From: a virus
Direction: 5' to 3' (one strand)
DNA length: 64,000 bases
Virus record (IMG/VR): IMGVR_UViG_3300035698_014070
Span: 1-64,000 of that record
The position numbers were made by a program, and so were the translations under genes. The notes beneath the pieces are model-generated. The model saw nothing but the letters and a program-made list of their open reading frames with translations, searched no databases and was not told the origin of the DNA. Shown here one piece after another: positions 1 to 64,000 of this stretch; the first letter of the stretch is position 1, and every line of letters starts with the position of its first letter.

Positions 1-192
1 CGTAGTAGAGATGATGATACTGAAGAAGAAACTGGTTGTAGAAGTAGACGTAGTAGAGATGATGATACTGAAGAAGAAACTGGTCGTAGAAGTAGACGTA
101 GTAGAGATGATGATACTGAAGAAGAAACTGGTCGTAGAAGTAGACGTAGTAGAGATGATGATACTGAAGAAGAAACACCACGTAGAGGTAGA
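1..192 (+). repeat. 48-bp coding tandem repeat (3 near-identical units plus 1 degenerate)
   Basis: Unit cgtagtagagatgatgatactgaagaagaaactggt(t/c)gtagaagtaga starts at 1, 49, 97 and 145. Confidence 0.95.
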
Positions 193-438
193 CGTCGTGA
201 AGAAGAAGATGATATGTCTAGTAGAGGTAGACGTGGTAAAGATGATGATACTGAAGATGATACGTCTAGTAAGCGTAATGACGAAGGTGAAGAAAGTGGT
301 GATGAAGATAGTTTACAAAATCGTTTAGCACGTAAAATGGAAGCAAATAAAGAAGATAATAAAGATAAAGACGTTGAGAAAGATGCCGATAAAGAAGAAA
401 CACCTCGTAGAGGTAGACGTGGTAGAAATGATAATTGA
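1..438 (+). CDS. C-terminal part of a 5'-truncated protein with an acidic/Arg-rich low-complexity tail, probably a gp32-like ssDNA-binding protein
   Basis: Frame +1 is open from base 1 to the stop at 438 (RSRDDDTEEETGRRSR repeats ... TPRRGRRGRNDN). The SSB call rests only on position upstream of the UvsY-like and RecA genes. Confidence 0.5.
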   Translation, partial: RSRDDDTEEETGCRSRRSRDDDTEEETGRRSRRSRDDDTEEETGRRSRRSRDDDTEEETPRRGRRREEEDDMSSRGRRGKDDDTEDDTSSKRNDEGEESGDEDSLQNRLARKMEANKEDNKDKDVEKDADKEETPRRGRRGRNDN

Positions 439-472
439 TGACACTGTATAGAGATTTTTAGGAGTACTAATT

Positions 473-979
473 GTGCCAACATTAGATGAGTATATTAAGA
501 AGATAAAAAGCAGACTTCCAATTGATCAATTCAACTTAAGTGAAGAGTGCGTGAAGCAGCCAGATTTGTATGCAGATATTGGAACGTTAGCTGCAGAGAT
601 GAGAGATGATGCACATAAATGTAAAGATAATTTTGAATTTGTTTGTGCAGATTTAAAAATGCAAATAAGAAGTGATCCAGAAAAATTTGGTGTAAAGAAA
701 GTTACCGAGGGGTCTATATCAGAAGCGTTAATACTGTGTAAAAAATATAGTGAAGTGCAGAACGCATATAGAGAATCTGAACTTATTTCATCAAAAATGA
801 GTGTACTATTGTCAGCAGCTGAACAGCGTAAAAGTATGTTACGTGATTTAATATCATTGTATATTCATTCATATTATACTGATGAGAATAAAAAGCCGAT
901 TGCTGGAATAGAAAAAGATCGTATTACTGATATTGCTGAAGATAACATTGCTAATATGCATAAAGGTAATGAACAATAA
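473..979 (+). CDS. UvsY-like recombination mediator
   Basis: 168-aa helical protein (IDQFNLSEECVKQPDLY...AAEQRKSML) directly upstream of recA. Confidence 0.55.
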   Translation: MPTLDEYIKKIKSRLPIDQFNLSEECVKQPDLYADIGTLAAEMRDDAHKCKDNFEFVCADLKMQIRSDPEKFGVKKVTEGSISEALILCKKYSEVQNAYRESELISSKMSVLLSAAEQRKSMLRDLISLYIHSYYTDENKKPIAGIEKDRITDIAEDNIANMHKGNEQ

Positions 980-2037
980 TGGCAAGACGCAGAAGAAACG
1001 AAGAAATTAATAGTGCACTAGATGATGCTATTGCTGAACCAGTTATAGTAAAATTACTTAGTATACGTAATTGGTTTTCTACGGGCTGTACTTTATTAGA
1101 TTTGGCTATATCAGATTATTACCCTGGAGGCGTACCTGCTGGTCGTTATATACATATTTACGGTGCAGAAGCCACGGCAAAAACTGTACTTGCGATGACG
1201 ATTCTTGGTTCTGCTCAACGAAATGGATTGAAGACTTTTTTTAATGATGTTGAGAATACTTTTGATGAACAGTGGGCGCGCCTTTTTGGGTTACAATGTG
1301 ATGATTCAAATAAATGGAATTTAACTGCTTCTAAGTCTATTGAGGATTTTTTTGATGAATATTTGAATATTATTTTGGAGGATAAAGATGATGTAAAGAA
1401 AGTAATAGCTGTAGATAGTTTGACAGCAATGCCCTCTGAAAAAGAGTTATCTGAAGATATGACAGATTTAGGATTTCAGGCAACACGACCAAAGCAGATT
1501 GGATTAGGTTTGCGTAAGTACATGATGTCAGTTGCGAAATCTGATACCACAATTATATTTATAGATCAGACACGTGATAATATTGGTGGATATGGTGAGC
1601 GTGTTTCAGGTGGGCGCGCTCTTCCTTTTTATGCTTCTGTTAGAATTCATTTATTTTCTGGTGAAAAGATAGTTAATAAGTTTGATAAAGAAATCGGTGT
1701 ATGGATTAAGTTCAAGATTGAGAAAAATAAAGTAGCTGCTCCATACAAAGAAGGAAGATTTAAAATACTATGGGATTATGGTATTGATAATATTGCAACT
1801 AATCTTGATTTTATTGCATCAAATTCTGTTTTAGAAAAAGATGATTCAGATAAATCAGATAGACGTAAAGGAAAAAAGAAGACAGGTTGGTATTCATTTA
1901 ATGGTATTAAGAAACGTTTAAACGCCATGATTGATTACATTGAAGAAGAGAAGTTAGAAAAAGAATTAGATAAAGAAACAGCAGACTTATGGTTTGAAAT
2001 ACATAAGCCTGAAAAAAGAAAAGCGAGGATCTGGTGA
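979..2037 (+). CDS. recA: RecA/UvsX-family recombinase
   Basis: STGCTLLDLAI, GGVPAGR, Walker A variant GAEATAKT, Walker B IAVDSL, SGGRALPFYASVRI, KNKVAAPY. Confidence 0.95.
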   Translation: MARRRRNEEINSALDDAIAEPVIVKLLSIRNWFSTGCTLLDLAISDYYPGGVPAGRYIHIYGAEATAKTVLAMTILGSAQRNGLKTFFNDVENTFDEQWARLFGLQCDDSNKWNLTASKSIEDFFDEYLNIILEDKDDVKKVIAVDSLTAMPSEKELSEDMTDLGFQATRPKQIGLGLRKYMMSVAKSDTTIIFIDQTRDNIGGYGERVSGGRALPFYASVRIHLFSGEKIVNKFDKEIGVWIKFKIEKNKVAAPYKEGRFKILWDYGIDNIATNLDFIASNSVLEKDDSDKSDRRKGKKKTGWYSFNGIKKRLNAMIDYIEEEKLEKELDKETADLWFEIHKPEKRKARIW

Positions 2038-2456
2038 CAACACTTTATTTAGCTAATCCATTTGTTTCTAGAAAGGCAACTAGAGAATGGGAATTGTGCT
2101 TTGAGAAAGAAACTGGTACAGATTTAATTAATCCATTTTATGATACAGAACGTACAGATATTTTAGATATAGATGCAGGTAGAATGGACAGATATGCTGC
2201 TGATCCTGATATAATAGTTGATCACGATGTTGGTTTAATTAAGAAAGCAGATGGAATACTCGCAATAGTCGATGGATCTACATCTGTTGGAACAATCATG
2301 GAAATAGTATATGCATTTATAGATAGTAAATTAGTATACTTGATAGTAACAAATGGTGAAGAGAATCATCCGTGGTTACGTTATCACGCTACTAAAGTAT
2401 TTACAAGTTATACAGAAGCGTTAGGTTTTTTTACAACAGAAAAAGGATTATCATGA
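2034..2456 (+). CDS. Nucleoside 2-deoxyribosyltransferase-like protein
   Basis: YLANPF, D..LIKKADGILA and GTIMEIVYA motifs. Confidence 0.75.
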   Translation: MTTLYLANPFVSRKATREWELCFEKETGTDLINPFYDTERTDILDIDAGRMDRYAADPDIIVDHDVGLIKKADGILAIVDGSTSVGTIMEIVYAFIDSKLVYLIVTNGEENHPWLRYHATKVFTSYTEALGFFTTEKGLS

Positions 2457-3211
2457 GTAGACTAGTTATTGGTTTAGATTTATCATTAAATCATATTGGT
2501 GGCGTTTGCTTTTATAATAATTCATCAGATTATTCTGATGTTAAGTGGGCGTACATATCTAATACAAAAAAAGAAATTAACATAAAAACTAGTTCTGTAT
2601 ATACTAAATATCTTCCATCACGAATAACCAATAAAAAATTAGATACATATGAAGATATAGATAATTATGGCGTTTTTAGATTGAGTTATCTTAAGCGATT
2701 AATATATGATATGTTGTTACACTTTTGTGAATTGAGTACTGGTGATAGTGATGACATATACTTTGCGATAGAAGGATACTCATATGGATCTAAATCAAAT
2801 TCTACATATCAAATAGGTGAATTAGGTGGTGCTGTTAGAGATATATGTTATCTGTTTGGTTGTATTAGAATTCATGATCCGTATAGTATTAAGTTATGGG
2901 CAACTAATAAAGGGAATGCGAAGAAGCGAGCTATGTATAATGCTTATACTAAATACTCAGTTTGTTTAGATGATATACATAAATTAATTGAAGAAGGTAA
3001 AGATGATTTAAAAGGTGTAGGTACTGATGTTATTGATGCATTTTGGTTGGCAGACTTATTACGTGTTGAATTAGATATAAGAGATGGAACGCTTCAGTTA
3101 ACAGATTTGAGTGAAGGTCAGCGCCAAGTATTTTTAAGAACAACAAAGACGTATCCTATAAATATGTTAAACAGACCATTCATAAAATATAGAGATGCAA
3201 TTTGTAAGTAG
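2453..3211 (+). CDS. RuvC-like Holliday junction resolvase
   Basis: VIGLDLSL, AIEGYSYG, GNAKK, DAFWLA. Confidence 0.85.
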   Translation: MSRLVIGLDLSLNHIGGVCFYNNSSDYSDVKWAYISNTKKEINIKTSSVYTKYLPSRITNKKLDTYEDIDNYGVFRLSYLKRLIYDMLLHFCELSTGDSDDIYFAIEGYSYGSKSNSTYQIGELGGAVRDICYLFGCIRIHDPYSIKLWATNKGNAKKRAMYNAYTKYSVCLDDIHKLIEEGKDDLKGVGTDVIDAFWLADLLRVELDIRDGTLQLTDLSEGQRQVFLRTTKTYPINMLNRPFIKYRDAICK

Positions 3212-3393
3212 GAGATATTGTGGTAAGAGCAAAGGATAAAGTAAAACAGAGTGTAAGTATTCCTTCTACTTGTACACGTAAGTTTAAAAATGCAAAAGAA
3301 GCGTGGAGGTTTATTACAAAAGGAAGAGTAGTTATTCCAGAATATAATAAGTGGTTGGGTTGGCTTAGTTATAAAATGAACGCGAGTAAGTAG

Positions 3394-4647
3394 ATGTTTA
3401 AGAAATTATCTATTACAAATTTTCAATCTCATAAAGATACATTTATTACTTTTGATCCTGGTATAAATGTTATTACAGGTACGTCTCGCTCTGGTAAGAC
3501 GGCTGTACTGCGCGCACTTCGATGGTTATATGAGAATAGACCTAGAGGTAACAACTTTATTCGCCATACAACTACTCGTGCAGATGTTATACTTTCTGTA
3601 GATAATAATGATAAAGAAGTCATGGTTGCGCGTGTTAGAGATAAGAAAGATAATTGTTATATTATTAATACTTCATCTAATATGCTTGCTGTAGATGACG
3701 TGAAGTACGAGGCTCTTCGCGGTACTGTACCTGAGGAAGTATCTGAAGTATTAAACATATCTGATATAAATATACAATCTCAGTTTGATCCATATTTTTT
3801 GATATTAGATACACCAGGATCTGTTGGGCAGTACGTTACAAAGATAACAAAACTGGATGAAGTTGATCAATTATTGCGTAGGTTTTCTTCTAAGATACGA
3901 AAGACTGAAGAAATAATAACAGCTGTTGATAATAGTGTAGATGAGTGTAATAGTAAATTAGATGAGTTAGACAGAATAGATTTTAAGAAGTATGCGTACA
4001 GTTTAAGTGTGTTTAAAACAGCATCTAGTAGAATAGATGATATTACAAGTTCACTGTTAGAACTAACAAAATTAATTAATTCTACTAAAAGTGCGTTTAA
4101 ACAGTTAGATAAAATAGATCCAAATATAGAATATGTGATACGTGATGCTAATACTGTTTTATTATCATATAGTGATATAGATAACGATTTACGTGCAGTA
4201 CAGGATTTTGTATATACATATTCAGATATAGACAAAGAACTAATAAGTATACCAGATAATATAGACGCCGCTTTGGTTAATGGAAATAAAGCATTTGATT
4301 TGTGCGCGCAATCTATACTTAATTATGGTACAATTAGAGTAGATATAAATAAAGTTAAACGTATTGAAGATGAATTAGAATATATTCCTAAAGACATTAA
4401 AAAAGTTGTTCATCATGGAGATAAAGTTTTAACAGCTATTTTAAATAATGTATCTAAAATAAATATGCTGTATGGCTATATTAATAATACAAAGTCATTA
4501 ATTGATAAATATGAAAGTAGTAGTAATGAATACAGCGTTTTGTGTGTAAAGAAGACAGAGTTAACAAATAGTTTAACAGTATGTCCTATATGTTGTCAAG
4601 AGTTGGTTGAAGATAGTTCATTAGAAAACGTATTAGAGAATTATTGA
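3394..4647 (+). CDS. SbcC/Rad50/gp46-like ATPase, N-terminal half (Walker A to zinc hook)
   Basis: NFQSH, GINVITGTSRSGKT, Q-loop QSQFD, coiled coil ending in CPIC. Confidence 0.9.
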   Translation: MFKKLSITNFQSHKDTFITFDPGINVITGTSRSGKTAVLRALRWLYENRPRGNNFIRHTTTRADVILSVDNNDKEVMVARVRDKKDNCYIINTSSNMLAVDDVKYEALRGTVPEEVSEVLNISDINIQSQFDPYFLILDTPGSVGQYVTKITKLDEVDQLLRRFSSKIRKTEEIITAVDNSVDECNSKLDELDRIDFKKYAYSLSVFKTASSRIDDITSSLLELTKLINSTKSAFKQLDKIDPNIEYVIRDANTVLLSYSDIDNDLRAVQDFVYTYSDIDKELISIPDNIDAALVNGNKAFDLCAQSILNYGTIRVDINKVKRIEDELEYIPKDIKKVVHHGDKVLTAILNNVSKINMLYGYINNTKSLIDKYESSSNEYSVLCVKKTELTNSLTVCPICCQELVEDSSLENVLENY

Positions 4648-4648
4648 T

Positions 4649-4879
4649 ATGGCAGTAATAGGAACAGATTTTAAAATAAGTAGAAATAAAACTTTTGAAG
4701 TAGAGATTGGTTGTGAAAAGCCTGTTTGCTTTTTATTATCATTTAAATTAAATTTTAGAGAAGATCACGCCGGATTATACATTATGTTTAATTTTTTTAC
4801 TTTTTTTACATATATTAGTATTTACGATAATCGTCATTGGGACTATGAAAAAAATGAGTGGTGTACTTATGAGAAATAA
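4649..4879 (+). CDS. Hypothetical protein
   Basis: Tightly packed ORF in the operon. Confidence 0.6.
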   Translation: MAVIGTDFKISRNKTFEVEIGCEKPVCFLLSFKLNFREDHAGLYIMFNFFTFFTYISIYDNRHWDYEKNEWCTYEK

Positions 4880-5053
4880 ATGTTATCAAGGTGGTGAACG
4901 CCATAATTTTGAACCAAGATATGATGAACAATCAGTAGAATACGTTGGCGATTTAAGTTTTAAATGGACTACTGCTAAAGAAATCAGATCTTTTTTCTTT
5001 TATAAAATTTATTTATATGATATATATATGTGGTGTGGTAAGAAGGTAGAAAG

Positions 5054-5974
5054 ATGAGATTATTAATACTAGGTGATACACACTTTACAACTAAAGCACC
5101 TGCTCGTCGTATAGATGAATACTATGCTACGCAGTTGAATAAGTTTGAACAGGCACTGAAGATATATAATGATAAAAATTGTGATATAATTATTCAAGTA
5201 GGTGATTTGTTTGATTCACCATACGCGAGTGATTTAGTTAAAGTAGATCTTATTAAGTTATTAGATGTATATTTAAGAAATCCAATGTTATGCGTGTATG
5301 GGCAGCACGATATTTTTGGACATGCTGCTCAATCGTTTAATAAAACTCCTATGGCTGTATTAGAAGCGGCAAACTATATATATGTGGTGCGTGAGAATGG
5401 TTATATTTCTGAAGATACTTGTGTACAAGGAGCATCTTATGGAGAAGAGATACCAGCTATTCATAAGAACACATGCGATATGTATAATGTATTAGTGATA
5501 CATGAAATGATAGGTCCAAAGGATCTGTACCCAGGTCAGAATATTATGAAGCCAAGGAGTTTTTTAAAGTCATATGATTACGATTTGGTTTGTTGTGGCG
5601 ATTATCACTATTCATTTATAGATAAAATTGGTGATAGGATTATATTAAATCCAGGAGCATTACTTCGTAAGACAATCAATGATAATGATTTAAAGCATAA
5701 GCCTTGTGTTATGATAGTAGATACAGAGGAACGAACTGTTGATACTATATATTTAGATATTAAAGACACTGCAGAAGTATTTGATTTATCTAATACAAGT
5801 GTGAAAAATAAAGATGAAGAAGTAATGGAGTTTATTAATCAATTAAAGAAGCAGCAAGGTATAAACATTACATGGCAGGATTTATTAGAAAAAGTACTTG
5901 ATGAGAAAAAAATAGGTAAAAAAACTCGAGATATAGTATATAATGAAATAGAGGAGATGCACAGTGAAAACTGA
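5054..5974 (+). CDS. SbcD/Mre11/gp47-like metallophosphoesterase nuclease
   Basis: GDTH, GDLFD, GQHD, GDYH, NPGALLR. Confidence 0.92.
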   Translation: MRLLILGDTHFTTKAPARRIDEYYATQLNKFEQALKIYNDKNCDIIIQVGDLFDSPYASDLVKVDLIKLLDVYLRNPMLCVYGQHDIFGHAAQSFNKTPMAVLEAANYIYVVRENGYISEDTCVQGASYGEEIPAIHKNTCDMYNVLVIHEMIGPKDLYPGQNIMKPRSFLKSYDYDLVCCGDYHYSFIDKIGDRIILNPGALLRKTINDNDLKHKPCVMIVDTEERTVDTIYLDIKDTAEVFDLSNTSVKNKDEEVMEFINQLKKQQGINITWQDLLEKVLDEKKIGKKTRDIVYNEIEEMHSEN

Positions 5975-6221
5975 CGAATTGATTCATAAAGTAAAAGAAT
6001 GTTCTAGAAAGTTAGAAGAACTAAAGTTAAAGCGAGCTAATTTAGTTGGGCAAAGAGATCGGTTATTAGAAGATTTAAAAGATAAGTTTGATGTTACTTC
6101 AATAGAAGATGCAGAGAAATTGGCTGAGGAGTTAGAAAAAGAATTAGATGAAAGTAAACAAACATTAGAAGAATCTAGAGAAATAATGGATGCGATTATT
6201 GAAAAAGCAGGCACAGAATAA
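5964..6221 (+). CDS. Small coiled-coil protein, possibly an SbcC arm segment
   Basis: Heptad-rich 85 aa between sbcD and the SbcC C-terminal half. Confidence 0.6.
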   Translation: MKTDELIHKVKECSRKLEELKLKRANLVGQRDRLLEDLKDKFDVTSIEDAEKLAEELEKELDESKQTLEESREIMDAIIEKAGTE

Positions 6222-6832
6222 TGAATGTGTCTTATTATAATAAGTTTATTGTTGAAAAAAATTATCAAAAAAAATCTTTAAAAGAGTTTTTCCTTTCTGA
6301 AATGGAGAGAAAGTCAGAGGCTGAAGAGTCTCTGGCTACTCTTCATGATATACGTGAAGTAATTAATATAACTAGTGTATTATCACAGGAAAAACTAAAG
6401 GATATTATTGAAGGATTAGTAAATCAAGCAATGCAGCCTGTGTTTGGGGAAGATACACGCTTTGAGATAGAGGGAAAGATTCAAAGAAATCAGCCTGAAA
6501 TACTTCTTCATTTAGATGTAAATGGTAATAAAGTTTCATTTAAGGATGAAGAAGCTGGAGGTATGCTTGATATTATATCATTTGCATTACGAATTGTATT
6601 TTGGGCTATTTCTCCTATTCGCAATAGTAATACTATTATTTTAGATGAACCTGGAAAGTTTATCTCAAAAGATTTGTTAGAGTTGTTTGGACAAACAATT
6701 AAGCATTTGAGTGAGCAATTAGGATTACAATTTATTATTGTTACGCACGAAGATCAGTTATCTGATATTGCAGATAAAACGTTTTACGTAACTAAAAAAG
6801 ATGGTATAAGTAATGTTGAAGAAGTACACTAA
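6221..6832 (+). CDS. SbcC/Rad50-like ATPase, C-terminal half
   Basis: Signature-like EAGGM, FALR, Walker B IILDEP, H-loop IIVTH. Confidence 0.9.
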   Translation: MNVSYYNKFIVEKNYQKKSLKEFFLSEMERKSEAEESLATLHDIREVINITSVLSQEKLKDIIEGLVNQAMQPVFGEDTRFEIEGKIQRNQPEILLHLDVNGNKVSFKDEEAGGMLDIISFALRIVFWAISPIRNSNTIILDEPGKFISKDLLELFGQTIKHLSEQLGLQFIIVTHEDQLSDIADKTFYVTKKDGISNVEEVH

Positions 6833-7062
6833 TGAGTAAAGAAAATAAGTGGGTAAAAACAAAGAGGTATGGATGTGAAAATCCATCTTATTATGAAAAC
6901 GCATTTTACGATGGGTACATTCAACGGTATAAGAAAGGAAGCTGGTTTTTTGATATTCGTATAGTTGGTAAAAATATTAATCTTTATGGGAGTAAATCTC
7001 TTAAAGAGGCTAAAAGAATCGTTAAAGAAATAGCAAAATTATTAAAAAGTAAAAGAAAATAA
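6832..7062 (+). CDS. Hypothetical protein
   Basis: Translationally coupled ORF. Confidence 0.6.
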   Translation: MSKENKWVKTKRYGCENPSYYENAFYDGYIQRYKKGSWFFDIRIVGKNINLYGSKSLKEAKRIVKEIAKLLKSKRK

Positions 7063-7217
7063 GTGGGTGCTGATAAAAATTTTAGTTTCTTTTTAGACGA
7101 TTTGTATGGAGAATAAAAATGTTAATAAAAACTTAGACAGCTGATTGATAATTAGTATTAGTACTATAAGTTCTACGGTAGAACACAGCACTCACTTATA
7201 TTTTTGGAGATAATACG

Positions 7218-7634
7218 TTGTTAACAAATTTTTGTTCTAAGTGTAATAATTATGAAGGTTTAGATGCAGAAGCACTTGATATACCCTTTTACTGTACAAA
7301 ATGTGGTGTATTAAAGTTTCCATACAAAGCATTGTACGGTGTTGTTTTTTTACATCAGATTAAAGAACCATCTAAGTACGAAGGTTCAAAGTTATATATA
7401 CCTGAAAATTATCGTATTCATTATAAAAAAGGTATTGGTATTATATTATCAGTAGGATGCGGCAATAAAGATAAGAAGACTGGTAAAATAAAACAACATA
7501 CATTGTGTGATGGTTTACTTGTTGGGTATGATAAAGATGTACCTTGGTCATTACCAATAATAGGTACTGATGGTAAACTACATAATGTTATTGTTTGTAA
7601 TGTAGAAGATGTATACGCAGAGATAGAGCAATGA
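7218..7634 (+). CDS. GroES-like co-chaperonin with N-terminal CxxC...CxxC zinc ribbon
   Basis: ALYGVVFL..IKE....GSKLYIP, GIILSVGCG, G..VGY and CNVEDVYAEIE follow the Cpn10 pattern. Confidence 0.7.
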   Translation: MLTNFCSKCNNYEGLDAEALDIPFYCTKCGVLKFPYKALYGVVFLHQIKEPSKYEGSKLYIPENYRIHYKKGIGIILSVGCGNKDKKTGKIKQHTLCDGLLVGYDKDVPWSLPIIGTDGKLHNVIVCNVEDVYAEIEQ

Positions 7635-7661
7635 AAATACAATTAGAAGGGTTTAAACATT

Positions 7662-8042
7662 ATGATTAAACACTGTGGAATATGTAAATTTTTTAAAACT
7701 CAATTGTGTAAGTATTATGAACTTACTTCAGTTTCCCCTCCATTTTGGGCACCATTAAAATCTCAACTAGTTGGCATAGGTGATGGGCGTACTTGTGGCG
7801 CTTTTGTTGTAAGTGATATAGAATGGCTGGATAAAAATCCGGATGAGCTTATGTGCTTTGTTTTAGTTAGATATCCGCATGGGATACGATGTTCAGTATG
7901 CGGTACAGCTTTTGTAGATCCTATTTTAGAACAGATTTTTGGATTTATTTTCGATGATTTAGATGGAACAATGACTTGTAGTCATTGTGGTAGTTGTGTT
8001 AATTCTGCTTGGGAAATTATACCTGAAAACGTAGTAATTTAA
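7662..8042 (+). CDS. Cys-rich hypothetical protein
   Basis: Multiple CxxC motifs. Confidence 0.6.
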   Translation: MIKHCGICKFFKTQLCKYYELTSVSPPFWAPLKSQLVGIGDGRTCGAFVVSDIEWLDKNPDELMCFVLVRYPHGIRCSVCGTAFVDPILEQIFGFIFDDLDGTMTCSHCGSCVNSAWEIIPENVVI

Positions 8043-8305
8043 ATGATTGAAGAGAATTTTAATATAGAAGATGTATATGCAGAAATTGAGTATGAAAAAG
8101 CTAAATTTTCAGATATTTTTAAGTAAGTAGAGGTACTGGATTAGTATGAGTAGAAAAAAGATAGTAGGATATGTATTATTTGTAGTTCCAGTTACGGTTT
8201 TTGTTTTGTATGTTCTTAGTATAGTATGTTGGTGGTATCCAATAGTATTTATATGTATAGACTTATGGGCTCTTGCCTGTTCTGTTTTGTTAGCAGGAGA
8301 TTAAT

Positions 8306-8533
8306 ATGATTATTAAAGAAGAGTTGGTTTGTTCAGATTATGAAGTATATAATACTTTTGTGTCTGAAATAGATACATCAAAAACAAAAGAAGTTTGCAA
8401 ATCTGTCGATTGTCCGCATTGTAAAACAGAGATACCACATAAGTTTATACATGGTGTTACGCTTGTGTGTTCTTTTTGCGGCTTACGTATGACACCGTAT
8501 GGAAATAGGCTTGATTGTGAGTTAGAAAAATGA
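8306..8533 (+). CDS. Zinc-ribbon hypothetical protein
   Basis: CPHC...CSFC, with a GGAG RBS upstream. Confidence 0.6.
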   Translation: MIIKEELVCSDYEVYNTFVSEIDTSKTKEVCKSVDCPHCKTEIPHKFIHGVTLVCSFCGLRMTPYGNRLDCELEK

Positions 8534-8710
8534 AAATGTATCCGTGTAAATGGTGTGGTGGTTACACTATTCATTATTTTTGTTCTTTGAAGTGTAGAAT
8601 ACGCTATGATATTACATATAATAAACATTTAATTTCAATATATTCACGTCCAAAAGGATGGGAAGATGATCCTATATGGAATCCGTATTTAAAGAATTAG
8701 ATAGAAAAAT

Positions 8711-9373
8711 ATGGCTGTAAACTTAGATAAATTTAAATTAGATGAGCGTATACGCTTTAGTTATTTAAAACATCGTGGAGATGTTGTTGCAGTATCTGAG
8801 GAAACAAAAGCAGATCTTGTATACGTACGTAAAGTATGTGATAAGTATAAGAAGCAACAAAAAAGAGACGTAGGATGTTGGGTTGCTTCTAATGTATTTC
8901 AATGTATATTAGAAGGATATTATCAGAGAATTTCTCAACTTCAGCGTTATTTAAATGAATTAGAATCACAAGAGATAAATGAAGTTAGTTCTTGCTGTAA
9001 AGTACCTGTAGAGTTTAATTTAATTTATGCAGAAACAAGGTGCTTTTGTACTAAGTGTGAAAAAGAATGCGCTCTTATTAAAGTAAATGATAAATGGGTA
9101 TATAACTTTAGATTAGAAATTATACAAGAGTTACGCGAAGAAGATAAGGCATTAGTGGATTTTTCTAGTAAGATGGGATTTATTAATGGTGATCTTCCTG
9201 TACGTAACGTTGTACAAAATAAGATTGTTGTGTTAGGAGATGTTAAAAAAGAAGATTTAGATAAATCAACTGTGAATAATATAGAATCATTATCACCAAT
9301 GGAGAGAGAAAGATTAAGAAAATCTATAGAAAGTAAAATTATTAATGAAGACAAAACAAAGAGTTTACTATGA
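8711..9373 (+). CDS. Putative terminase small subunit
   Basis: N-terminal HTH-like segment, Cys cluster and helical body, located just upstream of TerL. Confidence 0.5.
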   Translation: MAVNLDKFKLDERIRFSYLKHRGDVVAVSEETKADLVYVRKVCDKYKKQQKRDVGCWVASNVFQCILEGYYQRISQLQRYLNELESQEINEVSSCCKVPVEFNLIYAETRCFCTKCEKECALIKVNDKWVYNFRLEIIQELREEDKALVDFSSKMGFINGDLPVRNVVQNKIVVLGDVKKEDLDKSTVNNIESLSPMERERLRKSIESKIINEDKTKSLL

Positions 9374-9575
9374 AGATGAGGAATTTATTGTACTTGACTG
9401 TCTTCATTGTGGTAATACTGTTTATGTTTGGAAAGAGTTTATAAATCCAACTAGACAGCAGATAGATATGATGGTAACAGATTCTGTGTCTCGTTTTCCT
9501 CAGTTATACCCAGATGATAGAGATACATTATGCATTGATAATCATTATTATTTTCATATGAGATCTAAATTATGA
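9345..9575 (+). CDS. Hypothetical protein (CxxC/His)
   Basis: ORF overlapping both neighbours. Confidence 0.55.
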   Translation: MKTKQRVYYEDEEFIVLDCLHCGNTVYVWKEFINPTRQQIDMMVTDSVSRFPQLYPDDRDTLCIDNHYYFHMRSKL

Positions 9576-11515
9576 GCAAGCAAAAACACGATGTTACATC
9601 TTACTTAGATTATTTATATAAATTAGATTATGAAGAAAGACCAGTAGATTTTGAGCAATTTGTAAGAGATCCAGCATTTATTGGTAAGATTACTAAAGGC
9701 GGAAAAGCTTTATATAACGTATGGAAGGATGAACTTAAAGCATTTACGTCTGAAGATTCACTTCTTATAATGATACTAACTGGGGGAATTGGTACGGGAA
9801 AAACTACGGCGGCAGTTATTGGTATGAGCTATGTAATGCATCGAATTCTTTGTTTAAAAAGTCCTTGGGATTATTTTAATTTAGCATCAGGTGGAAAGAT
9901 GGCTATCGCATTCTTTAATCTGACTAGAACACTAAGTTCATCTCGTGGATATGGAACATTGCACGATTATTTAGCTTCATCTTCTTGGTTTAAAGATAGG
10001 GCATCTCATGTTTATGAAAAGAAAGATAGAACGATTGTAGAGTTTGCACTGTTTGAGTACGTACTTGCATCTCCATATTCTTCTGGATTTGGTGTTGTTG
10101 GTTCTAATGTTATTTTAGGATTATTAGATGAAGTAGATGATCCATCTGAGTCTCCTGCAATGAGGACGCGTATAGCATCTATGTTTGAAGCAACATTGCG
10201 GCGGTTTGAATCACGTTTTGTTGTTGATAATGAATCATTGGGATCTTTGTTTATCGCAGCATCAAAGCAGCAGGTGTCTTCATTTTTATCTGCACTGATT
10301 GTAGATATGAAGAATTCAAAGAGAGTTTATATTGTAGATATTCCTTTGTGGAAAGCGAAACCGCAAGCAAATTATAGTGGTGAAACATTTTATGTACATC
10401 TTGGAGATACACATACAGTACCAAAAATAATAAATGCTGATGAAGTGAGTAAAAGCGATGTGCGTACTGGTATAGTGATTGAAGTACCAGTAGAACATGA
10501 AGAAGCATTTGAACGTGACATTATTGGAGCGCTTCGTGATATAGCTGGTCAAAGTTCTTCTCAAATACGTAAGTATAAATTGTTTAGTTCGATACAGTTT
10601 ATTGAGGATTGTTATGATAAAGAAAAGTTTGATCCAATTAAATCTCCATTAATAAAGACAGGATTAAAAGATAAAGTTGATTTGATTAAGCATTTTGATT
10701 TATCTAAAATACGCGTGCCTCGTCATGTACCGAGATATATTCATATGGATATAGCTTTTGCTGGTGCAGGTGATGCTCTTGGATTAGGAATGTCCTGTAT
10801 TCGTGGTATAAAAGAAGTAGAAACACAACAAGAAGATGGTACGTTTACGCTTGAGAAAATGCCGATAGCAGAAACTGATTTTGCTGCAAAGATTGTAGCA
10901 GAACCTGGCGATGAAGTTCCTATTCATAAGATAAGAAAGTTAGTACTAGATTTGAGAAGAGCTGGATTTAATATAGCAAAGTTTACTGCAGATTTACGAT
11001 TAGCTTCAGCGGATACTTCTCAAATTTTACAAGACAGAGGGATTACTTGTGAATACGTTTCATTAGATAAAAAGTCAGAGCCATATAATTTATATAGAAA
11101 TATGGTATTAGAGCAACGGTGGATTTGCCATAGGCATGGATATTTACATTTTGAGTTAACTAATTTAGAATACAATAGAGACAAAGATAAGATAGATCAT
11201 CCAGATAAAGTGGTTGAATTGGTGATGGACGATACTGGTAATATGAAAGAGATAGTATTAAAAGGATCTAAAGATGTATCAGATGGAGTTGTTGGTTCAG
11301 TATACATGGCTGTAAAGGATTATAAGATACCTGTTGATTCTAAAGCTATGAAAAATATTATGGATAATTTAACTAAAGAAACTAAAGAGGAGTTAGATCC
11401 TTATTGGTGGATATCAGATATTATGACATCTGCAAAGTCAGATAAAGAAGAAGATATAAAAGAAACAGATGATAAAGTTATGGATAAGTTTGCAAATCTT
11501 ATAAAAAGAATGTAA
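9572..11515 (+). CDS. terL: Terminase large subunit
   Basis: Walker A GGIGTGKT, Walker B LLDEVD, RNase H-like IHMDIA...GDALG, DHP and SKDVSDG. Confidence 0.93.
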   Translation: MSKQKHDVTSYLDYLYKLDYEERPVDFEQFVRDPAFIGKITKGGKALYNVWKDELKAFTSEDSLLIMILTGGIGTGKTTAAVIGMSYVMHRILCLKSPWDYFNLASGGKMAIAFFNLTRTLSSSRGYGTLHDYLASSSWFKDRASHVYEKKDRTIVEFALFEYVLASPYSSGFGVVGSNVILGLLDEVDDPSESPAMRTRIASMFEATLRRFESRFVVDNESLGSLFIAASKQQVSSFLSALIVDMKNSKRVYIVDIPLWKAKPQANYSGETFYVHLGDTHTVPKIINADEVSKSDVRTGIVIEVPVEHEEAFERDIIGALRDIAGQSSSQIRKYKLFSSIQFIEDCYDKEKFDPIKSPLIKTGLKDKVDLIKHFDLSKIRVPRHVPRYIHMDIAFAGAGDALGLGMSCIRGIKEVETQQEDGTFTLEKMPIAETDFAAKIVAEPGDEVPIHKIRKLVLDLRRAGFNIAKFTADLRLASADTSQILQDRGITCEYVSLDKKSEPYNLYRNMVLEQRWICHRHGYLHFELTNLEYNRDKDKIDHPDKVVELVMDDTGNMKEIVLKGSKDVSDGVVGSVYMAVKDYKIPVDSKAMKNIMDNLTKETKEELDPYWWISDIMTSAKSDKEEDIKETDDKVMDKFANLIKRM

Positions 11516-11520
11516 TATGT

Positions 11521-12129
11521 ATGTTGGATCAATATTATAAAGTTAGGTCACGTGCTATACGCGAATTGATTCGGCAATATAAACAGAATAAATCACAGCG
11601 TATATTCGCATTAATTCTTAAAAGAGTAGATGACCTTATATTTACAGTGCTATTTGAGTTAGTAAAGGTAGATACATATTTATTACATGTTGAATTAGAA
11701 GATTTATACCATACAGCTATAATTGGTTTACATGACGGTATAATGTCATTTTCAGAAGATGTTGACTATAAATATACAATTGCTCGTATAATCGCATATA
11801 TTAAATGTTGCATTCGTCGTGAGTTTAAATACCTACGTAAGTCTACATATCATGAAGTTTTGTCACCAAGTTTTGTGGATAATGAACGCGTAGATAATCC
11901 AAATATAGAACATACTGTAGATTTTATGCTAACGCTAGAAGTGTGGTGTAAAGATCTAGTTGATCGTAAAGTATTTAACAATGTAGATTTGTGCATATTG
12001 CGACTTAGATTTATAGAAGGAAAAACATACGTTAAGATAGGAAAAGCTATAGGATGTTCTACACAAAATGCTTGCGTTAGAACAAAACGTATTATGAGAG
12101 AATTACGTAGAGTAAAAAAATATAGCTGA
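11521..12129 (+). CDS. Phage-encoded sigma-70-family factor
   Basis: Region 2-like EDLYHTAIIGL and region 4 HTH ILRLRFIEGKTYVKIGKAIGCSTQNA. Confidence 0.8.
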   Translation: MLDQYYKVRSRAIRELIRQYKQNKSQRIFALILKRVDDLIFTVLFELVKVDTYLLHVELEDLYHTAIIGLHDGIMSFSEDVDYKYTIARIIAYIKCCIRREFKYLRKSTYHEVLSPSFVDNERVDNPNIEHTVDFMLTLEVWCKDLVDRKVFNNVDLCILRLRFIEGKTYVKIGKAIGCSTQNACVRTKRIMRELRRVKKYS

Positions 12130-12157
12130 TGTATATATTTATTATATAGAGAGTGTA

Positions 12158-12436
12158 ATGAAGCAATCACCAAAAAAAATGCGGTGTATATTTAATGGTA
12201 AAGAGTATGATTTATGTTTAGAAGAACTTGATGGGCTGTGTGATCCTCCTGATGGTAAAATAGATATACCATGTATTTATATAACAAAAGGATTTAACAA
12301 CGACCAGCTTACATTGGAGTCACTCTTGCATGAGATGATACACGCTATACGCTGGAGATTAAATCATAATACATGCAAACAACTCGCTAAAGAAATGGCG
12401 CCAATTTTGTTTAAATTATATAAACCTAGGTTTTAA
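12158..12436 (+). CDS. Small HExxH zincin-like protein
   Basis: GLCD...LLHEMIHA. Confidence 0.65.
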   Translation: MKQSPKKMRCIFNGKEYDLCLEELDGLCDPPDGKIDIPCIYITKGFNNDQLTLESLLHEMIHAIRWRLNHNTCKQLAKEMAPILFKLYKPRF

Positions 12437-12531
12437 AACGTTTAGCGCAGTACCTTGTTTGATGGCCACTGGATTGGTTTTGCATGAATCATAACAAGCA
12501 GCTTGGCAAGGTATTTTTAAAGAAAGGAATT

Positions 12532-13182
12532 ATGATGAATAGTAGAAAGATTTGTGTAGCATGTGGAGATGAACAAAAGATAGAAAACTTTAGGTTTGTA
12601 AAAGATTGTTCTGGAAACAGAAGTAAAGTATGTAGGCAGTGTTATAAAAGCATGAAAGAGTATAATAGAAAAGAACTCTGTAATACTGCTAAAACGTATT
12701 CACAAAAGCTTTACTATTGTACTGCTAGTTTATGTAAATACGCAGGTACTGCTCAACCATCATATGATTTTAATAAATCTGTGATAGGTAGATTGAGTGA
12801 AAAAAATGGCGGTATGACTTGTAAGAGTTGTGCTGCTGTATTTGCAAAGAATCATAGTAAGCGTAAAAGTACTTATAATAAGAAATTAGATTTAGAACAG
12901 GTTTCTTCTGTGGCTAAAGAAGTAACAGGTTTTGTTTCAATAGCTGATGATTTATATGGGAATTGCCTACCAGAAATAGTACCAGGTATTAATTTAGCAG
13001 ATTTAAGTAAGCAGTTTGTAGAAAAGCCTATATCTATTAGTAGAATTCAAGATATAAAAGATTTAGCAACACAAGGAATAAGACAAGCATCTCAAATGGG
13101 TGCATCTCAATTAGATTCTATTCGTTCTTTTTTATCTATTATAGATACGTGTGAAGAACTTATTAATGTTAAGGGCGAGTAA
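12532..13182 (+). CDS. Zinc-finger-containing hypothetical protein
   Basis: CVAC...CRQC...CKSC. The AAGGA RBS before ATG 12532 favours this start. Confidence 0.65.
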   Translation: MMNSRKICVACGDEQKIENFRFVKDCSGNRSKVCRQCYKSMKEYNRKELCNTAKTYSQKLYYCTASLCKYAGTAQPSYDFNKSVIGRLSEKNGGMTCKSCAAVFAKNHSKRKSTYNKKLDLEQVSSVAKEVTGFVSIADDLYGNCLPEIVPGINLADLSKQFVEKPISISRIQDIKDLATQGIRQASQMGASQLDSIRSFLSIIDTCEELINVKGE

Positions 13183-14948
13183 ATGCTTTGGATAAAGATT
13201 GGTATAAACAATAAAGAGATTCTTAAAGTAGACGCTATTAGAAAAAGCGATGATAGAACTTTCTGTGAATATGAAGTTACTTATAAAGGATCAGAAGTGC
13301 GTGAAGGTAACTTAGTTTTTAATGGAAGTATAAGTTATTATTTAAAGCATCCATTTGAAGCAGGGTTTATTCAGTTAGCAATAAGTATGTTAGAAGCAGT
13401 GAAGCAAGTATTTCCAAGCAAGTATCAATTACCGTATAAAGAAGAAAAAGGTAGTGTAAAAACATTAGGTGAGTTACCTAGTCAATTATTAGCATATACA
13501 GAAGAAGATTTTTTAAATATGGAAGATGATTGCGATGAATAAGAAATTTACAGTTAAATTACGTTTTAAGGTAGCGGATGAAATACTTTATTATAAAATG
13601 CATGATAGTATTGGTGATGGATATCCCGCTATAACTAATAGTGAAATAACTGATTTAGGATTATCACAGTTAAAAAAATATTTAAAACCAGGTAAACCAT
13701 TTAGAAAAGTATGGGTACATATTTCTTTACATAAAAAAGGAGATTATGTTGTAGAGAAAGTAAATGACTTTAGTTCTAATACTATATTTTTATACACGTA
13801 TAAGCATAGAAACAATGATAGTATGAAGAGTCCATTCTGTTATGCTGGATTTACAGAAGTATTTCCAGAAGCAGAGAATTTAATAGAAGGTGTACCTGTT
13901 TGTTTTAATTTGTTTATTGAAGTGGAGTAAGCTATGTGTATTCTTAAAAAAAATGTACGTATATATATGGAAGATGGAACTATATGGGATATTCCTATAG
14001 AAGTTATTGCGAAGGATTATGCATACTATCTTGCTTATACTGATGATGCAGATTCTTACGACGTTTTGGATGATGAAGTTATTTCAATATTTGAAGAGGA
14101 TCATAAAGAGATACTAGAATGGTTGTCAGGTGATATGGATTGGGATGCGGTAGAATCAGTTGCTGAGTTAGTACAACCATCTTTGTTTGCTGATCCTAGT
14201 ACATATAATGAAGGTATTACGAATGGGTTTAAGGAGATAGTATGATGCGTGTACTTATAGATAATAGTAAGAAGTATGTTGGAAAGTTTGTAGCAACAGA
14301 GAATTTTAATACAACAAAAGTAATTGCGTCTGGAGATAGTTTTGATACAGTTATGTTGATGGCAAGAAATAATGGTTGTAGAGATGCTGTTGTATTTTAT
14401 GTATCTAAGGAAGGAGAAGCAGTTAGATCATATGCGAGTAATAAAGACAAAACAAAGTAAAGGGCGTATTTTTGTAGCAGAGAGAAAGAAAGCATTATTT
14501 AATTTTAAAACAGATTATTCGTCTTATATTGAAACAAATATTACTAATGTTGAAATAGATATATGGGATAAAGGATTTACTGAAGGATTTGAAGCAGGGT
14601 ATAACGCGGCTATTACGTTGTTAGAAAAGAAAGAGAATTATGAAAAATAAGTTACTAGAAGAAGGTGATGTTATAATATTGCCATTGAATGTAAACGTAT
14701 ATGCGGAAGTACCTAAGTACTTTTTATATAGCAATTGCAAAGGTGAGTTTAAAGAATGGTCTCGTGGTGAGATAGAGATATCTGGAGAGTTATCTTATTT
14801 TGCAAGTACGTATATTGTAGTAAATACAGTATCTGATGGTGGTGGAACTGGTATGGGACCAAATGATATATACCCTGATGGACATCATGTTTATTGTGAG
14901 ATGAAAGGAAATAAAGAAGTAAAAGAATATAAAAGGAACTTGGCTTAA
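13183..14948 (+). other. Cluster of six small co-oriented hypothetical ORFs
   Basis: ORFs at 13183, 13526, 13934, 14242, 14372 and 14640, overlapping or abutting. Confidence 0.65.
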
Positions 14949-15207
14949 ACTATTAGATAAAGATGGTATAGAACAGCTAACACTTATACAGTCAGAAGTA
15001 GTTGTATCTTCAGTTTCTTTAAATTAAAAAGTGAGACAAAGTAATGAAATTGTTTAATAAAAATCGGCAATGTCTTAAGTGTGGCAGTAATTACGTTACT
15101 GTGAAGTATATTAAGCGTACAGATATTTTCTTACGAGAATGTTCATGTGGTTATAAGTGGAAGGAACTGCCATTAGATAGACCACAGTTAGATAGTGAAG
15201 GTAAGCA

Positions 15208-15375
15208 ATGAGTGAGATATGCGAACGAAATAGTAGCGGAGAGCGGCTGTACATTGAATGTATTGGTGCAAAGTGTAATATTCGGGGAATGATAAGGTGG
15301 GAACCAGAATGGGTGGCGGTAATGTTTGAACAACTCATGGATAAGGTGGTGGAAAGCGAGGTAAGTGATGAGTGA
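15208..15375 (+). CDS. Small hypothetical protein (not in ORF track)
   Basis: MSEICERNSSGERLYIEC...EVSDE*, read directly from the sequence. Confidence 0.5.
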   Translation: MSEICERNSSGERLYIECIGAKCNIRGMIRWEPEWVAVMFEQLMDKVVESEVSDE

Positions 15376-15538
15376 GAATGAAACCTGCGAAACTTGCATA
15401 CATCACACGACAAGCAAGGGTAGTTATATGGGCCAGACAGAATACTGGTGTCAGATACAAGCCGGTGTTAAGAACGAACATTATTGGTGCGTTATGTATG
15501 AGGCAGATACAAAGCCTGACGTGCCCGGAAGGAAGTGA
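15368..15538 (+). CDS. Small Cys-rich protein (not in ORF track)
   Basis: MSENETCETCIHH...WC...WCVMYEADTKPDVPGRK*, with a GAGGT RBS. Confidence 0.55.
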   Translation: MSENETCETCIHHTTSKGSYMGQTEYWCQIQAGVKNEHYWCVMYEADTKPDVPGRK

Positions 15539-15991
15539 GTGATGAGTAGAGAGATAAAATTCAGAGCGTGGGATATTCAAAAAAAAATAATGATTGATAT
15601 CGAAGACGTAAAATTTAATTACATGAGAAACACTGAACCTGTTGGGTATGACAACGAAGGTATTGGAGGATTACAAGGATTACATATACTTCTTGAGCAG
15701 TACACCGGCCTGAAGGACGGCACTAAATGGGATGATTTAACTTTAGGCGAACAGACAGACTGGGCAAGAGCCGGGAAAAAAGCAGAGGATTGGAACGGTA
15801 AGGAGATTTACGAGGGGGATAAGGTGTACTGGGACGAGTTAAAGAAAACCTACCCAATTATATTTCAGGACGGTGCTTTCCGTATAGGTACCGGCGAGAA
15901 AATATACAACCTTCTCATTGTGGATGTAGCGGATGTCGTGGAAGTCGTCGGTAATATACACGACGAGGCGCGGCTGACGTGCCCGGAAGGA
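15516..15991 (+). repeat. 18-bp direct repeat CTGACGTGCCCGGAAGGA bracketing yopX
   Basis: Identical copies at 15516-15533 and 15974-15991. Confidence 0.9.
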
Positions 15992-15997
15992 GAGTAG
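15539..15997 (+). CDS. YopX-family protein
   Basis: REIKFRAWD, QYTGLKD, NGKEIYEGD, EVVGNIHD. Confidence 0.9.
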   Translation: MMSREIKFRAWDIQKKIMIDIEDVKFNYMRNTEPVGYDNEGIGGLQGLHILLEQYTGLKDGTKWDDLTLGEQTDWARAGKKAEDWNGKEIYEGDKVYWDELKKTYPIIFQDGAFRIGTGEKIYNLLIVDVADVVEVVGNIHDEARLTCPEGE

Positions 15998-16118
15998 GAT
16001 GAAATACTTTAAAGATAAAGTTACGTATGTACTTTTTAGTCTATATGTTTTGATTTGGATAGTTATAATCTGTACAGTGTATACTATTATACGTAAAGGT
16101 TGGTAGTAAGGAATTATT

Positions 16119-16643
16119 ATGAAATATAAAGAAGCAAAAGCAATTGGATTAAAGTGTGGATTAGAAAGACCGTATGAGTTTATTAATAATGTTACTATAC
16201 ATATTATGAATATATTTACTTACAAGGAAATACAGAAAGAATTAGATGAGTTGAGAGAAGATGCTAAAAAGGAGGGTATTTCTTTTAGTTCTGTTTGTAA
16301 TCATGCTATTCCAAAAGATAGAGACACTGATAAGTTGTGTGATATGTGTGTTAAATTAGAGACATTGAATATGTAAAAGCGAGTTTCCATGAATTTACTC
16401 AGTGAAAAAATATTAGATGAGTTAGCACTTAAATTTCTAAAAATAAAAGGACTTAAGTGTTGTTGCGGTAAAGCTTTTTGTTCATTTGAAGGAGAAGGTT
16501 ATACGACTGGTTTTTATATTAAATGCACTAATGATCCTGTTTGCGCGTCTTGTAGTAGAGTAGTAACTAATAAGTGGATAGTTACTACAAGAAAAGAATG
16601 GGAAGCTGAACGTATATATAAGTTAGGTTTACACGATTTTTAA
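16119..16643 (+). other. Two small Cys-containing hypothetical ORFs
   Basis: ORFs 16119..16376 and 16389..16643. Confidence 0.6.
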
Positions 16644-16670
16644 AGAAAGTGAGGCGGGGGAATAAGTACT

Positions 16671-16877
16671 ATGACTAAAAGAGAAATGACACGTACAGAA
16701 ATTCAAGCAGAATTAAAGCGAATGAATATAGATATGAAGCCTATGTACGAGAAGTTAGGTATCTTATTACAGTTATATGGAGTAGGTCATGAAGATGAAA
16801 TTAGTAGTGCTATTGCAGAAGAGATAAGAAAAGAAATAAGAAAGCATCTTAAGAAAGTAAGTTTAAGAGATTTTTAA
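16671..16877 (+). CDS. Small protein ending in SLRDF (tag variant)
   Basis: C-terminus KKVSLRDF*. Confidence 0.7.
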   Translation: MTKREMTRTEIQAELKRMNIDMKPMYEKLGILLQLYGVGHEDEISSAIAEEIRKEIRKHLKKVSLRDF

Positions 16878-16894
16878 TAGATATAAGTAAATAA

Positions 16895-16948
16895 TTTTTC
16901 CTTTCCTCCTTTGAGCTCTCTGTCTTTAATTAGGTAGCAGGCTTTTTT
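16895..16948 (+). terminator. Putative intrinsic terminator preceded by a CCTCCTTT pyrimidine tract
   Basis: Imperfect hairpin ctgtct-ttaatt-aggtag followed by T6, at the start of a ~220-bp intergenic gap. Confidence 0.45.
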
Positions 16949-17101
16949 ACTAACTTTTGTTAATATAGATCTAACTTTCATTTATATATTATATAGATAG
17001 AGTATAAAGTGAAAAGTTAACAAGATAGAAAAAATAATGAGAAAAAAGAGTCATAAAGCTTTATGCAGTAAGTAGTTAAGGAACGTACAGGAGAACAAAG
17101 C

Positions 17102-17544
17102 ATGTGTAAAGAAAAAGAATTTTGTCCCTATTGTGGCACAGAATTAACAGAAAAGATGATTGAAAGTATAAATGTAGGGTATACAAATACATTGGATTTT
17201 GCGCATTTAGCTGATGAAGATGTACCTAGTTCTGATAGTGTTTATATAAGAATGAGAGATGCAGGATTGTTTAAGTCAGAAAAAGATTTGCAGAAAATAG
17301 AATCAGATGATATAGGTAGAGTTGAAGATATATTATAATGGAATCATTTGTAATAACTACAGAAGAAACAAACGATATTATACATTCAGCATGTATAGAT
17401 ACATACTTTTGCGCTAATACAATGCAGAATGATATAGCAAGACAGATAGAGCATTGTGAGACACACATACCCTGGGATAGGCCTGAGTATTATAATCCAT
17501 GGAACAGGCTAGCACCGCCACATCTTAAAGTTAAACGATGGTAA
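17102..17544 (+). other. Two small hypothetical ORFs
   Basis: 17102..17338 (CPYC) and 17338..17544. Confidence 0.6.
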
Positions 17545-18044
17545 TGAAGAGCTTAATAAAAGAATTACAGCAAGTACTGACAGAATCTACAGGACTGAAG
17601 AAAGGCGACACGGTGTACAATGTCTACACGTCCAAAGATTTTGGTTCTATAAACGAAGGGCAGTTTTCTATAGTATTCTTTATAACAGAGCACAGTGAGG
17701 CTTTACTCTGGGCAAAAGAAAACGTAAGATATAACAATGCCGATGCGGTTTACATACGTGAATGCGAATTGCTTACAGACAGAATTGCACAAGTAGAAGA
17801 TATAATGCCATACATTGAAGAAGAGAGTGCATTTGAATCAGTGTGGAATGAAGATTATTTTCATGTAGGTACATGGGAAGATAAAGCTAGACATCTAATT
17901 AGCAGGATTAAGAGAAACTGGGATGCTATAGAGTTTACGCGGCACCACGACGATATAGAAAATATGGTAATGGTATTTGATGTAGATAAGAATGTTAAGT
18001 TATTGAAAGAGCCGTATAAGTATAATAGTTTAAGAGATATATAG
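17544..18044 (+). CDS. Leader/SLRDI-tagged protein, core possibly a divergent ADP-ribosyltransferase-like fold
   Basis: Starts MKSLIKELQQVLTE and ends YNSLRDI*. Core spacing TVY..F...VFF.....A...VY...WDAI...MVFD..NVK resembles ART domains of phage polyvalent proteins but lacks the usual HG motif. Confidence 0.55.
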   Translation: MKSLIKELQQVLTESTGLKKGDTVYNVYTSKDFGSINEGQFSIVFFITEHSEALLWAKENVRYNNADAVYIRECELLTDRIAQVEDIMPYIEEESAFESVWNEDYFHVGTWEDKARHLISRIKRNWDAIEFTRHHDDIENMVMVFDVDKNVKLLKEPYKYNSLRDI

Positions 18045-18055
18045 GAGAACTTAGT

Positions 18056-18424
18056 ATGAATGATAGTTTTGATTGGCCTAGTAGTAAGACATATGCAGAT
18101 TTCTGTACAAGATTAAAAGAATTTAATGATACAGATTCGTATATTAGCGGAGAACTTAATGTATGGCTTGGTGATGTTGATATGACTTTAAAGGTACATG
18201 ATGGAGCGCATACTGTTTCTTTCTATTCAGAATTAGGTGCTCGTGAAGTATCAGAAACGAAAGCATCTGTAAAGAAAGATAAGATAAAAGATATGCTTGA
18301 ACAAATGAAAGAAGGAATTAATATACTTATAGACAACATTGATGAAGCAGTTGAAGAAGTAGTTAAACAGAATGCAGCATATAATGAGTGGGATAAAGAG
18401 TATACAGAAGAAAGTAAATTGTAA
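18056..18424 (+). CDS. Hypothetical protein
   Basis: AGGAG RBS, coupled to the portal gene. Confidence 0.7.
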   Translation: MNDSFDWPSSKTYADFCTRLKEFNDTDSYISGELNVWLGDVDMTLKVHDGAHTVSFYSELGAREVSETKASVKKDKIKDMLEQMKEGINILIDNIDEAVEEVVKQNAAYNEWDKEYTEESKL

Positions 18425-20184
18425 TGCAGAATCCGCTGAATTTAATTGCTAAGATCTTCAAGAAACCTGGTTCTGTACCAGCTGCCGATTTGATTTCAGT
18501 AATGAGAGATCTGCAGAATAATCTTGCGCAGATGCAGACACCAGATAATAAGACTAAGATGTCTAAAGAAGATCTTAGTAAGATATTATTGATGGGTTCA
18601 CCTTCCACTTCAATGGATGATACTGTATTCAATAGCATGGTTATAAACTATGAGCGCAGATCTGTTTATAAAGAATTAGATTTAAGCTTATCCCACTGGA
18701 TGATGTCATCTGCTCTCGAATGCTACAGCGATTACGCCACCGTATATTCGCCTATACATGATTCTACAGTCTGGTGTACAGGTGATACAAAGTATGTTTC
18801 TAAGATAACAAACATGTTAGATCAGATAGGAGTAGAAGAGAAGATATTTGATTGGGCATGGACAATTGCTGCATATGGAGATTTGTTTGTAGAGTTAGTA
18901 GCAGATCCATCGCTTGGTATTATAAACATAATGGATGATGACCATCCTATTAATGTATCTAGACTTGATAGAAATGGAGTATTAAACGGATTCTTTAGAA
19001 CACCATTAGGAGAAGTAGGGCAGGAAGTAACGGCACAATTATTGCCACCATGGAAGTTTGTGCACTTTAGATTGTTATCAACTAAAAGAAAGAGACCATT
19101 GTACGGTGATCCTAATTTCACAGAGTATAGAACTATGCACTTATTGTCTCCTGATGCTAGAAGAATATCAACAGCATACGGAACAAGCGTATTGATGAAC
19201 GCGTTGCCTATATATAAACGTTTACGTATGGCTGAAGATAGTCTGTTACTTACACGTTTAACTCGCGGTATTAAACGTTACATATATAAGGTCAAGGTAG
19301 ATGGCTCTAATATAGATTCTATTTCAGCCATTATTGATGGTTATAAATCATTGTTGAAGACGGCTAGAGCGATAAACAGCAGTTCTTCTAGTCCATACTT
19401 TGAAGAGCGGTATGACCCAATGGGTTCATTAGAAGATTTAATTGTGCCAGTGTGGGATAATGTGAATGATTTAGAAGTAGAAGAAATTGGTGGTGATGCA
19501 GATATACGATGGATTGTGGATATAGAGGAACTTCGCAATCAATTAGCTTCAGCATTACGTACTCCTTTATCTTTGTTAGGTGGATTTGTAGATGAGGCAA
19601 CTGGTGCTTTAGGCAGTTCATCTATAGAGAAGCTAGATATGCGGTTTGCTAGATCAGCTCGTCGTCTTCAGCGTGCTTTGATTGTTGGTATAACTAGAAT
19701 GGCACAAATAGATTTAGCATATCAAGGGCTGGATCCAGATACAAAATTGTTTGATATACATATGCCTGAAACATCTACTGCAGAAGAAGAGCAATTAAGA
19801 GAGTCATTAGATACAGCAATAGATGTGGTTGATAAAGTATTAATGACGTACGAGTCTGTGTTTGGTAAAGACTTGAATAAAGCAAAGCTGTTAGATTATT
19901 TAAATCAGAAGTTTCTGAAACTCAGTGATTTGAACTTAACTGATTATGTAACAGCGTATGAAGGAAGTGATAGAGATAAGCAATTGAGTTTGATTGATGA
20001 TGCTAAAGACGAGTTAGTGCATAATAAGGGTAGGCTTGCTAGAACAGCTAAGTCATTAGATTTTAAAGCACTAACAGAAACAAAAGAAGGTAAAGCTTTG
20101 TGGGAATTGAATAACCCAGATCGTGCAAGTATTAAGATAAAGATAAACGCTTCTAAGAAAAGAACTAAAGGTTCAAAGAAATGA
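18424..20184 (+). CDS. Portal protein (T4 gp20-like)
   Basis: SSALECYSD, YGDLF, VHFRL, YGTSVL..A...YKRLRMAEDSLLLTRLTR, SALRTP, RFARSARRLQ. Confidence 0.92.
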   Translation: MQNPLNLIAKIFKKPGSVPAADLISVMRDLQNNLAQMQTPDNKTKMSKEDLSKILLMGSPSTSMDDTVFNSMVINYERRSVYKELDLSLSHWMMSSALECYSDYATVYSPIHDSTVWCTGDTKYVSKITNMLDQIGVEEKIFDWAWTIAAYGDLFVELVADPSLGIINIMDDDHPINVSRLDRNGVLNGFFRTPLGEVGQEVTAQLLPPWKFVHFRLLSTKRKRPLYGDPNFTEYRTMHLLSPDARRISTAYGTSVLMNALPIYKRLRMAEDSLLLTRLTRGIKRYIYKVKVDGSNIDSISAIIDGYKSLLKTARAINSSSSSPYFEERYDPMGSLEDLIVPVWDNVNDLEVEEIGGDADIRWIVDIEELRNQLASALRTPLSLLGGFVDEATGALGSSSIEKLDMRFARSARRLQRALIVGITRMAQIDLAYQGLDPDTKLFDIHMPETSTAEEEQLRESLDTAIDVVDKVLMTYESVFGKDLNKAKLLDYLNQKFLKLSDLNLTDYVTAYEGSDRDKQLSLIDDAKDELVHNKGRLARTAKSLDFKALTETKEGKALWELNNPDRASIKIKINASKKRTKGSKK

Positions 20185-20462
20185 AAGAGCTAATAGAACA
20201 ATTAATAAATGTATTAGAATCAAAATATGGAACAGGCGATGTTGTAGTATTTACTTTAAAAAATTTACATAGCTCTGCTTATGCGGGTACTAAAATGAAA
20301 GAGCATGATGGTAAAAAATGTACAATAGTTAAATATTTACATACAGATTATGATTTTAATGTTTCATTCTATGATATAGAATTTGATGATGGATATACTC
20401 TAAGTAACGCAGGTGATTACATGTTAAAGCCTTATGTAAATCCTAGTTTGAGAGATATATAA
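20181..20462 (+). CDS. Leader/SLRDI-tagged small beta-barrel (KOW/SH3-like) protein
   Basis: Starts MKELIEQLINVLE, contains GDVVVF...GKKCTIV...YDIEFDDG, ends NPSLRDI*. Confidence 0.7.
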   Translation: MKELIEQLINVLESKYGTGDVVVFTLKNLHSSAYAGTKMKEHDGKKCTIVKYLHTDYDFNVSFYDIEFDDGYTLSNAGDYMLKPYVNPSLRDI

Positions 20463-20964
20463 TGTCAGATGATAAGTTAGCACAGGATATACAGGATATT
20501 ATACTAGGAAAGCGTGTGCTAACATCAGAGAGTGATCAAGTATATGACCAACCTATAATACGTAAAGAGAATACAAGTGACCAAGTAAATGAAGATATGT
20601 CTTTTGGAGAAATGTTAGAACAAGTTTGTAATGATAGTGTGCAGCAAAATAAAGAAGATGATAAGATAACTGATGAAATGTGTAATGAGGTTATAAGTAA
20701 ATGTAACATGAGTCTTATGAAGGATTTACTAAAATGAGTTTTGAAAATATCTATGGTAGTATTCAGAATGAAATTCTTACAGAGATAAAGGATCAGCTCC
20801 TTGTTTCTGTTACGTTACCGATAGATGCTTTAACAGAATCCGTTGGTGATATTTATGTAAGTGTTTCAGGAAATTGTAATGCTTGGTTACAACAAAATGA
20901 GAATAATAAAGATATCTTAGCAGAAGCTTTATTGAATTTAGCTGATCGTGTAATGAAAGAGTAA
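20462..20964 (+). other. Two small hypothetical ORFs
   Basis: 20462..20737 and 20734..20964. Confidence 0.65.
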
Positions 20965-21342
20965 ATGGATACATTGTTAGAACAAGTAAATAAAGCGTTT
21001 AGAGAAACTAACGAAGCTAGACCAGCTAATGCAGCTGTAGTAAAAGCAGAATTAAAGCGCGTATTTATTGACGCGCAATATACGATACGTGATCTTCATG
21101 ATAGTACTTCTCCAGCATTTGACGCAGTAGATAATTCTATGAATTTTATTATACCAGTAAGAAATAATAGAAAATATACTGAAGAAGTTTTAGCAGAAGT
21201 TGGTTTAGCAGAAGAATATACTGAACTTATCTTTAAAAAACAGGTAATAGCGGATCAGCTAAAAGATACAGAAGATTTAGAAATATTCGCAATTAAATTA
21301 GATCAAGCAATAAAGAATATGAGTTCGCTTAGAGATATATAA
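20965..21342 (+). CDS. Leader/SLRDI-tagged protein
   Basis: Starts MDTLLEQVNKAFRETNE, ends MSSLRDI*. Confidence 0.75.
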   Translation: MDTLLEQVNKAFRETNEARPANAAVVKAELKRVFIDAQYTIRDLHDSTSPAFDAVDNSMNFIIPVRNNRKYTEEVLAEVGLAEEYTELIFKKQVIADQLKDTEDLEIFAIKLDQAIKNMSSLRDI

Positions 21343-22715
21343 TGATATCACAGTTATTAGAATTTATAGATAAAGAATTAAACGAAGGACTGAAGTCTGC
21401 TCGTCGTACGTATTTAGATAGCGATAAGATAGATCAAGCAGAGTTTGATTGGTGTGTATCTGCTGATCCTACATCTCAAAAGAAATACTTAGATTGGATA
21501 TGCAAACAGTACATTACGCATGATGAATTAGATTTAGAAGGTTTTAAAACACTTATTAAAGACTTTTATACATATTCTGAAGATAAGTTAATAGATAATC
21601 CTGATATATATACATATAAAACAATAGAGCAAGTTGCTGATGCTATAACTGCTGCTAAATCTAAAGTAACTAAGAAGAAGAAAAAAGAAAGCGCAATAAA
21701 GGGTGCAGCAGTTTCTTTTGAAACAGATAAATATGTTGGTTATAATATTTATTCTAATGAAGCGTCAAAGAAGTATGGTGCAGGAGCTCCATGGTGTACT
21801 AGATCAGAGGAATCACCATCACATTGGTTTGACTATAGGTATAATGATAGAAAAAGTTTTATTTATATACTTAATAAGATTAAACCAAAAGATAAGTACG
21901 CTCTTGTGTATATAGATAATAAAATACATGAATGTTGGGATATTATTAATGATAATATTGGATTTAGTCAAGCATTTGATAATATGCAAAAAGTAGATGA
22001 TAGTATTACTGATAGTTATATAGAGTTATTTAAAGAAGGTATACCTGAATCAGGTGAATTACGTGATCCTAAAGAAACTATTGATAATGAGTATGATTTT
22101 TTAACATCTAAAGTAAAACGAATAACAGATAAATTGTTTTTACAATTGTCTGGTGTTAAATCAAGATATCTTCTTAAAGATCATGAGATGTACATGATAG
22201 ATTTGAATAAGAATATGTCTTCAGAAAAACTTGCACAGAATATTGTATCACAATTAATTGCTAGTGTTAAAGATGATACGTCTAATACGTTACGCTGGTC
22301 GCGTTGGTTAAATGATGATAGTATAAATAATATACAAATAGATGATTCTCTTATAAATATAATTGAATCATTTGGTGGTATACATAGATTGAAAACATTA
22401 GAAGAAGCAGATAAGTTTCTTGAAAATATAATTAGAAAAGTAACTACAGAAATAAATCATGATGATATACGTAATGTAAAATTGTGGTTAGATTTACTTG
22501 GCGATATTTTGATGAAGGGTTTTGTGGGTGTGTGTTATTACAAGACGAAAGCGCCACATCCAAAAGGAGCAGCGTATTATCCAGTGCGTACATCTGATTA
22601 TACAAAAGCAGATTCATTTGTTGGTGAAATTAAAGATAATCCAAAATGGGCTCAAGAAGAGTTCGAATACTTTTTAGATGCTGTAATGAATAAATACAAA
22701 ATGTTTGAATTATGA
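21342..22715 (+). CDS. Large-phage protein with YGAGAPWCT (PcfJ-like) motif and N-terminal leader
   Basis: MISQLLEFIDKELNE; DPT..KKYLDWI; ASKKYGAGAPWCT. Confidence 0.65.
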   Translation: MISQLLEFIDKELNEGLKSARRTYLDSDKIDQAEFDWCVSADPTSQKKYLDWICKQYITHDELDLEGFKTLIKDFYTYSEDKLIDNPDIYTYKTIEQVADAITAAKSKVTKKKKKESAIKGAAVSFETDKYVGYNIYSNEASKKYGAGAPWCTRSEESPSHWFDYRYNDRKSFIYILNKIKPKDKYALVYIDNKIHECWDIINDNIGFSQAFDNMQKVDDSITDSYIELFKEGIPESGELRDPKETIDNEYDFLTSKVKRITDKLFLQLSGVKSRYLLKDHEMYMIDLNKNMSSEKLAQNIVSQLIASVKDDTSNTLRWSRWLNDDSINNIQIDDSLINIIESFGGIHRLKTLEEADKFLENIIRKVTTEINHDDIRNVKLWLDLLGDILMKGFVGVCYYKTKAPHPKGAAYYPVRTSDYTKADSFVGEIKDNPKWAQEEFEYFLDAVMNKYKMFEL

Positions 22716-22742
22716 GTATTAATAGAACAACTTGAAGAAATA

Positions 22743-23030
22743 ATGCTTACTGAAGAAAGCAGAATAGAGTTACTTGATCAGTGGTTTTCGAAGTATGAAC
22801 GGTGGACTGATGAAATAGAACGTTTTTCTAGAAGGTTGATGGATGATTTTTATTGGATGGTGAAAAAACCAGAGCTAGAAATGAATAATGATAAAGAATT
22901 AACTAAGGCAGTAAAAGATATACATGATACAGCACAAAAAATTAATTTAAGCACTAATCCTTTATTTGATATGATTCGTAAAACAGAAAAACAGTTTAAA
23001 CAAAAAGCAGCTTCTTTAAGAGATATATAA
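22743..23030 (+). CDS. SLRDI-tagged helical protein, with leader remnant LIEQLEE in frame upstream
   Basis: Ends AASLRDI*; 22716-22742 reads VLIEQLEEI in the same frame. Confidence 0.7.
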   Translation: MLTEESRIELLDQWFSKYERWTDEIERFSRRLMDDFYWMVKKPELEMNNDKELTKAVKDIHDTAQKINLSTNPLFDMIRKTEKQFKQKAASLRDI

Positions 23031-23407
23031 TGTTAGAATTAATAAACAAACTGTTGGCATATGAACGGCACTTTTCACATAGTCATGGTGACAAGATAGA
23101 TTTAGCTAAGTCATTGTTTCTTGAGAATAAACATGATGAGTGCAGAGATGTGCTTAATACATTTCCTTCACAAGAAGTACTGCTAGGACAGTTGACTGAA
23201 AAACTTAAAGGTAAAAGTGTTTATAAGACGCTTAAGCTTATTGCAGAAGGCAAGTGCGAAAGTAAGGCAGCTGAGATGAAAGGTCTTTTTAGTTTAGGAA
23301 CACATATAGCGATAGAGTGTGAAAAAGAAAATAGTGAGTACGGTTTGTTATTGCCATATGTGTATGAAAAGCTTGGTCAACTTATATTTAATAAAGAAAT
23401 AGATTAA
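23030..23407 (+). CDS. Hypothetical protein
   Basis: TAATG coupling; starts MLELINKLLAYE. Confidence 0.7.
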   Translation: MLELINKLLAYERHFSHSHGDKIDLAKSLFLENKHDECRDVLNTFPSQEVLLGQLTEKLKGKSVYKTLKLIAEGKCESKAAEMKGLFSLGTHIAIECEKENSEYGLLLPYVYEKLGQLIFNKEID

Positions 23408-23434
23408 TGAATGATAATTTTACAGGAGTTTACT

Positions 23435-24187
23435 ATGAATAATTTGATGAGTTCACTGATGGAAAGCGCTATGCATGGCGCAAATGATGTGTTCACTGTG
23501 CAGAAGTTTCGGTTCAGTGGACAAATCGTTGATTCTATTTCCTTTAAAGAAAAGGATGTAGCTTTAGAGTTTGCTAGTGATGTGGTTAAGTCTATGCCTT
23601 CTTCTAAGTATTTTGTTGAGGTGCATGAAGTAACAGATGAAGGTGGTTCTAATACGCTTTGGAGTAGTGAAGCTAAAGATCCTGACAAGAAGACGAAGAA
23701 GCCTGGTAAGGTGCCGACTAAGACGGATGCTGAAGGTGATGGATCAATAACAAATATAAAGGCACCCAACGAGGCTAAGTCTGGTGATAAAAAGGAAAAG
23801 AAACCTGGTAAGGTACCAGTGAAGACTGATGCAAAAGATGATACAGGTAGTGTGAAGAATATTAAAGCACCGAATGAAGGTGTGTTACCAGATCATGCTG
23901 AGCCAACTGATAAGAAGATTCAGGCTATGGTTGAAGAAGAAGATACTGAAGAGAAATGCGATGAAGAAAGTGAAGATGATGACGAAGAGAATGTTGATGA
24001 AGCAAGTAAAAAGCAAACATTAAGTGAGTTTACAGAGTATATTAAATCAATATATGGATTTGAAGAAGGAGAATCTGAAGAAGATTTTGATGAAGCGGTT
24101 TATGTTGCAATGAAAGAACTGCATGGCGACGAAATTTACGATGCATTATTAGATGCGTTTACTGCTGGTAAGAATACTAATGGATAA
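23435..24187 (+). CDS. Acidic, repeat-containing putative prohead-core/internal protein
   Basis: AGGAG RBS before ATG 23435; duplicated EAK..DKK.KKPGKVP.KTDA...NIKAPN module; shares the LPxHAEPTDKK.QAM peptide with 34861..36075. Confidence 0.55.
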   Translation: MNNLMSSLMESAMHGANDVFTVQKFRFSGQIVDSISFKEKDVALEFASDVVKSMPSSKYFVEVHEVTDEGGSNTLWSSEAKDPDKKTKKPGKVPTKTDAEGDGSITNIKAPNEAKSGDKKEKKPGKVPVKTDAKDDTGSVKNIKAPNEGVLPDHAEPTDKKIQAMVEEEDTEEKCDEESEDDDEENVDEASKKQTLSEFTEYIKSIYGFEEGESEEDFDEAVYVAMKELHGDEIYDALLDAFTAGKNTNG

Positions 24188-24515
24188 GTTAATAGAACAA
24201 CTTGAGAGAAGTTTAAATGAAGAAGGTGAATTGAATACACCTGAATCATACTTAATGAAACGAGCATCAGATATTTCAGATAAATTAGATACAATTGAAG
24301 ATGCGCTTGCAGATATACACAATGATATATATGATATTACGATGGCTTTACCACCAGGTGGACCTACTTATAAAAAATGGGGTAATCAGTTTTACAATTT
24401 AAAAATAGAAGCAGGAAATGCTTTTGAACATGGAGATAACTTTTTATACCGTTTGAATAAGTTTATAGATAAGTTTATGAGTGAGTACAAAGCTATCACA
24501 TTGAGAGACATATGA
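24180..24515 (+). CDS. Leader/TLRDI-tagged helical protein
   Basis: Starts MDKLIEQLERSLNE at ATG 24180, ends AITLRDI*. Confidence 0.75.
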   Translation: MDKLIEQLERSLNEEGELNTPESYLMKRASDISDKLDTIEDALADIHNDIYDITMALPPGGPTYKKWGNQFYNLKIEAGNAFEHGDNFLYRLNKFIDKFMSEYKAITLRDI

Positions 24516-24886
24516 AAGAACTATTAGAAAAGTTAAGTAAAGTGATTAAAGCATCTCTTGATACAGATGCAGAGTATATAGAAGAGTATGTAGACGCTTT
24601 AGAAACTGTAATAGATCGGTATACTAATGCACAATATAGTATAGAACGTGCGGTAAATGCACTATGTCATGCTGTTGATGGTGTGAAGATAGGGTTAGAA
24701 GATCGTAAAGATCAAAAGTCAATTGAGTTTATTGAAGAGGTTTTTGGTAACATCACTGAGATAGATAACAACAACGCTGATTTGGTTAACAATGAAAGAC
24801 TTAAAATTATGGTTGAGTCTATAGATGGTATTAGAAAAGCTTTAGCTGATATGGTTTTAAGTAAGAAAAGTTTACGGGATATATAA
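24512..24886 (+). CDS. Leader/SLRDI-tagged helical protein
   Basis: Starts MKELLEKLSK, ends KKSLRDI*. Confidence 0.75.
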   Translation: MKELLEKLSKVIKASLDTDAEYIEEYVDALETVIDRYTNAQYSIERAVNALCHAVDGVKIGLEDRKDQKSIEFIEEVFGNITEIDNNNADLVNNERLKIMVESIDGIRKALADMVLSKKSLRDI

Positions 24887-24907
24887 ATGCATAATTTATT
24901 TGTAATT

Positions 24908-24972
24908 AGAACTTGTTCGGCTCCAAGTTCTCCTTTCGCAGGCCGGCTGTTCACAAAGCAGTCGGTCTGTTT
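24908..24972 (+). other. Double-hairpin element (terminator or small structured RNA)
   Basis: AGAACTTG/CAAGTTCT (24908-24931) and CAGGCCGGCTG/CAGTCGGTCTG (24939-24969), followed by TTT. Confidence 0.55.
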
Positions 24973-24998
24973 ACATAATGAAAACAGTATGTTATAAT
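24970..24998 (+). promoter_or_regulatory. Sigma-70-type promoter
   Basis: TTTACA (24970-75), 17-nt spacer, TGn-TATAAT (24993-98), then an AAGGA RBS and ATG 25016. Confidence 0.6.
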
Positions 24999-25015
24999 AC
25001 ATAAAGGAATAAACA

Positions 25016-25360
25016 ATGGCGTTAGAAAACATTTCAGATAATTATAAACCTACTGTTGAGCAGTCACCTGAGATTGTTATTACAGACGCGACAAAAACTA
25101 CTGTTGTTGCTGCTATTACTAGTACAAGAATAAAAGTAGTAGATTTTAAGATAAGTTCAGATACTGCTGCAGAGTGGAAAATATATTCTGGAGACACTGT
25201 TATTTGGACATTATATGGTGGAGCAGATTGGGGATGGTCTGAAAGATCTGAAATTCATTACCCAGTTTTTATTACTAATGTTGGAGAAGCCTTTTTTGTT
25301 GAAGGCAGTGTTGCCTCATTAAATGCTAGTGTTCACGTAAAATATATTGAAGTAGATTAA
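25016..25360 (+). CDS. Small beta-rich putative virion protein
   Basis: Beta-strand-like composition; first gene after the promoter. Confidence 0.55.
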   Translation: MALENISDNYKPTVEQSPEIVITDATKTTVVAAITSTRIKVVDFKISSDTAAEWKIYSGDTVIWTLYGGADWGWSERSEIHYPVFITNVGEAFFVEGSVASLNASVHVKYIEVD

Positions 25361-25418
25361 AAAGGAACATTTATTAATAATTATTATGCTGATTATAATA
25401 TCGTAAACGGAGTTATTA

Positions 25419-26852
25419 ATGGGACGAATAGATGATAGAGAAATTTGGCTTGTTGCAGATCATGCAGATGATAAAGAAAAGATTACTGTTATAGATGAAT
25501 ATGGTAACTTATTACAAGAAATTGTAACCACGGCGGCCCAAGATAATATCTCGTGGGATTCTACTGATAAGACGCTTTGGCTAAACAAAGAACACGTTGC
25601 AGGAACGGACGATTATGTAAGTAATATTTATTCATCAGCGCAGGTACTTTCTAAAACCACCATTGATGCTGCTGACTTTGATCTGGAGGATGTTTGTCAT
25701 GATCCGTCTGATGATTCTCTGTGGATGATAAGTGATAACGCAGGAAATCTAGTTTTGCAGAACCGAAGCAAAGCTGCTCCTAATACGATTATTGCGTCTC
25801 ACAACATTTCAACAACGATAGAAAGCCCACAAGGGGTCGCGAGTGATCCGACTGATTTCACATTGTGGATATCAGATAATATTCCTTTTGCGGGGCGGGT
25901 TGGCTTAATTCATCATGTCGATAAAGGAGGTAATATTTTCACGGCGGATACGATTACAATCGTTGAGGCTTTGCACTCTTCTTTAACGGGGCAAGCAGGA
26001 TTGTTGCAAGGAATTTGCGTGGATGATCGGGACGGAACACTTTGGTTTAGCGTCAGAAATACTTATATTTATCATCTCACTCGTACTGGTACTTTGATAA
26101 AGGTTGTGGCTACGCCTCTTACTGACCGAGGAGCTGCCAGTGGTCCAACAGGTTTATGCTTATGTCCATGGGGGACACGAGCATACGCGCTTCGTCCTAT
26201 TGCTTCTTATCAATTATATGATGATCAAGAGAATGGGCATGTCACTGCAGAGGTTGGAACTAGTGCAACGTTGGAAGGAGGGGATGACACAGACGATAAG
26301 AGCGTGGTTGGACCCATTAGCAAGGGGTTTAATCTGAATGGTATTGATGATTATGTGGATTTTAATGATGTAGCTCTTACGGATAATACATGGTCAATCT
26401 CCTGTTGGCTGAACATTCCATCTCTTGCATCGGCTATGGTACTTTTGGGTGATGCTGATAATGAAGATTGGATTAGGTTTAACTCAACTAGTGAGATTTT
26501 TTTCAAGTTTGCCAATATAAGTCAGACTCTTATGAATACTAGCATCGCTATTCCTATTGGTGAATGGTTCCACTTAGTGATTACAAGATGGGGAATCACT
26601 TATACGTCGGTTTATGTGAATGGAACGTTACAAGAAACAAAAACAATTGGTAGTGCTGCTCCATTTACACCAGAATTTCTTGGTCAAAAAGATGATAATG
26701 GTTGGTTGGCAGGCAAAGTGTCTAATTTAATGTTATTCAATTATACTCTTAATATAGTAGATATTGCTTATCTTTACAATGCCGGGGCAGGACAGGACAT
26801 CATTACAGAAGAAGAAACTGCTGATCGTACAAGTAACAATGCTTGGTGGTAG
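25419..26852 (+). CDS. Beta-propeller plus C-terminal LamG/ConA-like lectin domain protein
   Basis: Repeated D..D.TLW blades; LNGIDDYV, WSISCW, GEWFHLVITR, VYVNG, L...DIAYLY. Confidence 0.8.
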   Translation: MGRIDDREIWLVADHADDKEKITVIDEYGNLLQEIVTTAAQDNISWDSTDKTLWLNKEHVAGTDDYVSNIYSSAQVLSKTTIDAADFDLEDVCHDPSDDSLWMISDNAGNLVLQNRSKAAPNTIIASHNISTTIESPQGVASDPTDFTLWISDNIPFAGRVGLIHHVDKGGNIFTADTITIVEALHSSLTGQAGLLQGICVDDRDGTLWFSVRNTYIYHLTRTGTLIKVVATPLTDRGAASGPTGLCLCPWGTRAYALRPIASYQLYDDQENGHVTAEVGTSATLEGGDDTDDKSVVGPISKGFNLNGIDDYVDFNDVALTDNTWSISCWLNIPSLASAMVLLGDADNEDWIRFNSTSEIFFKFANISQTLMNTSIAIPIGEWFHLVITRWGITYTSVYVNGTLQETKTIGSAAPFTPEFLGQKDDNGWLAGKVSNLMLFNYTLNIVDIAYLYNAGAGQDIITEEETADRTSNNAWW

Positions 26853-26853
26853 G

Positions 26854-28734
26854 ATGAAATATAAAGTATGTTTGTTTATTATTTGTTTATTTATAGTTGG
26901 TTGTCAAAAACCAGAGATTATTTGTCATCCACATGAAGAAGTAGAGGCAATAGATTGTTATGACATTAATAAAGATGGAAAGATTAATCTTATTGATTTT
27001 GCTGCTTTTCAGAGAGTGTGGTTACAAGGACAAGAGGAGCTTGTAGAAATGGCAGACACGCTGACACAATTCGGGATTACGTGGACGTTCGACAAACAGT
27101 TGACTGTGGACGGAGCGGGAGATACGTATCAGTATGGTACTTTTGCTAATGGAGATTATTGGGTAGTTGGTTCTGTGAACATTATTGGTATTAGTCCCCT
27201 GTCTACAGATGTTGCTGGTCGTATTAAGAATGGCTCCATGATAAATCCTGATCCAACAATTACAGATCAAGGTTATGATAATAGTATGCTTTACAACGAC
27301 TACAAGGTTGCTTTAAATGTAGCCTTAGACGTGGCTGGCGGAAACCCATTAGAAGTTACGGCCAACAAGTCTTTAATTTCGTCAATTAGTGAGGATGAAG
27401 CAGGGAAATCTGTGGCGCAACTGAAATCAGCGTCCATCTTAACGGTGCTTAGCTCTGCTCCGGTGGCCAATAGTTTTCGGCCCTATTATTGTGGGACAGA
27501 TAAGTCTATTTTATTCAACGTGAGTGATTTGGATTATAGCGCTGTATCCAGTCTTACGGCTTTAGGCAGTGTTTTGACCTTACATAAGGATACCCTTGAT
27601 GATGAAACTGATCAAGATGAAACAGTAGAGCGAATGTTTGAACGGCCTTGGATAGATCATATGCCTAATTACTACGCCCGCAACCTGCATCCCGCAGAGA
27701 ATATGCCTAATTATGGCAGTCAGATGGCAGTGCAAGTTGGACAAGCTGGATTAATGCTTAACCTTAACTTTTCTAATGCTGACAAAGAAATTTTAATGAT
27801 ACGCTTTGTTCAGTTAGGACTTGACTTATATGGCATAATTGAAAATGGAGGCAAAGGTAATTGGACAGCCAACGGTGGTCATACACGCGGCAGAAAGATG
27901 CCTATTTTATTTGCTTCATTAGTATTAGATGATTCTACTATGCAGGCGATGTTTGCTCTAACTGGAGATCATTTATATAGCGGAGCTTATGAAGCCGGAA
28001 GTCCTCCTCCTGACCTGATACATTTTTCAGAAGATGACCAGACTTTTTATGTAAAGGCAGCGGATATTTATAGTTCTCCATATGATCTCAATTATAACGC
28101 TGCTGGTCAAACTGCTGGAACGGTAACTGTAACTAATGGCAGTGCTGTTGTTACCGGGGATGGTACGGGCTGGACAGACCCATCATCTGTTGAGTATTTT
28201 GGTGTTGTTGGTGGAGACGAAGCTGTGGCTGGAGTTGGCGGTTTTGACTTTAAGATTTTATCGTATGATTCTGAAATACAAGTAACTCTTGAAACTCCAT
28301 ATACAGGGAGTTCTGGTAGTGGGTTAAGTTACCGAATAACAGATAAGTTAAGTTTTGGGCACGGCCATATGGGCAACCTTAGAGATTACGAGGAATACAC
28401 TAATACCCATTTAGATATGCCTGAATCTGGAATTAACCATGCAACGGCACCTTTTTGTGACGGCTTGGATTGGGACGCAACTTATAGATCTGGCCAATTT
28501 GTTGGTGGTAGCGTTCTTACTGTTCTGATTATGGGTGCTAAGTCTCTATGGAATCATGATGCATTTTTTGATTACGAAGATAGATATGTTGCTGAAGCAA
28601 AAGAGGAAGTAGATCCTGATCCATGGTTTTGGACAGAATTTACTCGTGATATGTGGGATGAATACCGGACTGATTATGGCGTTGTATGGCCGGATGAAGA
28701 AACGACGGGATATTTAATAGGATACATGCAATGA
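26854..28734 (+). CDS. Protein with lipoprotein-like signal, dockerin/EF-hand-like motif and large putative glycan-active or structural domain
   Basis: MKYKVCLFIICLFIVGC; DINKDGKINLIDFAAFQRVWL; TQFGITWTF...GTFANGDYWVVG; fibre-like GTVTVTNGSAVVTGDGTGW. Confidence 0.65.
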   Translation: MKYKVCLFIICLFIVGCQKPEIICHPHEEVEAIDCYDINKDGKINLIDFAAFQRVWLQGQEELVEMADTLTQFGITWTFDKQLTVDGAGDTYQYGTFANGDYWVVGSVNIIGISPLSTDVAGRIKNGSMINPDPTITDQGYDNSMLYNDYKVALNVALDVAGGNPLEVTANKSLISSISEDEAGKSVAQLKSASILTVLSSAPVANSFRPYYCGTDKSILFNVSDLDYSAVSSLTALGSVLTLHKDTLDDETDQDETVERMFERPWIDHMPNYYARNLHPAENMPNYGSQMAVQVGQAGLMLNLNFSNADKEILMIRFVQLGLDLYGIIENGGKGNWTANGGHTRGRKMPILFASLVLDDSTMQAMFALTGDHLYSGAYEAGSPPPDLIHFSEDDQTFYVKAADIYSSPYDLNYNAAGQTAGTVTVTNGSAVVTGDGTGWTDPSSVEYFGVVGGDEAVAGVGGFDFKILSYDSEIQVTLETPYTGSSGSGLSYRITDKLSFGHGHMGNLRDYEEYTNTHLDMPESGINHATAPFCDGLDWDATYRSGQFVGGSVLTVLIMGAKSLWNHDAFFDYEDRYVAEAKEEVDPDPWFWTEFTRDMWDEYRTDYGVVWPDEETTGYLIGYMQ

Positions 28735-29072
28735 GTTTAATAGATACATATTACCAGAGACACTGCACTACTTATAGCAAACTTTCCATGAAGGAGTTGT
28801 TAAAGGTTCAACCATCAGGCCCGGTGGAGATGTGCGTTGCCTTGCGTAATTACGTACAGGATCGGGCGTTGACTTATTACCGCACCGAGTTTGCGAATGA
28901 AAACTCTCTGACGGTTAGCAAGTTACCTCTCCCCAAAAATGATGCGGCAATTGCAGCGTTATGGAAATTGAGGAAAGAGAAAGAGATACTCGAAGAAAAT
29001 ATATCTGTAGCCAAGGCACTTACTTTGACAAATAAAGTTGATGGTAAAACAGATGTGGTGGTGGTTAAATGA
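28731..29072 (+). CDS. Hypothetical protein
   Basis: ATGA-coupled ORF. Confidence 0.6.
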   Translation: MSLIDTYYQRHCTTYSKLSMKELLKVQPSGPVEMCVALRNYVQDRALTYYRTEFANENSLTVSKLPLPKNDAAIAALWKLRKEKEILEENISVAKALTLTNKVDGKTDVVVVK

Positions 29073-30568
29073 CGGTACATTTATGGACAAGAACTGATGG
29101 GAACGCTTTGTACGGTGGAATGTGGGATGATGGTGATTTTACGTTCTCCGAAATGAATGTTGGCGGTGGCGGAATACCATTACACCAAGTAACAAATGAC
29201 AATGATATTTGGTGGGACTTTTCTGATATGAAAATTAAGGCCACTGGAAAATTTGCAGTAGATTTAACGGGTTGCTATGTGGCTGTTTGGGATAATCAAA
29301 ATGCAATATTGGATGGACATTACCCAATTACAGCGTCCGATGCGGATTCGATTACAATTGCTACAGATATTAGTGGGGCTGCCGGTGGAGGAGCTGCTGA
29401 TGTGGGGCCAACGGTTGGTGGTGCATTTGATGTCTACATTGGTGGGGCGACACTGGCAGCAACAGCGGCAGATTTGTTCACTGTCAGTTCTATTATCGAA
29501 ATGGAGAATGATGCTCAGTATGTTATCGATGACAATGACTGCATTATGGAGATCACTCTTTCCACCGCAATTGAAACCGGCTCAATGATACGCGGCTTTG
29601 GCACCTCGCCTGGCGATGGGACACAAGCAATCTTGAACGCCGGGACGAATAGTCTGGCGGATGTGATTTTATGCCCGAATGCAGACGGGATTGCTTTTGT
29701 AGATTTACGGTTGACGGGGGCGAGTGATTGTGGATTAGACGGAGCGGCCCTCGCAAATTATATCCACTTATATAATGTAACAATAGACGCGTGCGACTAT
29801 GGCGTTAAGGGATATCATCAGTGGGTTATATCTAATTGTACTATGCATACATGCGGTACTGCAATATATTTGGGATGGGCATTACATCTAAGTGATTGCA
29901 AAGTATATGGGATGATTACAGCTGGAGTCTATGCATGGTCGGCAATAGTGCTTAATAATTTATTTTACAATATTGTGGGGTATAGCTTACAAATTAGTAG
30001 TCAATATAAATGGAGCGCTATTATCGGAAATACATTTGACGGTGACAATACTGCTAATACAGTAGCAGCCTATTTAGATAACACTTCGACATATCAAATG
30101 TTACTAATCGAAAACAATGTATTTTACGATTTTGACAGAGCCATAAAATCAGATTCTCTTATAGACAATGACGCCTGCAAACAATTTTTCCGCAACAACT
30201 GTTTTAACAGCAATACCAACGCCAACACCAATATAGATGCTACCGGTTTTGATGCTGTAACGGCTGCCCCCGCCTTCGAGAACGAGGGAACCAGAGATTA
30301 CACGCCGGGATTATTGTCCCCATTACGAGGAGCGGCCACAGACGGCGGCGATATCGGGGCGATACAGCGGGATGAGGATTATCCGGCCATCGGTAACGTG
30401 ACTGAGGATGACACGTCAGACGGAGAGACGGGCACCTACCACGAGGCAACTGAAGCCGAGGTGCAGGATACGGTACAGTTTGGGGAAGACGGTACGGAAT
30501 ACACAGGATCGTATGCTGGCGGAGGTGGCGGTGGAAGTCCAGTATTTAATAGTTCTATATTTGGATAA
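29069..30568 (+). CDS. Right-handed beta-helix (pectin-lyase-like) protein, possible depolymerase/spike
   Basis: Repeating I.NC / NN.FY / GNTF stacks; P.F......DY.P...SP...A.....DIGA motif. Confidence 0.75.
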   Translation: MTVHLWTRTDGNALYGGMWDDGDFTFSEMNVGGGGIPLHQVTNDNDIWWDFSDMKIKATGKFAVDLTGCYVAVWDNQNAILDGHYPITASDADSITIATDISGAAGGGAADVGPTVGGAFDVYIGGATLAATAADLFTVSSIIEMENDAQYVIDDNDCIMEITLSTAIETGSMIRGFGTSPGDGTQAILNAGTNSLADVILCPNADGIAFVDLRLTGASDCGLDGAALANYIHLYNVTIDACDYGVKGYHQWVISNCTMHTCGTAIYLGWALHLSDCKVYGMITAGVYAWSAIVLNNLFYNIVGYSLQISSQYKWSAIIGNTFDGDNTANTVAAYLDNTSTYQMLLIENNVFYDFDRAIKSDSLIDNDACKQFFRNNCFNSNTNANTNIDATGFDAVTAAPAFENEGTRDYTPGLLSPLRGAATDGGDIGAIQRDEDYPAIGNVTEDDTSDGETGTYHEATEAEVQDTVQFGEDGTEYTGSYAGGGGGGSPVFNSSIFG

Positions 30569-30577
30569 TGGTGAGAT

Positions 30578-33500
30578 ATGTATTTAGGATCATATGATGA
30601 AAGTGCAACGGTTCCTATACCAATAACATTGCACGATGTAGATACTGGTGGACAGGAAGATCCTACTGGAAATGTCGAGTGGGATATAGTTAATTCAGCA
30701 TCTTCTGTTATGGCATCTGGTATATCTGGATTTAATGAATTGAATTTAAGTAGTAATGTTAATGGCTGTTATCAGATGAATTATGCATTAACAGCTGCGT
30801 ATTTTGCTGGAAATACTTATATTGTTTATGTGAATGTTACAGTAGATGGTGTAACTGCAAATACAGCACATTCATTTCAAGTAAGAGCAGCTGTTAATTC
30901 CAATTTGATGGAAATAAACGGAGATTCAGTAGCAGGAAACGCCGCTACATTAACACTTAAACAGTTAGACATTCAAAATAGCGCAGGTACAGCGTTTGTT
31001 GCTAAGTCTACTGGCAGTAATGGTCATGGAATGGACGTAGCAGGTAATGGTTCTGGTGAAGGTGTTGTATTAACTGCTGGTGCAACTGGTTATGGTCTTC
31101 ATATTCTTGGTGGTGGAACAAGCGGTGATGCGGTTCATATTGAAGCACAGAATGGTAACGCATACGGTATATATTGTATTGGTAATGGTGGTGGAGAAGG
31201 TGTTGTAGTTGTTGGTGGAGATACTGCGAATGGATTAGAGTGTCGTGGTGGAGCATCAGGTGGTGCGGGTATTTACGCGTTTGCACAAACATCTAATCAT
31301 GGCATTATGGTATTAGGTAAAGGTGTGGGTCATGGTATTCATGCAACTGGTGGAGATGGTGGTGGAGCAGGTATCAATGCTGTTGGATCAACTTCAAATG
31401 CTTCTGGTATTGTTGCAACTGGTGATGGGTCTGGTAGTGGAATAGATGCGGTTGGTGGAGATAGTGGTGGTGATGGTATAAGTGCCCGAGCTACTACTGC
31501 AAGTGGACATGGTATTCATGCTACAGGCCATACTGCCGGCGTTGGAATATTAGCAGCTGGTGGAACAGGTGGTAGTGGACTGAGTGTTACTGGTCAAGGC
31601 GCTCTTCCTGGAATGTTAATTACTGGTGGCGATACTGATGCAGATGCTTTATCTTTAGTTCCTGGTGGGACTGGCGATTATATTACAGATGGATTTATTA
31701 AGTCAACCAGTTTTGCTGCTGGTGCTATTAACGCTGCAGCTATTGCAGATGCTGCTATTGATAATGCTACATTTGCTGCAGACGTAGGTTCTACCGCTTA
31801 TGCTACTAATATTGTAGCACTAGCTGTAAGAAAGGCTCTTGATGAGATTAAGTTAGACCACTTAGTAGCTATAGCAGATGCAGATGATGTTGTTAATGAT
31901 TCTATTATGGCTAAATTAGCATCAACCACAGGTGACTGGAGTACATTCGTAGATACGACTGATAGTTTACAGTCAAATCGAGATAATCAAGGAACAGCAC
32001 AAACTGGTGACGCTTATGCTATTGTAAATAATGGGACATACGGTAATGCATATTTAGTTCGATCAACTACTCCTGCTAATACATTAACAGTAGCAGCAGA
32101 CGGTTCAGTTACAGCTGATACATCTGGTACGCAAACCGCTTGTGAAGATGCGATTGATGCTAAATTTACTTTTGATTCGAATGGGTATATAGACGTAAAC
32201 GTTATGACTGTACTTGATGTAACTCCTATATCTAACGCGGATATTCAAAGTGAATGTGAAGATGCGATTGATGCTAAGATAAATACAACAGCAGGAGTTG
32301 TTGAAACAGATGTTGTATCTATATCAGGAGATACGACTGCTGCTGATAATATGGAGTTAGCTTTTGATACAACAGGATATGCGTTTACTGGTTGTTCTAT
32401 GCCTTCAGTAACAGGCGCAGTCGGTTCAGTTACTGGTGCAGTGGGTTCAGTGACTGGCGCAGTAGGTAGTGTAACAGGATTAACTATAGCAAATGGAGCA
32501 GCTGAAGCTAACATTACATATATTCATGGAACTGCTCTTACAGAAACACCAGGGCAACTTGCAGCTAGTTTTAAGAAATTCTTTGATGTATCTGCTCCAA
32601 CGGGAACAGTTAATAGTATTCCAGATGCAGTAGCAGGTGCAACTGGCGGTATATTTATTGCAGGAACAAACGCTGCTACTAGTATAACTACAGCATTAAC
32701 TGCAAATATTACTGGAACTATAACTGGTAATATAGAAGGAGATCTCAATGGTTCTGCTGCTTCAGTAACCAATGCAGTAGGTAGTGTAGCTGGAAATGTA
32801 GATGGTGATGTATCAGGTTCAGTTGGATCAGTAACTGGTGCAGTGGGTTCAGTAACAGGTGCTGTAGGATCTGTCACTGGTGCCGTTGGTAGTGTAGCTG
32901 GTAATGTAGATGGTAATGTAACTGGTTCAGTAGGATCAGTAGCAGATATGTCGGGTGTTCAAGAAGAGTGCGAAGATGCTATTGATGCTAAGTTCGTGTT
33001 TGATTCAAATAACTACGTATACATTGCAAATGCTGAATCAAGTACGTTAACAGCACAACAAATTTGGGAATACGCTACAAGAGTATTAACAGATAAGAGT
33101 GACTTTAATTTAGCTGCAGATCAAGGTACTGTAACAATAGGAGTTTGCTCTGTAAATACTGATATGGTTGGTACAGATAATGCAGCTTTAGCTGCAACCG
33201 CTTTAAGTACAGCTCAGTGGACAAATGCACGCGCAGGTTATTTAGATGAATTAGCTGCAGCAAATCTTCCTACAGATGTTAGTAATATACCAACTAATCC
33301 TATGTTAAATACAGAAGATGGTTCTAGTTTCATTGCTATTCCTTGGAACAGTAGCTGGAATACTGAAGTACAATCAGAGTGTGATGATGCAATTCAAGCA
33401 GCATTTGTTTTTGATTCATCCAATTATGTGTACGCTGCAAATACTGGTAGTACTATTACTCCACAGCAGATTTGGGAATATACAACGCGTATTTTAACAG

Positions 33501-34210
33501 CTGCTACTAATATTACATCAGATGATAGTCAAATTAATATAACTACTGGACGAGTTGATGCTAATCTTAAATCTATAAATAGTGATCTTCAAAGTTGTAT
33601 TGATTTTAAAGACTTTGCTGATAATGGGTATGATCCTATAACAAACAAAGTACAAGGAGTAATAAAAACTGATACAGCTTCTACAGTTACAGATGGAGCT
33701 AAATCAGCGACAGCTTTATCTACTGCTACATGGACGGCTGCTAGGGCTGGATATCTTGATAATCTTCTTGCAACTAATGGAGTAACATTAGCAAGTGCAC
33801 AGGGATTATACGCACCAGCTAAAGCAGGTGATTTGATGGGTCTTGCAGATACAGCTATTACTGCAGCTAAGTTTGATACAGATGCAATAGCAGCTGCCGT
33901 TATTTCTGCTGATGCAGTAACCAAGATACAAGCTGGATTAGCTACAACAGTAGCGCTTGCGACAGTACAAACAGGCATAACAGCTATTCAAGCAACAACA
34001 ACTAAATTAGATACTACAGTAGAATTAGATGGAGTTGTTTATAAATTTACAGAAACTGCTTTAGAAGAAACACCAAGCGGTTCTGGTGGAGATGCTTCAA
34101 AGGAAAATCAAGAAACTATGATAACATCTCTTGCGGCGTTAATTATAACTACTGATACAATTGATGCTAACACTGATAGTGCAAGTTCAGATATGGACTT
34201 TGGAGAGTAA
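30578..34210 (+). CDS. Large Gly/Ala/Thr-rich fibre-like virion protein
   Basis: GxGI.A.G repeats, (GAVGSVT)n tracts, repeated CEDAIDAK and QIWEY.TR.LT modules. Confidence 0.75.
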   Translation: MYLGSYDESATVPIPITLHDVDTGGQEDPTGNVEWDIVNSASSVMASGISGFNELNLSSNVNGCYQMNYALTAAYFAGNTYIVYVNVTVDGVTANTAHSFQVRAAVNSNLMEINGDSVAGNAATLTLKQLDIQNSAGTAFVAKSTGSNGHGMDVAGNGSGEGVVLTAGATGYGLHILGGGTSGDAVHIEAQNGNAYGIYCIGNGGGEGVVVVGGDTANGLECRGGASGGAGIYAFAQTSNHGIMVLGKGVGHGIHATGGDGGGAGINAVGSTSNASGIVATGDGSGSGIDAVGGDSGGDGISARATTASGHGIHATGHTAGVGILAAGGTGGSGLSVTGQGALPGMLITGGDTDADALSLVPGGTGDYITDGFIKSTSFAAGAINAAAIADAAIDNATFAADVGSTAYATNIVALAVRKALDEIKLDHLVAIADADDVVNDSIMAKLASTTGDWSTFVDTTDSLQSNRDNQGTAQTGDAYAIVNNGTYGNAYLVRSTTPANTLTVAADGSVTADTSGTQTACEDAIDAKFTFDSNGYIDVNVMTVLDVTPISNADIQSECEDAIDAKINTTAGVVETDVVSISGDTTAADNMELAFDTTGYAFTGCSMPSVTGAVGSVTGAVGSVTGAVGSVTGLTIANGAAEANITYIHGTALTETPGQLAASFKKFFDVSAPTGTVNSIPDAVAGATGGIFIAGTNAATSITTALTANITGTITGNIEGDLNGSAASVTNAVGSVAGNVDGDVSGSVGSVTGAVGSVTGAVGSVTGAVGSVAGNVDGNVTGSVGSVADMSGVQEECEDAIDAKFVFDSNNYVYIANAESSTLTAQQIWEYATRVLTDKSDFNLAADQGTVTIGVCSVNTDMVGTDNAALAATALSTAQWTNARAGYLDELAAANLPTDVSNIPTNPMLNTEDGSSFIAIPWNSSWNTEVQSECDDAIQAAFVFDSSNYVYAANTGSTITPQQIWEYTTRILTAATNITSDDSQINITTGRVDANLKSINSDLQSCIDFKDFADNGYDPITNKVQGVIKTDTASTVTDGAKSATALSTATWTAARAGYLDNLLATNGVTLASAQGLYAPAKAGDLMGLADTAITAAKFDTDAIAAAVISADAVTKIQAGLATTVALATVQTGITAIQATTTKLDTTVELDGVVYKFTETALEETPSGSGGDASKENQETMITSLAALIITTDTIDANTDSASSDMDFGE

Positions 34211-34211
34211 A

Positions 34212-34616
34212 ATGAGTAGTAAGAAATTGATAGAACTTGAAGAAATAACAAAATCATTACCAAATTTTGCAAAGATGGTTGCAGAAACAACTGTTGGAGA
34301 AACACAGACATTTAATATGGATAGTGGTACAGGTATTCAGATAGCTATGTTTAATGACAAAGATATAGCTATTGCTAGAGGCTTCTTTTCTAAAGGATCT
34401 CTGTGCTCAATTCATTCACATAGTGAAAAAGAAATAATAATAGTATATGAAGGTTGTATGGAAATAAGGTTTGATGATGGATCATCTAAAATATTAAATC
34501 AGTATGATCATATATCTATACAGCCACAGATTGGGCACTGCGGTTATGCTGTAGAAGATACTTGGTTTGTTGCAATAACTTTGCCTGCTTCAAAGGAGTG
34601 GCCGCATGCCAAGTAA
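34212..34616 (+). CDS. Cupin-domain protein
   Basis: HSHSEKEIIIVYEG...ISIQPQIGHCG. Confidence 0.85.
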   Translation: MSSKKLIELEEITKSLPNFAKMVAETTVGETQTFNMDSGTGIQIAMFNDKDIAIARGFFSKGSLCSIHSHSEKEIIIVYEGCMEIRFDDGSSKILNQYDHISIQPQIGHCGYAVEDTWFVAITLPASKEWPHAK

Positions 34617-34845
34617 TTTGGGTACATGGAATGAATGGGCAAGGTTCGTAATAGAGGAATTAAAAAGACTTGATAAGGAAACAGAAGATTTAGATAGTGA
34701 AATAAAAACATTAGGTAAAAAAATAGTTAAAATTGAAACAGAGTTACGTATAAAGTCTGGTGTGTGGGGATTGCTTGGTGGCATAATTCCATCCACTATA
34801 CTTATAATTGTTTATGTGTTAAAAGAACTTGTATTTAGTAAATGA
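34606..34845 (+). CDS. Small coiled-coil plus single-TM membrane protein (holin-like)
   Basis: Coiled coil followed by the hydrophobic stretch GVWGLLGGIIPSTILIIVYVL. Confidence 0.55.
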   Translation: MPSNLGTWNEWARFVIEELKRLDKETEDLDSEIKTLGKKIVKIETELRIKSGVWGLLGGIIPSTILIIVYVLKELVFSK

Positions 34846-34860
34846 CCTAGGAGATAGATC

Positions 34861-36075
34861 ATGAGTAGTGAACTTTTAAAAAGAATTGTAGAGAATAGAG
34901 ATACCATTTTTGGAGAAATTAATAATACGTTATCTCCAAGGCAAATTAGAGAACATATTCGTAGTATGTATAAAAAGGTTGCAGAAGATGTTGGTTTAAC
35001 TTCAGAAGAAGTAAAGTACTTTGTTCATTATATGTCCAAGAACTTTGCTAATGATTTTACAAAAATATCTGAAGATAAGATATATCATTATGCATCGTTA
35101 TTGCTTGAAGGTAAACTTCCTAATCATGCTGAACCTACTGATAAAAAGGTTCAAGCTATGATAGAAAAAGATGATGATGAAGAGGAAGAAGAAGAAGAAG
35201 AGGTTATTGATGATGAAGTAGAAGATGATGAAAGTGATGAAGAGCTTCCACCTGAAGGTGCTAGTTTACGTGATATAGATAGTGAAGGCGGTGGTGGCGA
35301 TGCTCCTGATATGAGTGATGCAGAACCAAGTGGTGCTGAAGAAGAAGTCGAAATAGATAAAGAGTACTTTGGTAGTACTGGTGATGATGGCTTTTATTAC
35401 ATGGTTGGCTCTGAAGAAGAAGGTGCTGATGATATTAAAATACTGAACCAAGAAGGTGATGAAGTTTATTCTGCAATTGCTAAAGAAATGGATATACAAG
35501 ATATTACTGCAGTGATTGTAGATGCAATTACAGATCTTGAAATGGATGCAGTATCATATGATATTATTGTGAAGTATATTTTCCCGAAACTTCAGGATGA
35601 TGATGAAGAAAAAGAAGATGAAGAAGAAGTTCCTACTGATGAGGAAATGCCTACTGACGAAGAGATGCCTGAAGAAGATGAAGAAATTCCTATGGAATCA
35701 GTGAATAAGGCGAATGAAACTAAAAAAGCTGATAAAGCTAAGAAAGATAAAGCTGATAAAATTAAGAAAGATAAGAAAGACAAAGCTGATAAAGTCAAAA
35801 AAGATAAAAAAGATAAGGCTGAAAAAGCTAAAGCTAAGAAAGCTAAAAAAGATGAGAGTGTAATAGAACACGAAGTTAATGGTGAAAAACATACTGGATG
35901 TATTTTAGAAAATACTTCTGATTTTACTCGTGTTAAAGTAGATAACAAAGAATATAAATTAAACGTACCTTTTGCTGAAGTATATAAAGACGAACACGGT
36001 AACATTACTAACGAGTGCATGAAAGAATTGATTGAAGATTTTGTAGCTCTTAGTGTTACATCTGAAAGTAAGTAA
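34861..36075 (+). CDS. Highly acidic putative scaffold/prohead-core protein
   Basis: E/D tracts and KKDKADK repeats; immediately upstream of the prohead protease; carries an internal SLRDI. Confidence 0.6.
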   Translation: MSSELLKRIVENRDTIFGEINNTLSPRQIREHIRSMYKKVAEDVGLTSEEVKYFVHYMSKNFANDFTKISEDKIYHYASLLLEGKLPNHAEPTDKKVQAMIEKDDDEEEEEEEEVIDDEVEDDESDEELPPEGASLRDIDSEGGGGDAPDMSDAEPSGAEEEVEIDKEYFGSTGDDGFYYMVGSEEEGADDIKILNQEGDEVYSAIAKEMDIQDITAVIVDAITDLEMDAVSYDIIVKYIFPKLQDDDEEKEDEEEVPTDEEMPTDEEMPEEDEEIPMESVNKANETKKADKAKKDKADKIKKDKKDKADKVKKDKKDKAEKAKAKKAKKDESVIEHEVNGEKHTGCILENTSDFTRVKVDNKEYKLNVPFAEVYKDEHGNITNECMKELIEDFVALSVTSESK

Positions 36076-36092
36076 TAATAGGAGATATAAAG

Positions 36093-37694
36093 ATGACTCA
36101 GTTACGCGAAGACATTATAGAAAATTATCAGTTACTTGAAACTGATACAACTAAGCTGCCTGATGGTGTGTTATGTCGAGTGCAATATCCAATATGCAAT
36201 ATTGGTATATTGAATCGCAATAACCGGGTGTATGAGAAGGAATTGTGGGATGGTGTGTTAGCTAATAAAGAAGTAGCGCAAAAGCTAGAGAAGCGTTCTC
36301 TTTATGGTCAGGCTGAACATCCCAAAGAAACACAGAGTAATCTTGAAAAGACTTCTCATGTCATACATAGTATGAATGTAAACGAAGATGGATCTAAAAT
36401 TTCTCAGACTATGGATGTTTTGGATACACCATATGGACGGATTATAGACACACTCTTACGTGCAGGTTGTGGTGTTGGCGTATCTACACGAGCAGAAGGT
36501 GAATTAGAAGAATGCACTGATGAAAGTAATGGAAGTAAATATTTTCGCGTAAAACCTGAGTCATATGATTATGTTACAACCGATTTTACGGCTGATCCTA
36601 GTACTATTGATCCATATCCTGAGTCTGTGCAGCGCGATGTTGTTAGAGAAATAGCAAAAGACTTACATGATAATAGTATAGATAGAGCTTTTGCAATGCC
36701 TTTACTTGAATCAATGCAAGTAGATGAAGCAAAAGAATTGTTGAAAGAAAATAAAGAAAAACCTTTGTTTGAAGACTTTGACAGTGCTTTTGATTGGTTT
36801 AAAGATTATTTTAATACCATGGAAGAAGGAAAAGATAAAGATAAAATTCGTGAAATAATTACTGAAAGCAACTTTGATCCTAATGAAATAATTCCAGCAC
36901 AAGCATCAACATCTATTGAAGATACAGAAAAAGAAATAGAAGAAGTAGAAGATGAAGTTGAGAAAGATATTAAAGATGGTGAAACTCAGAAAGATACGAC
37001 TGAAGAAACTGTTGATGATGCTGAAGAATCTATAAATCCATTACTAGCTGTGAAAGATGCACTTATTAAAGAAGCATCTACTCGTGCTGAATTAGAAAAA
37101 GCAATAGAGATTATTGAAGAACATCAGTGCGATGAAAATAATGTAGCTATTGCAGTTTGTAAGATTAAAAATCTACAACAGAAATTAAAAGAACATAGTA
37201 AATCATATGATGCAAGAACGAAAGCATTACAAACTGCGCTAACTTGTAATGATAAGAAAACAGTTAAAAAAGTAAACGCTTTAAAGATTTCTTTAAAAGA
37301 ATATTTTAATAAATATAAAACACTTGATGAAGTTACAAAAAAGAAATTAGATAAATTAGAACAATGTAATAAAAAAATTGTAACAGAACATAAAGATCGT
37401 GTTATAATGATACAAGAAGAATGTGATAAGAAGATTGTTTCTAGTTACATCACTATGAAATTAGAGCAATCTGGTTTAAAACTGGCAGATAAATCTCGAG
37501 CACTTCTTGAAGATTGTAAAACTGTTGGTGAAGCGGAAACTATGTTGTCTGACTTACGATATACTATGCGTGAAAATGCCCTTCATCATCATTCAGGTGT
37601 ATCTGAAGAAGCGATTATTATTGAATCGACAACTAGTAAATTAGAAGATGAAATCGTAAAGAATGTTAGGTCTTCTTTGGCCGGCATGTCTTGA
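36093..37694 (+). CDS. Prohead protease (T4 gp21-like) fused to a coiled-coil scaffold-like region
   Basis: NRNNRVY, GQAEHP, SHVI, LDTPYG, GVSTRAEG, TDFTADPS. Confidence 0.92.
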   Translation: MTQLREDIIENYQLLETDTTKLPDGVLCRVQYPICNIGILNRNNRVYEKELWDGVLANKEVAQKLEKRSLYGQAEHPKETQSNLEKTSHVIHSMNVNEDGSKISQTMDVLDTPYGRIIDTLLRAGCGVGVSTRAEGELEECTDESNGSKYFRVKPESYDYVTTDFTADPSTIDPYPESVQRDVVREIAKDLHDNSIDRAFAMPLLESMQVDEAKELLKENKEKPLFEDFDSAFDWFKDYFNTMEEGKDKDKIREIITESNFDPNEIIPAQASTSIEDTEKEIEEVEDEVEKDIKDGETQKDTTEETVDDAEESINPLLAVKDALIKEASTRAELEKAIEIIEEHQCDENNVAIAVCKIKNLQQKLKEHSKSYDARTKALQTALTCNDKKTVKKVNALKISLKEYFNKYKTLDEVTKKKLDKLEQCNKKIVTEHKDRVIMIQEECDKKIVSSYITMKLEQSGLKLADKSRALLEDCKTVGEAETMLSDLRYTMRENALHHHSGVSEEAIIIESTTSKLEDEIVKNVRSSLAGMS

Positions 37695-37712
37695 TATTAA
37701 GAGGTGATTATT

Positions 37713-38638
37713 ATGGGTATGGACTTACGCGCTGCTATGAAAGGGCGTCTTGAAGAAGAAACGATGAAGCGTAATCGCTTAATTGAACGATGGAGTTCAA
37801 TGATTACGGCTGTTGATAAATATTTACAAGAGGATCAAAACAGATCTTTAACTTTTTATGACAAACAGAATATTGCACAGTGCTTAGAAAACGCTTTGCT
37901 TGAGAATGGTCTTAAAGCTGGTAATAGAATGTTTGAAGCAACTAATATGGACAATGTTGAATTCATGGCAATTCAACTTCCTGTTATTGCTGCATTGCTG
38001 CCTTCTTTATGTCTTAATAAAGTCTCGACGGTACAGGCTTTGGATAGACGTCAAGGAGCTGTATTTTTCTTAGATTTGCAATATGGTACTGCTAAGGGAA
38101 ATATTGCTGTTGGTGATACGATGATATCTGCAACTACTGGTCATAACGCCACTGCTGCAAATCTTCGTTATGCTGTAACTACAGCTGACAGTGAAAGTCT
38201 TTCTGGTGCTGCTTTAACTTCTAGTGTATTGGCTGGTACGTTAACTTATCAACCAATGTTGGGTACAGTTAGTATTGTAGTTACCGATGGCTCTACGTAT
38301 ACAGATAATGTTAATCCTGGTCAAATTGAGGATTCTAGCGGAAATGTTCTTGGCTGGGTAAAAGTTTCTGGAGCATATGAAATTGATTTTACTGGTGAGT
38401 CTGTGATTCCTGATTCTGGTGGTGAAGTTGCCGCTACGTATTGTTATCAGTATGATCAAGCTGGTGGAGATGATACTCCCACAGTTAATGAAGTCAATAT
38501 TGATCTTCGCAGTGAAATGATTACCGCACAAGATTTCCCGCTGAAAGCTATTTATTCTATGGGCGCATCAATAGATTTACAAAAAGCCCATGGTCTGGTT
38601 TTAGAGGACGAGCTTGTTAAGTTCCTTGGTGGCGAGAT
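37713..38638 (+). CDS. Major capsid protein (T4 gp23-like), exon 1
   Basis: GAGGTG RBS; LPVI...VQAL...GAVFFL; DLQKAHGLVLEDELVKFLGGEI; ends at the predicted 5' splice site. Confidence 0.9.
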
Positions 38639-39746
38639 TGATTTTGGTCTCGCGTCGTTAGCAATAGCGGCATAGTTAAAACTACTCAATTGCTGGGACA
38701 CCCTAACAAGTAGTGTTGAGGGCAATCAGCAGCTGCTAGTATGAAAAGTAAAATGATTAGTGAAAATATAAAATATTGTGAATGTGGTTGTGGAACGCCG
38801 ATTAAGCCAGCAAATAGATTTGTTAGTGGTCATAATCGACGTGGAACTAAAAATACTCCTGAGCATAATTTAGCGATAAGTCAGTATAATAAACTCCATA
38901 ATCCAGCTACAAATAAAGAAACAGCAGTAAAGATTTCAAAAGCATTGACTGGAAAAAAACAATCATTAGAAACTAGATTAAAAAGATCTAAGTCTTTAAC
39001 AAATAATCCTAAAGTTATTGCTTCTAGAATAGGTAATCAAAATAGAAAAGGAACAACTACAAGTAGCAAAGCTCGTAAGAATATGAGTAATAGTGCTAAA
39101 AATAAAGCTTTTTCTGATTCACACAAAGAAGCAATAAGTAATGGATTGATTAAGTATTTTTCAGTTATAGAGAATAGAATAAAAAGAGTAAAAGAAATTA
39201 GTAATAGAATTCAACTTAAAGGTTATCAGTATAAAAATGGATACTTAAAAATGTCTAATTTTAACCGCAAGTTGTTTTACCGTTCTTCTTATGAAAAGCT
39301 AGCTCTTATTATTCTTGATACTAAGTATAATGAAATAAAAGATATTTTCACAGAATGTATTCATATTCCATATAAAAACGCAGATGGTTCAACGCGTGTT
39401 TACACTCCTGATATTTTTGTTAAAATGAATAAAGGGAAAGATATACTTATTGAAGTAAAACCAAATTGCTTTGTTAATAATTCTGATGTTGTTAGAAAAA
39501 CAGAAGCAGGAATTTTTTGGGCAAAGCAAAACAACGTTACGTTTTGTATATGGACTGAAGATATTCTTCATAATAGTAGTTCAACGACTACGTGTTTACA
39601 AGAGATTGTAAATGCTACGGTAGTCTACCCACGTGGTAGAAGGTATAGTCTGAACTCAATGGAAACATTGAGAAGGGAGCAGAAATGACTCTCTCGCTTA
39701 TTAATATTTTAGCGACTTTGTTAATAAGTTTACAAGTAACAGATTG
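38639..39746 (+). mobile_element. Group I intron (1108 nt) in the major capsid gene
   Basis: P1: exon GCGAGAU pairs with GUCUCGC (38647-53) with a U.G at the splice site. P4 TGCTG/CAGCA, R GTTCAACGACTA (39579-90), S AAGGTATAGTC (39640-50), GNRA-capped P2 and P9, terminal G39746. Splicing restores GGEIKFEIDR in frame. Confidence 0.92.
38741..39688 (+). CDS. Intron-encoded homing endonuclease (NUMOD3-like repeats plus TnsA-like PD-(D/E)XK domain)
   Basis: CECGCG...FVSGHN; KISKALTGKKQS; YRSSYEK...YTPDIFV...LIEVKP. Confidence 0.85.
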   Translation: MKSKMISENIKYCECGCGTPIKPANRFVSGHNRRGTKNTPEHNLAISQYNKLHNPATNKETAVKISKALTGKKQSLETRLKRSKSLTNNPKVIASRIGNQNRKGTTTSSKARKNMSNSAKNKAFSDSHKEAISNGLIKYFSVIENRIKRVKEISNRIQLKGYQYKNGYLKMSNFNRKLFYRSSYEKLALIILDTKYNEIKDIFTECIHIPYKNADGSTRVYTPDIFVKMNKGKDILIEVKPNCFVNNSDVVRKTEAGIFWAKQNNVTFCIWTEDILHNSSSTTTCLQEIVNATVVYPRGRRYSLNSMETLRREQK

Positions 39747-40302
39747 CAAGTTTGAAATTGATCGCTATGGGCTTACTGCTATTGCAGCTGCTGCGACTGG
39801 TTCGAGTGCTGCGACAGCGATTGGTACTTGGACTGGTACTCCTACTACTGGTGAGTCTTGGGTATTCAAGAAATACGAGTGGTTGGATAAATTGGAAGTA
39901 GGTAATAACAATATTATCAGCAAAACAAAGAGAGCTAATGCTAACTTTATTATCTGCGGTAATAATGTTGCTCGTCTGATTCGTCAGATGGAAGGGCATT
40001 TTGTTCCTGCTTCTGGTCTTGATAAGAATATTCCTACTGGTCCATTTGAGTTAGGTACATTGAATGGTCGTATGGTTATACAAGATCCGTTTATGACGAC
40101 AGATCGTTATATCATGGGATTCCGCGGTGATAACTATCTGTTTGCTGGCGCTATATACGCTCCGTATATTCCGCTGTTTGCAACGCCTACAGTTATTCTT
40201 GGAAATCTGCAAGCACAAAAGGGCTTTATGAGTTCTGCTGGTTTCAAGGTAATTAATGCGGGTATGTATACGTATGGTGATATCGATTTGTCCGGTATTT
40301 AA
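39747..40302 (+). CDS. Major capsid protein, exon 2
   Basis: KFEIDR...ANFIIC...GTLNGRMVIQDP...GAIYAPYIPL, a gp23-like C-terminus. Confidence 0.9.
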
Positions 40303-40311
40303 AAATTAATA

Positions 40312-40353
40312 GTTGTGGAGTAGTTTACTAAATATATGTAGCTACTCCACAAC
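40312..40353 (+). terminator. Strong hairpin after the capsid gene
   Basis: 12-bp perfect inverted repeat GTTGTGGAGTAG/CTACTCCACAAC; no clear U-tract. Confidence 0.6.
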
Positions 40354-40376
40354 ATACTATTACGAAAGGTAGAGCA

Positions 40377-40832
40377 ATGATCGAACGTATTGTTAAAGCA
40401 AGAAAGAATGTGTCGTTAAAAACACGTATAGATATATACGAATTAGAAAAAGATGAAATTGCAATAATAGGATTTAACAATTTAAAAGAATATAAAACAA
40501 TAATGAGTTTACATCATGTCATTGGTCCAGCAACTAATGAGGAACTAAGTATATGGAAAAAACAATTTTTACCAATTATACCAAGTAATATAGATAACTT
40601 TGATCAAACAATTGTTAAAGAAGTTACAAATATAAAACCAGTAAAACCTATAGTTCCAGTAAAGGTTGAAGAAGTAAAACCTATAGTTCCAGTAAAGATT
40701 GAAAAGGTAGAGGCTGAAGAGCCAATTCATGTAAGTGGTATTTCTGTATGTCCTGTTTGTGGAAGAAGGAAAGCAAAAAGCAGAACGTATTGTAAAAAGT
40801 GCTCTGAAAAATTAGAAGATAGCAAAGAGTAA
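40377..40832 (+). CDS. Hypothetical protein with KPIVPVK repeats and C-terminal zinc ribbon
   Basis: CPVC...CKKC. Confidence 0.65.
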   Translation: MIERIVKARKNVSLKTRIDIYELEKDEIAIIGFNNLKEYKTIMSLHHVIGPATNEELSIWKKQFLPIIPSNIDNFDQTIVKEVTNIKPVKPIVPVKVEEVKPIVPVKIEKVEAEEPIHVSGISVCPVCGRRKAKSRTYCKKCSEKLEDSKE

Positions 40833-40835
40833 ATT

Positions 40836-41948
40836 ATGTCTATTACTGTAAATAGTGATTCATCATCATTTGTTGATAAAGATTTAAGTGATTCAATACA
40901 GTTAATTTCTTTTGTTGCTGATAAAGAATATATTGTATCTATTCGTGCAGATTTAGGTAGTACAAGTGAATCTACTTCTGGTCCACTAAACACAAACAGT
41001 GGTGATACAACTTATATAATCAAAGCAAAAATAACACACACTGATTTATCTGTGTCAGAAACATTTGTAAAGACTGTTACAAAAGAATCTGAATTAACTC
41101 AGATTTCATACAACTTTGATAGAACTATATATTTACAAGAGAATGAAACGTTAACAGTGTGGGCTGAGTCAAGCGATGCGACAGATACATCTATTAGTGG
41201 TGATATATATATTGCAGCAGTAAGAGCCGCAGGTGGTGGCGCTCTTTTATCAATGGAACGCGCCGATGTTTTAGGTTGGTTAGAAATAGAATTTGCTCCA
41301 TTAACACTAGCTACTCCTGATGATACTATTTATCAGATTGTAGAAAACGCTATTAGATATTGGAATACACATTCTGCTTATAAAATTAGTCGTGTATATG
41401 ATTATGATATTACTAACAGCAGATACAGAATGCAGCTAGATACAGATTTTAAAAATGTGTTTGAAGTATATCCAACAACGTCTACTACATGGATATGGAA
41501 TAATCATCCTATGTGGACATTACTAGGATTAACTATTCTTGATAATGTAACATCTGATTTGATTATAATGTCAGAAGCATTTAAAAATTATAAGAAATAT
41601 GTTGGATCAAATTTTGCATGGAAATGGGAACGTTCTACAGATTCATCAACTGGCGGTTATTTATATGTAGATAATGTACCATCAGGTGTTAGTTCTTTGT
41701 TTGTTGTAGGCAGCAAACGAATTCGCAGTACTGATAGTATTCAAGATGATTATATTCTTGATTGGATACTGAATTATTCAAAAGCTTTGTTGAAACAAAT
41801 TGAAGGAAACACTTTACGTAAAGGCGATCTTATTGGATTGCACAATGATGGTGGTGATATGATAAGTGAAGGAAAAACTGAACAAGAAGAAATGAAAGAA
41901 TCACTAGCAAGAGAGGGACGCTGGGCGGCGCTAGCTGCGCGTTTTTGA
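40836..41948 (+). CDS. Neck/head-tail adaptor (T4 gp13-like) with an extra N-terminal beta domain
   Basis: IVENAIRYW; WILNYSKALLKQIEG..LRK...GGDMISEG..E.EEM; position after the capsid gene. Confidence 0.7.
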   Translation: MSITVNSDSSSFVDKDLSDSIQLISFVADKEYIVSIRADLGSTSESTSGPLNTNSGDTTYIIKAKITHTDLSVSETFVKTVTKESELTQISYNFDRTIYLQENETLTVWAESSDATDTSISGDIYIAAVRAAGGGALLSMERADVLGWLEIEFAPLTLATPDDTIYQIVENAIRYWNTHSAYKISRVYDYDITNSRYRMQLDTDFKNVFEVYPTTSTTWIWNNHPMWTLLGLTILDNVTSDLIIMSEAFKNYKKYVGSNFAWKWERSTDSSTGGYLYVDNVPSGVSSLFVVGSKRIRSTDSIQDDYILDWILNYSKALLKQIEGNTLRKGDLIGLHNDGGDMISEGKTEQEEMKESLAREGRWAALAARF

Positions 41949-41960
41949 GAAAGCAGTAAA

Positions 41961-42048
41961 ATGTCTATAGGTACATACAAAAGAACAGTTGAACATAAGA
42001 AAAGAATTTGATATATTAAGAGATAAAAGTTCTTTAAGAGATATTTAA
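41961..42048 (+). pseudogene. Gene remnant: NUMOD3-like start plus an SLRDI-stop end in another frame
   Basis: MSIGTYKRTVEHKKRI* (41961-42011) and KEFDILRDKSSLRDI* (42001-42048). Confidence 0.45.
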
Positions 42049-42683
42049 TGATACAATTTATTAATATTATTATTGAAGCTACTCATGGTGAGATACAGCA
42101 AAAGCAGCGTACTATAACAAAGTTGTTTCCACAGTTTCCTGATAGGTTACAAAAAGTAGCAGATAATGGTGGTGTTAAATTAGAAGAAATGGAGCCAGAT
42201 AAGTGGCACTTTTATGTAGCAAGTGGTACAGAAAAAGGAACAGAGTATCATAATTATGTGAAGTTTGTAAACCTGAAACCATTGCTTCGTAAATATATTG
42301 CGAGTGACGCTGTATGGAATAAAGCAGGTAGTGCAGTTGATTATCAAAAGTTAGCACGTTTGTTATTAGATAATATGGATTTAAGATTATTATGCACGTG
42401 TCCCGCGTTTCAATATTGGGGATCTGCTTATACATTAAGTCGTTCTAAATATGATGCAAAGTATGGTAGAAGAGAGCGTAGACCTCCAAATATACGAAAT
42501 CCTAAAGAACATGGTTCTATGTGTAAACATATGCACCAAGTTATGCGCGTGTTACCATTTTATAATAGTACATTCGCAAAATATTTAAAAGAGTATCATA
42601 AAACTTATATTGAACAACTTACTAAGAAAGCTTTAAAGCTAAAAGAAAAGCCAGAAGAAGATAAAGAGAAAAAAGAAAAGTAA
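42048..42683 (+). CDS. SWIM-type zinc-finger protein
   Basis: CTCPAFQYWG...NP....MCKH. Confidence 0.75.
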   Translation: MIQFINIIIEATHGEIQQKQRTITKLFPQFPDRLQKVADNGGVKLEEMEPDKWHFYVASGTEKGTEYHNYVKFVNLKPLLRKYIASDAVWNKAGSAVDYQKLARLLLDNMDLRLLCTCPAFQYWGSAYTLSRSKYDAKYGRRERRPPNIRNPKEHGSMCKHMHQVMRVLPFYNSTFAKYLKEYHKTYIEQLTKKALKLKEKPEEDKEKKEK

Positions 42684-42703
42684 ATCTTTAAGAGATATTT
42701 AAT

Positions 42704-44077
42704 ATGATAAATATACATGAACTATTACAACGAGTATTTGAAGCAGATATTGTACAACCAGAGCGTCCTCAACCAATAGCTCCACCTGCTCCTAATAGAA
42801 CTACACCACCTGAGCGTAGAAAAAGTCCTATTAAACCTATACCTGGTAAACATCCAAAACCTAAAGGTAATAAAGATGTAGAGCTGTTTTTAAAGAAACG
42901 CGGTATTGTAAATGAGATGGCTTTTGATCCAGGTGCGTTTAAAGATATTACTGATCCAAGCAAACGAGCGTGGATAGAAACCGGTACAGAAGATCTTAGT
43001 GAGATATTACCAGATGCAACAGATTCGCAACAAAGTTATCTTGAGATGGTTACATCAAAATCATATATAGAAATGTTAAATCGTGTTGAACGTTATACTG
43101 GCTTAAATGTGGATGATATTGATGTTCCTCAATTAATTGGTTTATTGTTTCAATCAATGAATACTGCTGCAGAAATAGAAAAAAACAATATTAATGCTTT
43201 AGAAAATATTGCGTTAATGAGCGTATTAAGTTTAGACGAATTTTCAATGGTGAAAGATTTATATGATAACGATGAAGTAAAATTTGATATAGAATTAATG
43301 AGTAGAGATAAACCGCTTGATATTGACTTAATGCAGCAGCATGACGAAGAACAAAATCCAGATGATAATGGATTGACAGACAATGAAGAAACAAATCTAG
43401 AATTGGCAGATGAGCTTATTAGTTCTGATAACACTAAAATGAAAAGACGTTTAGCAGATCTTTTAATACAAGGAAATGCTGTAAGTAAATTGTATCTATT
43501 TAATGTAGTTCGTGATAAATTGAATGCTATAGACGAAAGACTTCCTGCTTTATATGGAATAGCTGCTACAATGACGCAGCTTGGTTATTGGGTAACTCCA
43601 TTTGGTATTGAAGAAATGTCAGCATCAGCAGAAGAAATGACAGGTGGAGCAGAAGAAGTAATTCCTAGTGGAGATATATACGTAATTAAAGCACGTGGAC
43701 AAATATTTCCAATGTTAGTGCATGAAATTGTTAAAGGAATATATGAATACATTTCTTTAAACAATGATATTGGTACAGCCAGTGGTGGGTTACGTCAAGA
43801 AACCGAAGATATTATTGTTGGACCAGAGATTGCGAAGACATTAAAATCTTATGTTCCACTTGATCAGCAAGAGTTATTGCCATTAGTTCATAAATTATTT
43901 TTAGAACTATCACAATCTGATATTAAGAATGTACTCGCAAAAAATTCACAAGGTAAAAGTACTATGGATGAATTGCTTAAACAGGCTGAAGAGCAGTGGG
44001 ATGAATATAATAAAGAAGAAAATGAGTATGAAGATGAAGGTGAAGAACCCGAAGAGTTTGGAGAACAAGGTGAATAA
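42704..44077 (+). CDS. Hypothetical protein with N-terminal leader and Pro-rich linker
   Basis: MINIHELLQRVFE; KRRLADLLIQG; FPMLVHEIVKGIYE. Confidence 0.7.
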   Translation: MINIHELLQRVFEADIVQPERPQPIAPPAPNRTTPPERRKSPIKPIPGKHPKPKGNKDVELFLKKRGIVNEMAFDPGAFKDITDPSKRAWIETGTEDLSEILPDATDSQQSYLEMVTSKSYIEMLNRVERYTGLNVDDIDVPQLIGLLFQSMNTAAEIEKNNINALENIALMSVLSLDEFSMVKDLYDNDEVKFDIELMSRDKPLDIDLMQQHDEEQNPDDNGLTDNEETNLELADELISSDNTKMKRRLADLLIQGNAVSKLYLFNVVRDKLNAIDERLPALYGIAATMTQLGYWVTPFGIEEMSASAEEMTGGAEEVIPSGDIYVIKARGQIFPMLVHEIVKGIYEYISLNNDIGTASGGLRQETEDIIVGPEIAKTLKSYVPLDQQELLPLVHKLFLELSQSDIKNVLAKNSQGKSTMDELLKQAEEQWDEYNKEENEYEDEGEEPEEFGEQGE

Positions 44078-45373
44078 TGAGTGTATATAGTATTGCAAAT
44101 AATGTTGTTGAAAATATGAAAGTAAAAGAAGCAACTAGTATGAGTAACATTGCATATGTAGCAGGCGGATTTGGAACAGTTAAAACAGCTTTAAAAATAT
44201 TATCACAAATGAAAGATGATTGGGGAGTTGAAGTATTAGAAGGAGAAGAAGAAACATATAATGTAAAGATAGAAGATTCTTTAATAATATCAGTACCTAA
44301 AGATTTGTGGGAAGAATTTGCTATAGAAATGTTTGGTAATAAAATCAATGTAAAAAATATGAATTTAGCAAAATATTTAGAAGAATCTATAGTAGATTGT
44401 AATAAAGATTTACTTCGTAAAGTAAAAGCATCTGTAAAAAAATTGTATAAACAAAAACCGTATTCTATTATGGAGAGAAACATAAAAATATGGAGAGCTT
44501 TATTTGGAGCAACTCGATTTATTACAACTCCAAAAACATGTATACCTGTAGAATCAAAAATTAAATCTTCTAAGTATCTTTGCAAAACTATTGAAAGTGC
44601 TTATGGTAAAGACAGAGGTATGCTTGAAATGCTTTTATCCGCACTGTCTAAAGGGAAAAGTTTAATAGATTTTGATGTGTTTGAAAATTATGATAAAATA
44701 ACTGGTACTGTTATTTATATTCGTAAAGATAATACTGTTTTTACATATGAATCTTCTATAGATTTAAATGGAAAGTTAACTGAAACAATTAGAGTAACTG
44801 ATAAAGACGTGCTTGAATCATTAAAAGAATCTAGATTTGGAAGACGAAATAAAAACATTGTTTCACCAAAGGGAGATTTTTTTACAAATAAAGAATTTAA
44901 AAACTTTAAAGCAATTATACAGGATGTAAATGATGAAACAAATAACAGAAGCTAAAGACGTCACTATTTACAAGAACTTGCTTCGTCAACTTGGAGATTA
45001 CGCTACATCAAATCAAATGACTGGTGTATCTAAGTTGTTTCAGCAAGTTATAGATGGTGGAATAAAGGTATTACCAAAAGATGATAGAGCTTTATCAATT
45101 ATTGATAGAACAATTATATCTGCAGCAAATCCAGCTTCTTCAGTGCAGAAGTTTTTAAATGTACGTTTTTCAGATTTGTCTATTGATTTACGTCCTATTG
45201 TTAAAAATGGCCGTAGAAAAGAAGTTGCTTTTTGGTGTCGTAATGGTGAAGTATTTGATAAGGTTTGTGATCTTATTAGCTTTAGTGGTAAGGGCAGATC
45301 AGGGTACTGGTGTAATATTCGCGGTGACAAAATGGAACTATTGGATATCAGTTTTGAAGAAGTGGTGGTATAA
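44077..45373 (+). other. Two hypothetical ORFs
   Basis: 44077..44955 and 44930..45373. Confidence 0.65.
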
Positions 45374-45374
45374 C

Positions 45375-46907
45375 ATGGGTAATCAAATAAATCCAGCTGA
45401 TTTAATTTCGTACTTAAATGAAAATATTTCTTTTGAATCTAAGAAGCGGGTTAGTGAAACGCGTGGAGAAGGTAGAGGAGTAGGTGGTCCTACACAGCGT
45501 GATGGTGGTACGACTGTTTGTGTATGTCCACAATGTGGTAGTGAATGGAATCATCAGAAAGGTACTCCATGTTCACAGCAGCTTTGTCCTACTTGTAATG
45601 TTAAACTTCAAGGAAAAGCTTTTCATGAAATAAGCGCACCTATTAATAAAAAGTCTGTTGAATCTAAAACAGAAGAAAGCGCTGAAAAAAAGAAAGAAGA
45701 AGCAATTACACTTTCTTTTAACAAGAAAGCAAAAGGAACTGGTTTTACTTTAGAAAAATTAAAAAAAGGTTCGGGATATGAAATAAAGTATGATATTAAT
45801 TCAGATAATTTTAATAAGAAAACAAAAGAAAGTGCTGAAAAAGAAGAAAAATCTGATACACAAAGTATAGGCATATCTTCCAGTGAATCTGTTTGGCAGT
45901 GTAATGAATGTGGAGAGGTACTTGAGTATAGTTATTTAATTGATCCAAAGATTATGATATGTACTGAATGTAACAGTAAATCGCTTACATTAGTATATCC
46001 ATTACGCGAGCAGAGAGGTGAGAGTGGTCTTCCAGATAAAGAGTATTTCTTTTTGCTTGGAATGATTGATGATAAGATTGATGAGATTACTCGTACAATG
46101 TACGATGATTATAAATTTGATAACGCTATTTCACCAGATGCGGTTGTAGAATGGATTATGGATAATAAGTTAGAGGATATTGAAATACTTCGTAAAGAAG
46201 ATAGATTAGCTGATGCAGCAGAATTTGTAATAGATGCCATGGTTGGCGTAGGAGCGGCCTTGCCAAAAGGAAGTATAGAACCTAAAGAAGAGGAAGAAGC
46301 ACCAGCTGAGGGTGACCAGGATGATGAGTCAGAACCTGAAGAGCCAGTTGATGAAGAACCAGCACAAAATGATGAAGAAAAACCTGAAGAATCAGTAAAA
46401 GAAGCAGATACTGATAATATGAAAGTAATTGCTAGAGGTATTCCTAATAAAGATGCTGCTGAAGATATTGCAAAGAATCACGTTGGCGCAGTTGTATCTA
46501 CAGACGATAAAGATCCAAAGATGTTGATGGTGTTAATTAAAGAAGTTAATGAAAAAGAAATAAAAGAAAGTTCAGAAAGCACATATACATATAATGTTGA
46601 AGTAGAAGTATTTGGTGGACCAAATGGAGTAGAGCAAGTTAATCCATCAGTAAGTATAGATTACATGATTGAACAAGAATATCGTAGTTGGGGCATTAAA
46701 GAAATAGAAGTATCTATTATAACTAATCCTATTACATTTTGGATGAAAGATGGAGAAAGGGATATAAAAGTTCAAGTACCTTCTGAAAATATAGATATTG
46801 ATTGGATGCCAGGAACAGCGTATGTTCCTGATAATATAGAAGTGCATTTAAATGCTGATGGTAAATATGAAAATTGTACTTTAAATATGTACTACTTAAA
46901 GAAGTAA
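45375..46907 (+). CDS. Modular acidic protein with two zinc-ribbon modules
   Basis: CVCPQCG...H..G.PC....CPTC and CNECG...CTEC, with modules separated by xxE sites. The ATG at 45375 follows the previous stop. Confidence 0.7.
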   Translation: MGNQINPADLISYLNENISFESKKRVSETRGEGRGVGGPTQRDGGTTVCVCPQCGSEWNHQKGTPCSQQLCPTCNVKLQGKAFHEISAPINKKSVESKTEESAEKKKEEAITLSFNKKAKGTGFTLEKLKKGSGYEIKYDINSDNFNKKTKESAEKEEKSDTQSIGISSSESVWQCNECGEVLEYSYLIDPKIMICTECNSKSLTLVYPLREQRGESGLPDKEYFFLLGMIDDKIDEITRTMYDDYKFDNAISPDAVVEWIMDNKLEDIEILRKEDRLADAAEFVIDAMVGVGAALPKGSIEPKEEEEAPAEGDQDDESEPEEPVDEEPAQNDEEKPEESVKEADTDNMKVIARGIPNKDAAEDIAKNHVGAVVSTDDKDPKMLMVLIKEVNEKEIKESSESTYTYNVEVEVFGGPNGVEQVNPSVSIDYMIEQEYRSWGIKEIEVSIITNPITFWMKDGERDIKVQVPSENIDIDWMPGTAYVPDNIEVHLNADGKYENCTLNMYYLKK

Positions 46908-46916
46908 AGATATATT

Positions 46917-47846
46917 GTGGATTATGAATTATATAAAAAATTGTTTTACACAGTAAATGAGCAGACATCTGATTCTAATTATGAACCTTCTCGTGATTTT
47001 TTAGATGGAGTAGATAAAATATTTTTGTCTTTTTCAGAAGAAGAGTGCGAATGGATAGAACAAAACCGCTACTTTTTTTCTGCTAGTAAAATGATTGCTG
47101 GCAGTAAAAAAAATGAAGATGGAACATATGATTCTAATGTAGATTTAGATTTTAGCAATAAAAAATTTAAAGATGGGAAGTTACCGTTTAAATTAAATAA
47201 AGTAAATGGCAGTTTTAAAGTTTTTGATTGTGGATTAACAACATTAGAAGGTTGTCCTAAAATAGTTACTAAATTGTTTAGTTGTTTTAAAAATAATCTT
47301 ACATCATTAAAAGGAGGTCCTGAAGAAGTTGGAATGCACTATTCTTGCATGGCAAATAAACTTAAATCTTTAGAGTTTCTTCCTAAAAAACTTAGGAGTT
47401 TAGATTGTTCAATTAATAAATTACGTTCATTAGATAATTTTGTTCCTAATGAATTATCTTCTTTTAGTTGTTTTAAAAATAATCTTACATCATTAAAAGG
47501 TAGCCCAACAAAAATAATTAGTTATTTTGATTGCAGTAGCAATAAACTAACTTCATTAGAAGATGGACCTAGATACGTAGGTGGGGGTTATATTTGTGCA
47601 AGAAATAAATTAATATCTTTAAAAGGAGCTCCTAAATCTATTACTGTAAGTGAAGGGTTTAGTAATTTTAATTGTTCGCATAATGAGTTAACATCATTAG
47701 AATTTGCTCCACAATACGTATCTGGAACTTTTGATTGTAGTAAAAATAAACTAACTTCTTATGAATTTATACCTAAAAAAGTAAAAAAAGTTATTAGTAA
47801 AGGTAATCCAATAACATACGAACAATGGATAAAACAAAATGAGTAA
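46917..47846 (+). CDS. Leucine-rich-repeat protein (LTSLEGAP type)
   Basis: About nine F.C..N.LTSL.G.P repeats. Confidence 0.85.
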   Translation: MDYELYKKLFYTVNEQTSDSNYEPSRDFLDGVDKIFLSFSEEECEWIEQNRYFFSASKMIAGSKKNEDGTYDSNVDLDFSNKKFKDGKLPFKLNKVNGSFKVFDCGLTTLEGCPKIVTKLFSCFKNNLTSLKGGPEEVGMHYSCMANKLKSLEFLPKKLRSLDCSINKLRSLDNFVPNELSSFSCFKNNLTSLKGSPTKIISYFDCSSNKLTSLEDGPRYVGGGYICARNKLISLKGAPKSITVSEGFSNFNCSHNELTSLEFAPQYVSGTFDCSKNKLTSYEFIPKKVKKVISKGNPITYEQWIKQNE

Positions 47847-48207
47847 AAAAAATCCAATACAAAGAAAACCATATGAGCCTGATAAAAGTGAATATCAAAT
47901 AGCGGTAGATTCGCGTAATTACTTCGTGGTAAGTCCAAAAACAATAAACGCTGCTATTTTTTTTGGTAAAGGCACTAATTGGAGTATTTCTACACCTGAT
48001 TTAAAATACAATACATTATATGATGGATTTATGCTTTTTGAAAAATATTATATTGTAATTAGAAAACACGATGCTAGAAAATGGTTAGTTATAGCGTTTT
48101 CTGATGGAGCTACCGAAACTTATGATGAGCACTTTACAAGTATTGATGATTATTTAATGATAATAAAAGCAGTAAATCAAGATATAGATGCTGATAAGCG
48201 CAAATAA
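47839..48207 (+). CDS. Small paralogue of the GxxWC domain of 21342..22715
   Basis: AAIFFGKGTNWSIS...YYIVI...KW resembles ASKKYGAGAPWCT...FIYIL...KY. Confidence 0.5.
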   Translation: MSKKNPIQRKPYEPDKSEYQIAVDSRNYFVVSPKTINAAIFFGKGTNWSISTPDLKYNTLYDGFMLFEKYYIVIRKHDARKWLVIAFSDGATETYDEHFTSIDDYLMIIKAVNQDIDADKRK

Positions 48208-48216
48208 AATTAATAA

Positions 48217-50667
48217 ATGTTTAATGAATTATACGAAAATTTAGCTTCTGTTTTAGAGAATAATGGGCATGAGTACTCTAATGTTCAGATAACAATAACA
48301 GGTGAACTTTCTAAAAAAATGCTTGATTATGGTAAAAGTATACCTGATGAAGAAATTTATACTGATGAGAATGATCCATCGTATGGTAGAGAAAAAGATA
48401 CACATGTTACTGTGCGGTATGGATTAACAACAGACAATCCATCTGAATTACAAAAAGCTTTTACAGATTTTGGCATAATAAAATTAAAAATGAATAATAT
48501 ATCTGTTTTTGAGACAGATGATTATGCTATAATTAAAATAGATATTGATAGCAATGATTTACATAAAGCGAATGAATTAGTTGGTGAAACAGAAGATGTA
48601 CCTGGTGAAACATATAAAGAGTACAAACCGCATGCTACAATTGCTTATGTAAAGAAAGGTGCTGGAAAGAAATACATTGATAATAAAACATTTAATGGTG
48701 AAGAAATAACTGTTAATACAATTGAATTGAATGATAGGAACGATACTAAACACACGATAAATTTATCTCGAGATATGTCTGCAGAATGTAAGTTGCAGAA
48801 GATCCATAAGGCGACTGTGAGTGAAAATGCAGACATTAACGAATTAGATTGGAAAAAGACAGCTAAGGTTGCGGCTGCTACAACAGCAGTAGGATTGGTT
48901 GGATTGCTAGGCCAGCAAAAAGCATATAGAAATTATGATAAAGGACTTATAGCGAACCAATCTGCTTCTGCTGTTACTAAATCTGCTGAGCAACCTGAAG
49001 TTCAGCAGAAACTGGCAAAGGAAACTAACGTAAATGAAATAGATATAGATAAGATTGCACAAATAGAGTCATCTAATAATCCTACCGCTGTTAATAAAAG
49101 AACAGGTACACGCGGGTTATGCCAGTTTATGGAGCCAACTTGGAATGATGTTATTAAAAAGATGAAAGTTGATTGGACATGGGAAGATGCTTTTGATCCT
49201 AATAAAAACAGAACAGCAGCTGAGTTTTATATAAACAAAGACATACCACGTATGTTACAATATTATAAGATAGAGGATACAAATGAAACAAGACTTGCGT
49301 CTTATAACTGGGGTATTGGTAATGTGAAAAAAGCAGTTCGTAAGTATGGAAAAGATTGGATTAATCACATTCCTACAGAAACTCGTAATTATATTCAGAA
49401 GTATAATGCATTACAAGAAGTAATTCAGCATGATGGTGGAAACTTTCAGCACTTTTTTGTTGATGCAAAAGGTTACGCAATACAAGTAGCAAGTCATGTA
49501 GAGTATGTAAAGAAAAAACTTGGTACTAATTATGCTGATGAAAAAGCAGTTAATAAGTATATGAAAAAGAATAAACTGATACGTTTAGGGCAGACTGAAG
49601 ATGTTTTGTTTTTCGTATCAGTTGCCAGTAAAGTAACAGATGTTCAAATAAAAGTATTAAGAAAGCTTCTTCGTTCTGGTACAACATTGTATTACGATAT
49701 ATTTAAAGGAACTAAACGTATTAATTCTGGTTCAGGATTTAAAGAGTTTTTAGAAGATCTTGAATATTATAAAATGTATAAGCCTAAAACAAACGAATCT
49801 ACTATTGATTTTCCTAGAGAAGATTTACCTACGGAGATATGGACAAAAGAGAATGGTGAATATGTTTTAAGAGATGATGTGTATAATAAGATCGTGAAAA
49901 CACTGGCACAATATCCTAACGTTGATTTAAATAAATTAGCTACAACGATGCACATAACTGGTTCAATCGGGACTAATCAGCATGATGATGATTGTGATTT
50001 GGATGTACATATATTACCATTAGAAGGTAAAGCAGATAATCATTTACAAAAAGATGTATTTAAGTGGTTTAATGAAAACAGAGACAAAATTGATGGATAC
50101 GTTGGTGAACATCCTATTGAAGTATATATTCAGTTAGATCCACAGCAAGAATTGTTTGCAGATGCGGCGTATGATGTTGGTAATAAGAGATGGTTAAAGG
50201 GTCCTAAGAAAGCTGCTTCGTCTTATAATCCGTATGAAGAGTTTAAAGAATTGTTAGTAGATGTAGTAAGTGATGCAGAAGAAGCTGATAAGGTATTGGG
50301 TGAACTTAAGCGAGATACAATAGATTATACAACTATTGTTCGCGCGATGCGCTACCTAAGTACAGGTGATAAAGAACACTTACACGATATGCTATTATCA
50401 AAGTCGGTTGAGATTGATGCAGATATACGTGCGTTGATTAAACAAAAAGGAGAGTGGACAAACGCTCGCCATATGTCATCGCAAGCCACACCCGAAGATG
50501 CCTTAAAAGATGTAGACATTGCTAAAAGATGGAAAGATGAAAATGCAAAATTTAAATTTATGAATCGCTACAATTACGTCAAGCTTATAAAAGATCTTGA
50601 AGATATGATTAAAGATGAAGAGCTTTCTGATAGAGAAATAAATCTTATACAAAGAACTTTAACATGA
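48217..50667 (+). CDS. Multidomain protein: 2H phosphoesterase (Acb1/gp57B-like) + lytic transglycosylase + unknown domain + nucleotidyltransferase
   Basis: HVTVRYG and HATIAY; IESSNNP...RGLCQFM...ASYNWGIG...ETRNY; ITGSIG......DLDVHI. Confidence 0.85.
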   Translation: MFNELYENLASVLENNGHEYSNVQITITGELSKKMLDYGKSIPDEEIYTDENDPSYGREKDTHVTVRYGLTTDNPSELQKAFTDFGIIKLKMNNISVFETDDYAIIKIDIDSNDLHKANELVGETEDVPGETYKEYKPHATIAYVKKGAGKKYIDNKTFNGEEITVNTIELNDRNDTKHTINLSRDMSAECKLQKIHKATVSENADINELDWKKTAKVAAATTAVGLVGLLGQQKAYRNYDKGLIANQSASAVTKSAEQPEVQQKLAKETNVNEIDIDKIAQIESSNNPTAVNKRTGTRGLCQFMEPTWNDVIKKMKVDWTWEDAFDPNKNRTAAEFYINKDIPRMLQYYKIEDTNETRLASYNWGIGNVKKAVRKYGKDWINHIPTETRNYIQKYNALQEVIQHDGGNFQHFFVDAKGYAIQVASHVEYVKKKLGTNYADEKAVNKYMKKNKLIRLGQTEDVLFFVSVASKVTDVQIKVLRKLLRSGTTLYYDIFKGTKRINSGSGFKEFLEDLEYYKMYKPKTNESTIDFPREDLPTEIWTKENGEYVLRDDVYNKIVKTLAQYPNVDLNKLATTMHITGSIGTNQHDDDCDLDVHILPLEGKADNHLQKDVFKWFNENRDKIDGYVGEHPIEVYIQLDPQQELFADAAYDVGNKRWLKGPKKAASSYNPYEEFKELLVDVVSDAEEADKVLGELKRDTIDYTTIVRAMRYLSTGDKEHLHDMLLSKSVEIDADIRALIKQKGEWTNARHMSSQATPEDALKDVDIAKRWKDENAKFKFMNRYNYVKLIKDLEDMIKDEELSDREINLIQRTLT

Positions 50668-50744
50668 AAAAATTAATTGAACAACTTGAAAAATGTGTTA
50701 CTGAAATAAATCCTATAAGTGAAAAGGTGAAAATTTATGGATAA
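50664..50744 (+). CDS. 26-aa leader-only micro-ORF or junction scar
   Basis: MKKLIEQLEKCVTEINPISEKVKIYG*. Confidence 0.45.
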   Translation: MKKLIEQLEKCVTEINPISEKVKIYG

Positions 50745-51387
50745 GTTAGTTGAATATCTTATTAAAGAAGTAGAGAAGCAAGCTTCAGATGAAGAGTTTT
50801 TAGATAAAGTTGTTGATGGAACATACACATTAAACTCTGATGGCAGTTATGATGTAGTTGGTAATGTAAAAGTGTTTAAAACGCAATCAACTTTTATTTT
50901 TGTAAAATTTAGAAAAGTAAGTGGAAATTTTATTTGTAGTTATAATGACTTAACAACATTAGAAGGCGCACCTAAAGAAGTAGGTGGAAATTTTACTTGT
51001 AACAACAATATCTTAACAACATTAGAAGGCGCACCTAAAGAAGTAGGTGGAAATTTTACTTGTAGTTATAATGACTTAACAACATTAGAAGGCGCACCTA
51101 AAGAAGTAGGTGGAAATTTTACTTGTAGTTATAATGACTTAACAACATTAGAAGGCGCACCTAAAGAAGTAGGTGGAAATTTTACTTGTAAAAACAATTA
51201 CTTAACAACATTAGAAGGCGCACCTAAAGAAGTAGGTGGAAATTTTACTTGTAAAAACAATGACTTAACAACATTAGAAGGATTAAATTATGTTAAAGGT
51301 AAAATTATTTATAATAATAATCCTATGAATTGTGAAGAAGAAATAAAAAAGCACAAACAAAGAAAAGCATCACTTAGAGATATATAA
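50737..51387 (+). CDS. Leader/SLRDI-tagged leucine-rich-repeat protein
   Basis: Starts MDKLVEYLIKE; 21-aa repeats C..N.LTTLEGAPKEVGGNFT; ends KASLRDI*. Confidence 0.88.
   Translation: MDKLVEYLIKEVEKQASDEEFLDKVVDGTYTLNSDGSYDVVGNVKVFKTQSTFIFVKFRKVSGNFICSYNDLTTLEGAPKEVGGNFTCNNNILTTLEGAPKEVGGNFTCSYNDLTTLEGAPKEVGGNFTCSYNDLTTLEGAPKEVGGNFTCKNNYLTTLEGAPKEVGGNFTCKNNDLTTLEGLNYVKGKIIYNNNPMNCEEEIKKHKQRKASLRDI
50921..51281 (+). repeat. 63-bp coding tandem repeat (5 full units plus a partial)
   Basis: Near-identical units that differ almost only in the codons following the Cys. Confidence 0.95.
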
Positions 51388-51388
51388 A

Positions 51389-51859
51389 ATGTCTAAAATG
51401 ATTCCTAATAGATCTATTGCAGCGTTTAGAAATTTTAATGACGTAAGCGTAAATAATTTCGGCTTTGAAGTAGATTTGTATATACCTAATAATGTATACG
51501 CAGATGTTGAAGATAATGATGCGTACTCTAAACCTGGAGATTACGAATACGATCATTATACTGCTATGGTATTTATAGATTGGTCGCCAAACATATATAG
51601 ATTACGAAATATTGGTATGTATACAGAAGGTGAGTTACCTATACTAGCTCGTTTTAAAACAACAGCGACTAATGATACAGGCGTGTCTGAAAGTGTTGAT
51701 ATTGTAAGGCATAGTTATATTAAGGTACCAACACAGTACGTGCCTGATAAAACGAGTGTCACTGATGAGTTTGATATAGTAGATGTATTGACATTTAATA
51801 TGCATGATGCGGCGTTAGCTAAACAGTACAAGTTGGCGCCAAGGAGAACGTTAGACTAA
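51389..51859 (+). CDS. Putative head-closure/neck protein (gp14-like)
   Basis: Position between adaptor and tail terminator; FGFEVDLYIP...LRNIG. Confidence 0.5.
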   Translation: MSKMIPNRSIAAFRNFNDVSVNNFGFEVDLYIPNNVYADVEDNDAYSKPGDYEYDHYTAMVFIDWSPNIYRLRNIGMYTEGELPILARFKTTATNDTGVSESVDIVRHSYIKVPTQYVPDKTSVTDEFDIVDVLTFNMHDAALAKQYKLAPRRTLD

Positions 51860-52062
51860 TGCAGAAAGTAACAAACTTAACGAATGAAAGTATACATTTA
51901 TATATTTCAGGAATGGTTAAGCTAATTCTTGGTCCACATGAGAGTATAACTGTGGATATTAGTGGTATAATGAATTTGCCTGAAATACGCTCTAAGATTT
52001 TGATTGGTGAAAACTTGACAGAAGTAAATCCAGTAAGTGGAAAGATGCCTTTGTATGGATAA
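51859..52062 (+). CDS. Small hypothetical protein
   Basis: TAATG-coupled; ends LTEVNPVSGKMPLYG*. Confidence 0.65.
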   Translation: MQKVTNLTNESIHLYISGMVKLILGPHESITVDISGIMNLPEIRSKILIGENLTEVNPVSGKMPLYG

Positions 52063-52495
52063 GTTAATTAAACAATTAATCGATGAAATGGCAAAATCCA
52101 GTAAAAAAACATTAGCTCAAATGGATTTAAAAGAAATTCCAGAGATAAGTAAAGTGAAACATTTAAATCAATTAGCTGTGTGGGCAGCTAGACTTGGTTA
52201 TCCAGAGCTTATTCATCTTGCATTAGATAATGGAGCTAAGTTAGAACAAAAAGATATTGAACAATTAGCTATGCACGCGCTAAGATATAAATCTATTCCT
52301 ATGGCTGAAATAGCAGCAGATTTAGGTTGGGACAAAGATATGGATATTGCTGATGATAGAGCTGGATTAGATTCTGAAAATATTGATTGGCAAATAAAAA
52401 AGTGTAAAAATAATAAAACATCAAATATTGATTTTTACATATGGTTACGTGATAAATTTAATATAGTACCACTTGGTAGTTTAAGAGATATTTAA
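52055..52495 (+). CDS. Leader/SLRDI-tagged protein with an ankyrin-like repeat
   Basis: Starts MDKLIKQLIDE at ATG 52055; WAARLGYPELIHLALDNGA; ends LGSLRDI*. Confidence 0.7.
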   Translation: MDKLIKQLIDEMAKSSKKTLAQMDLKEIPEISKVKHLNQLAVWAARLGYPELIHLALDNGAKLEQKDIEQLAMHALRYKSIPMAEIAADLGWDKDMDIADDRAGLDSENIDWQIKKCKNNKTSNIDFYIWLRDKFNIVPLGSLRDI

Positions 52496-53187
52496 TGTCG
52501 AGTAGTTTTTTAAAATGTATCGATGAAGGTTTGCGAGCATTATTGTTCACAAAGTTTCAAACCATAATGGGTTTAACAGCGTCAAATGACGCAGAAGAAA
52601 CGTCTGTTATTATATTCCCAAAACGTGTAGCACAACGTATGATGGCAGAAAAGAGAGGACGCCACGAACTAGAGTTTATAAATTTATGGAGATCAACTGA
52701 GCAGTTTGATTGGAGTAGACAAAGAAGTTTTGTTGCACGTAATGGAATGCATTTAGAATATACGGATAGCAACACTAATTCAATTGTTACAATAAAAGGT
52801 ATTCCAGTTGTACTTCCATATAGTATTTGGTTTTGGAGTACGGATTTTGATAAACTTAATAATGTAAAAATAGAATATTTATTTTGGCAGCATGAGAATC
52901 CATATTTAAGTTTATCTTATAATGATAGTTACCCTGTTGAAATGGACTTACATTTTGGAGATATTGTTGATGAGTCTGATATTGAAAATATGTTTAATGT
53001 AGGTAAGTATCATGTAATTATGATGCCTATAACTATAGATGGTTGGGTGTTTAAAACTACAAATCCTGGCGTAGTACAGAAAATTGTGGTTACTATATAT
53101 GATCAAGATAGCATTGAAGATAGAACTGAATTTTTAGCTTCTCCAAATACAGAGTTGCAGTTGTATCAAGAAGAAATAGAAGAATAA
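52495..53187 (+). CDS. Tail terminator/sheath stabiliser (gp15-like)
   Basis: Immediately upstream of the sheath; IPVVLPYSIWFWS...ITIDGW. Confidence 0.6.
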   Translation: MSSSFLKCIDEGLRALLFTKFQTIMGLTASNDAEETSVIIFPKRVAQRMMAEKRGRHELEFINLWRSTEQFDWSRQRSFVARNGMHLEYTDSNTNSIVTIKGIPVVLPYSIWFWSTDFDKLNNVKIEYLFWQHENPYLSLSYNDSYPVEMDLHFGDIVDESDIENMFNVGKYHVIMMPITIDGWVFKTTNPGVVQKIVVTIYDQDSIEDRTEFLASPNTELQLYQEEIEE

Positions 53188-53203
53188 TATAAGGAGTTAT
53201 ATA

Positions 53204-54865
53204 ATGGGCTTTTATATGTCACCCGGTGTTTATAGTAAAGAGAAAGATATTTCTAATATCATTCCTACCATTTCGTCTACTACAGCTGCTTTAGTTGGAT
53301 GTTCTGTAAAGGGTAGTTTAGATGTTACGAGTGTTACTAATTCTCAGCAGTTTATAGAAGAGTATGGTAAACCTGTACCAGGAAATTATTTCCACTATAC
53401 TGCATTAGCATTTTTAGAAAACGGAAATAGTTTATACTGTAAACGGGTAATTAATGCAGCACTATACGGTGGAATGGATGTGTATGAAGCAGATGCTGGA
53501 ACAAATATAGCATTTACTTCTGGTGAAACAACTGCTGAGTTTACCTATGCATCTTCAGAAGATGAAGTAATATTGCAAATATTTGGTAAAGATCCAGGTG
53601 TGTGGGATAATCGTATTAGTATTAATATTGGAAATGTTCAAGAAACTATAGATACTACATATAAAGATAGTGATGAAGAAGATATCGCACTTCCAACTGT
53701 TGAACAGTATACATTTAGTATTGAAGTATGGTATGAGAACGATGAAGGAACAGATGAATTAGTTGAATCATGGAAAGTTAGTCGTAAAACAAAAACAGAT
53801 GGTAATGGACGACAGCTATATCTTGAAGATGTAATAAATGGTTATAGTAAATATATTCTTGTATATGATAATACAGATATTGCTGATACAAGTTTACCTG
53901 AAAGTAATGGTACATTAGGTGTTGTAACAGACGCAGTTACTTTAGGTGGTGGAAGTGATGGTGGTACAGTTACAGCGGCTGCTAAAGTTTTAGGATGGAC
54001 AGAATTTGAAAATCCAGATGATGTAGATATTCGAATTATGTTAAACGGCGGTGAAACAGATGTATCTGTTCAAACTGAAATGAAGCGCGTTGCAGAAGCT
54101 CGTAAAGATTGTTTTGCTATTTTAGATATACCGTATGCACAACTTTCTAGTATTACGAATATGCTTACATGGAGAATGAGTACGCAAAATTTTGATTCTA
54201 GTTACACAGCTTTATATGCACCGTGGGTAAAAGCTTATGATGCGTATAATGATGTGCTTCTCGAATTGCCGCCTTCTGGATATGTTGGTTCGCAGTATGT
54301 TTATAATGATTTTAATGCTGAAGTGTGGTACGCCCCTGCTGGTCATACTCGAGGTAAATTAAATGTATTAAGTTTGACAGATGTATTTACACAAGGTGAG
54401 CGTGATCAATTATATCCAAGACAAATTAATCCACTACAAACATTCCGTGGTCGTGGTAATGTTATATGGGGACAAAAAACACAGCAGTTTAAAGCATCCG
54501 CACTTAGTAGTGTCAATGTTCGTAGGCTTTTGATTATAATAGAAAAAGCAGTAGCTATTGCAATGCAGGACTTTGTGTTTGAACCAAATAATGATTTGAC
54601 GCGTTTTAAAGTTGAAGCAGTTATTACTGAATATATGGATAATCTTTCAGCAAAAGGAGCGTTTCAAACTGAAGCTGGTGATGATGGATATGCAGTAATA
54701 TGTAATACGACAAACAATACGCCTGCGATTATTGATTTAAATGAACTACATGTAGATATATTTGTAAAGCCTTCACGCGCCGCAGAGTATATTCAGTTAC
54801 AAACTATTATCACACCGACTGGAGCATCATTTAATGAGTTAATAAGTCGTGGAGTTTTGTTATAA
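53204..54865 (+). CDS. Tail sheath protein (gp18-like)
   Basis: SPGVYSKE, RKDCFAILD, WYAPAG..RG, WGQKT, VNVRRL, FEPN, NNTP. Confidence 0.97.
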   Translation: MGFYMSPGVYSKEKDISNIIPTISSTTAALVGCSVKGSLDVTSVTNSQQFIEEYGKPVPGNYFHYTALAFLENGNSLYCKRVINAALYGGMDVYEADAGTNIAFTSGETTAEFTYASSEDEVILQIFGKDPGVWDNRISINIGNVQETIDTTYKDSDEEDIALPTVEQYTFSIEVWYENDEGTDELVESWKVSRKTKTDGNGRQLYLEDVINGYSKYILVYDNTDIADTSLPESNGTLGVVTDAVTLGGGSDGGTVTAAAKVLGWTEFENPDDVDIRIMLNGGETDVSVQTEMKRVAEARKDCFAILDIPYAQLSSITNMLTWRMSTQNFDSSYTALYAPWVKAYDAYNDVLLELPPSGYVGSQYVYNDFNAEVWYAPAGHTRGKLNVLSLTDVFTQGERDQLYPRQINPLQTFRGRGNVIWGQKTQQFKASALSSVNVRRLLIIIEKAVAIAMQDFVFEPNNDLTRFKVEAVITEYMDNLSAKGAFQTEAGDDGYAVICNTTNNTPAIIDLNELHVDIFVKPSRAAEYIQLQTIITPTGASFNELISRGVLL

Positions 54866-54884
54866 TTAATATAGGAGAAGTATA

Positions 54885-55403
54885 ATGTCCAAAATGTCTA
54901 CCGATAATCTTCGTAACAATCTAACAAATCTGCAAAGAACTTATCTTTGGGATGTACTTATTCCAAATCCTTTAGGTGGTGGAGATCCTGATACGATTTC
55001 TATTCGCGCAAGGGCGATGCCATTACCAGGTTGGAGCTTTGGTCAAATACTTGTACCGTATAAACAAAGTCCAGGTGTTGTATATCCAGGTAAATTGGCA
55101 TTTTCACATGATTGGGTGTGTACATTTATTGAAGGTGAAGATCATGCAGTATTTGATATTATTTATGACTGGCGTCAGTTAATTGTACATGATAAAACAA
55201 ATATAGGTACGACAGATGTTGCAATTAAAAGTGATATTTATTTAAAGCTATTGAAAACTGACGGTGACGAAAGTATGAAAATTCGTATGGTTGGTTGTTT
55301 TCCAAGAATAGGTGATGATGTTCCTATGTCATATGATGATGAGAGTACAGTGCTATATTCGGTAACTTGGTCATACGATCGCTGGGAAAAAGTAGCAGAA
55401 TAA
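54885..55403 (+). CDS. Tail tube protein (gp19-like)
   Basis: Follows the sheath; LPG..FG...VPY...PG, GCFP, VTWSYD. Confidence 0.88.
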   Translation: MSKMSTDNLRNNLTNLQRTYLWDVLIPNPLGGGDPDTISIRARAMPLPGWSFGQILVPYKQSPGVVYPGKLAFSHDWVCTFIEGEDHAVFDIIYDWRQLIVHDKTNIGTTDVAIKSDIYLKLLKTDGDESMKIRMVGCFPRIGDDVPMSYDDESTVLYSVTWSYDRWEKVAE

Positions 55404-55404
55404 T

Positions 55405-56040
55405 ATGAGTTTATCAGATATAGTAAAAGCCAATATTCCTGGTGTAAGTAATCCGCGTGCACTACTTGATAATTTTGTTGGTGGTGCGAAGACAACTATA
55501 TTTGACAGTACATTTGGTTTTAATAAAACATTACCAATGCAGCGAACGTATAATTGGGATATATTTATGTGGTTTACATATAATGGTATTCCAGGTCCGC
55601 TGTTATCAAAATACTGTCAGAGTATCAAATTTGGTAATTACAATATAGCAGATGTAACAGAGTTTAAAACTGGAGCATTTAAACAGTTTTACGCGGGTTT
55701 GTTTTCTATTGACTCTGTAACTATGTCTTTTGTTGTACCAATACCTGATATGATTACAAGTTTTTTCTTAGGATGGCGAAACCATATTGTTGATGAAATG
55801 GGAAATTATGGGTTAAAATCGAATTACTCTCATAATATTTATATTCTTTTAAATAATTTAACGGGAATACCATTTAGTAGAGTACGTTTAGAAGGGGCGT
55901 TTCCTAGAACGTACCCTGTTGCAGATTTATCATATGAAAATGAAGGACTACTTAAATATAATATAGATATTTCAGTAGATAAAATTAAACCGTTAACTGG
56001 ACCAACAGTTGTAAAGGATATTATTGGCGCAGTTATCTAG
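55405..56040 (+). CDS. Second tube-like/baseplate tube-initiator protein
   Basis: Paralogous QRTY.WD and LEGAFP....LSY motifs. Confidence 0.65.
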   Translation: MSLSDIVKANIPGVSNPRALLDNFVGGAKTTIFDSTFGFNKTLPMQRTYNWDIFMWFTYNGIPGPLLSKYCQSIKFGNYNIADVTEFKTGAFKQFYAGLFSIDSVTMSFVVPIPDMITSFFLGWRNHIVDEMGNYGLKSNYSHNIYILLNNLTGIPFSRVRLEGAFPRTYPVADLSYENEGLLKYNIDISVDKIKPLTGPTVVKDIIGAVI

Positions 56041-56057
56041 AACAATGGAGCAGAACA

Positions 56058-56789
56058 ATGAACAATAACCTTGAATACCAAGTCATAAAGTTGCCTTCTA
56101 AATGCATTCCATATAAAGATGTAGATCCAGCGTCTATACAAATACGGCCACTAAAGGCAAAAGATGAAGCACTAATTGCTGAAATTAATGATAATAATAT
56201 TGAGCGTAAAACAAAAATACTATTTGATAGTGTTTTGCTTGGTATAAAATCAAAAGATTTAACTTTAGGTGATCGATTATACTTGCTATTATGGGAAATG
56301 ATGAACTCATACAATGATGAAATAGAAGTACAATTTGTATGCGATACTTGTTTTGAAAAAATTCGCAATTATCCTATTAAAATATCTGAAATAAATTCAG
56401 TTGAGCTTTCTGATTCATACGAAGAACCATATACAATAAATTTATCATGTACAAATATTAATACAAGATTAATGCGTATATCAGATGAAATAGAAATAGC
56501 ATTATTTACTAAATCTAAAAATAATACATATTTATATCAGTACGCTTTAACTATTATTGATGATAAATTAAATACATTAGAAAAAGTAAAAATTCTTGAA
56601 GAATTAGATACAAAAGATCTTGCGAAAATACGAGCATTTCATGAACAGTTTGCGCATGGTCCTGATATGATTATTAAATATGTTTGTCCTATATGTAATG
56701 AGGAGGGAAGCTTTATATTACCCTTTCAGTTCAGTACATTTTTTCCGCAAGGTGAAGCCCTTATCAGAAATTTTGGAAATAGAGTTTAA
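56058..56789 (+). CDS. Baseplate hub assembly/tail chaperone (gp26-like)
   Basis: KLPSK..PY, IRPLKAKDE, GDRLYLL, C..C...CPIC, FF. Confidence 0.8.
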   Translation: MNNNLEYQVIKLPSKCIPYKDVDPASIQIRPLKAKDEALIAEINDNNIERKTKILFDSVLLGIKSKDLTLGDRLYLLLWEMMNSYNDEIEVQFVCDTCFEKIRNYPIKISEINSVELSDSYEEPYTINLSCTNINTRLMRISDEIEIALFTKSKNNTYLYQYALTIIDDKLNTLEKVKILEELDTKDLAKIRAFHEQFAHGPDMIIKYVCPICNEEGSFILPFQFSTFFPQGEALIRNFGNRV

Positions 56790-56910
56790 ATTAATGTATC
56801 AATTACATATGTCAAGATATGATTTTGCAAATAGTTTTACGCGTGATATTACATGGATATGTAACAGACTTGAAGTACAGAAGGCAAAAGAAAAAGAAGC
56901 AAGAAAGTAA
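56752..56910 (+). CDS. Small gp51-like chaperone ORF overlapping the gp26-like gene; start uncertain
   Basis: LEIEFKLMYQLHMSRYDF...RDITWICNRL, in the +1 frame. Confidence 0.55.
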   Translation: MKPLSEILEIEFKLMYQLHMSRYDFANSFTRDITWICNRLEVQKAKEKEARK

Positions 56911-56913
56911 ATT

Positions 56914-58341
56914 GTGGCAAAACGTAAAGTAGTAAAATCTGAATATAGTAAATGGGGTCCATCAGGACTTGATTTATATACATTAGAAACTCTACAAGAT
57001 ATTCAACGTAAAATGACAAAAGACACATTGCCATATTTAAAGTTAATAATAGATCAATATGGTGATGCAGATTTAGGTAAACAAGCTAAAATTTTACATA
57101 ATAAAGCAAAAGCATCTGTTGCTATAATTTCAAAAATGCGTGGATTATATGGCAAATCTGCAACAAAAGATGAAATTGAAAAGCTTGTTACATTATTAGA
57201 TGATTTATCTGTAGGTATTTCTGTTTTAAATGATAACGTTGATCCTGTTAATGAAAATATAGAGCAACTGCAAGAAGCACTAACAGAAACGCATACTAAA
57301 ATAGCAGAATTTGCTAGTAAAGGAATGGAAATATCGCAACAAGCTCATAAGCATAGACTTAAAGATGCTGCCTGGTCTGCAATAAAAGGTATGGGAGCTC
57401 GCGCACTATACTCTTTTATAGGTTATAGTGGAGCCGCTGCTTATGGTATGGGTAAAAAAGCAATTGGTGGATGGAAAGAAGGTAAACAAGCCAGAAAAAA
57501 AGCAGCTTTAGAAACATCTTTGAATGTGAGTAGTGCTTTTGGTGGTGGAGAATTTGACAAAAGTAATTTTGGTGGTGGAGGAGGTATAGGCGGTAGTGGA
57601 ATTAACGTAGCTGCTACTGCAGTTTCAATTGGAATGCATATGTTTTATCAAAAAGGTGCGTATTCTGCACATTACACACGTGAAATGATGAAACATATAC
57701 GCCATATGTCTGGCGCGCCTTGGGGAATTACTGGAGATGCTTATGGTCTTACAAGTACAGTAGAAAGTGTAAAAGATACAGTAGAAGTAGCAATAGGAAC
57801 AGCTGCTTCAAGAATAATTGGTGGTTCAATATCAAAATCAATACTTGGTTTTTTAGGAAAAGCAGGATTAGTAACAGTTGTTGCAGGAACAGCATATCTT
57901 CTTGGTAGCAAATATATTGCACCATACGCTGTTAAAGGTGTAGATGCTTTATTTGATTGGGTGTTTCCAGCAAACGATCCAGCTGGGATTAACCCAAAAA
58001 AACCTAGCGCTAACGATGTAATTGTTTTAAGTCCACTTCAAGCAATGCAACAATTTCCCAGTATGGTAACAGATCCAAATAGTTCTTTTGTTATTCCAAA
58101 TAGCTTAAGCAATACTGGATTAACTCAAGAACAAATTAGTACAGCAGTAACAGGAAATTCAAAAGATTTTATAAAACAAAATAGTTCAGTAGATAATGTT
58201 CCATCAAGAGTATGGGAAGAAATGGCAAACACACTTAAAAAAATAAGTATTAATACTGATCCAAATAATCCATATGTAAATAAGCAAAGTGTTTTTCCAG
58301 AACCAAGTAATATTAGTGAATTTTCAGAACCGAGTAATTAA
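56914..58341 (+). CDS. Putative tape measure protein
   Basis: Helical, Ala/Gly-rich with hydrophobic stretches; follows the chaperones. Confidence 0.6.
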   Translation: MAKRKVVKSEYSKWGPSGLDLYTLETLQDIQRKMTKDTLPYLKLIIDQYGDADLGKQAKILHNKAKASVAIISKMRGLYGKSATKDEIEKLVTLLDDLSVGISVLNDNVDPVNENIEQLQEALTETHTKIAEFASKGMEISQQAHKHRLKDAAWSAIKGMGARALYSFIGYSGAAAYGMGKKAIGGWKEGKQARKKAALETSLNVSSAFGGGEFDKSNFGGGGGIGGSGINVAATAVSIGMHMFYQKGAYSAHYTREMMKHIRHMSGAPWGITGDAYGLTSTVESVKDTVEVAIGTAASRIIGGSISKSILGFLGKAGLVTVVAGTAYLLGSKYIAPYAVKGVDALFDWVFPANDPAGINPKKPSANDVIVLSPLQAMQQFPSMVTDPNSSFVIPNSLSNTGLTQEQISTAVTGNSKDFIKQNSSVDNVPSRVWEEMANTLKKISINTDPNNPYVNKQSVFPEPSNISEFSEPSN

Positions 58342-58343
58342 CT

Positions 58344-59144
58344 ATGGCAGATAAAGATATATTTGAAATTAGAAATTATAAAGTTAATACAGAATCAGTA
58401 GATGATCCTAAAGATGTAAATACAAAAACAGATGAATCAGAAATTGTTGGCAGCGCTTGGATGGAAAATAAGATATCTGAAAATTATCTTGTAAAAATAT
58501 ATAGTTCAGCACTTAATTGCGAAGTAGTTGGAGTATTACAAGATAACTTTGTTGAAGAAGTTGCGAGTAGTTGGAACCCTATTGCCGGATTTGAAAGAGC
58601 AAAAAATATTGGAAATAGTCTTGTTTTTCAAAAAATCTTTGGTGTCGTTGGTGTTGTTCCATGGATGTCAAGAAGAAAATGGGAAGGTACCACTCCAGTA
58701 TCAATTACACTAAATTTAATGTTCCAAGCAAATTCTAATCCAATGAATGAAGTAGTTAAACCATGTTTACGATTAAAACAAATGGTATTGCCTGGGCATG
58801 GAACTAAATATAAAGAAGGTAAAACAGATGATAAGAGTTATTTTCTTGTACCACCTGGTCCATCTCCGATAGGGTGGTTCGAAGAAAATAATGCTAAAAC
58901 AGATCAAATAGAAATATCAATAGGAAATCTTGTTACATATGAAAGCGTCATAGTTAAAAATGTAAGAACAGAAATAGAACCTAAGTTTGATAAAAACGGA
59001 AATCCAATTATGGCAAAAGCCACTATTGGTTTTGAATCATATGAGATTATGACGAAAGATAGTATAGGTAGTGCGTACGGAAATAAAAGCTTACCTACTG
59101 GTTTTTTAGAAGAAGCTAATACTACTATAAATGGATCTAAATAA
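58344..59144 (+). CDS. Baseplate/tube-initiator-like protein
   Basis: Tail-module position; WEGTTP.SITL.L.F and P.....ISIG patterns. Confidence 0.5.
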   Translation: MADKDIFEIRNYKVNTESVDDPKDVNTKTDESEIVGSAWMENKISENYLVKIYSSALNCEVVGVLQDNFVEEVASSWNPIAGFERAKNIGNSLVFQKIFGVVGVVPWMSRRKWEGTTPVSITLNLMFQANSNPMNEVVKPCLRLKQMVLPGHGTKYKEGKTDDKSYFLVPPGPSPIGWFEENNAKTDQIEISIGNLVTYESVIVKNVRTEIEPKFDKNGNPIMAKATIGFESYEIMTKDSIGSAYGNKSLPTGFLEEANTTINGSK

Positions 59145-59329
59145 TGAAAGAAACGTTAAGAGCAATAGTTATGTTTTTGTTTGTTTTACCGACACTTTTA
59201 ATAGTAGGAACTATACTTGGTTCAGCTGTAGCTCCAGTAATAGGTACTATTATTGGTTTTGTGAGTGGTATTGTTATTTTTTGTAAGTGGCTAGATGATG
59301 GTTTTGGCAGTTTGTTTTTTGATGATTAA
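59144..59329 (+). CDS. Small hydrophobic membrane protein
   Basis: Two-TM-like hydrophobicity. Confidence 0.6.
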   Translation: MKETLRAIVMFLFVLPTLLIVGTILGSAVAPVIGTIIGFVSGIVIFCKWLDDGFGSLFFDD

Positions 59330-59347
59330 AAATGGATTATTAGTAAT

Positions 59348-59827
59348 ATGAATAGAACAAGATTTTTTAATAAAGCAATTGTTACACGTAAAGAATATTC
59401 TGTATCGTGGAAAGCGATAAATGATAGTGGTAAACTTATTTCTAAAACGAGAGTATACAGTTCTAAAAGTAATTTAAATACAAAAATAGTAAGTTTACGT
59501 AGTACATTAGATGGTGAAAAAGGTGAAGAAATAATTACTATTAATTTAGATATTGAAAAGAAAGTAAAAGAATTAGATTTTATTGATAATAATCTTTCTA
59601 ACTTTTCTATTAATTTTGATCCTATTTATTATCGATTAAGCTCTAGTGATAGAAAACGACCAGATATAATTAGTTTTAATAATTATGAAACTGTAAAATA
59701 TTGGTGGCTAACTTGTTTAGTAAATGGTATAGAAGATCCTTTTTTTGAAACAGTAATTGGTAAAGTAATGATTATACCAGATATACAAGATATTTTTTCT
59801 TTTTACAGAAATCACGCAGTAAGATAA
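59348..59827 (+). CDS. Baseplate wedge gp53/LysM-like protein
   Basis: RPDIISF..Y....YWW.....NGIEDPF....G....IP. Confidence 0.8.
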   Translation: MNRTRFFNKAIVTRKEYSVSWKAINDSGKLISKTRVYSSKSNLNTKIVSLRSTLDGEKGEEIITINLDIEKKVKELDFIDNNLSNFSINFDPIYYRLSSSDRKRPDIISFNNYETVKYWWLTCLVNGIEDPFFETVIGKVMIIPDIQDIFSFYRNHAVR

Positions 59828-59828
59828 T

Positions 59829-61160
59829 ATGGTTGATATTGCAGGGACATACCATTTACGATTAACATTTAACAATGGAAAGCTTGTTGTGGAGCTTAAT
59901 CCACAAGCGATTCATATATTTGAAATAACACAGGAAATTAATAATTTACTTCCTACGGTTATACTAGAAGTAGAAGAACCAAACGGTGAAATTGGAATGC
60001 TTTTGCCATTTGATAATAAGCTTGCAAATATGCAAGTAGAATTTTGTGGTGCTAAAAATATAAATGATTCAGAAGAGTACAATCAGTTTAACTTTGTTAT
60101 TACTAAAAAAATAACAATAAGTGATGGTAGACTTCGTTTAGAAGGAGAATTAAGTATACATGGATTATTTTCTCCAAAGCATAGTCGTGGTTTTCCAATA
60201 TCAGGAACTACAGATATTACAATAAAAAAGTATATAGAAAAAATTGCAACAACCGAAATATCTATATTTAGCAATACTGAAGATCGAAGTAATAAGTATA
60301 TTAATGCAGAAGTAAGTTCGTATTTAGAATATGAAAAAACTTTAATACAACCACGATGGACTAATGCACAATTTTTAAAATATTTACGTGACAATATTAT
60401 TGGTACAGTAGATGAAGCTGGATTTTTTTGTTTTGTTTGTGTAAAGAATAGAAAAACAACACTCGTTTTTAAATCTGCACGAGATTTTTATGATGAGCCA
60501 ATTAGTCAACGTTTTGTTGTATATGATGAAATTCGTAAAGGAAGTTTTCCTGTTTATAAATTTTTATCATACGATTATTTTAATGGCGGTAATAAAGAAC
60601 TTAAAAGTAAACAAGAATATTCTTATTACAACTATAATGATACAGAATACGTAGATGCATATGTAGATTATACAACATATCATTCTTTATCTAAACATAT
60701 ACTGATTGATAAAAATGAAGATACAAATTCAAACGATATCGATAATCTTGGACGATCAAATGATTTTACATCAGATTTTCTTGGAAAGATAAAAGGTGCT
60801 TATACTAAAAAGTTGTTAGGATTATCTCGTTTTTGGATAACGACAGATGGTTTACAAAATATTACTCCAGGTAAGCTTGTTTATATTCATTTTCCTGCAA
60901 AAGTGATGCAAGAAGAAGCGATCGTAATTACATATAGCGGATATTGGATGATTGAAAAAGTTGTACACGCATTTAGAGATGTTTATTTGACACGTTTATT
61001 ATTAACACGACCTGGAATTGATACTGCGATGGATACAGAATTATTAGTTGCTCCAGTATTTAAAGTAGATCAATCTAAAGAAGTACTGAAAACGCAAAAA
61101 GCGCAAAATAAATCGCAAAAGCGAATATCTACATCATCTGATATGGACATAATAACATAA
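59829..61160 (+). CDS. Baseplate hub (gp27-like)
   Basis: Q..W....FL..L, ITPGKLV, YSGYWMIEKVVH; upstream of the spike gene. Confidence 0.7.
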   Translation: MVDIAGTYHLRLTFNNGKLVVELNPQAIHIFEITQEINNLLPTVILEVEEPNGEIGMLLPFDNKLANMQVEFCGAKNINDSEEYNQFNFVITKKITISDGRLRLEGELSIHGLFSPKHSRGFPISGTTDITIKKYIEKIATTEISIFSNTEDRSNKYINAEVSSYLEYEKTLIQPRWTNAQFLKYLRDNIIGTVDEAGFFCFVCVKNRKTTLVFKSARDFYDEPISQRFVVYDEIRKGSFPVYKFLSYDYFNGGNKELKSKQEYSYYNYNDTEYVDAYVDYTTYHSLSKHILIDKNEDTNSNDIDNLGRSNDFTSDFLGKIKGAYTKKLLGLSRFWITTDGLQNITPGKLVYIHFPAKVMQEEAIVITYSGYWMIEKVVHAFRDVYLTRLLLTRPGIDTAMDTELLVAPVFKVDQSKEVLKTQKAQNKSQKRISTSSDMDIIT

Positions 61161-61765
61161 TGGATAGTGTTGAAAAAATTTATGGTAACTATCGTGGAAA
61201 AGTACTTGGTACAGATAGTAGTGAATCGTCAAAATCTGGTCGTATTAAGGTAGAAGTATATCCATTTTTTGAAAGCATTGATAAAGATTTTATTCCATGG
61301 GCAGTTCCTGCTATGCCCCTGTTTGATGGTGCAGGAAGCGGATACGGTTGTTTAAGTATACCTACTGTTGGATCATACGTGTGGGTATTTTTTGAAGCGG
61401 GAGATATTTACCAGCCCGTTTATTTTGCAGAAGCGCAAACTCCTGATGTTGGAATACCATCAGAAGCATCTACAAATTACCCTAAAAGAAAAGTGTTAAA
61501 AACAAGCGGCGGTGTTACAATATATATTGATGATACTAGTGATTCTATTGTTATAGAAAATGATGAAGGTAATAAAATACAAATAGATGATGAAATTTTA
61601 TTAACTCATTCTAGTGGCGCAAAAATAGTAATAGATAGCTCTGGTAATATAGAAGTTAATGGAACCAGCTTATTATTGACTAATGCTATAGGATCTGGTT
61701 ATATTGATATAGACGCGGCTGGTGCAATGATTATAGAGGGCGTCACTGTCAACGTAAATCCATAA
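61160..61765 (+). CDS. Baseplate central spike (gp5/gpV OB-fold)
   Basis: YRGKV, GRIKV, PWA.P, IPTVGSYVWVFFEAGD...PVY. Confidence 0.9.
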   Translation: MDSVEKIYGNYRGKVLGTDSSESSKSGRIKVEVYPFFESIDKDFIPWAVPAMPLFDGAGSGYGCLSIPTVGSYVWVFFEAGDIYQPVYFAEAQTPDVGIPSEASTNYPKRKVLKTSGGVTIYIDDTSDSIVIENDEGNKIQIDDEILLTHSSGAKIVIDSSGNIEVNGTSLLLTNAIGSGYIDIDAAGAMIIEGVTVNVNP

Positions 61766-61773
61766 GGTTTTAT

Positions 61774-62106
61774 ATGGCTAAAGCAATAACAATATTTCCA
61801 AGTGATTTGAGATTTACAGAAGGACCAGATGGAGATATACTTTTTTCTGGTCAAGATGGCAGATTTAAAGTAGCTGGAGAAGAAGTTGCTGTATGTGTTC
61901 CTGGAGCAAAACAAGTAGATCCAGATAATCATACAAAAAGACATTTAAATCCTGTTACTGTTAGAACGTTTTGTAATGGTTATCCAATCTGTACTGGAGG
62001 TCTTCCTAATGCTAATGCCGCTTATGTGCTGTACTATAGTCCTTCAAAAACATCGTATATAACATCACCACAAAAAGTTCCTGATCCTAAAGTGTACGTG
62101 GAGTAA
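61774..62106 (+). CDS. Putative spike-tip (PAAR-like) protein
   Basis: Small protein between spike and gp25; H, NG.P.C..G and KVYVE elements. Confidence 0.45.
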   Translation: MAKAITIFPSDLRFTEGPDGDILFSGQDGRFKVAGEEVAVCVPGAKQVDPDNHTKRHLNPVTVRTFCNGYPICTGGLPNANAAYVLYYSPSKTSYITSPQKVPDPKVYVE

Positions 62107-62109
62107 ATT

Positions 62110-62508
62110 ATGGCAGTATCAAGTACAAGTATAGGTGTAGTGTGGAGTGAACTTGATCATCGTTTTGAAAAAGATATAAGAGGTAGGTTAAAAAAGGCGA
62201 TTAATTTTGATGCACTAGTTAGTTCTATAGATAATATTTTACGAACTGGACGAGGTGAACGAGTTATGCTTCCGTCTTTTGGATTAGGTTTAACAAATGT
62301 GTTTGAACCAATGAGTAAGTTATCTGGTGCTCAATATGCAAGAAAGATAAAAGAAGCGATTACACGTTGGGATGATCGTATTATTATACACGCAGTAGAT
62401 TGTGTACAGCGACCAAATCAATCGCAAGTAGAATTTAAAATACAATTAGGTGTACGCGGTTTTTCCGAAATATTTGAGCACAAACTTACTACATCTATTG
62501 GAGATTAG
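62110..62508 (+). CDS. Baseplate gp25-like protein
   Basis: SIDNILRTGRGERVMLPSFG...FEP...AITRWDDRI. Confidence 0.9.
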   Translation: MAVSSTSIGVVWSELDHRFEKDIRGRLKKAINFDALVSSIDNILRTGRGERVMLPSFGLGLTNVFEPMSKLSGAQYARKIKEAITRWDDRIIIHAVDCVQRPNQSQVEFKIQLGVRGFSEIFEHKLTTSIGD

Positions 62509-62510
62509 TG

Positions 62511-64000
62511 ATGGGCAATCTTTTAAATTACACAAACTATGATTTTGAGGATTTAGTTGAGCAACTTCAAAATCGATTAAAAACAAGAAAATCATGGATA
62601 GATACATATCGTTCTGGTACAGGCCAAATGATGATAGAATTCTATGCATATGTAGCTAATCTTGTTTTATATTATTTAGAACGGCGCGCAGAAGAATGTT
62701 TTATTGATACAGCTCAACTTCGTTCAAGTGTTATCAATTTAGTTAAACTACTAAACTATTTGCCAAAGCGCCAAACATCTTCGTTAGGTACACTAACTTT
62801 TTCTGTATCTTCTGCACACACTGTTGATATTATATTACCTGCAAAAACAGTTATTAAAACTGGAGATGATTTGTATTTCTTTGTAGGTAAAAAAGAAACA
62901 GATGATACATCTGGAGATTATACAGGAAATATTGTTGGTGCTAGTACGTTACTTACTGGTGAAACATCAGTTACAGTAAATGCAATTCAAGGTGAAGTTA
63001 TTGAAAAAGAAATTATTTCTGATGGATCTGCAAGTCAAAATTATAATATAGAAGAAACAAATGTAGAGAATGATTTGTTCGCCGTGTTTGTAGACAGCAT
63101 TGCTTGGACACAAGTATCTAGTTTTGTTAGTTCAGAATCTGATGATTCTCATTATATGATACGGCAAAATAAAGATAACTCATTGCGTATTATTTTTGGT
63201 GATGGTATTAAAGGTGATATTCCTGATGAAGATTCTGTTGTAAAACTTCAATACGTTTTAACAGATGGGTTAGATGGAAATGTTTACACTGGTGATTCTA
63301 TCATAAATATTGTAAGTACGATTTATGATACAGATAGTAATACCGTTTCTGATATTAGTGTAACAAATTCTTCTACAGTTGATGCTGTTTCTGGAAACAT
63401 TCAGGGTGCTTTTGTTGGTGGTGATGAAGAAGAATCAATTGAAGAAATAAAATACGAAGCACCACGAGTATTTGCTACTGGCGATAGACTTATTACAAAA
63501 GCAGATTTTATAGCAGTTATAGAAAATTATAGTGGTGTTGGTAGTGCAAATGTATGGGGAGAATACGAAGAAGATGATGATGCTGCATATTATAATCATC
63601 GAATTAATTTATGTATTTTGATGCAAGAAAATGATGACAACGATTGGCCAAATCCTACTACAGCATTTAAGACAGAATTAACTGATTACTTGTACCTTAA
63701 ATCTGTAATGACTGTAAAATATGAATACGTTGTTGCTGTTCAATTAAATGTAATACCTACACTTACATTAGTTGTTTCTAAAAATTATTCTATTACACAG
63801 GCTCAAGCTGACATTAATACATTAATGACTGATCAATTTGAATTGGGTGTCACGACTAAGCTGGGCACTGCTCTACGATATTCTAACTTAGTTAACTTAG
63901 TAGATTCATTAGATGCTGTCTCCTATCACCAGCTAATTCTGGAGATACGCAAAGATCTTGTAGAAGATTATGGTTCAAATGGGGAGTACGGTGAAGCACT
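62511..64000 (+). CDS. Baseplate wedge gp6/J-like protein, 3'-truncated (not in ORF track)
   Basis: MGNLLNYTNYDFEDL..., ECFIDTAQLRSSV, IIFGDGIKG.IP, GGDEEESIEEIKYEAP, RLITKADF. Confidence 0.9.
   Translation, partial: MGNLLNYTNYDFEDLVEQLQNRLKTRKSWIDTYRSGTGQMMIEFYAYVANLVLYYLERRAEECFIDTAQLRSSVINLVKLLNYLPKRQTSSLGTLTFSVSSAHTVDIILPAKTVIKTGDDLYFFVGKKETDDTSGDYTGNIVGASTLLTGETSVTVNAIQGEVIEKEIISDGSASQNYNIEETNVENDLFAVFVDSIAWTQVSSFVSSESDDSHYMIRQNKDNSLRIIFGDGIKGDIPDEDSVVKLQYVLTDGLDGNVYTGDSIINIVSTIYDTDSNTVSDISVTNSSTVDAVSGNIQGAFVGGDEEESIEEIKYEAPRVFATGDRLITKADFIAVIENYSGVGSANVWGEYEEDDDAAYYNHRINLCILMQENDDNDWPNPTTAFKTELTDYLYLKSVMTVKYEYVVAVQLNVIPTLTLVVSKNYSITQAQADINTLMTDQFELGVTTKLGTALRYSNLVNLVDSLDAVSYHQLILEIRKDLVEDYGSNGEYGEA

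Follow-up and report, generated by a model that had tools for sequence, protein, structure and literature searches.

A 2H phosphoesterase, an SLT transglycosylase and a nucleotidyltransferase fused in a single phage gene: a candidate head-packaged precursor of several effectors

A single open reading frame (ORF) of an uncultured salt-lake phage encodes a 2H phosphoesterase, an SLT lytic transglycosylase and a Pol-beta-superfamily nucleotidyltransferase (NTase), and has head genes on one side and the sheath gene on the other in the window analyzed here, i.e., positions 1 to 64,000 of IMG/VR record IMGVR_UViG_3300035698_014070 (a 74-kb record, 44% complete). The explanation that we favor on balance, with slightly better than even confidence, is that this ORF (48217..50667, plus strand) represents a lineage-specific, in-frame fusion of modules that related phages carry as separate genes, and that it encodes a phage ‘polyvalent’ virion protein which would be processed in the head by an S77 protease and whose fragments would be injected into the host. 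The principle of a packaged multi-effector protein is already known, while the combination of 2H, SLT and NTase is new.

Domain architecture and reality of the fusion

The ORF, whose bounds are exact, begins with an ATG codon and encodes 816 residues, corresponding to a full-length product of 94 kDa. From N- to C-terminus this protein comprises a leader, a 2H phosphoesterase domain, an Ala/Gly segment, an SLT domain, a middle alpha/beta domain and a Pol-beta NTase followed by a helical bundle (Table 1), so that all domains listed in the original prediction were recovered in the same order. A Pfam search with E-values up to 1 returned no peptidase family within the protein.

Table 1. Features of the fusion gene and the prohead protease gene, with window coordinates
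Feature	Residues	Coordinates	Strand	Remarks
T4 gp21-type (S77) prohead protease gene	533 aa	36093..37694	+	phrog_207, PF03420
N-terminal leader (MFNELYENLASVLE)	14 aa, ends V-L-E14	48217..48258	+	putative capsid-targeting propeptide
2H phosphoesterase domain	20-185	48274..48771	+	LigT/ThpR-like; H63-T65 at 48403-48411, H139-T141 at 48631-48639
Linker with M187 and candidate sites VSE203 and INE209	186-209	48772..48843	+	putative leader relic
Weakly hydrophobic Ala/Gly/Thr-rich segment	215-233	48859..48915	+	putative membrane anchor or SAR-like
SLT lytic transglycosylase domain	264-398	49006..49410	+	catalytic E284 in I-E-S motif
L-Q-E401, candidate protease site after SLT		49411..49419	+	hydrophobic-x-Glu in 7/7 SLT homologs
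Middle alpha/beta domain	402-520	49420..49776	+	no known family
T-N-E527, candidate protease site (between E527 and S528) directly before NTase		49789..49797	+	family pattern
Pol-beta-superfamily NTase core	528-670	49798..50226	+	G582-S583, D594-x-D596, H598, E635
C-terminal helical bundle of NTase module	671-816	50227..50664	+	R751, K780 invariant; Y787 near-invariant

The domain junctions were checked against contigs X1 to X4, which four studies had generated in four metagenome runs of salt lakes. The 2H/SLT junction is spanned without indel by three independent contigs (X1 over 48217-48906, X2 over 48697-48870 and X3 over 48712-48900), and the junctions between SLT, middle domain and NTase by two (X1 over 49241-50334 and X4 over 49502-50029). 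The 2H-SLT-NTase fusion is thus real, with every domain junction bridged in salt-lake contigs. An assembly artefact, a cryptic stop or a frameshift at the 2H/SLT join was considered and rejected, the DNA being in frame and free of stop codons and the join being bridged by these contigs.

The 2H phosphoesterase domain

Structure prediction, which had been suggested as a check, returned a 2H fold for the N-terminal part of the protein (AF2 model, pLDDT above 90 over residues 20-185), and neither of the two HxT motifs pointed out in the original prediction (H63-V-T65 and H139-A-T141) varies among 12 aligned relatives. Against PF13563, the window protein reaches 19.8 bits, below the Pfam gathering score of 27 bits, while relatives within its 2H subfamily exceed this cut-off (e.g., P0004 with 42.1 bits and P0005 with 36.8 bits). 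The earlier designation of this domain as ‘Acb1/gp57B-like’ was not borne out, as its nearest structural neighbors are LigT/ThpR rather than Acb1 proteins and its score against the Acb1 family PF23474 (18.4 bits, E 0.0019) falls below the gathering score of 27 bits. Relative to both the LigT/ThpR RNA 2',3'-cyclic phosphodiesterases and phage Acb1, the domain is only 10-17% identical, lies under the Pfam cut-offs of both families and forms part of a virion-module protein.

An alternative that we regard as possible, though unlikely, is that the domain is nevertheless of the Acb1 type and would destroy the cyclic oligonucleotide signals of CBASS, type III CRISPR or Thoeris-like immunity, being delivered pre-made at injection, with the NTase as a second, functionally unlinked anti-defense enzyme. 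A profile search of the PDB with the 2H alignment, which was distorted by the long tail of P0005, reached Acb1 at no better than E 0.44; the structural neighbors given above point to LigT/ThpR.

Stand-alone homologs of the 2H domain terminate where L183/S184 of the window protein aligns. Elsewhere, the same 2H subfamily is joined to three portal families, to the Mu protease/scaffold (PF10123) and to an LPD23 polyvalent protein, and because of these fusions it shows signs, at the sequence level, of being a mobile capsid cargo domain. The pairing of a 2H domain with an RNA NTase also has a precedent, since protein P0189 joins PolyA_pol, its RNA-binding domain and a 2H domain in one chain. The presence of a possible signal-destroying and a nucleotide-adding enzyme in one chain had been described as unusual, which was overstated given this pairing of 2H with a poly(A)-polymerase-type NTase and given that a 2017 study (PMC5512222) had already described packaged polyvalent proteins in which 2H and lysozyme domains occur.

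The nucleotidyltransferase module and the middle domain

Judged by its sequence, the C-terminal module is a Pol-beta nucleotidyltransferase whose predicted catalytic motifs are intact, in agreement with the GS...DLD motif recognized initially. This motif, T-G582-S583 followed after 10 residues by D594-L-D596-V, has its G, S, D and D conserved in 57/57 family members, and a third carboxylate, E635 (I-E-V, in a predicted strand), is shared by 47 of the 57. The arrangement, hG[GS]-x10-D-h-D-h (h, hydrophobic) with a third carboxylate, is that of Pol-beta NTases whose targets are RNA 3' ends or proteins (poly(A) polymerase/TUTase palm PF22600, MNT-type PF01909 and kanamycin NTase), and a helical domain follows the NTase core, an order shared with ANT(4') and poly(A) polymerases. 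Among the 57 members, 27 match the MTPAP-like palm PF22600 (best E 2e-7), 25 match PF01909 (best E 1e-6) and nine match PF18765; for example, P0003, which is 48% identical to the window NTase, passes the PF01909 cut-off (22.8 bits against 21).

The window domain itself matched no Pfam model, and the NTase profile found in the PDB only weak matches to minimal NTases at the GS..DxD stretch (E 0.02-0.5). The neighbors of the domain in the ESM Atlas are viral clusters carrying PF01909. A 415-residue model searched with Foldseek against the PDB returned nothing at E ≤1e-3, with ANT(6), ANT(4') and MntA at E 0.2-0.25, and VIA searches returned only generic helical bundles matching residues 274-415 of the model; with these match lists filled by the bundle, structure search did not confirm the NTase fold. 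Against BFVD, the same model matched only uncharacterized phage proteins. The family corresponds to phrog_36119, annotated as ‘unknown function’, and comprises 477 clusters at 50% identity. When 50,697 phage records were searched by tblastn with the NTase domain, nothing matched at E-values up to 0.01, and the divergent member P0124 matched only two unannotated records of a 735-kb uncultured phage.

The middle domain, which had been listed as unknown and is bounded here to residues 402-520, is modelled with a pLDDT of about 90, yet returned no match in Pfam, no significant match in Foldseek searches of the PDB and only weak leads, with scores ≤0.84, in the ESM Atlas. It is found in homologs P0026, P0033, P0034, P0040 and P0086, occurs in two copies in P0036 and is missing from P0029. 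Its identification as a PD-(D/E)xK-type restriction enzyme was rejected in view of the low recognition in the ESM Atlas and of the alignment, which contains no conserved D..(D/E)xK motif.

Leaders, candidate cleavage sites and the prohead protease

The capsid-targeting propeptides of phage T4 are 10-20 residues long and are cleaved after Glu (PMC5694885), as is typical of T4-type proteases in general; the internal proteins of T4 represent a diverse anti-defense cargo of which the cleaved targeting sequence is the common element (PMC5694885; PMC3012670). The 14-aa leader of the window protein is modelled as a low-confidence helix outside the 2H fold (pLDDT 42-51). Leaders of the same type, M-x-E-L-[LFY]..h-x-E, also open homologs of the NTase family, SLT-NTase homologs and several neighboring ORFs; those of stand-alone NTase family members are 2-29 aa long and of the type M-x-E-L-L..h-x-E, while 27 of 50 fused NTase forms possess such a leader against approximately 28% expected. 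Within the window, h-x-E occurs at residues 9-18 in 11/19 ORFs located between 34.8 and 53.2 kb and in 21/77 ORFs elsewhere (Fisher p = 0.013), an enrichment that is modest given the 27% background of a Glu/Leu-rich proteome.

The original prediction had placed Glu tripeptides at the domain borders, and VLE14, VSE203/INE209, LQE401 and TNE527 are indeed located as stated; in this single sequence, on the other hand, they do not exceed chance. Because the protein contains 65 Glu residues (8%), such sites are unremarkable by themselves, the chance of some Glu lying within six residues on either side of all four borders being ~0.19, and since it also contains 16 hydrophobic-x-E tripeptides, most of them within folded domains, the motif alone predicts little. 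Comparison with relatives nevertheless lends support to a role of the border Glu residues as processing sites. Immediately before the Ser of the ES.ID[FY]P start of the NTase, hydrophobic-x-E is present in 106/139 family members, against a per-residue background of 2.5%; P1 is E in 124/142 members and P3 is I, L, V, M or F in 111/139, while P2 and P4 are variable. The motif persists in fused forms with unrelated upstream sequence, and in the window protein T-N-E527 falls in a coil linker, where the pLDDT of the model reaches its minimum, 68. This pattern supports the assignment of the motif before the NTase as a site of the T4 prohead-protease type. The P3 residue of the window protein at this site, the best supported of the candidates, is Thr, which is atypical in not being hydrophobic. 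A structural role, in place of cleavage, could also account for the conserved E-S that opens the NTase domain.

After the SLT domain, a hydrophobic-x-E motif is located 5-10 residues past the terminal KY in 7/7 SLT-containing homologs, in a linker that is otherwise unconserved. Upstream of the SLT domain, INE209 aligns with the h-x-E that closes the 10-14-aa N-terminal leaders of homologs without 2H, and the linker of residues 186-209 is probably the relic of an N-terminal leader from a once separate SLT gene.

A prohead protease, whose existence the original prediction implied, is encoded in the same genome, 10 kb upstream of the fusion gene. Its ORF matches the head maturation protease family phrog_207 (E 2.5e-27) and PF03420 (28.8 bits against a cut-off of 27) and is 32% identical to cyanophage gp21 over residues 1-179. 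Furthermore, an S77 protease is present in 9/10 related records that carry the NTase gene, and the product of this gene is presumed to be the processing enzyme of the 816-aa precursor. Taken with the leader, the conserved protease site makes the NTase family phrog_36119 appear to be a head-delivered cargo.

The SLT domain, genomic context and location of the protein

The SLT lytic transglycosylase was confirmed by a match of residues 264-380 to PF01464 (E 8e-15, 54.9 bits against a cut-off of 21.3) and by an alignment of seven SLT homologs, in which E284-S285, G, Q and the YN.G motif show no variation. A hydrophobic segment had been predicted before it; the segment exists, at residues 215-233, as an Ala/Gly/Thr-rich stretch kept in six homologs, although it is weakly hydrophobic (mean Kyte-Doolittle value of 1.17 across 19 residues).

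Related loci were collected from IMG/VR with an alignment of eight NTase sequences, a search with the single C-terminal domain as query having returned none. In the structural module of at least 35 of these loci, the NTase gene is syntenic, the order being MCP .. NTase, two small genes, sheath and tube; the SLT domain is encoded by a separate neighboring gene or is fused to the NTase, and 2H is added only in the window phage. SLT-NTase fusions occur in several independent lineages (P0002, P0035, P0036, P0042, P0045 and L010). The position of the gene is intermediate between head and tail genes, and gene order does not separate the two.

It is improbable, in our assessment, that the protein is a tail-associated virion lysin of the tail lumen, baseplate or neck, comparable to tape-measure, tail-tip or T7 gp16-type proteins, with h-x-E being structural or coincidental. 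The gene is located 2.5 kb upstream of the sheath gene (1-4.8 kb in relatives), and the PHROG families matched by the SLT part are mostly named ‘tail’ or ‘endolysin’, including ‘lytic tail protein’, ‘lytic tail fiber protein’ and ‘tape measure’ families, both of which would suit such a lysin. These names, however, track the SLT domain and not its location, and phrog_342, an ‘internal virion protein with endolysin domain’, is matched as well (E 1.8e-9). Furthermore, leader and h-x-E pattern co-occur with S77 proteases, which are active inside proheads, and a tail offers no evident function for two enzymes whose substrates are cytoplasmic.

It is also quite improbable that the protein is packaged or expressed yet functions uncleaved, as a single multi-domain machine in which the Glu motifs are unused. 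The cleavage that we propose is an inferred one, the residue at P3 before the NTase is atypical, and the AF2 model consists of compact, well-folded domains on short linkers, all of which would be compatible with such a machine. Against this, the predicted sites of action differ, being the periplasm for SLT and the cytoplasm for 2H and NTase; the same modules are separate genes in relatives; and h-x-E is strongly conserved at module borders.

A weakly hydrophobic, Gly/Ala-rich segment just before a muralytic domain is the hallmark of signal-anchor-release (SAR) proteins. That the anchor and SLT domain form a SAR endolysin which lyses the host as infection ends, with 2H and NTase joined to it by genomic accident, no role in delivery and the protein absent from the virion, would suit the composition of residues 215-233, their place directly upstream of the SLT domain, the location of the segment ~12 residues from the N-terminus in homologs and the top PHROG match, labelled endolysin, but is very improbable, since SLT-NTase fusions arise repeatedly in independent lineages, the gene position is conserved in the structural module, and the window segment is internal, behind a 210-aa cytoplasmic enzyme, and would become N-terminal, as a SAR segment must be, only upon cleavage at E209.

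Proposed mechanism and relation to known systems

The favored reading of a processed and injected head protein would proceed as follows. Like the capsid-targeting sequence of T4 internal proteins, the 14-aa leader would direct the precursor to the prohead core, where the S77 protease would cleave after E14, E203 and/or E209, E401 and E527, releasing fragments of ~22, 22, 14.6 and 33.5 kDa. At infection, these fragments would exit the capsid alongside the DNA; the anchor-SLT piece would open the peptidoglycan locally, while 2H and NTase would be active in the cytoplasm from seconds after infection begins. Their likeliest substrates would be RNA 3' ends, through the healing of cyclic phosphates and the addition of nucleotides, which could counter RNase-type defenses or remodel host RNA; nucleotide immune signals are the alternative targets. 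We infer this packaging, cleavage and delivery, and these substrates, from the architecture, catalytic motifs, site pattern, leaders, synteny, protease and fusion described above.

The protein resembles the polyvalent proteins, which are predicted to be packaged and to enter the host together with the DNA, their units being released by proteolysis, and whose listed components include 2H domains, joined to MuF or portal, and domains that cleave peptidoglycan (Iyer et al. 2017, J Bacteriol; PMC5512222). As in these proteins, several effector domains are joined in one polypeptide encoded among virion genes. Unlike those with an embedded zincin-like MPTase, which is frequent yet not obligatory, the window protein showed no peptidase domain in the Pfam search; its processing would instead fall to the separate S77 protease at hydrophobic-x-Glu sites, and its NTase, with a helical bundle at the C-terminus, comes from another and larger phage family.

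With the T4 proteins IPI-III and Alt it shares a short leader ending in hydrophobic-x-Glu and a gp21-family protease encoded in the same genome, and as for the T4 internal proteins a diverse cargo bears a shared leader and a role at the time of injection is presumed. It has no sequence similarity to the T4 internal proteins, and in contrast to these single, small proteins it chains four modules with putative internal sites. By analogy with T7 gp16-type internal virion proteins and virion-associated lysins, its SLT domain may be a particle-borne enzyme that opens the peptidoglycan at entry. Unlike the T7 gp16-type proteins, to which it has no similarity beyond the SLT domain, it belongs to a myovirus with a T4-type protease, and its SLT domain has a nucleotide-acting enzyme on either side and a weakly hydrophobic segment before it.

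Phage proteins that are co-injected with the DNA act before phage gene expression and therefore decide the outcome against constitutive host defenses. To our knowledge, few enzymatic injected cargos have been described, i.e., T4 Alt and IPI, P1 Dar and the virion RNA polymerases of N4 and phiKZ. A wider proposal, tentative and rather unlikely as it stands, is that a clade of S77 phages (uncultured myoviruses with genomes of ~125 kb or more) injects a conserved, catalytically intact Pol-beta NTase as a processed, head-internal protein, which in the present phage would share its precursor with a LigT-like 2H cyclic phosphodiesterase as a pre-packaged kit for RNA 3'-end repair or remodelling that acts before phage gene expression. 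If true, such a kit could restore tRNA ends cut by defense RNases or tail host RNA for decay, and would represent a new class of virion-delivered enzyme activity. The combination of leader and site would also offer a simple sequence rule for spotting head-delivered effectors in uncultured phages with T4-type proteases. Cargo evolution at this locus would have involved the fusion and fission of adjoining structural-module genes together with the capture of a mobile, portal-riding 2H domain.

Should 2H and NTase repair or modify RNA ends, they would constitute a counter-defense route distinct from the T4 Pnkp/Rnl1 pathway. A search of the 74-kb record for the RNA ligase families PF09414 and PF09511 found neither, a negative of little weight given that the record is 44% complete and that the control for PF09511 matched nowhere. 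PADLOC returned no match. The sheath protein of the window phage is at most 33% identical to that of any cultured phage.

Domain architecture of the polyprotein

The open reading frame (ORF) predicted at positions 48217-50667 (+) is confirmed as real, with an encoded length of 816 aa. Residues 20-185 of its product do constitute the proposed 2H phosphoesterase domain: both motifs, H63-x-T65 and H139-x-T141, are conserved without exception across 12 relatives, and structure prediction, suggested as a check, yielded an AF2 model with pLDDT >90 across the domain, for which Foldseek and VIA-align returned the 2H fold. The hydrophobic segment said to follow is present at residues 215-233 and conserved in homologs, but its hydrophobicity is weak and its composition is rich in Ala, Gly and Thr. 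The predicted SLT lytic transglycosylase was recovered at residues 264-398 (54.9 bits), its catalytic E284 being invariant among homologs. The middle domain (residues 402-520) is modelled by AF2 as a confident small alpha/beta fold, for which searches of Pfam, the PDB (Foldseek) and the ESM Atlas found no recognisable relatives.

The assignment of residues 528-816 to the Pol-beta nucleotidyltransferases (NTases), as a core followed by a helical bundle, is substantiated by motifs: the canonical hG[GS]-x10-DhDh motif (G582-S583, D594, D596) is invariant across 57 NTase family members, and the third carboxylate, E635, is located on the next strand. The window domain itself passes no Pfam model; among the 57 members, matches were obtained to PF22600 (poly(A)-polymerase-like palm; 27), PF01909 (25) and PF18765 (9). 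A homolog with 48% identity passes PF01909, and the neighbours retrieved from the ESM Atlas are viral clusters carrying this model. Structure searches gave no information on the core, since their match lists were taken up mainly by the helical bundle. An exhaustive HMMER profile search with residues 527-816 returned 477 clusters, 87 of them at E <=1e-30, comprising many stand-alone proteins of ~300 aa and many others with unrelated N-terminal fusion parts; the family is annotated solely as phrog_36119, 'unknown function'.

Genomic context

This large, uncultured myovirus has a tail sheath that shares no more than 33% identity with its counterpart in any cultured phage. The IMG/VR source record, whose first 64 kb make up the window, comprises 74,228 bp (CheckV completeness 44%); a complete relative genome is 126.6 kb with terminal repeats. 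The polyprotein ORF sits within a structural-gene block, all on one strand. The sequence was recovered in salt-lake metagenomes of four studies, and contigs from these runs span every domain junction with zero indels, so that the domain fusion is no assembly artefact; the 2H/SLT junction DNA is cleanly in frame.

Structural genes and leader-bearing ORFs in the window
Feature	Position	Remark
ORF with leader	20181-20462	outside structural block
ORF with leader	21342-22715	outside structural block
ORF with leader	23030-23407	outside structural block
ORF with leader	34861-36075	
S77/T4 gp21-type prohead protease	36093-37694	same-strand structural block
Major capsid protein	37704-38675	same-strand structural block
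Head-closure protein	38741-39688	same-strand structural block; several uncharacterised ORFs follow
ORF with leader	42048-42683	
ORF with leader	42704-44077	
ORF with leader	44077-44955	
ORF with leader	46917-47846	repeat protein
ORF with leader	50737-51387	repeat protein
Tail sheath	53204-54865	same-strand structural block; tail genes downstream

The two repeat proteins, which flank the polyprotein gene, are paralogous (phrog_7816, phrog_21719; weak LRR_4 match), and homologs that contain internal repeats are found again in related loci, where their position varies (e.g., L005, L008, L009, L014, L034 and L039). A 33-nt stretch (49539-49571) also matches, with three differences, a longer, otherwise unrelated contig in all four runs, possibly by chance; that contig is more deeply covered in three runs (27.8, 16.3 and 6.98), but at 3.4 in run X2.

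Candidate cleavage sites, leaders and protease

The Glu tripeptides originally proposed as cleavage sites at domain borders (VLE14, VSE203/INE209, LQE401, TNE527) mean little in a single sequence holding 65 Glu and 16 hydrophobic-x-Glu (h-x-E) tripeptides, mostly within folded domains, but the family comparison differs. In nearly all NTase clusters the match starts at the first query residue, 527, and the domain opens with ES.ID[FY]P. The residue preceding the Ser is Glu in 124 of 142 members, and I, L, V, M or F occurs two positions ahead of that Glu in 111 of 139, while the positions between and ahead of the two are variable. The joint pattern is found in 106/139 members, its background frequency within these proteins being 2.5% per residue. 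This h-x-E is, judged from sequence, a site of the T4 gp21 type, T4-type proteases cutting after Glu (PMC5694885); in the window protein it falls within the least confidently predicted stretch of the AF2 model, a coil linker. Five residues ahead of the proposed E527|S528 cut, a single low-depth contig of run X4 carries A>C at position 49781 (K522 to T). Two IMG/VR loci with divergent NTase-family genes (L036 and L037; 655 and 578 aa) are arranged differently, their sheath gene lying ~6.8 kb upstream on the other strand, and still retain h-x-E|S ahead of the NTase domain (YIGE|S and MVQE|S).

At the other borders, h-x-E occurs 5-10 residues past the last conserved SLT residues in all seven SLT-containing homologs, and homologs lacking 2H open with leaders of 10-14 residues whose terminal h-x-E aligns to INE209. 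Stand-alone NTase proteins carry leaders of 2-29 residues, recurrently of the type M-x-E-L-L..h-x-E, to which residues 1-14 of the window protein, outside the 2H fold in the AF2 model, also belong. In both length and ending, these leaders are similar to the capsid-targeting sequences of T4 (PMC5694885, PMC3012670). Several ORFs near the polyprotein gene have an N-terminus of this kind; h-x-E at residues 9-18 is present in 11/19 ORFs of the 34.8-53.2 kb block versus 21/77 elsewhere (p = 0.013). At least nine further window ORFs open with a short leader whose h-x-E end falls at residues 10-15 (e.g., MSSELLKRIVE, MINIHELLQRVFE and MKELIEQLINVLE), and may represent a set of capsid-targeted proteins.

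An S77 protease is encoded in nine of ten related NTase-bearing records, the tenth being a 10%-complete fragment. In the 533-aa protease ORF of the window, gp21 likeness is confined to residues ~1-180, and the S77 matches in related records sit in open frames spanning 536-1549 aa, so that the protease is apparently joined to a long C-terminal extension, perhaps a scaffold.

Module gain and exchange

Throughout an uncultured clade, the NTase family is represented by a gene conserved in the structural module. This gene keeps its place in at least 35 related IMG/VR contigs, lying 1-4.8 kb ahead of the sheath gene with the capsid and neck genes before it. SLT is a separate ORF directly upstream of it in four loci (L005, L008, L013 and L024) and fused to it in locus L010 and five proteins (P0002, P0035, P0036, P0042 and P0045), and presence of the middle domain varies among homologs. 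The 2H domain was absent from all related IMG/VR loci examined, indicating that its in-frame addition is specific to the window phage; the 2H/SLT linker retains M187 and a leader-like stretch at the expected start of a separate SLT gene.

Its contexts mark this 2H subfamily as mobile cargo in its own right. Outside the window it is located C-terminal to three portal families (PF04860, PF06074 and PF05136, in proteins P0182, P0186 and P0190, of which P0186 also has a PI3/PI4-kinase-like domain), N-terminal to a Mu-type protease/scaffold (PF10123), and within a protein having the polyvalent-protein domain LPD23. In another protein, P0189 (1,969 aa), it accompanies a PolyA_pol/CCA-type NTase (PF01743) and its RNA-binding domain (PF12627), an independent instance of 2H joined to an RNA 3'-end NTase.

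Proposed mode of action and relation to known systems

The best-supported reading is a putative virion-delivered polyvalent protein. The leader would direct the polyprotein to the prohead, where the S77 protease would cut at E14, E203/E209, E401 and E527 into fragments of ~22, 22, 14.6 and 33.5 kDa, to be ejected upon infection; the anchor-SLT fragment would be akin to a membrane-tethered transglycosylase, opening the wall locally.

RNA 3' ends are the favoured predicted substrate of 2H and NTase, on account of the LigT-like cyclic phosphodiesterase, the poly(A)-polymerase-like NTase and the independent 2H-PolyA_pol fusion. The E. coli CCA-adding enzyme likewise unites NTase with 2',3'-cyclic phosphodiesterase activity. 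Genomic work on jumbo phages has connected 2H enzymes and template-independent NTases with the repair of damage done by RNases (PMC7824862). A serious alternative, and one of two proposals in Iyer et al. 2017 (PMC5512222), is that the 2H domain degrades immune signals of the cyclic-nucleotide type, as originally predicted.

The underlying concept is already known. T4 internal proteins are classical anti-defence cargo, leader-targeted and gp21-processed (PMC3012670). Polyvalent proteins of phages that combine 2H with wall-degrading domains, and are packaged and then freed by proteolysis, have been on record since 2017 (PMC5512222); 'unusual', as had been claimed, is overstated. Instead of an embedded peptidase, the window protein would depend on the S77 protease of the capsid itself, cutting between its domains. 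The locus offers a testable prediction for a large uncharacterised NTase family. Furthermore, a Pol-beta NTase here forms part of a phage-type polyvalent protein, whereas in PMC5512222 such NTases were reported from conjugative elements only and belong to a different, minimal family.
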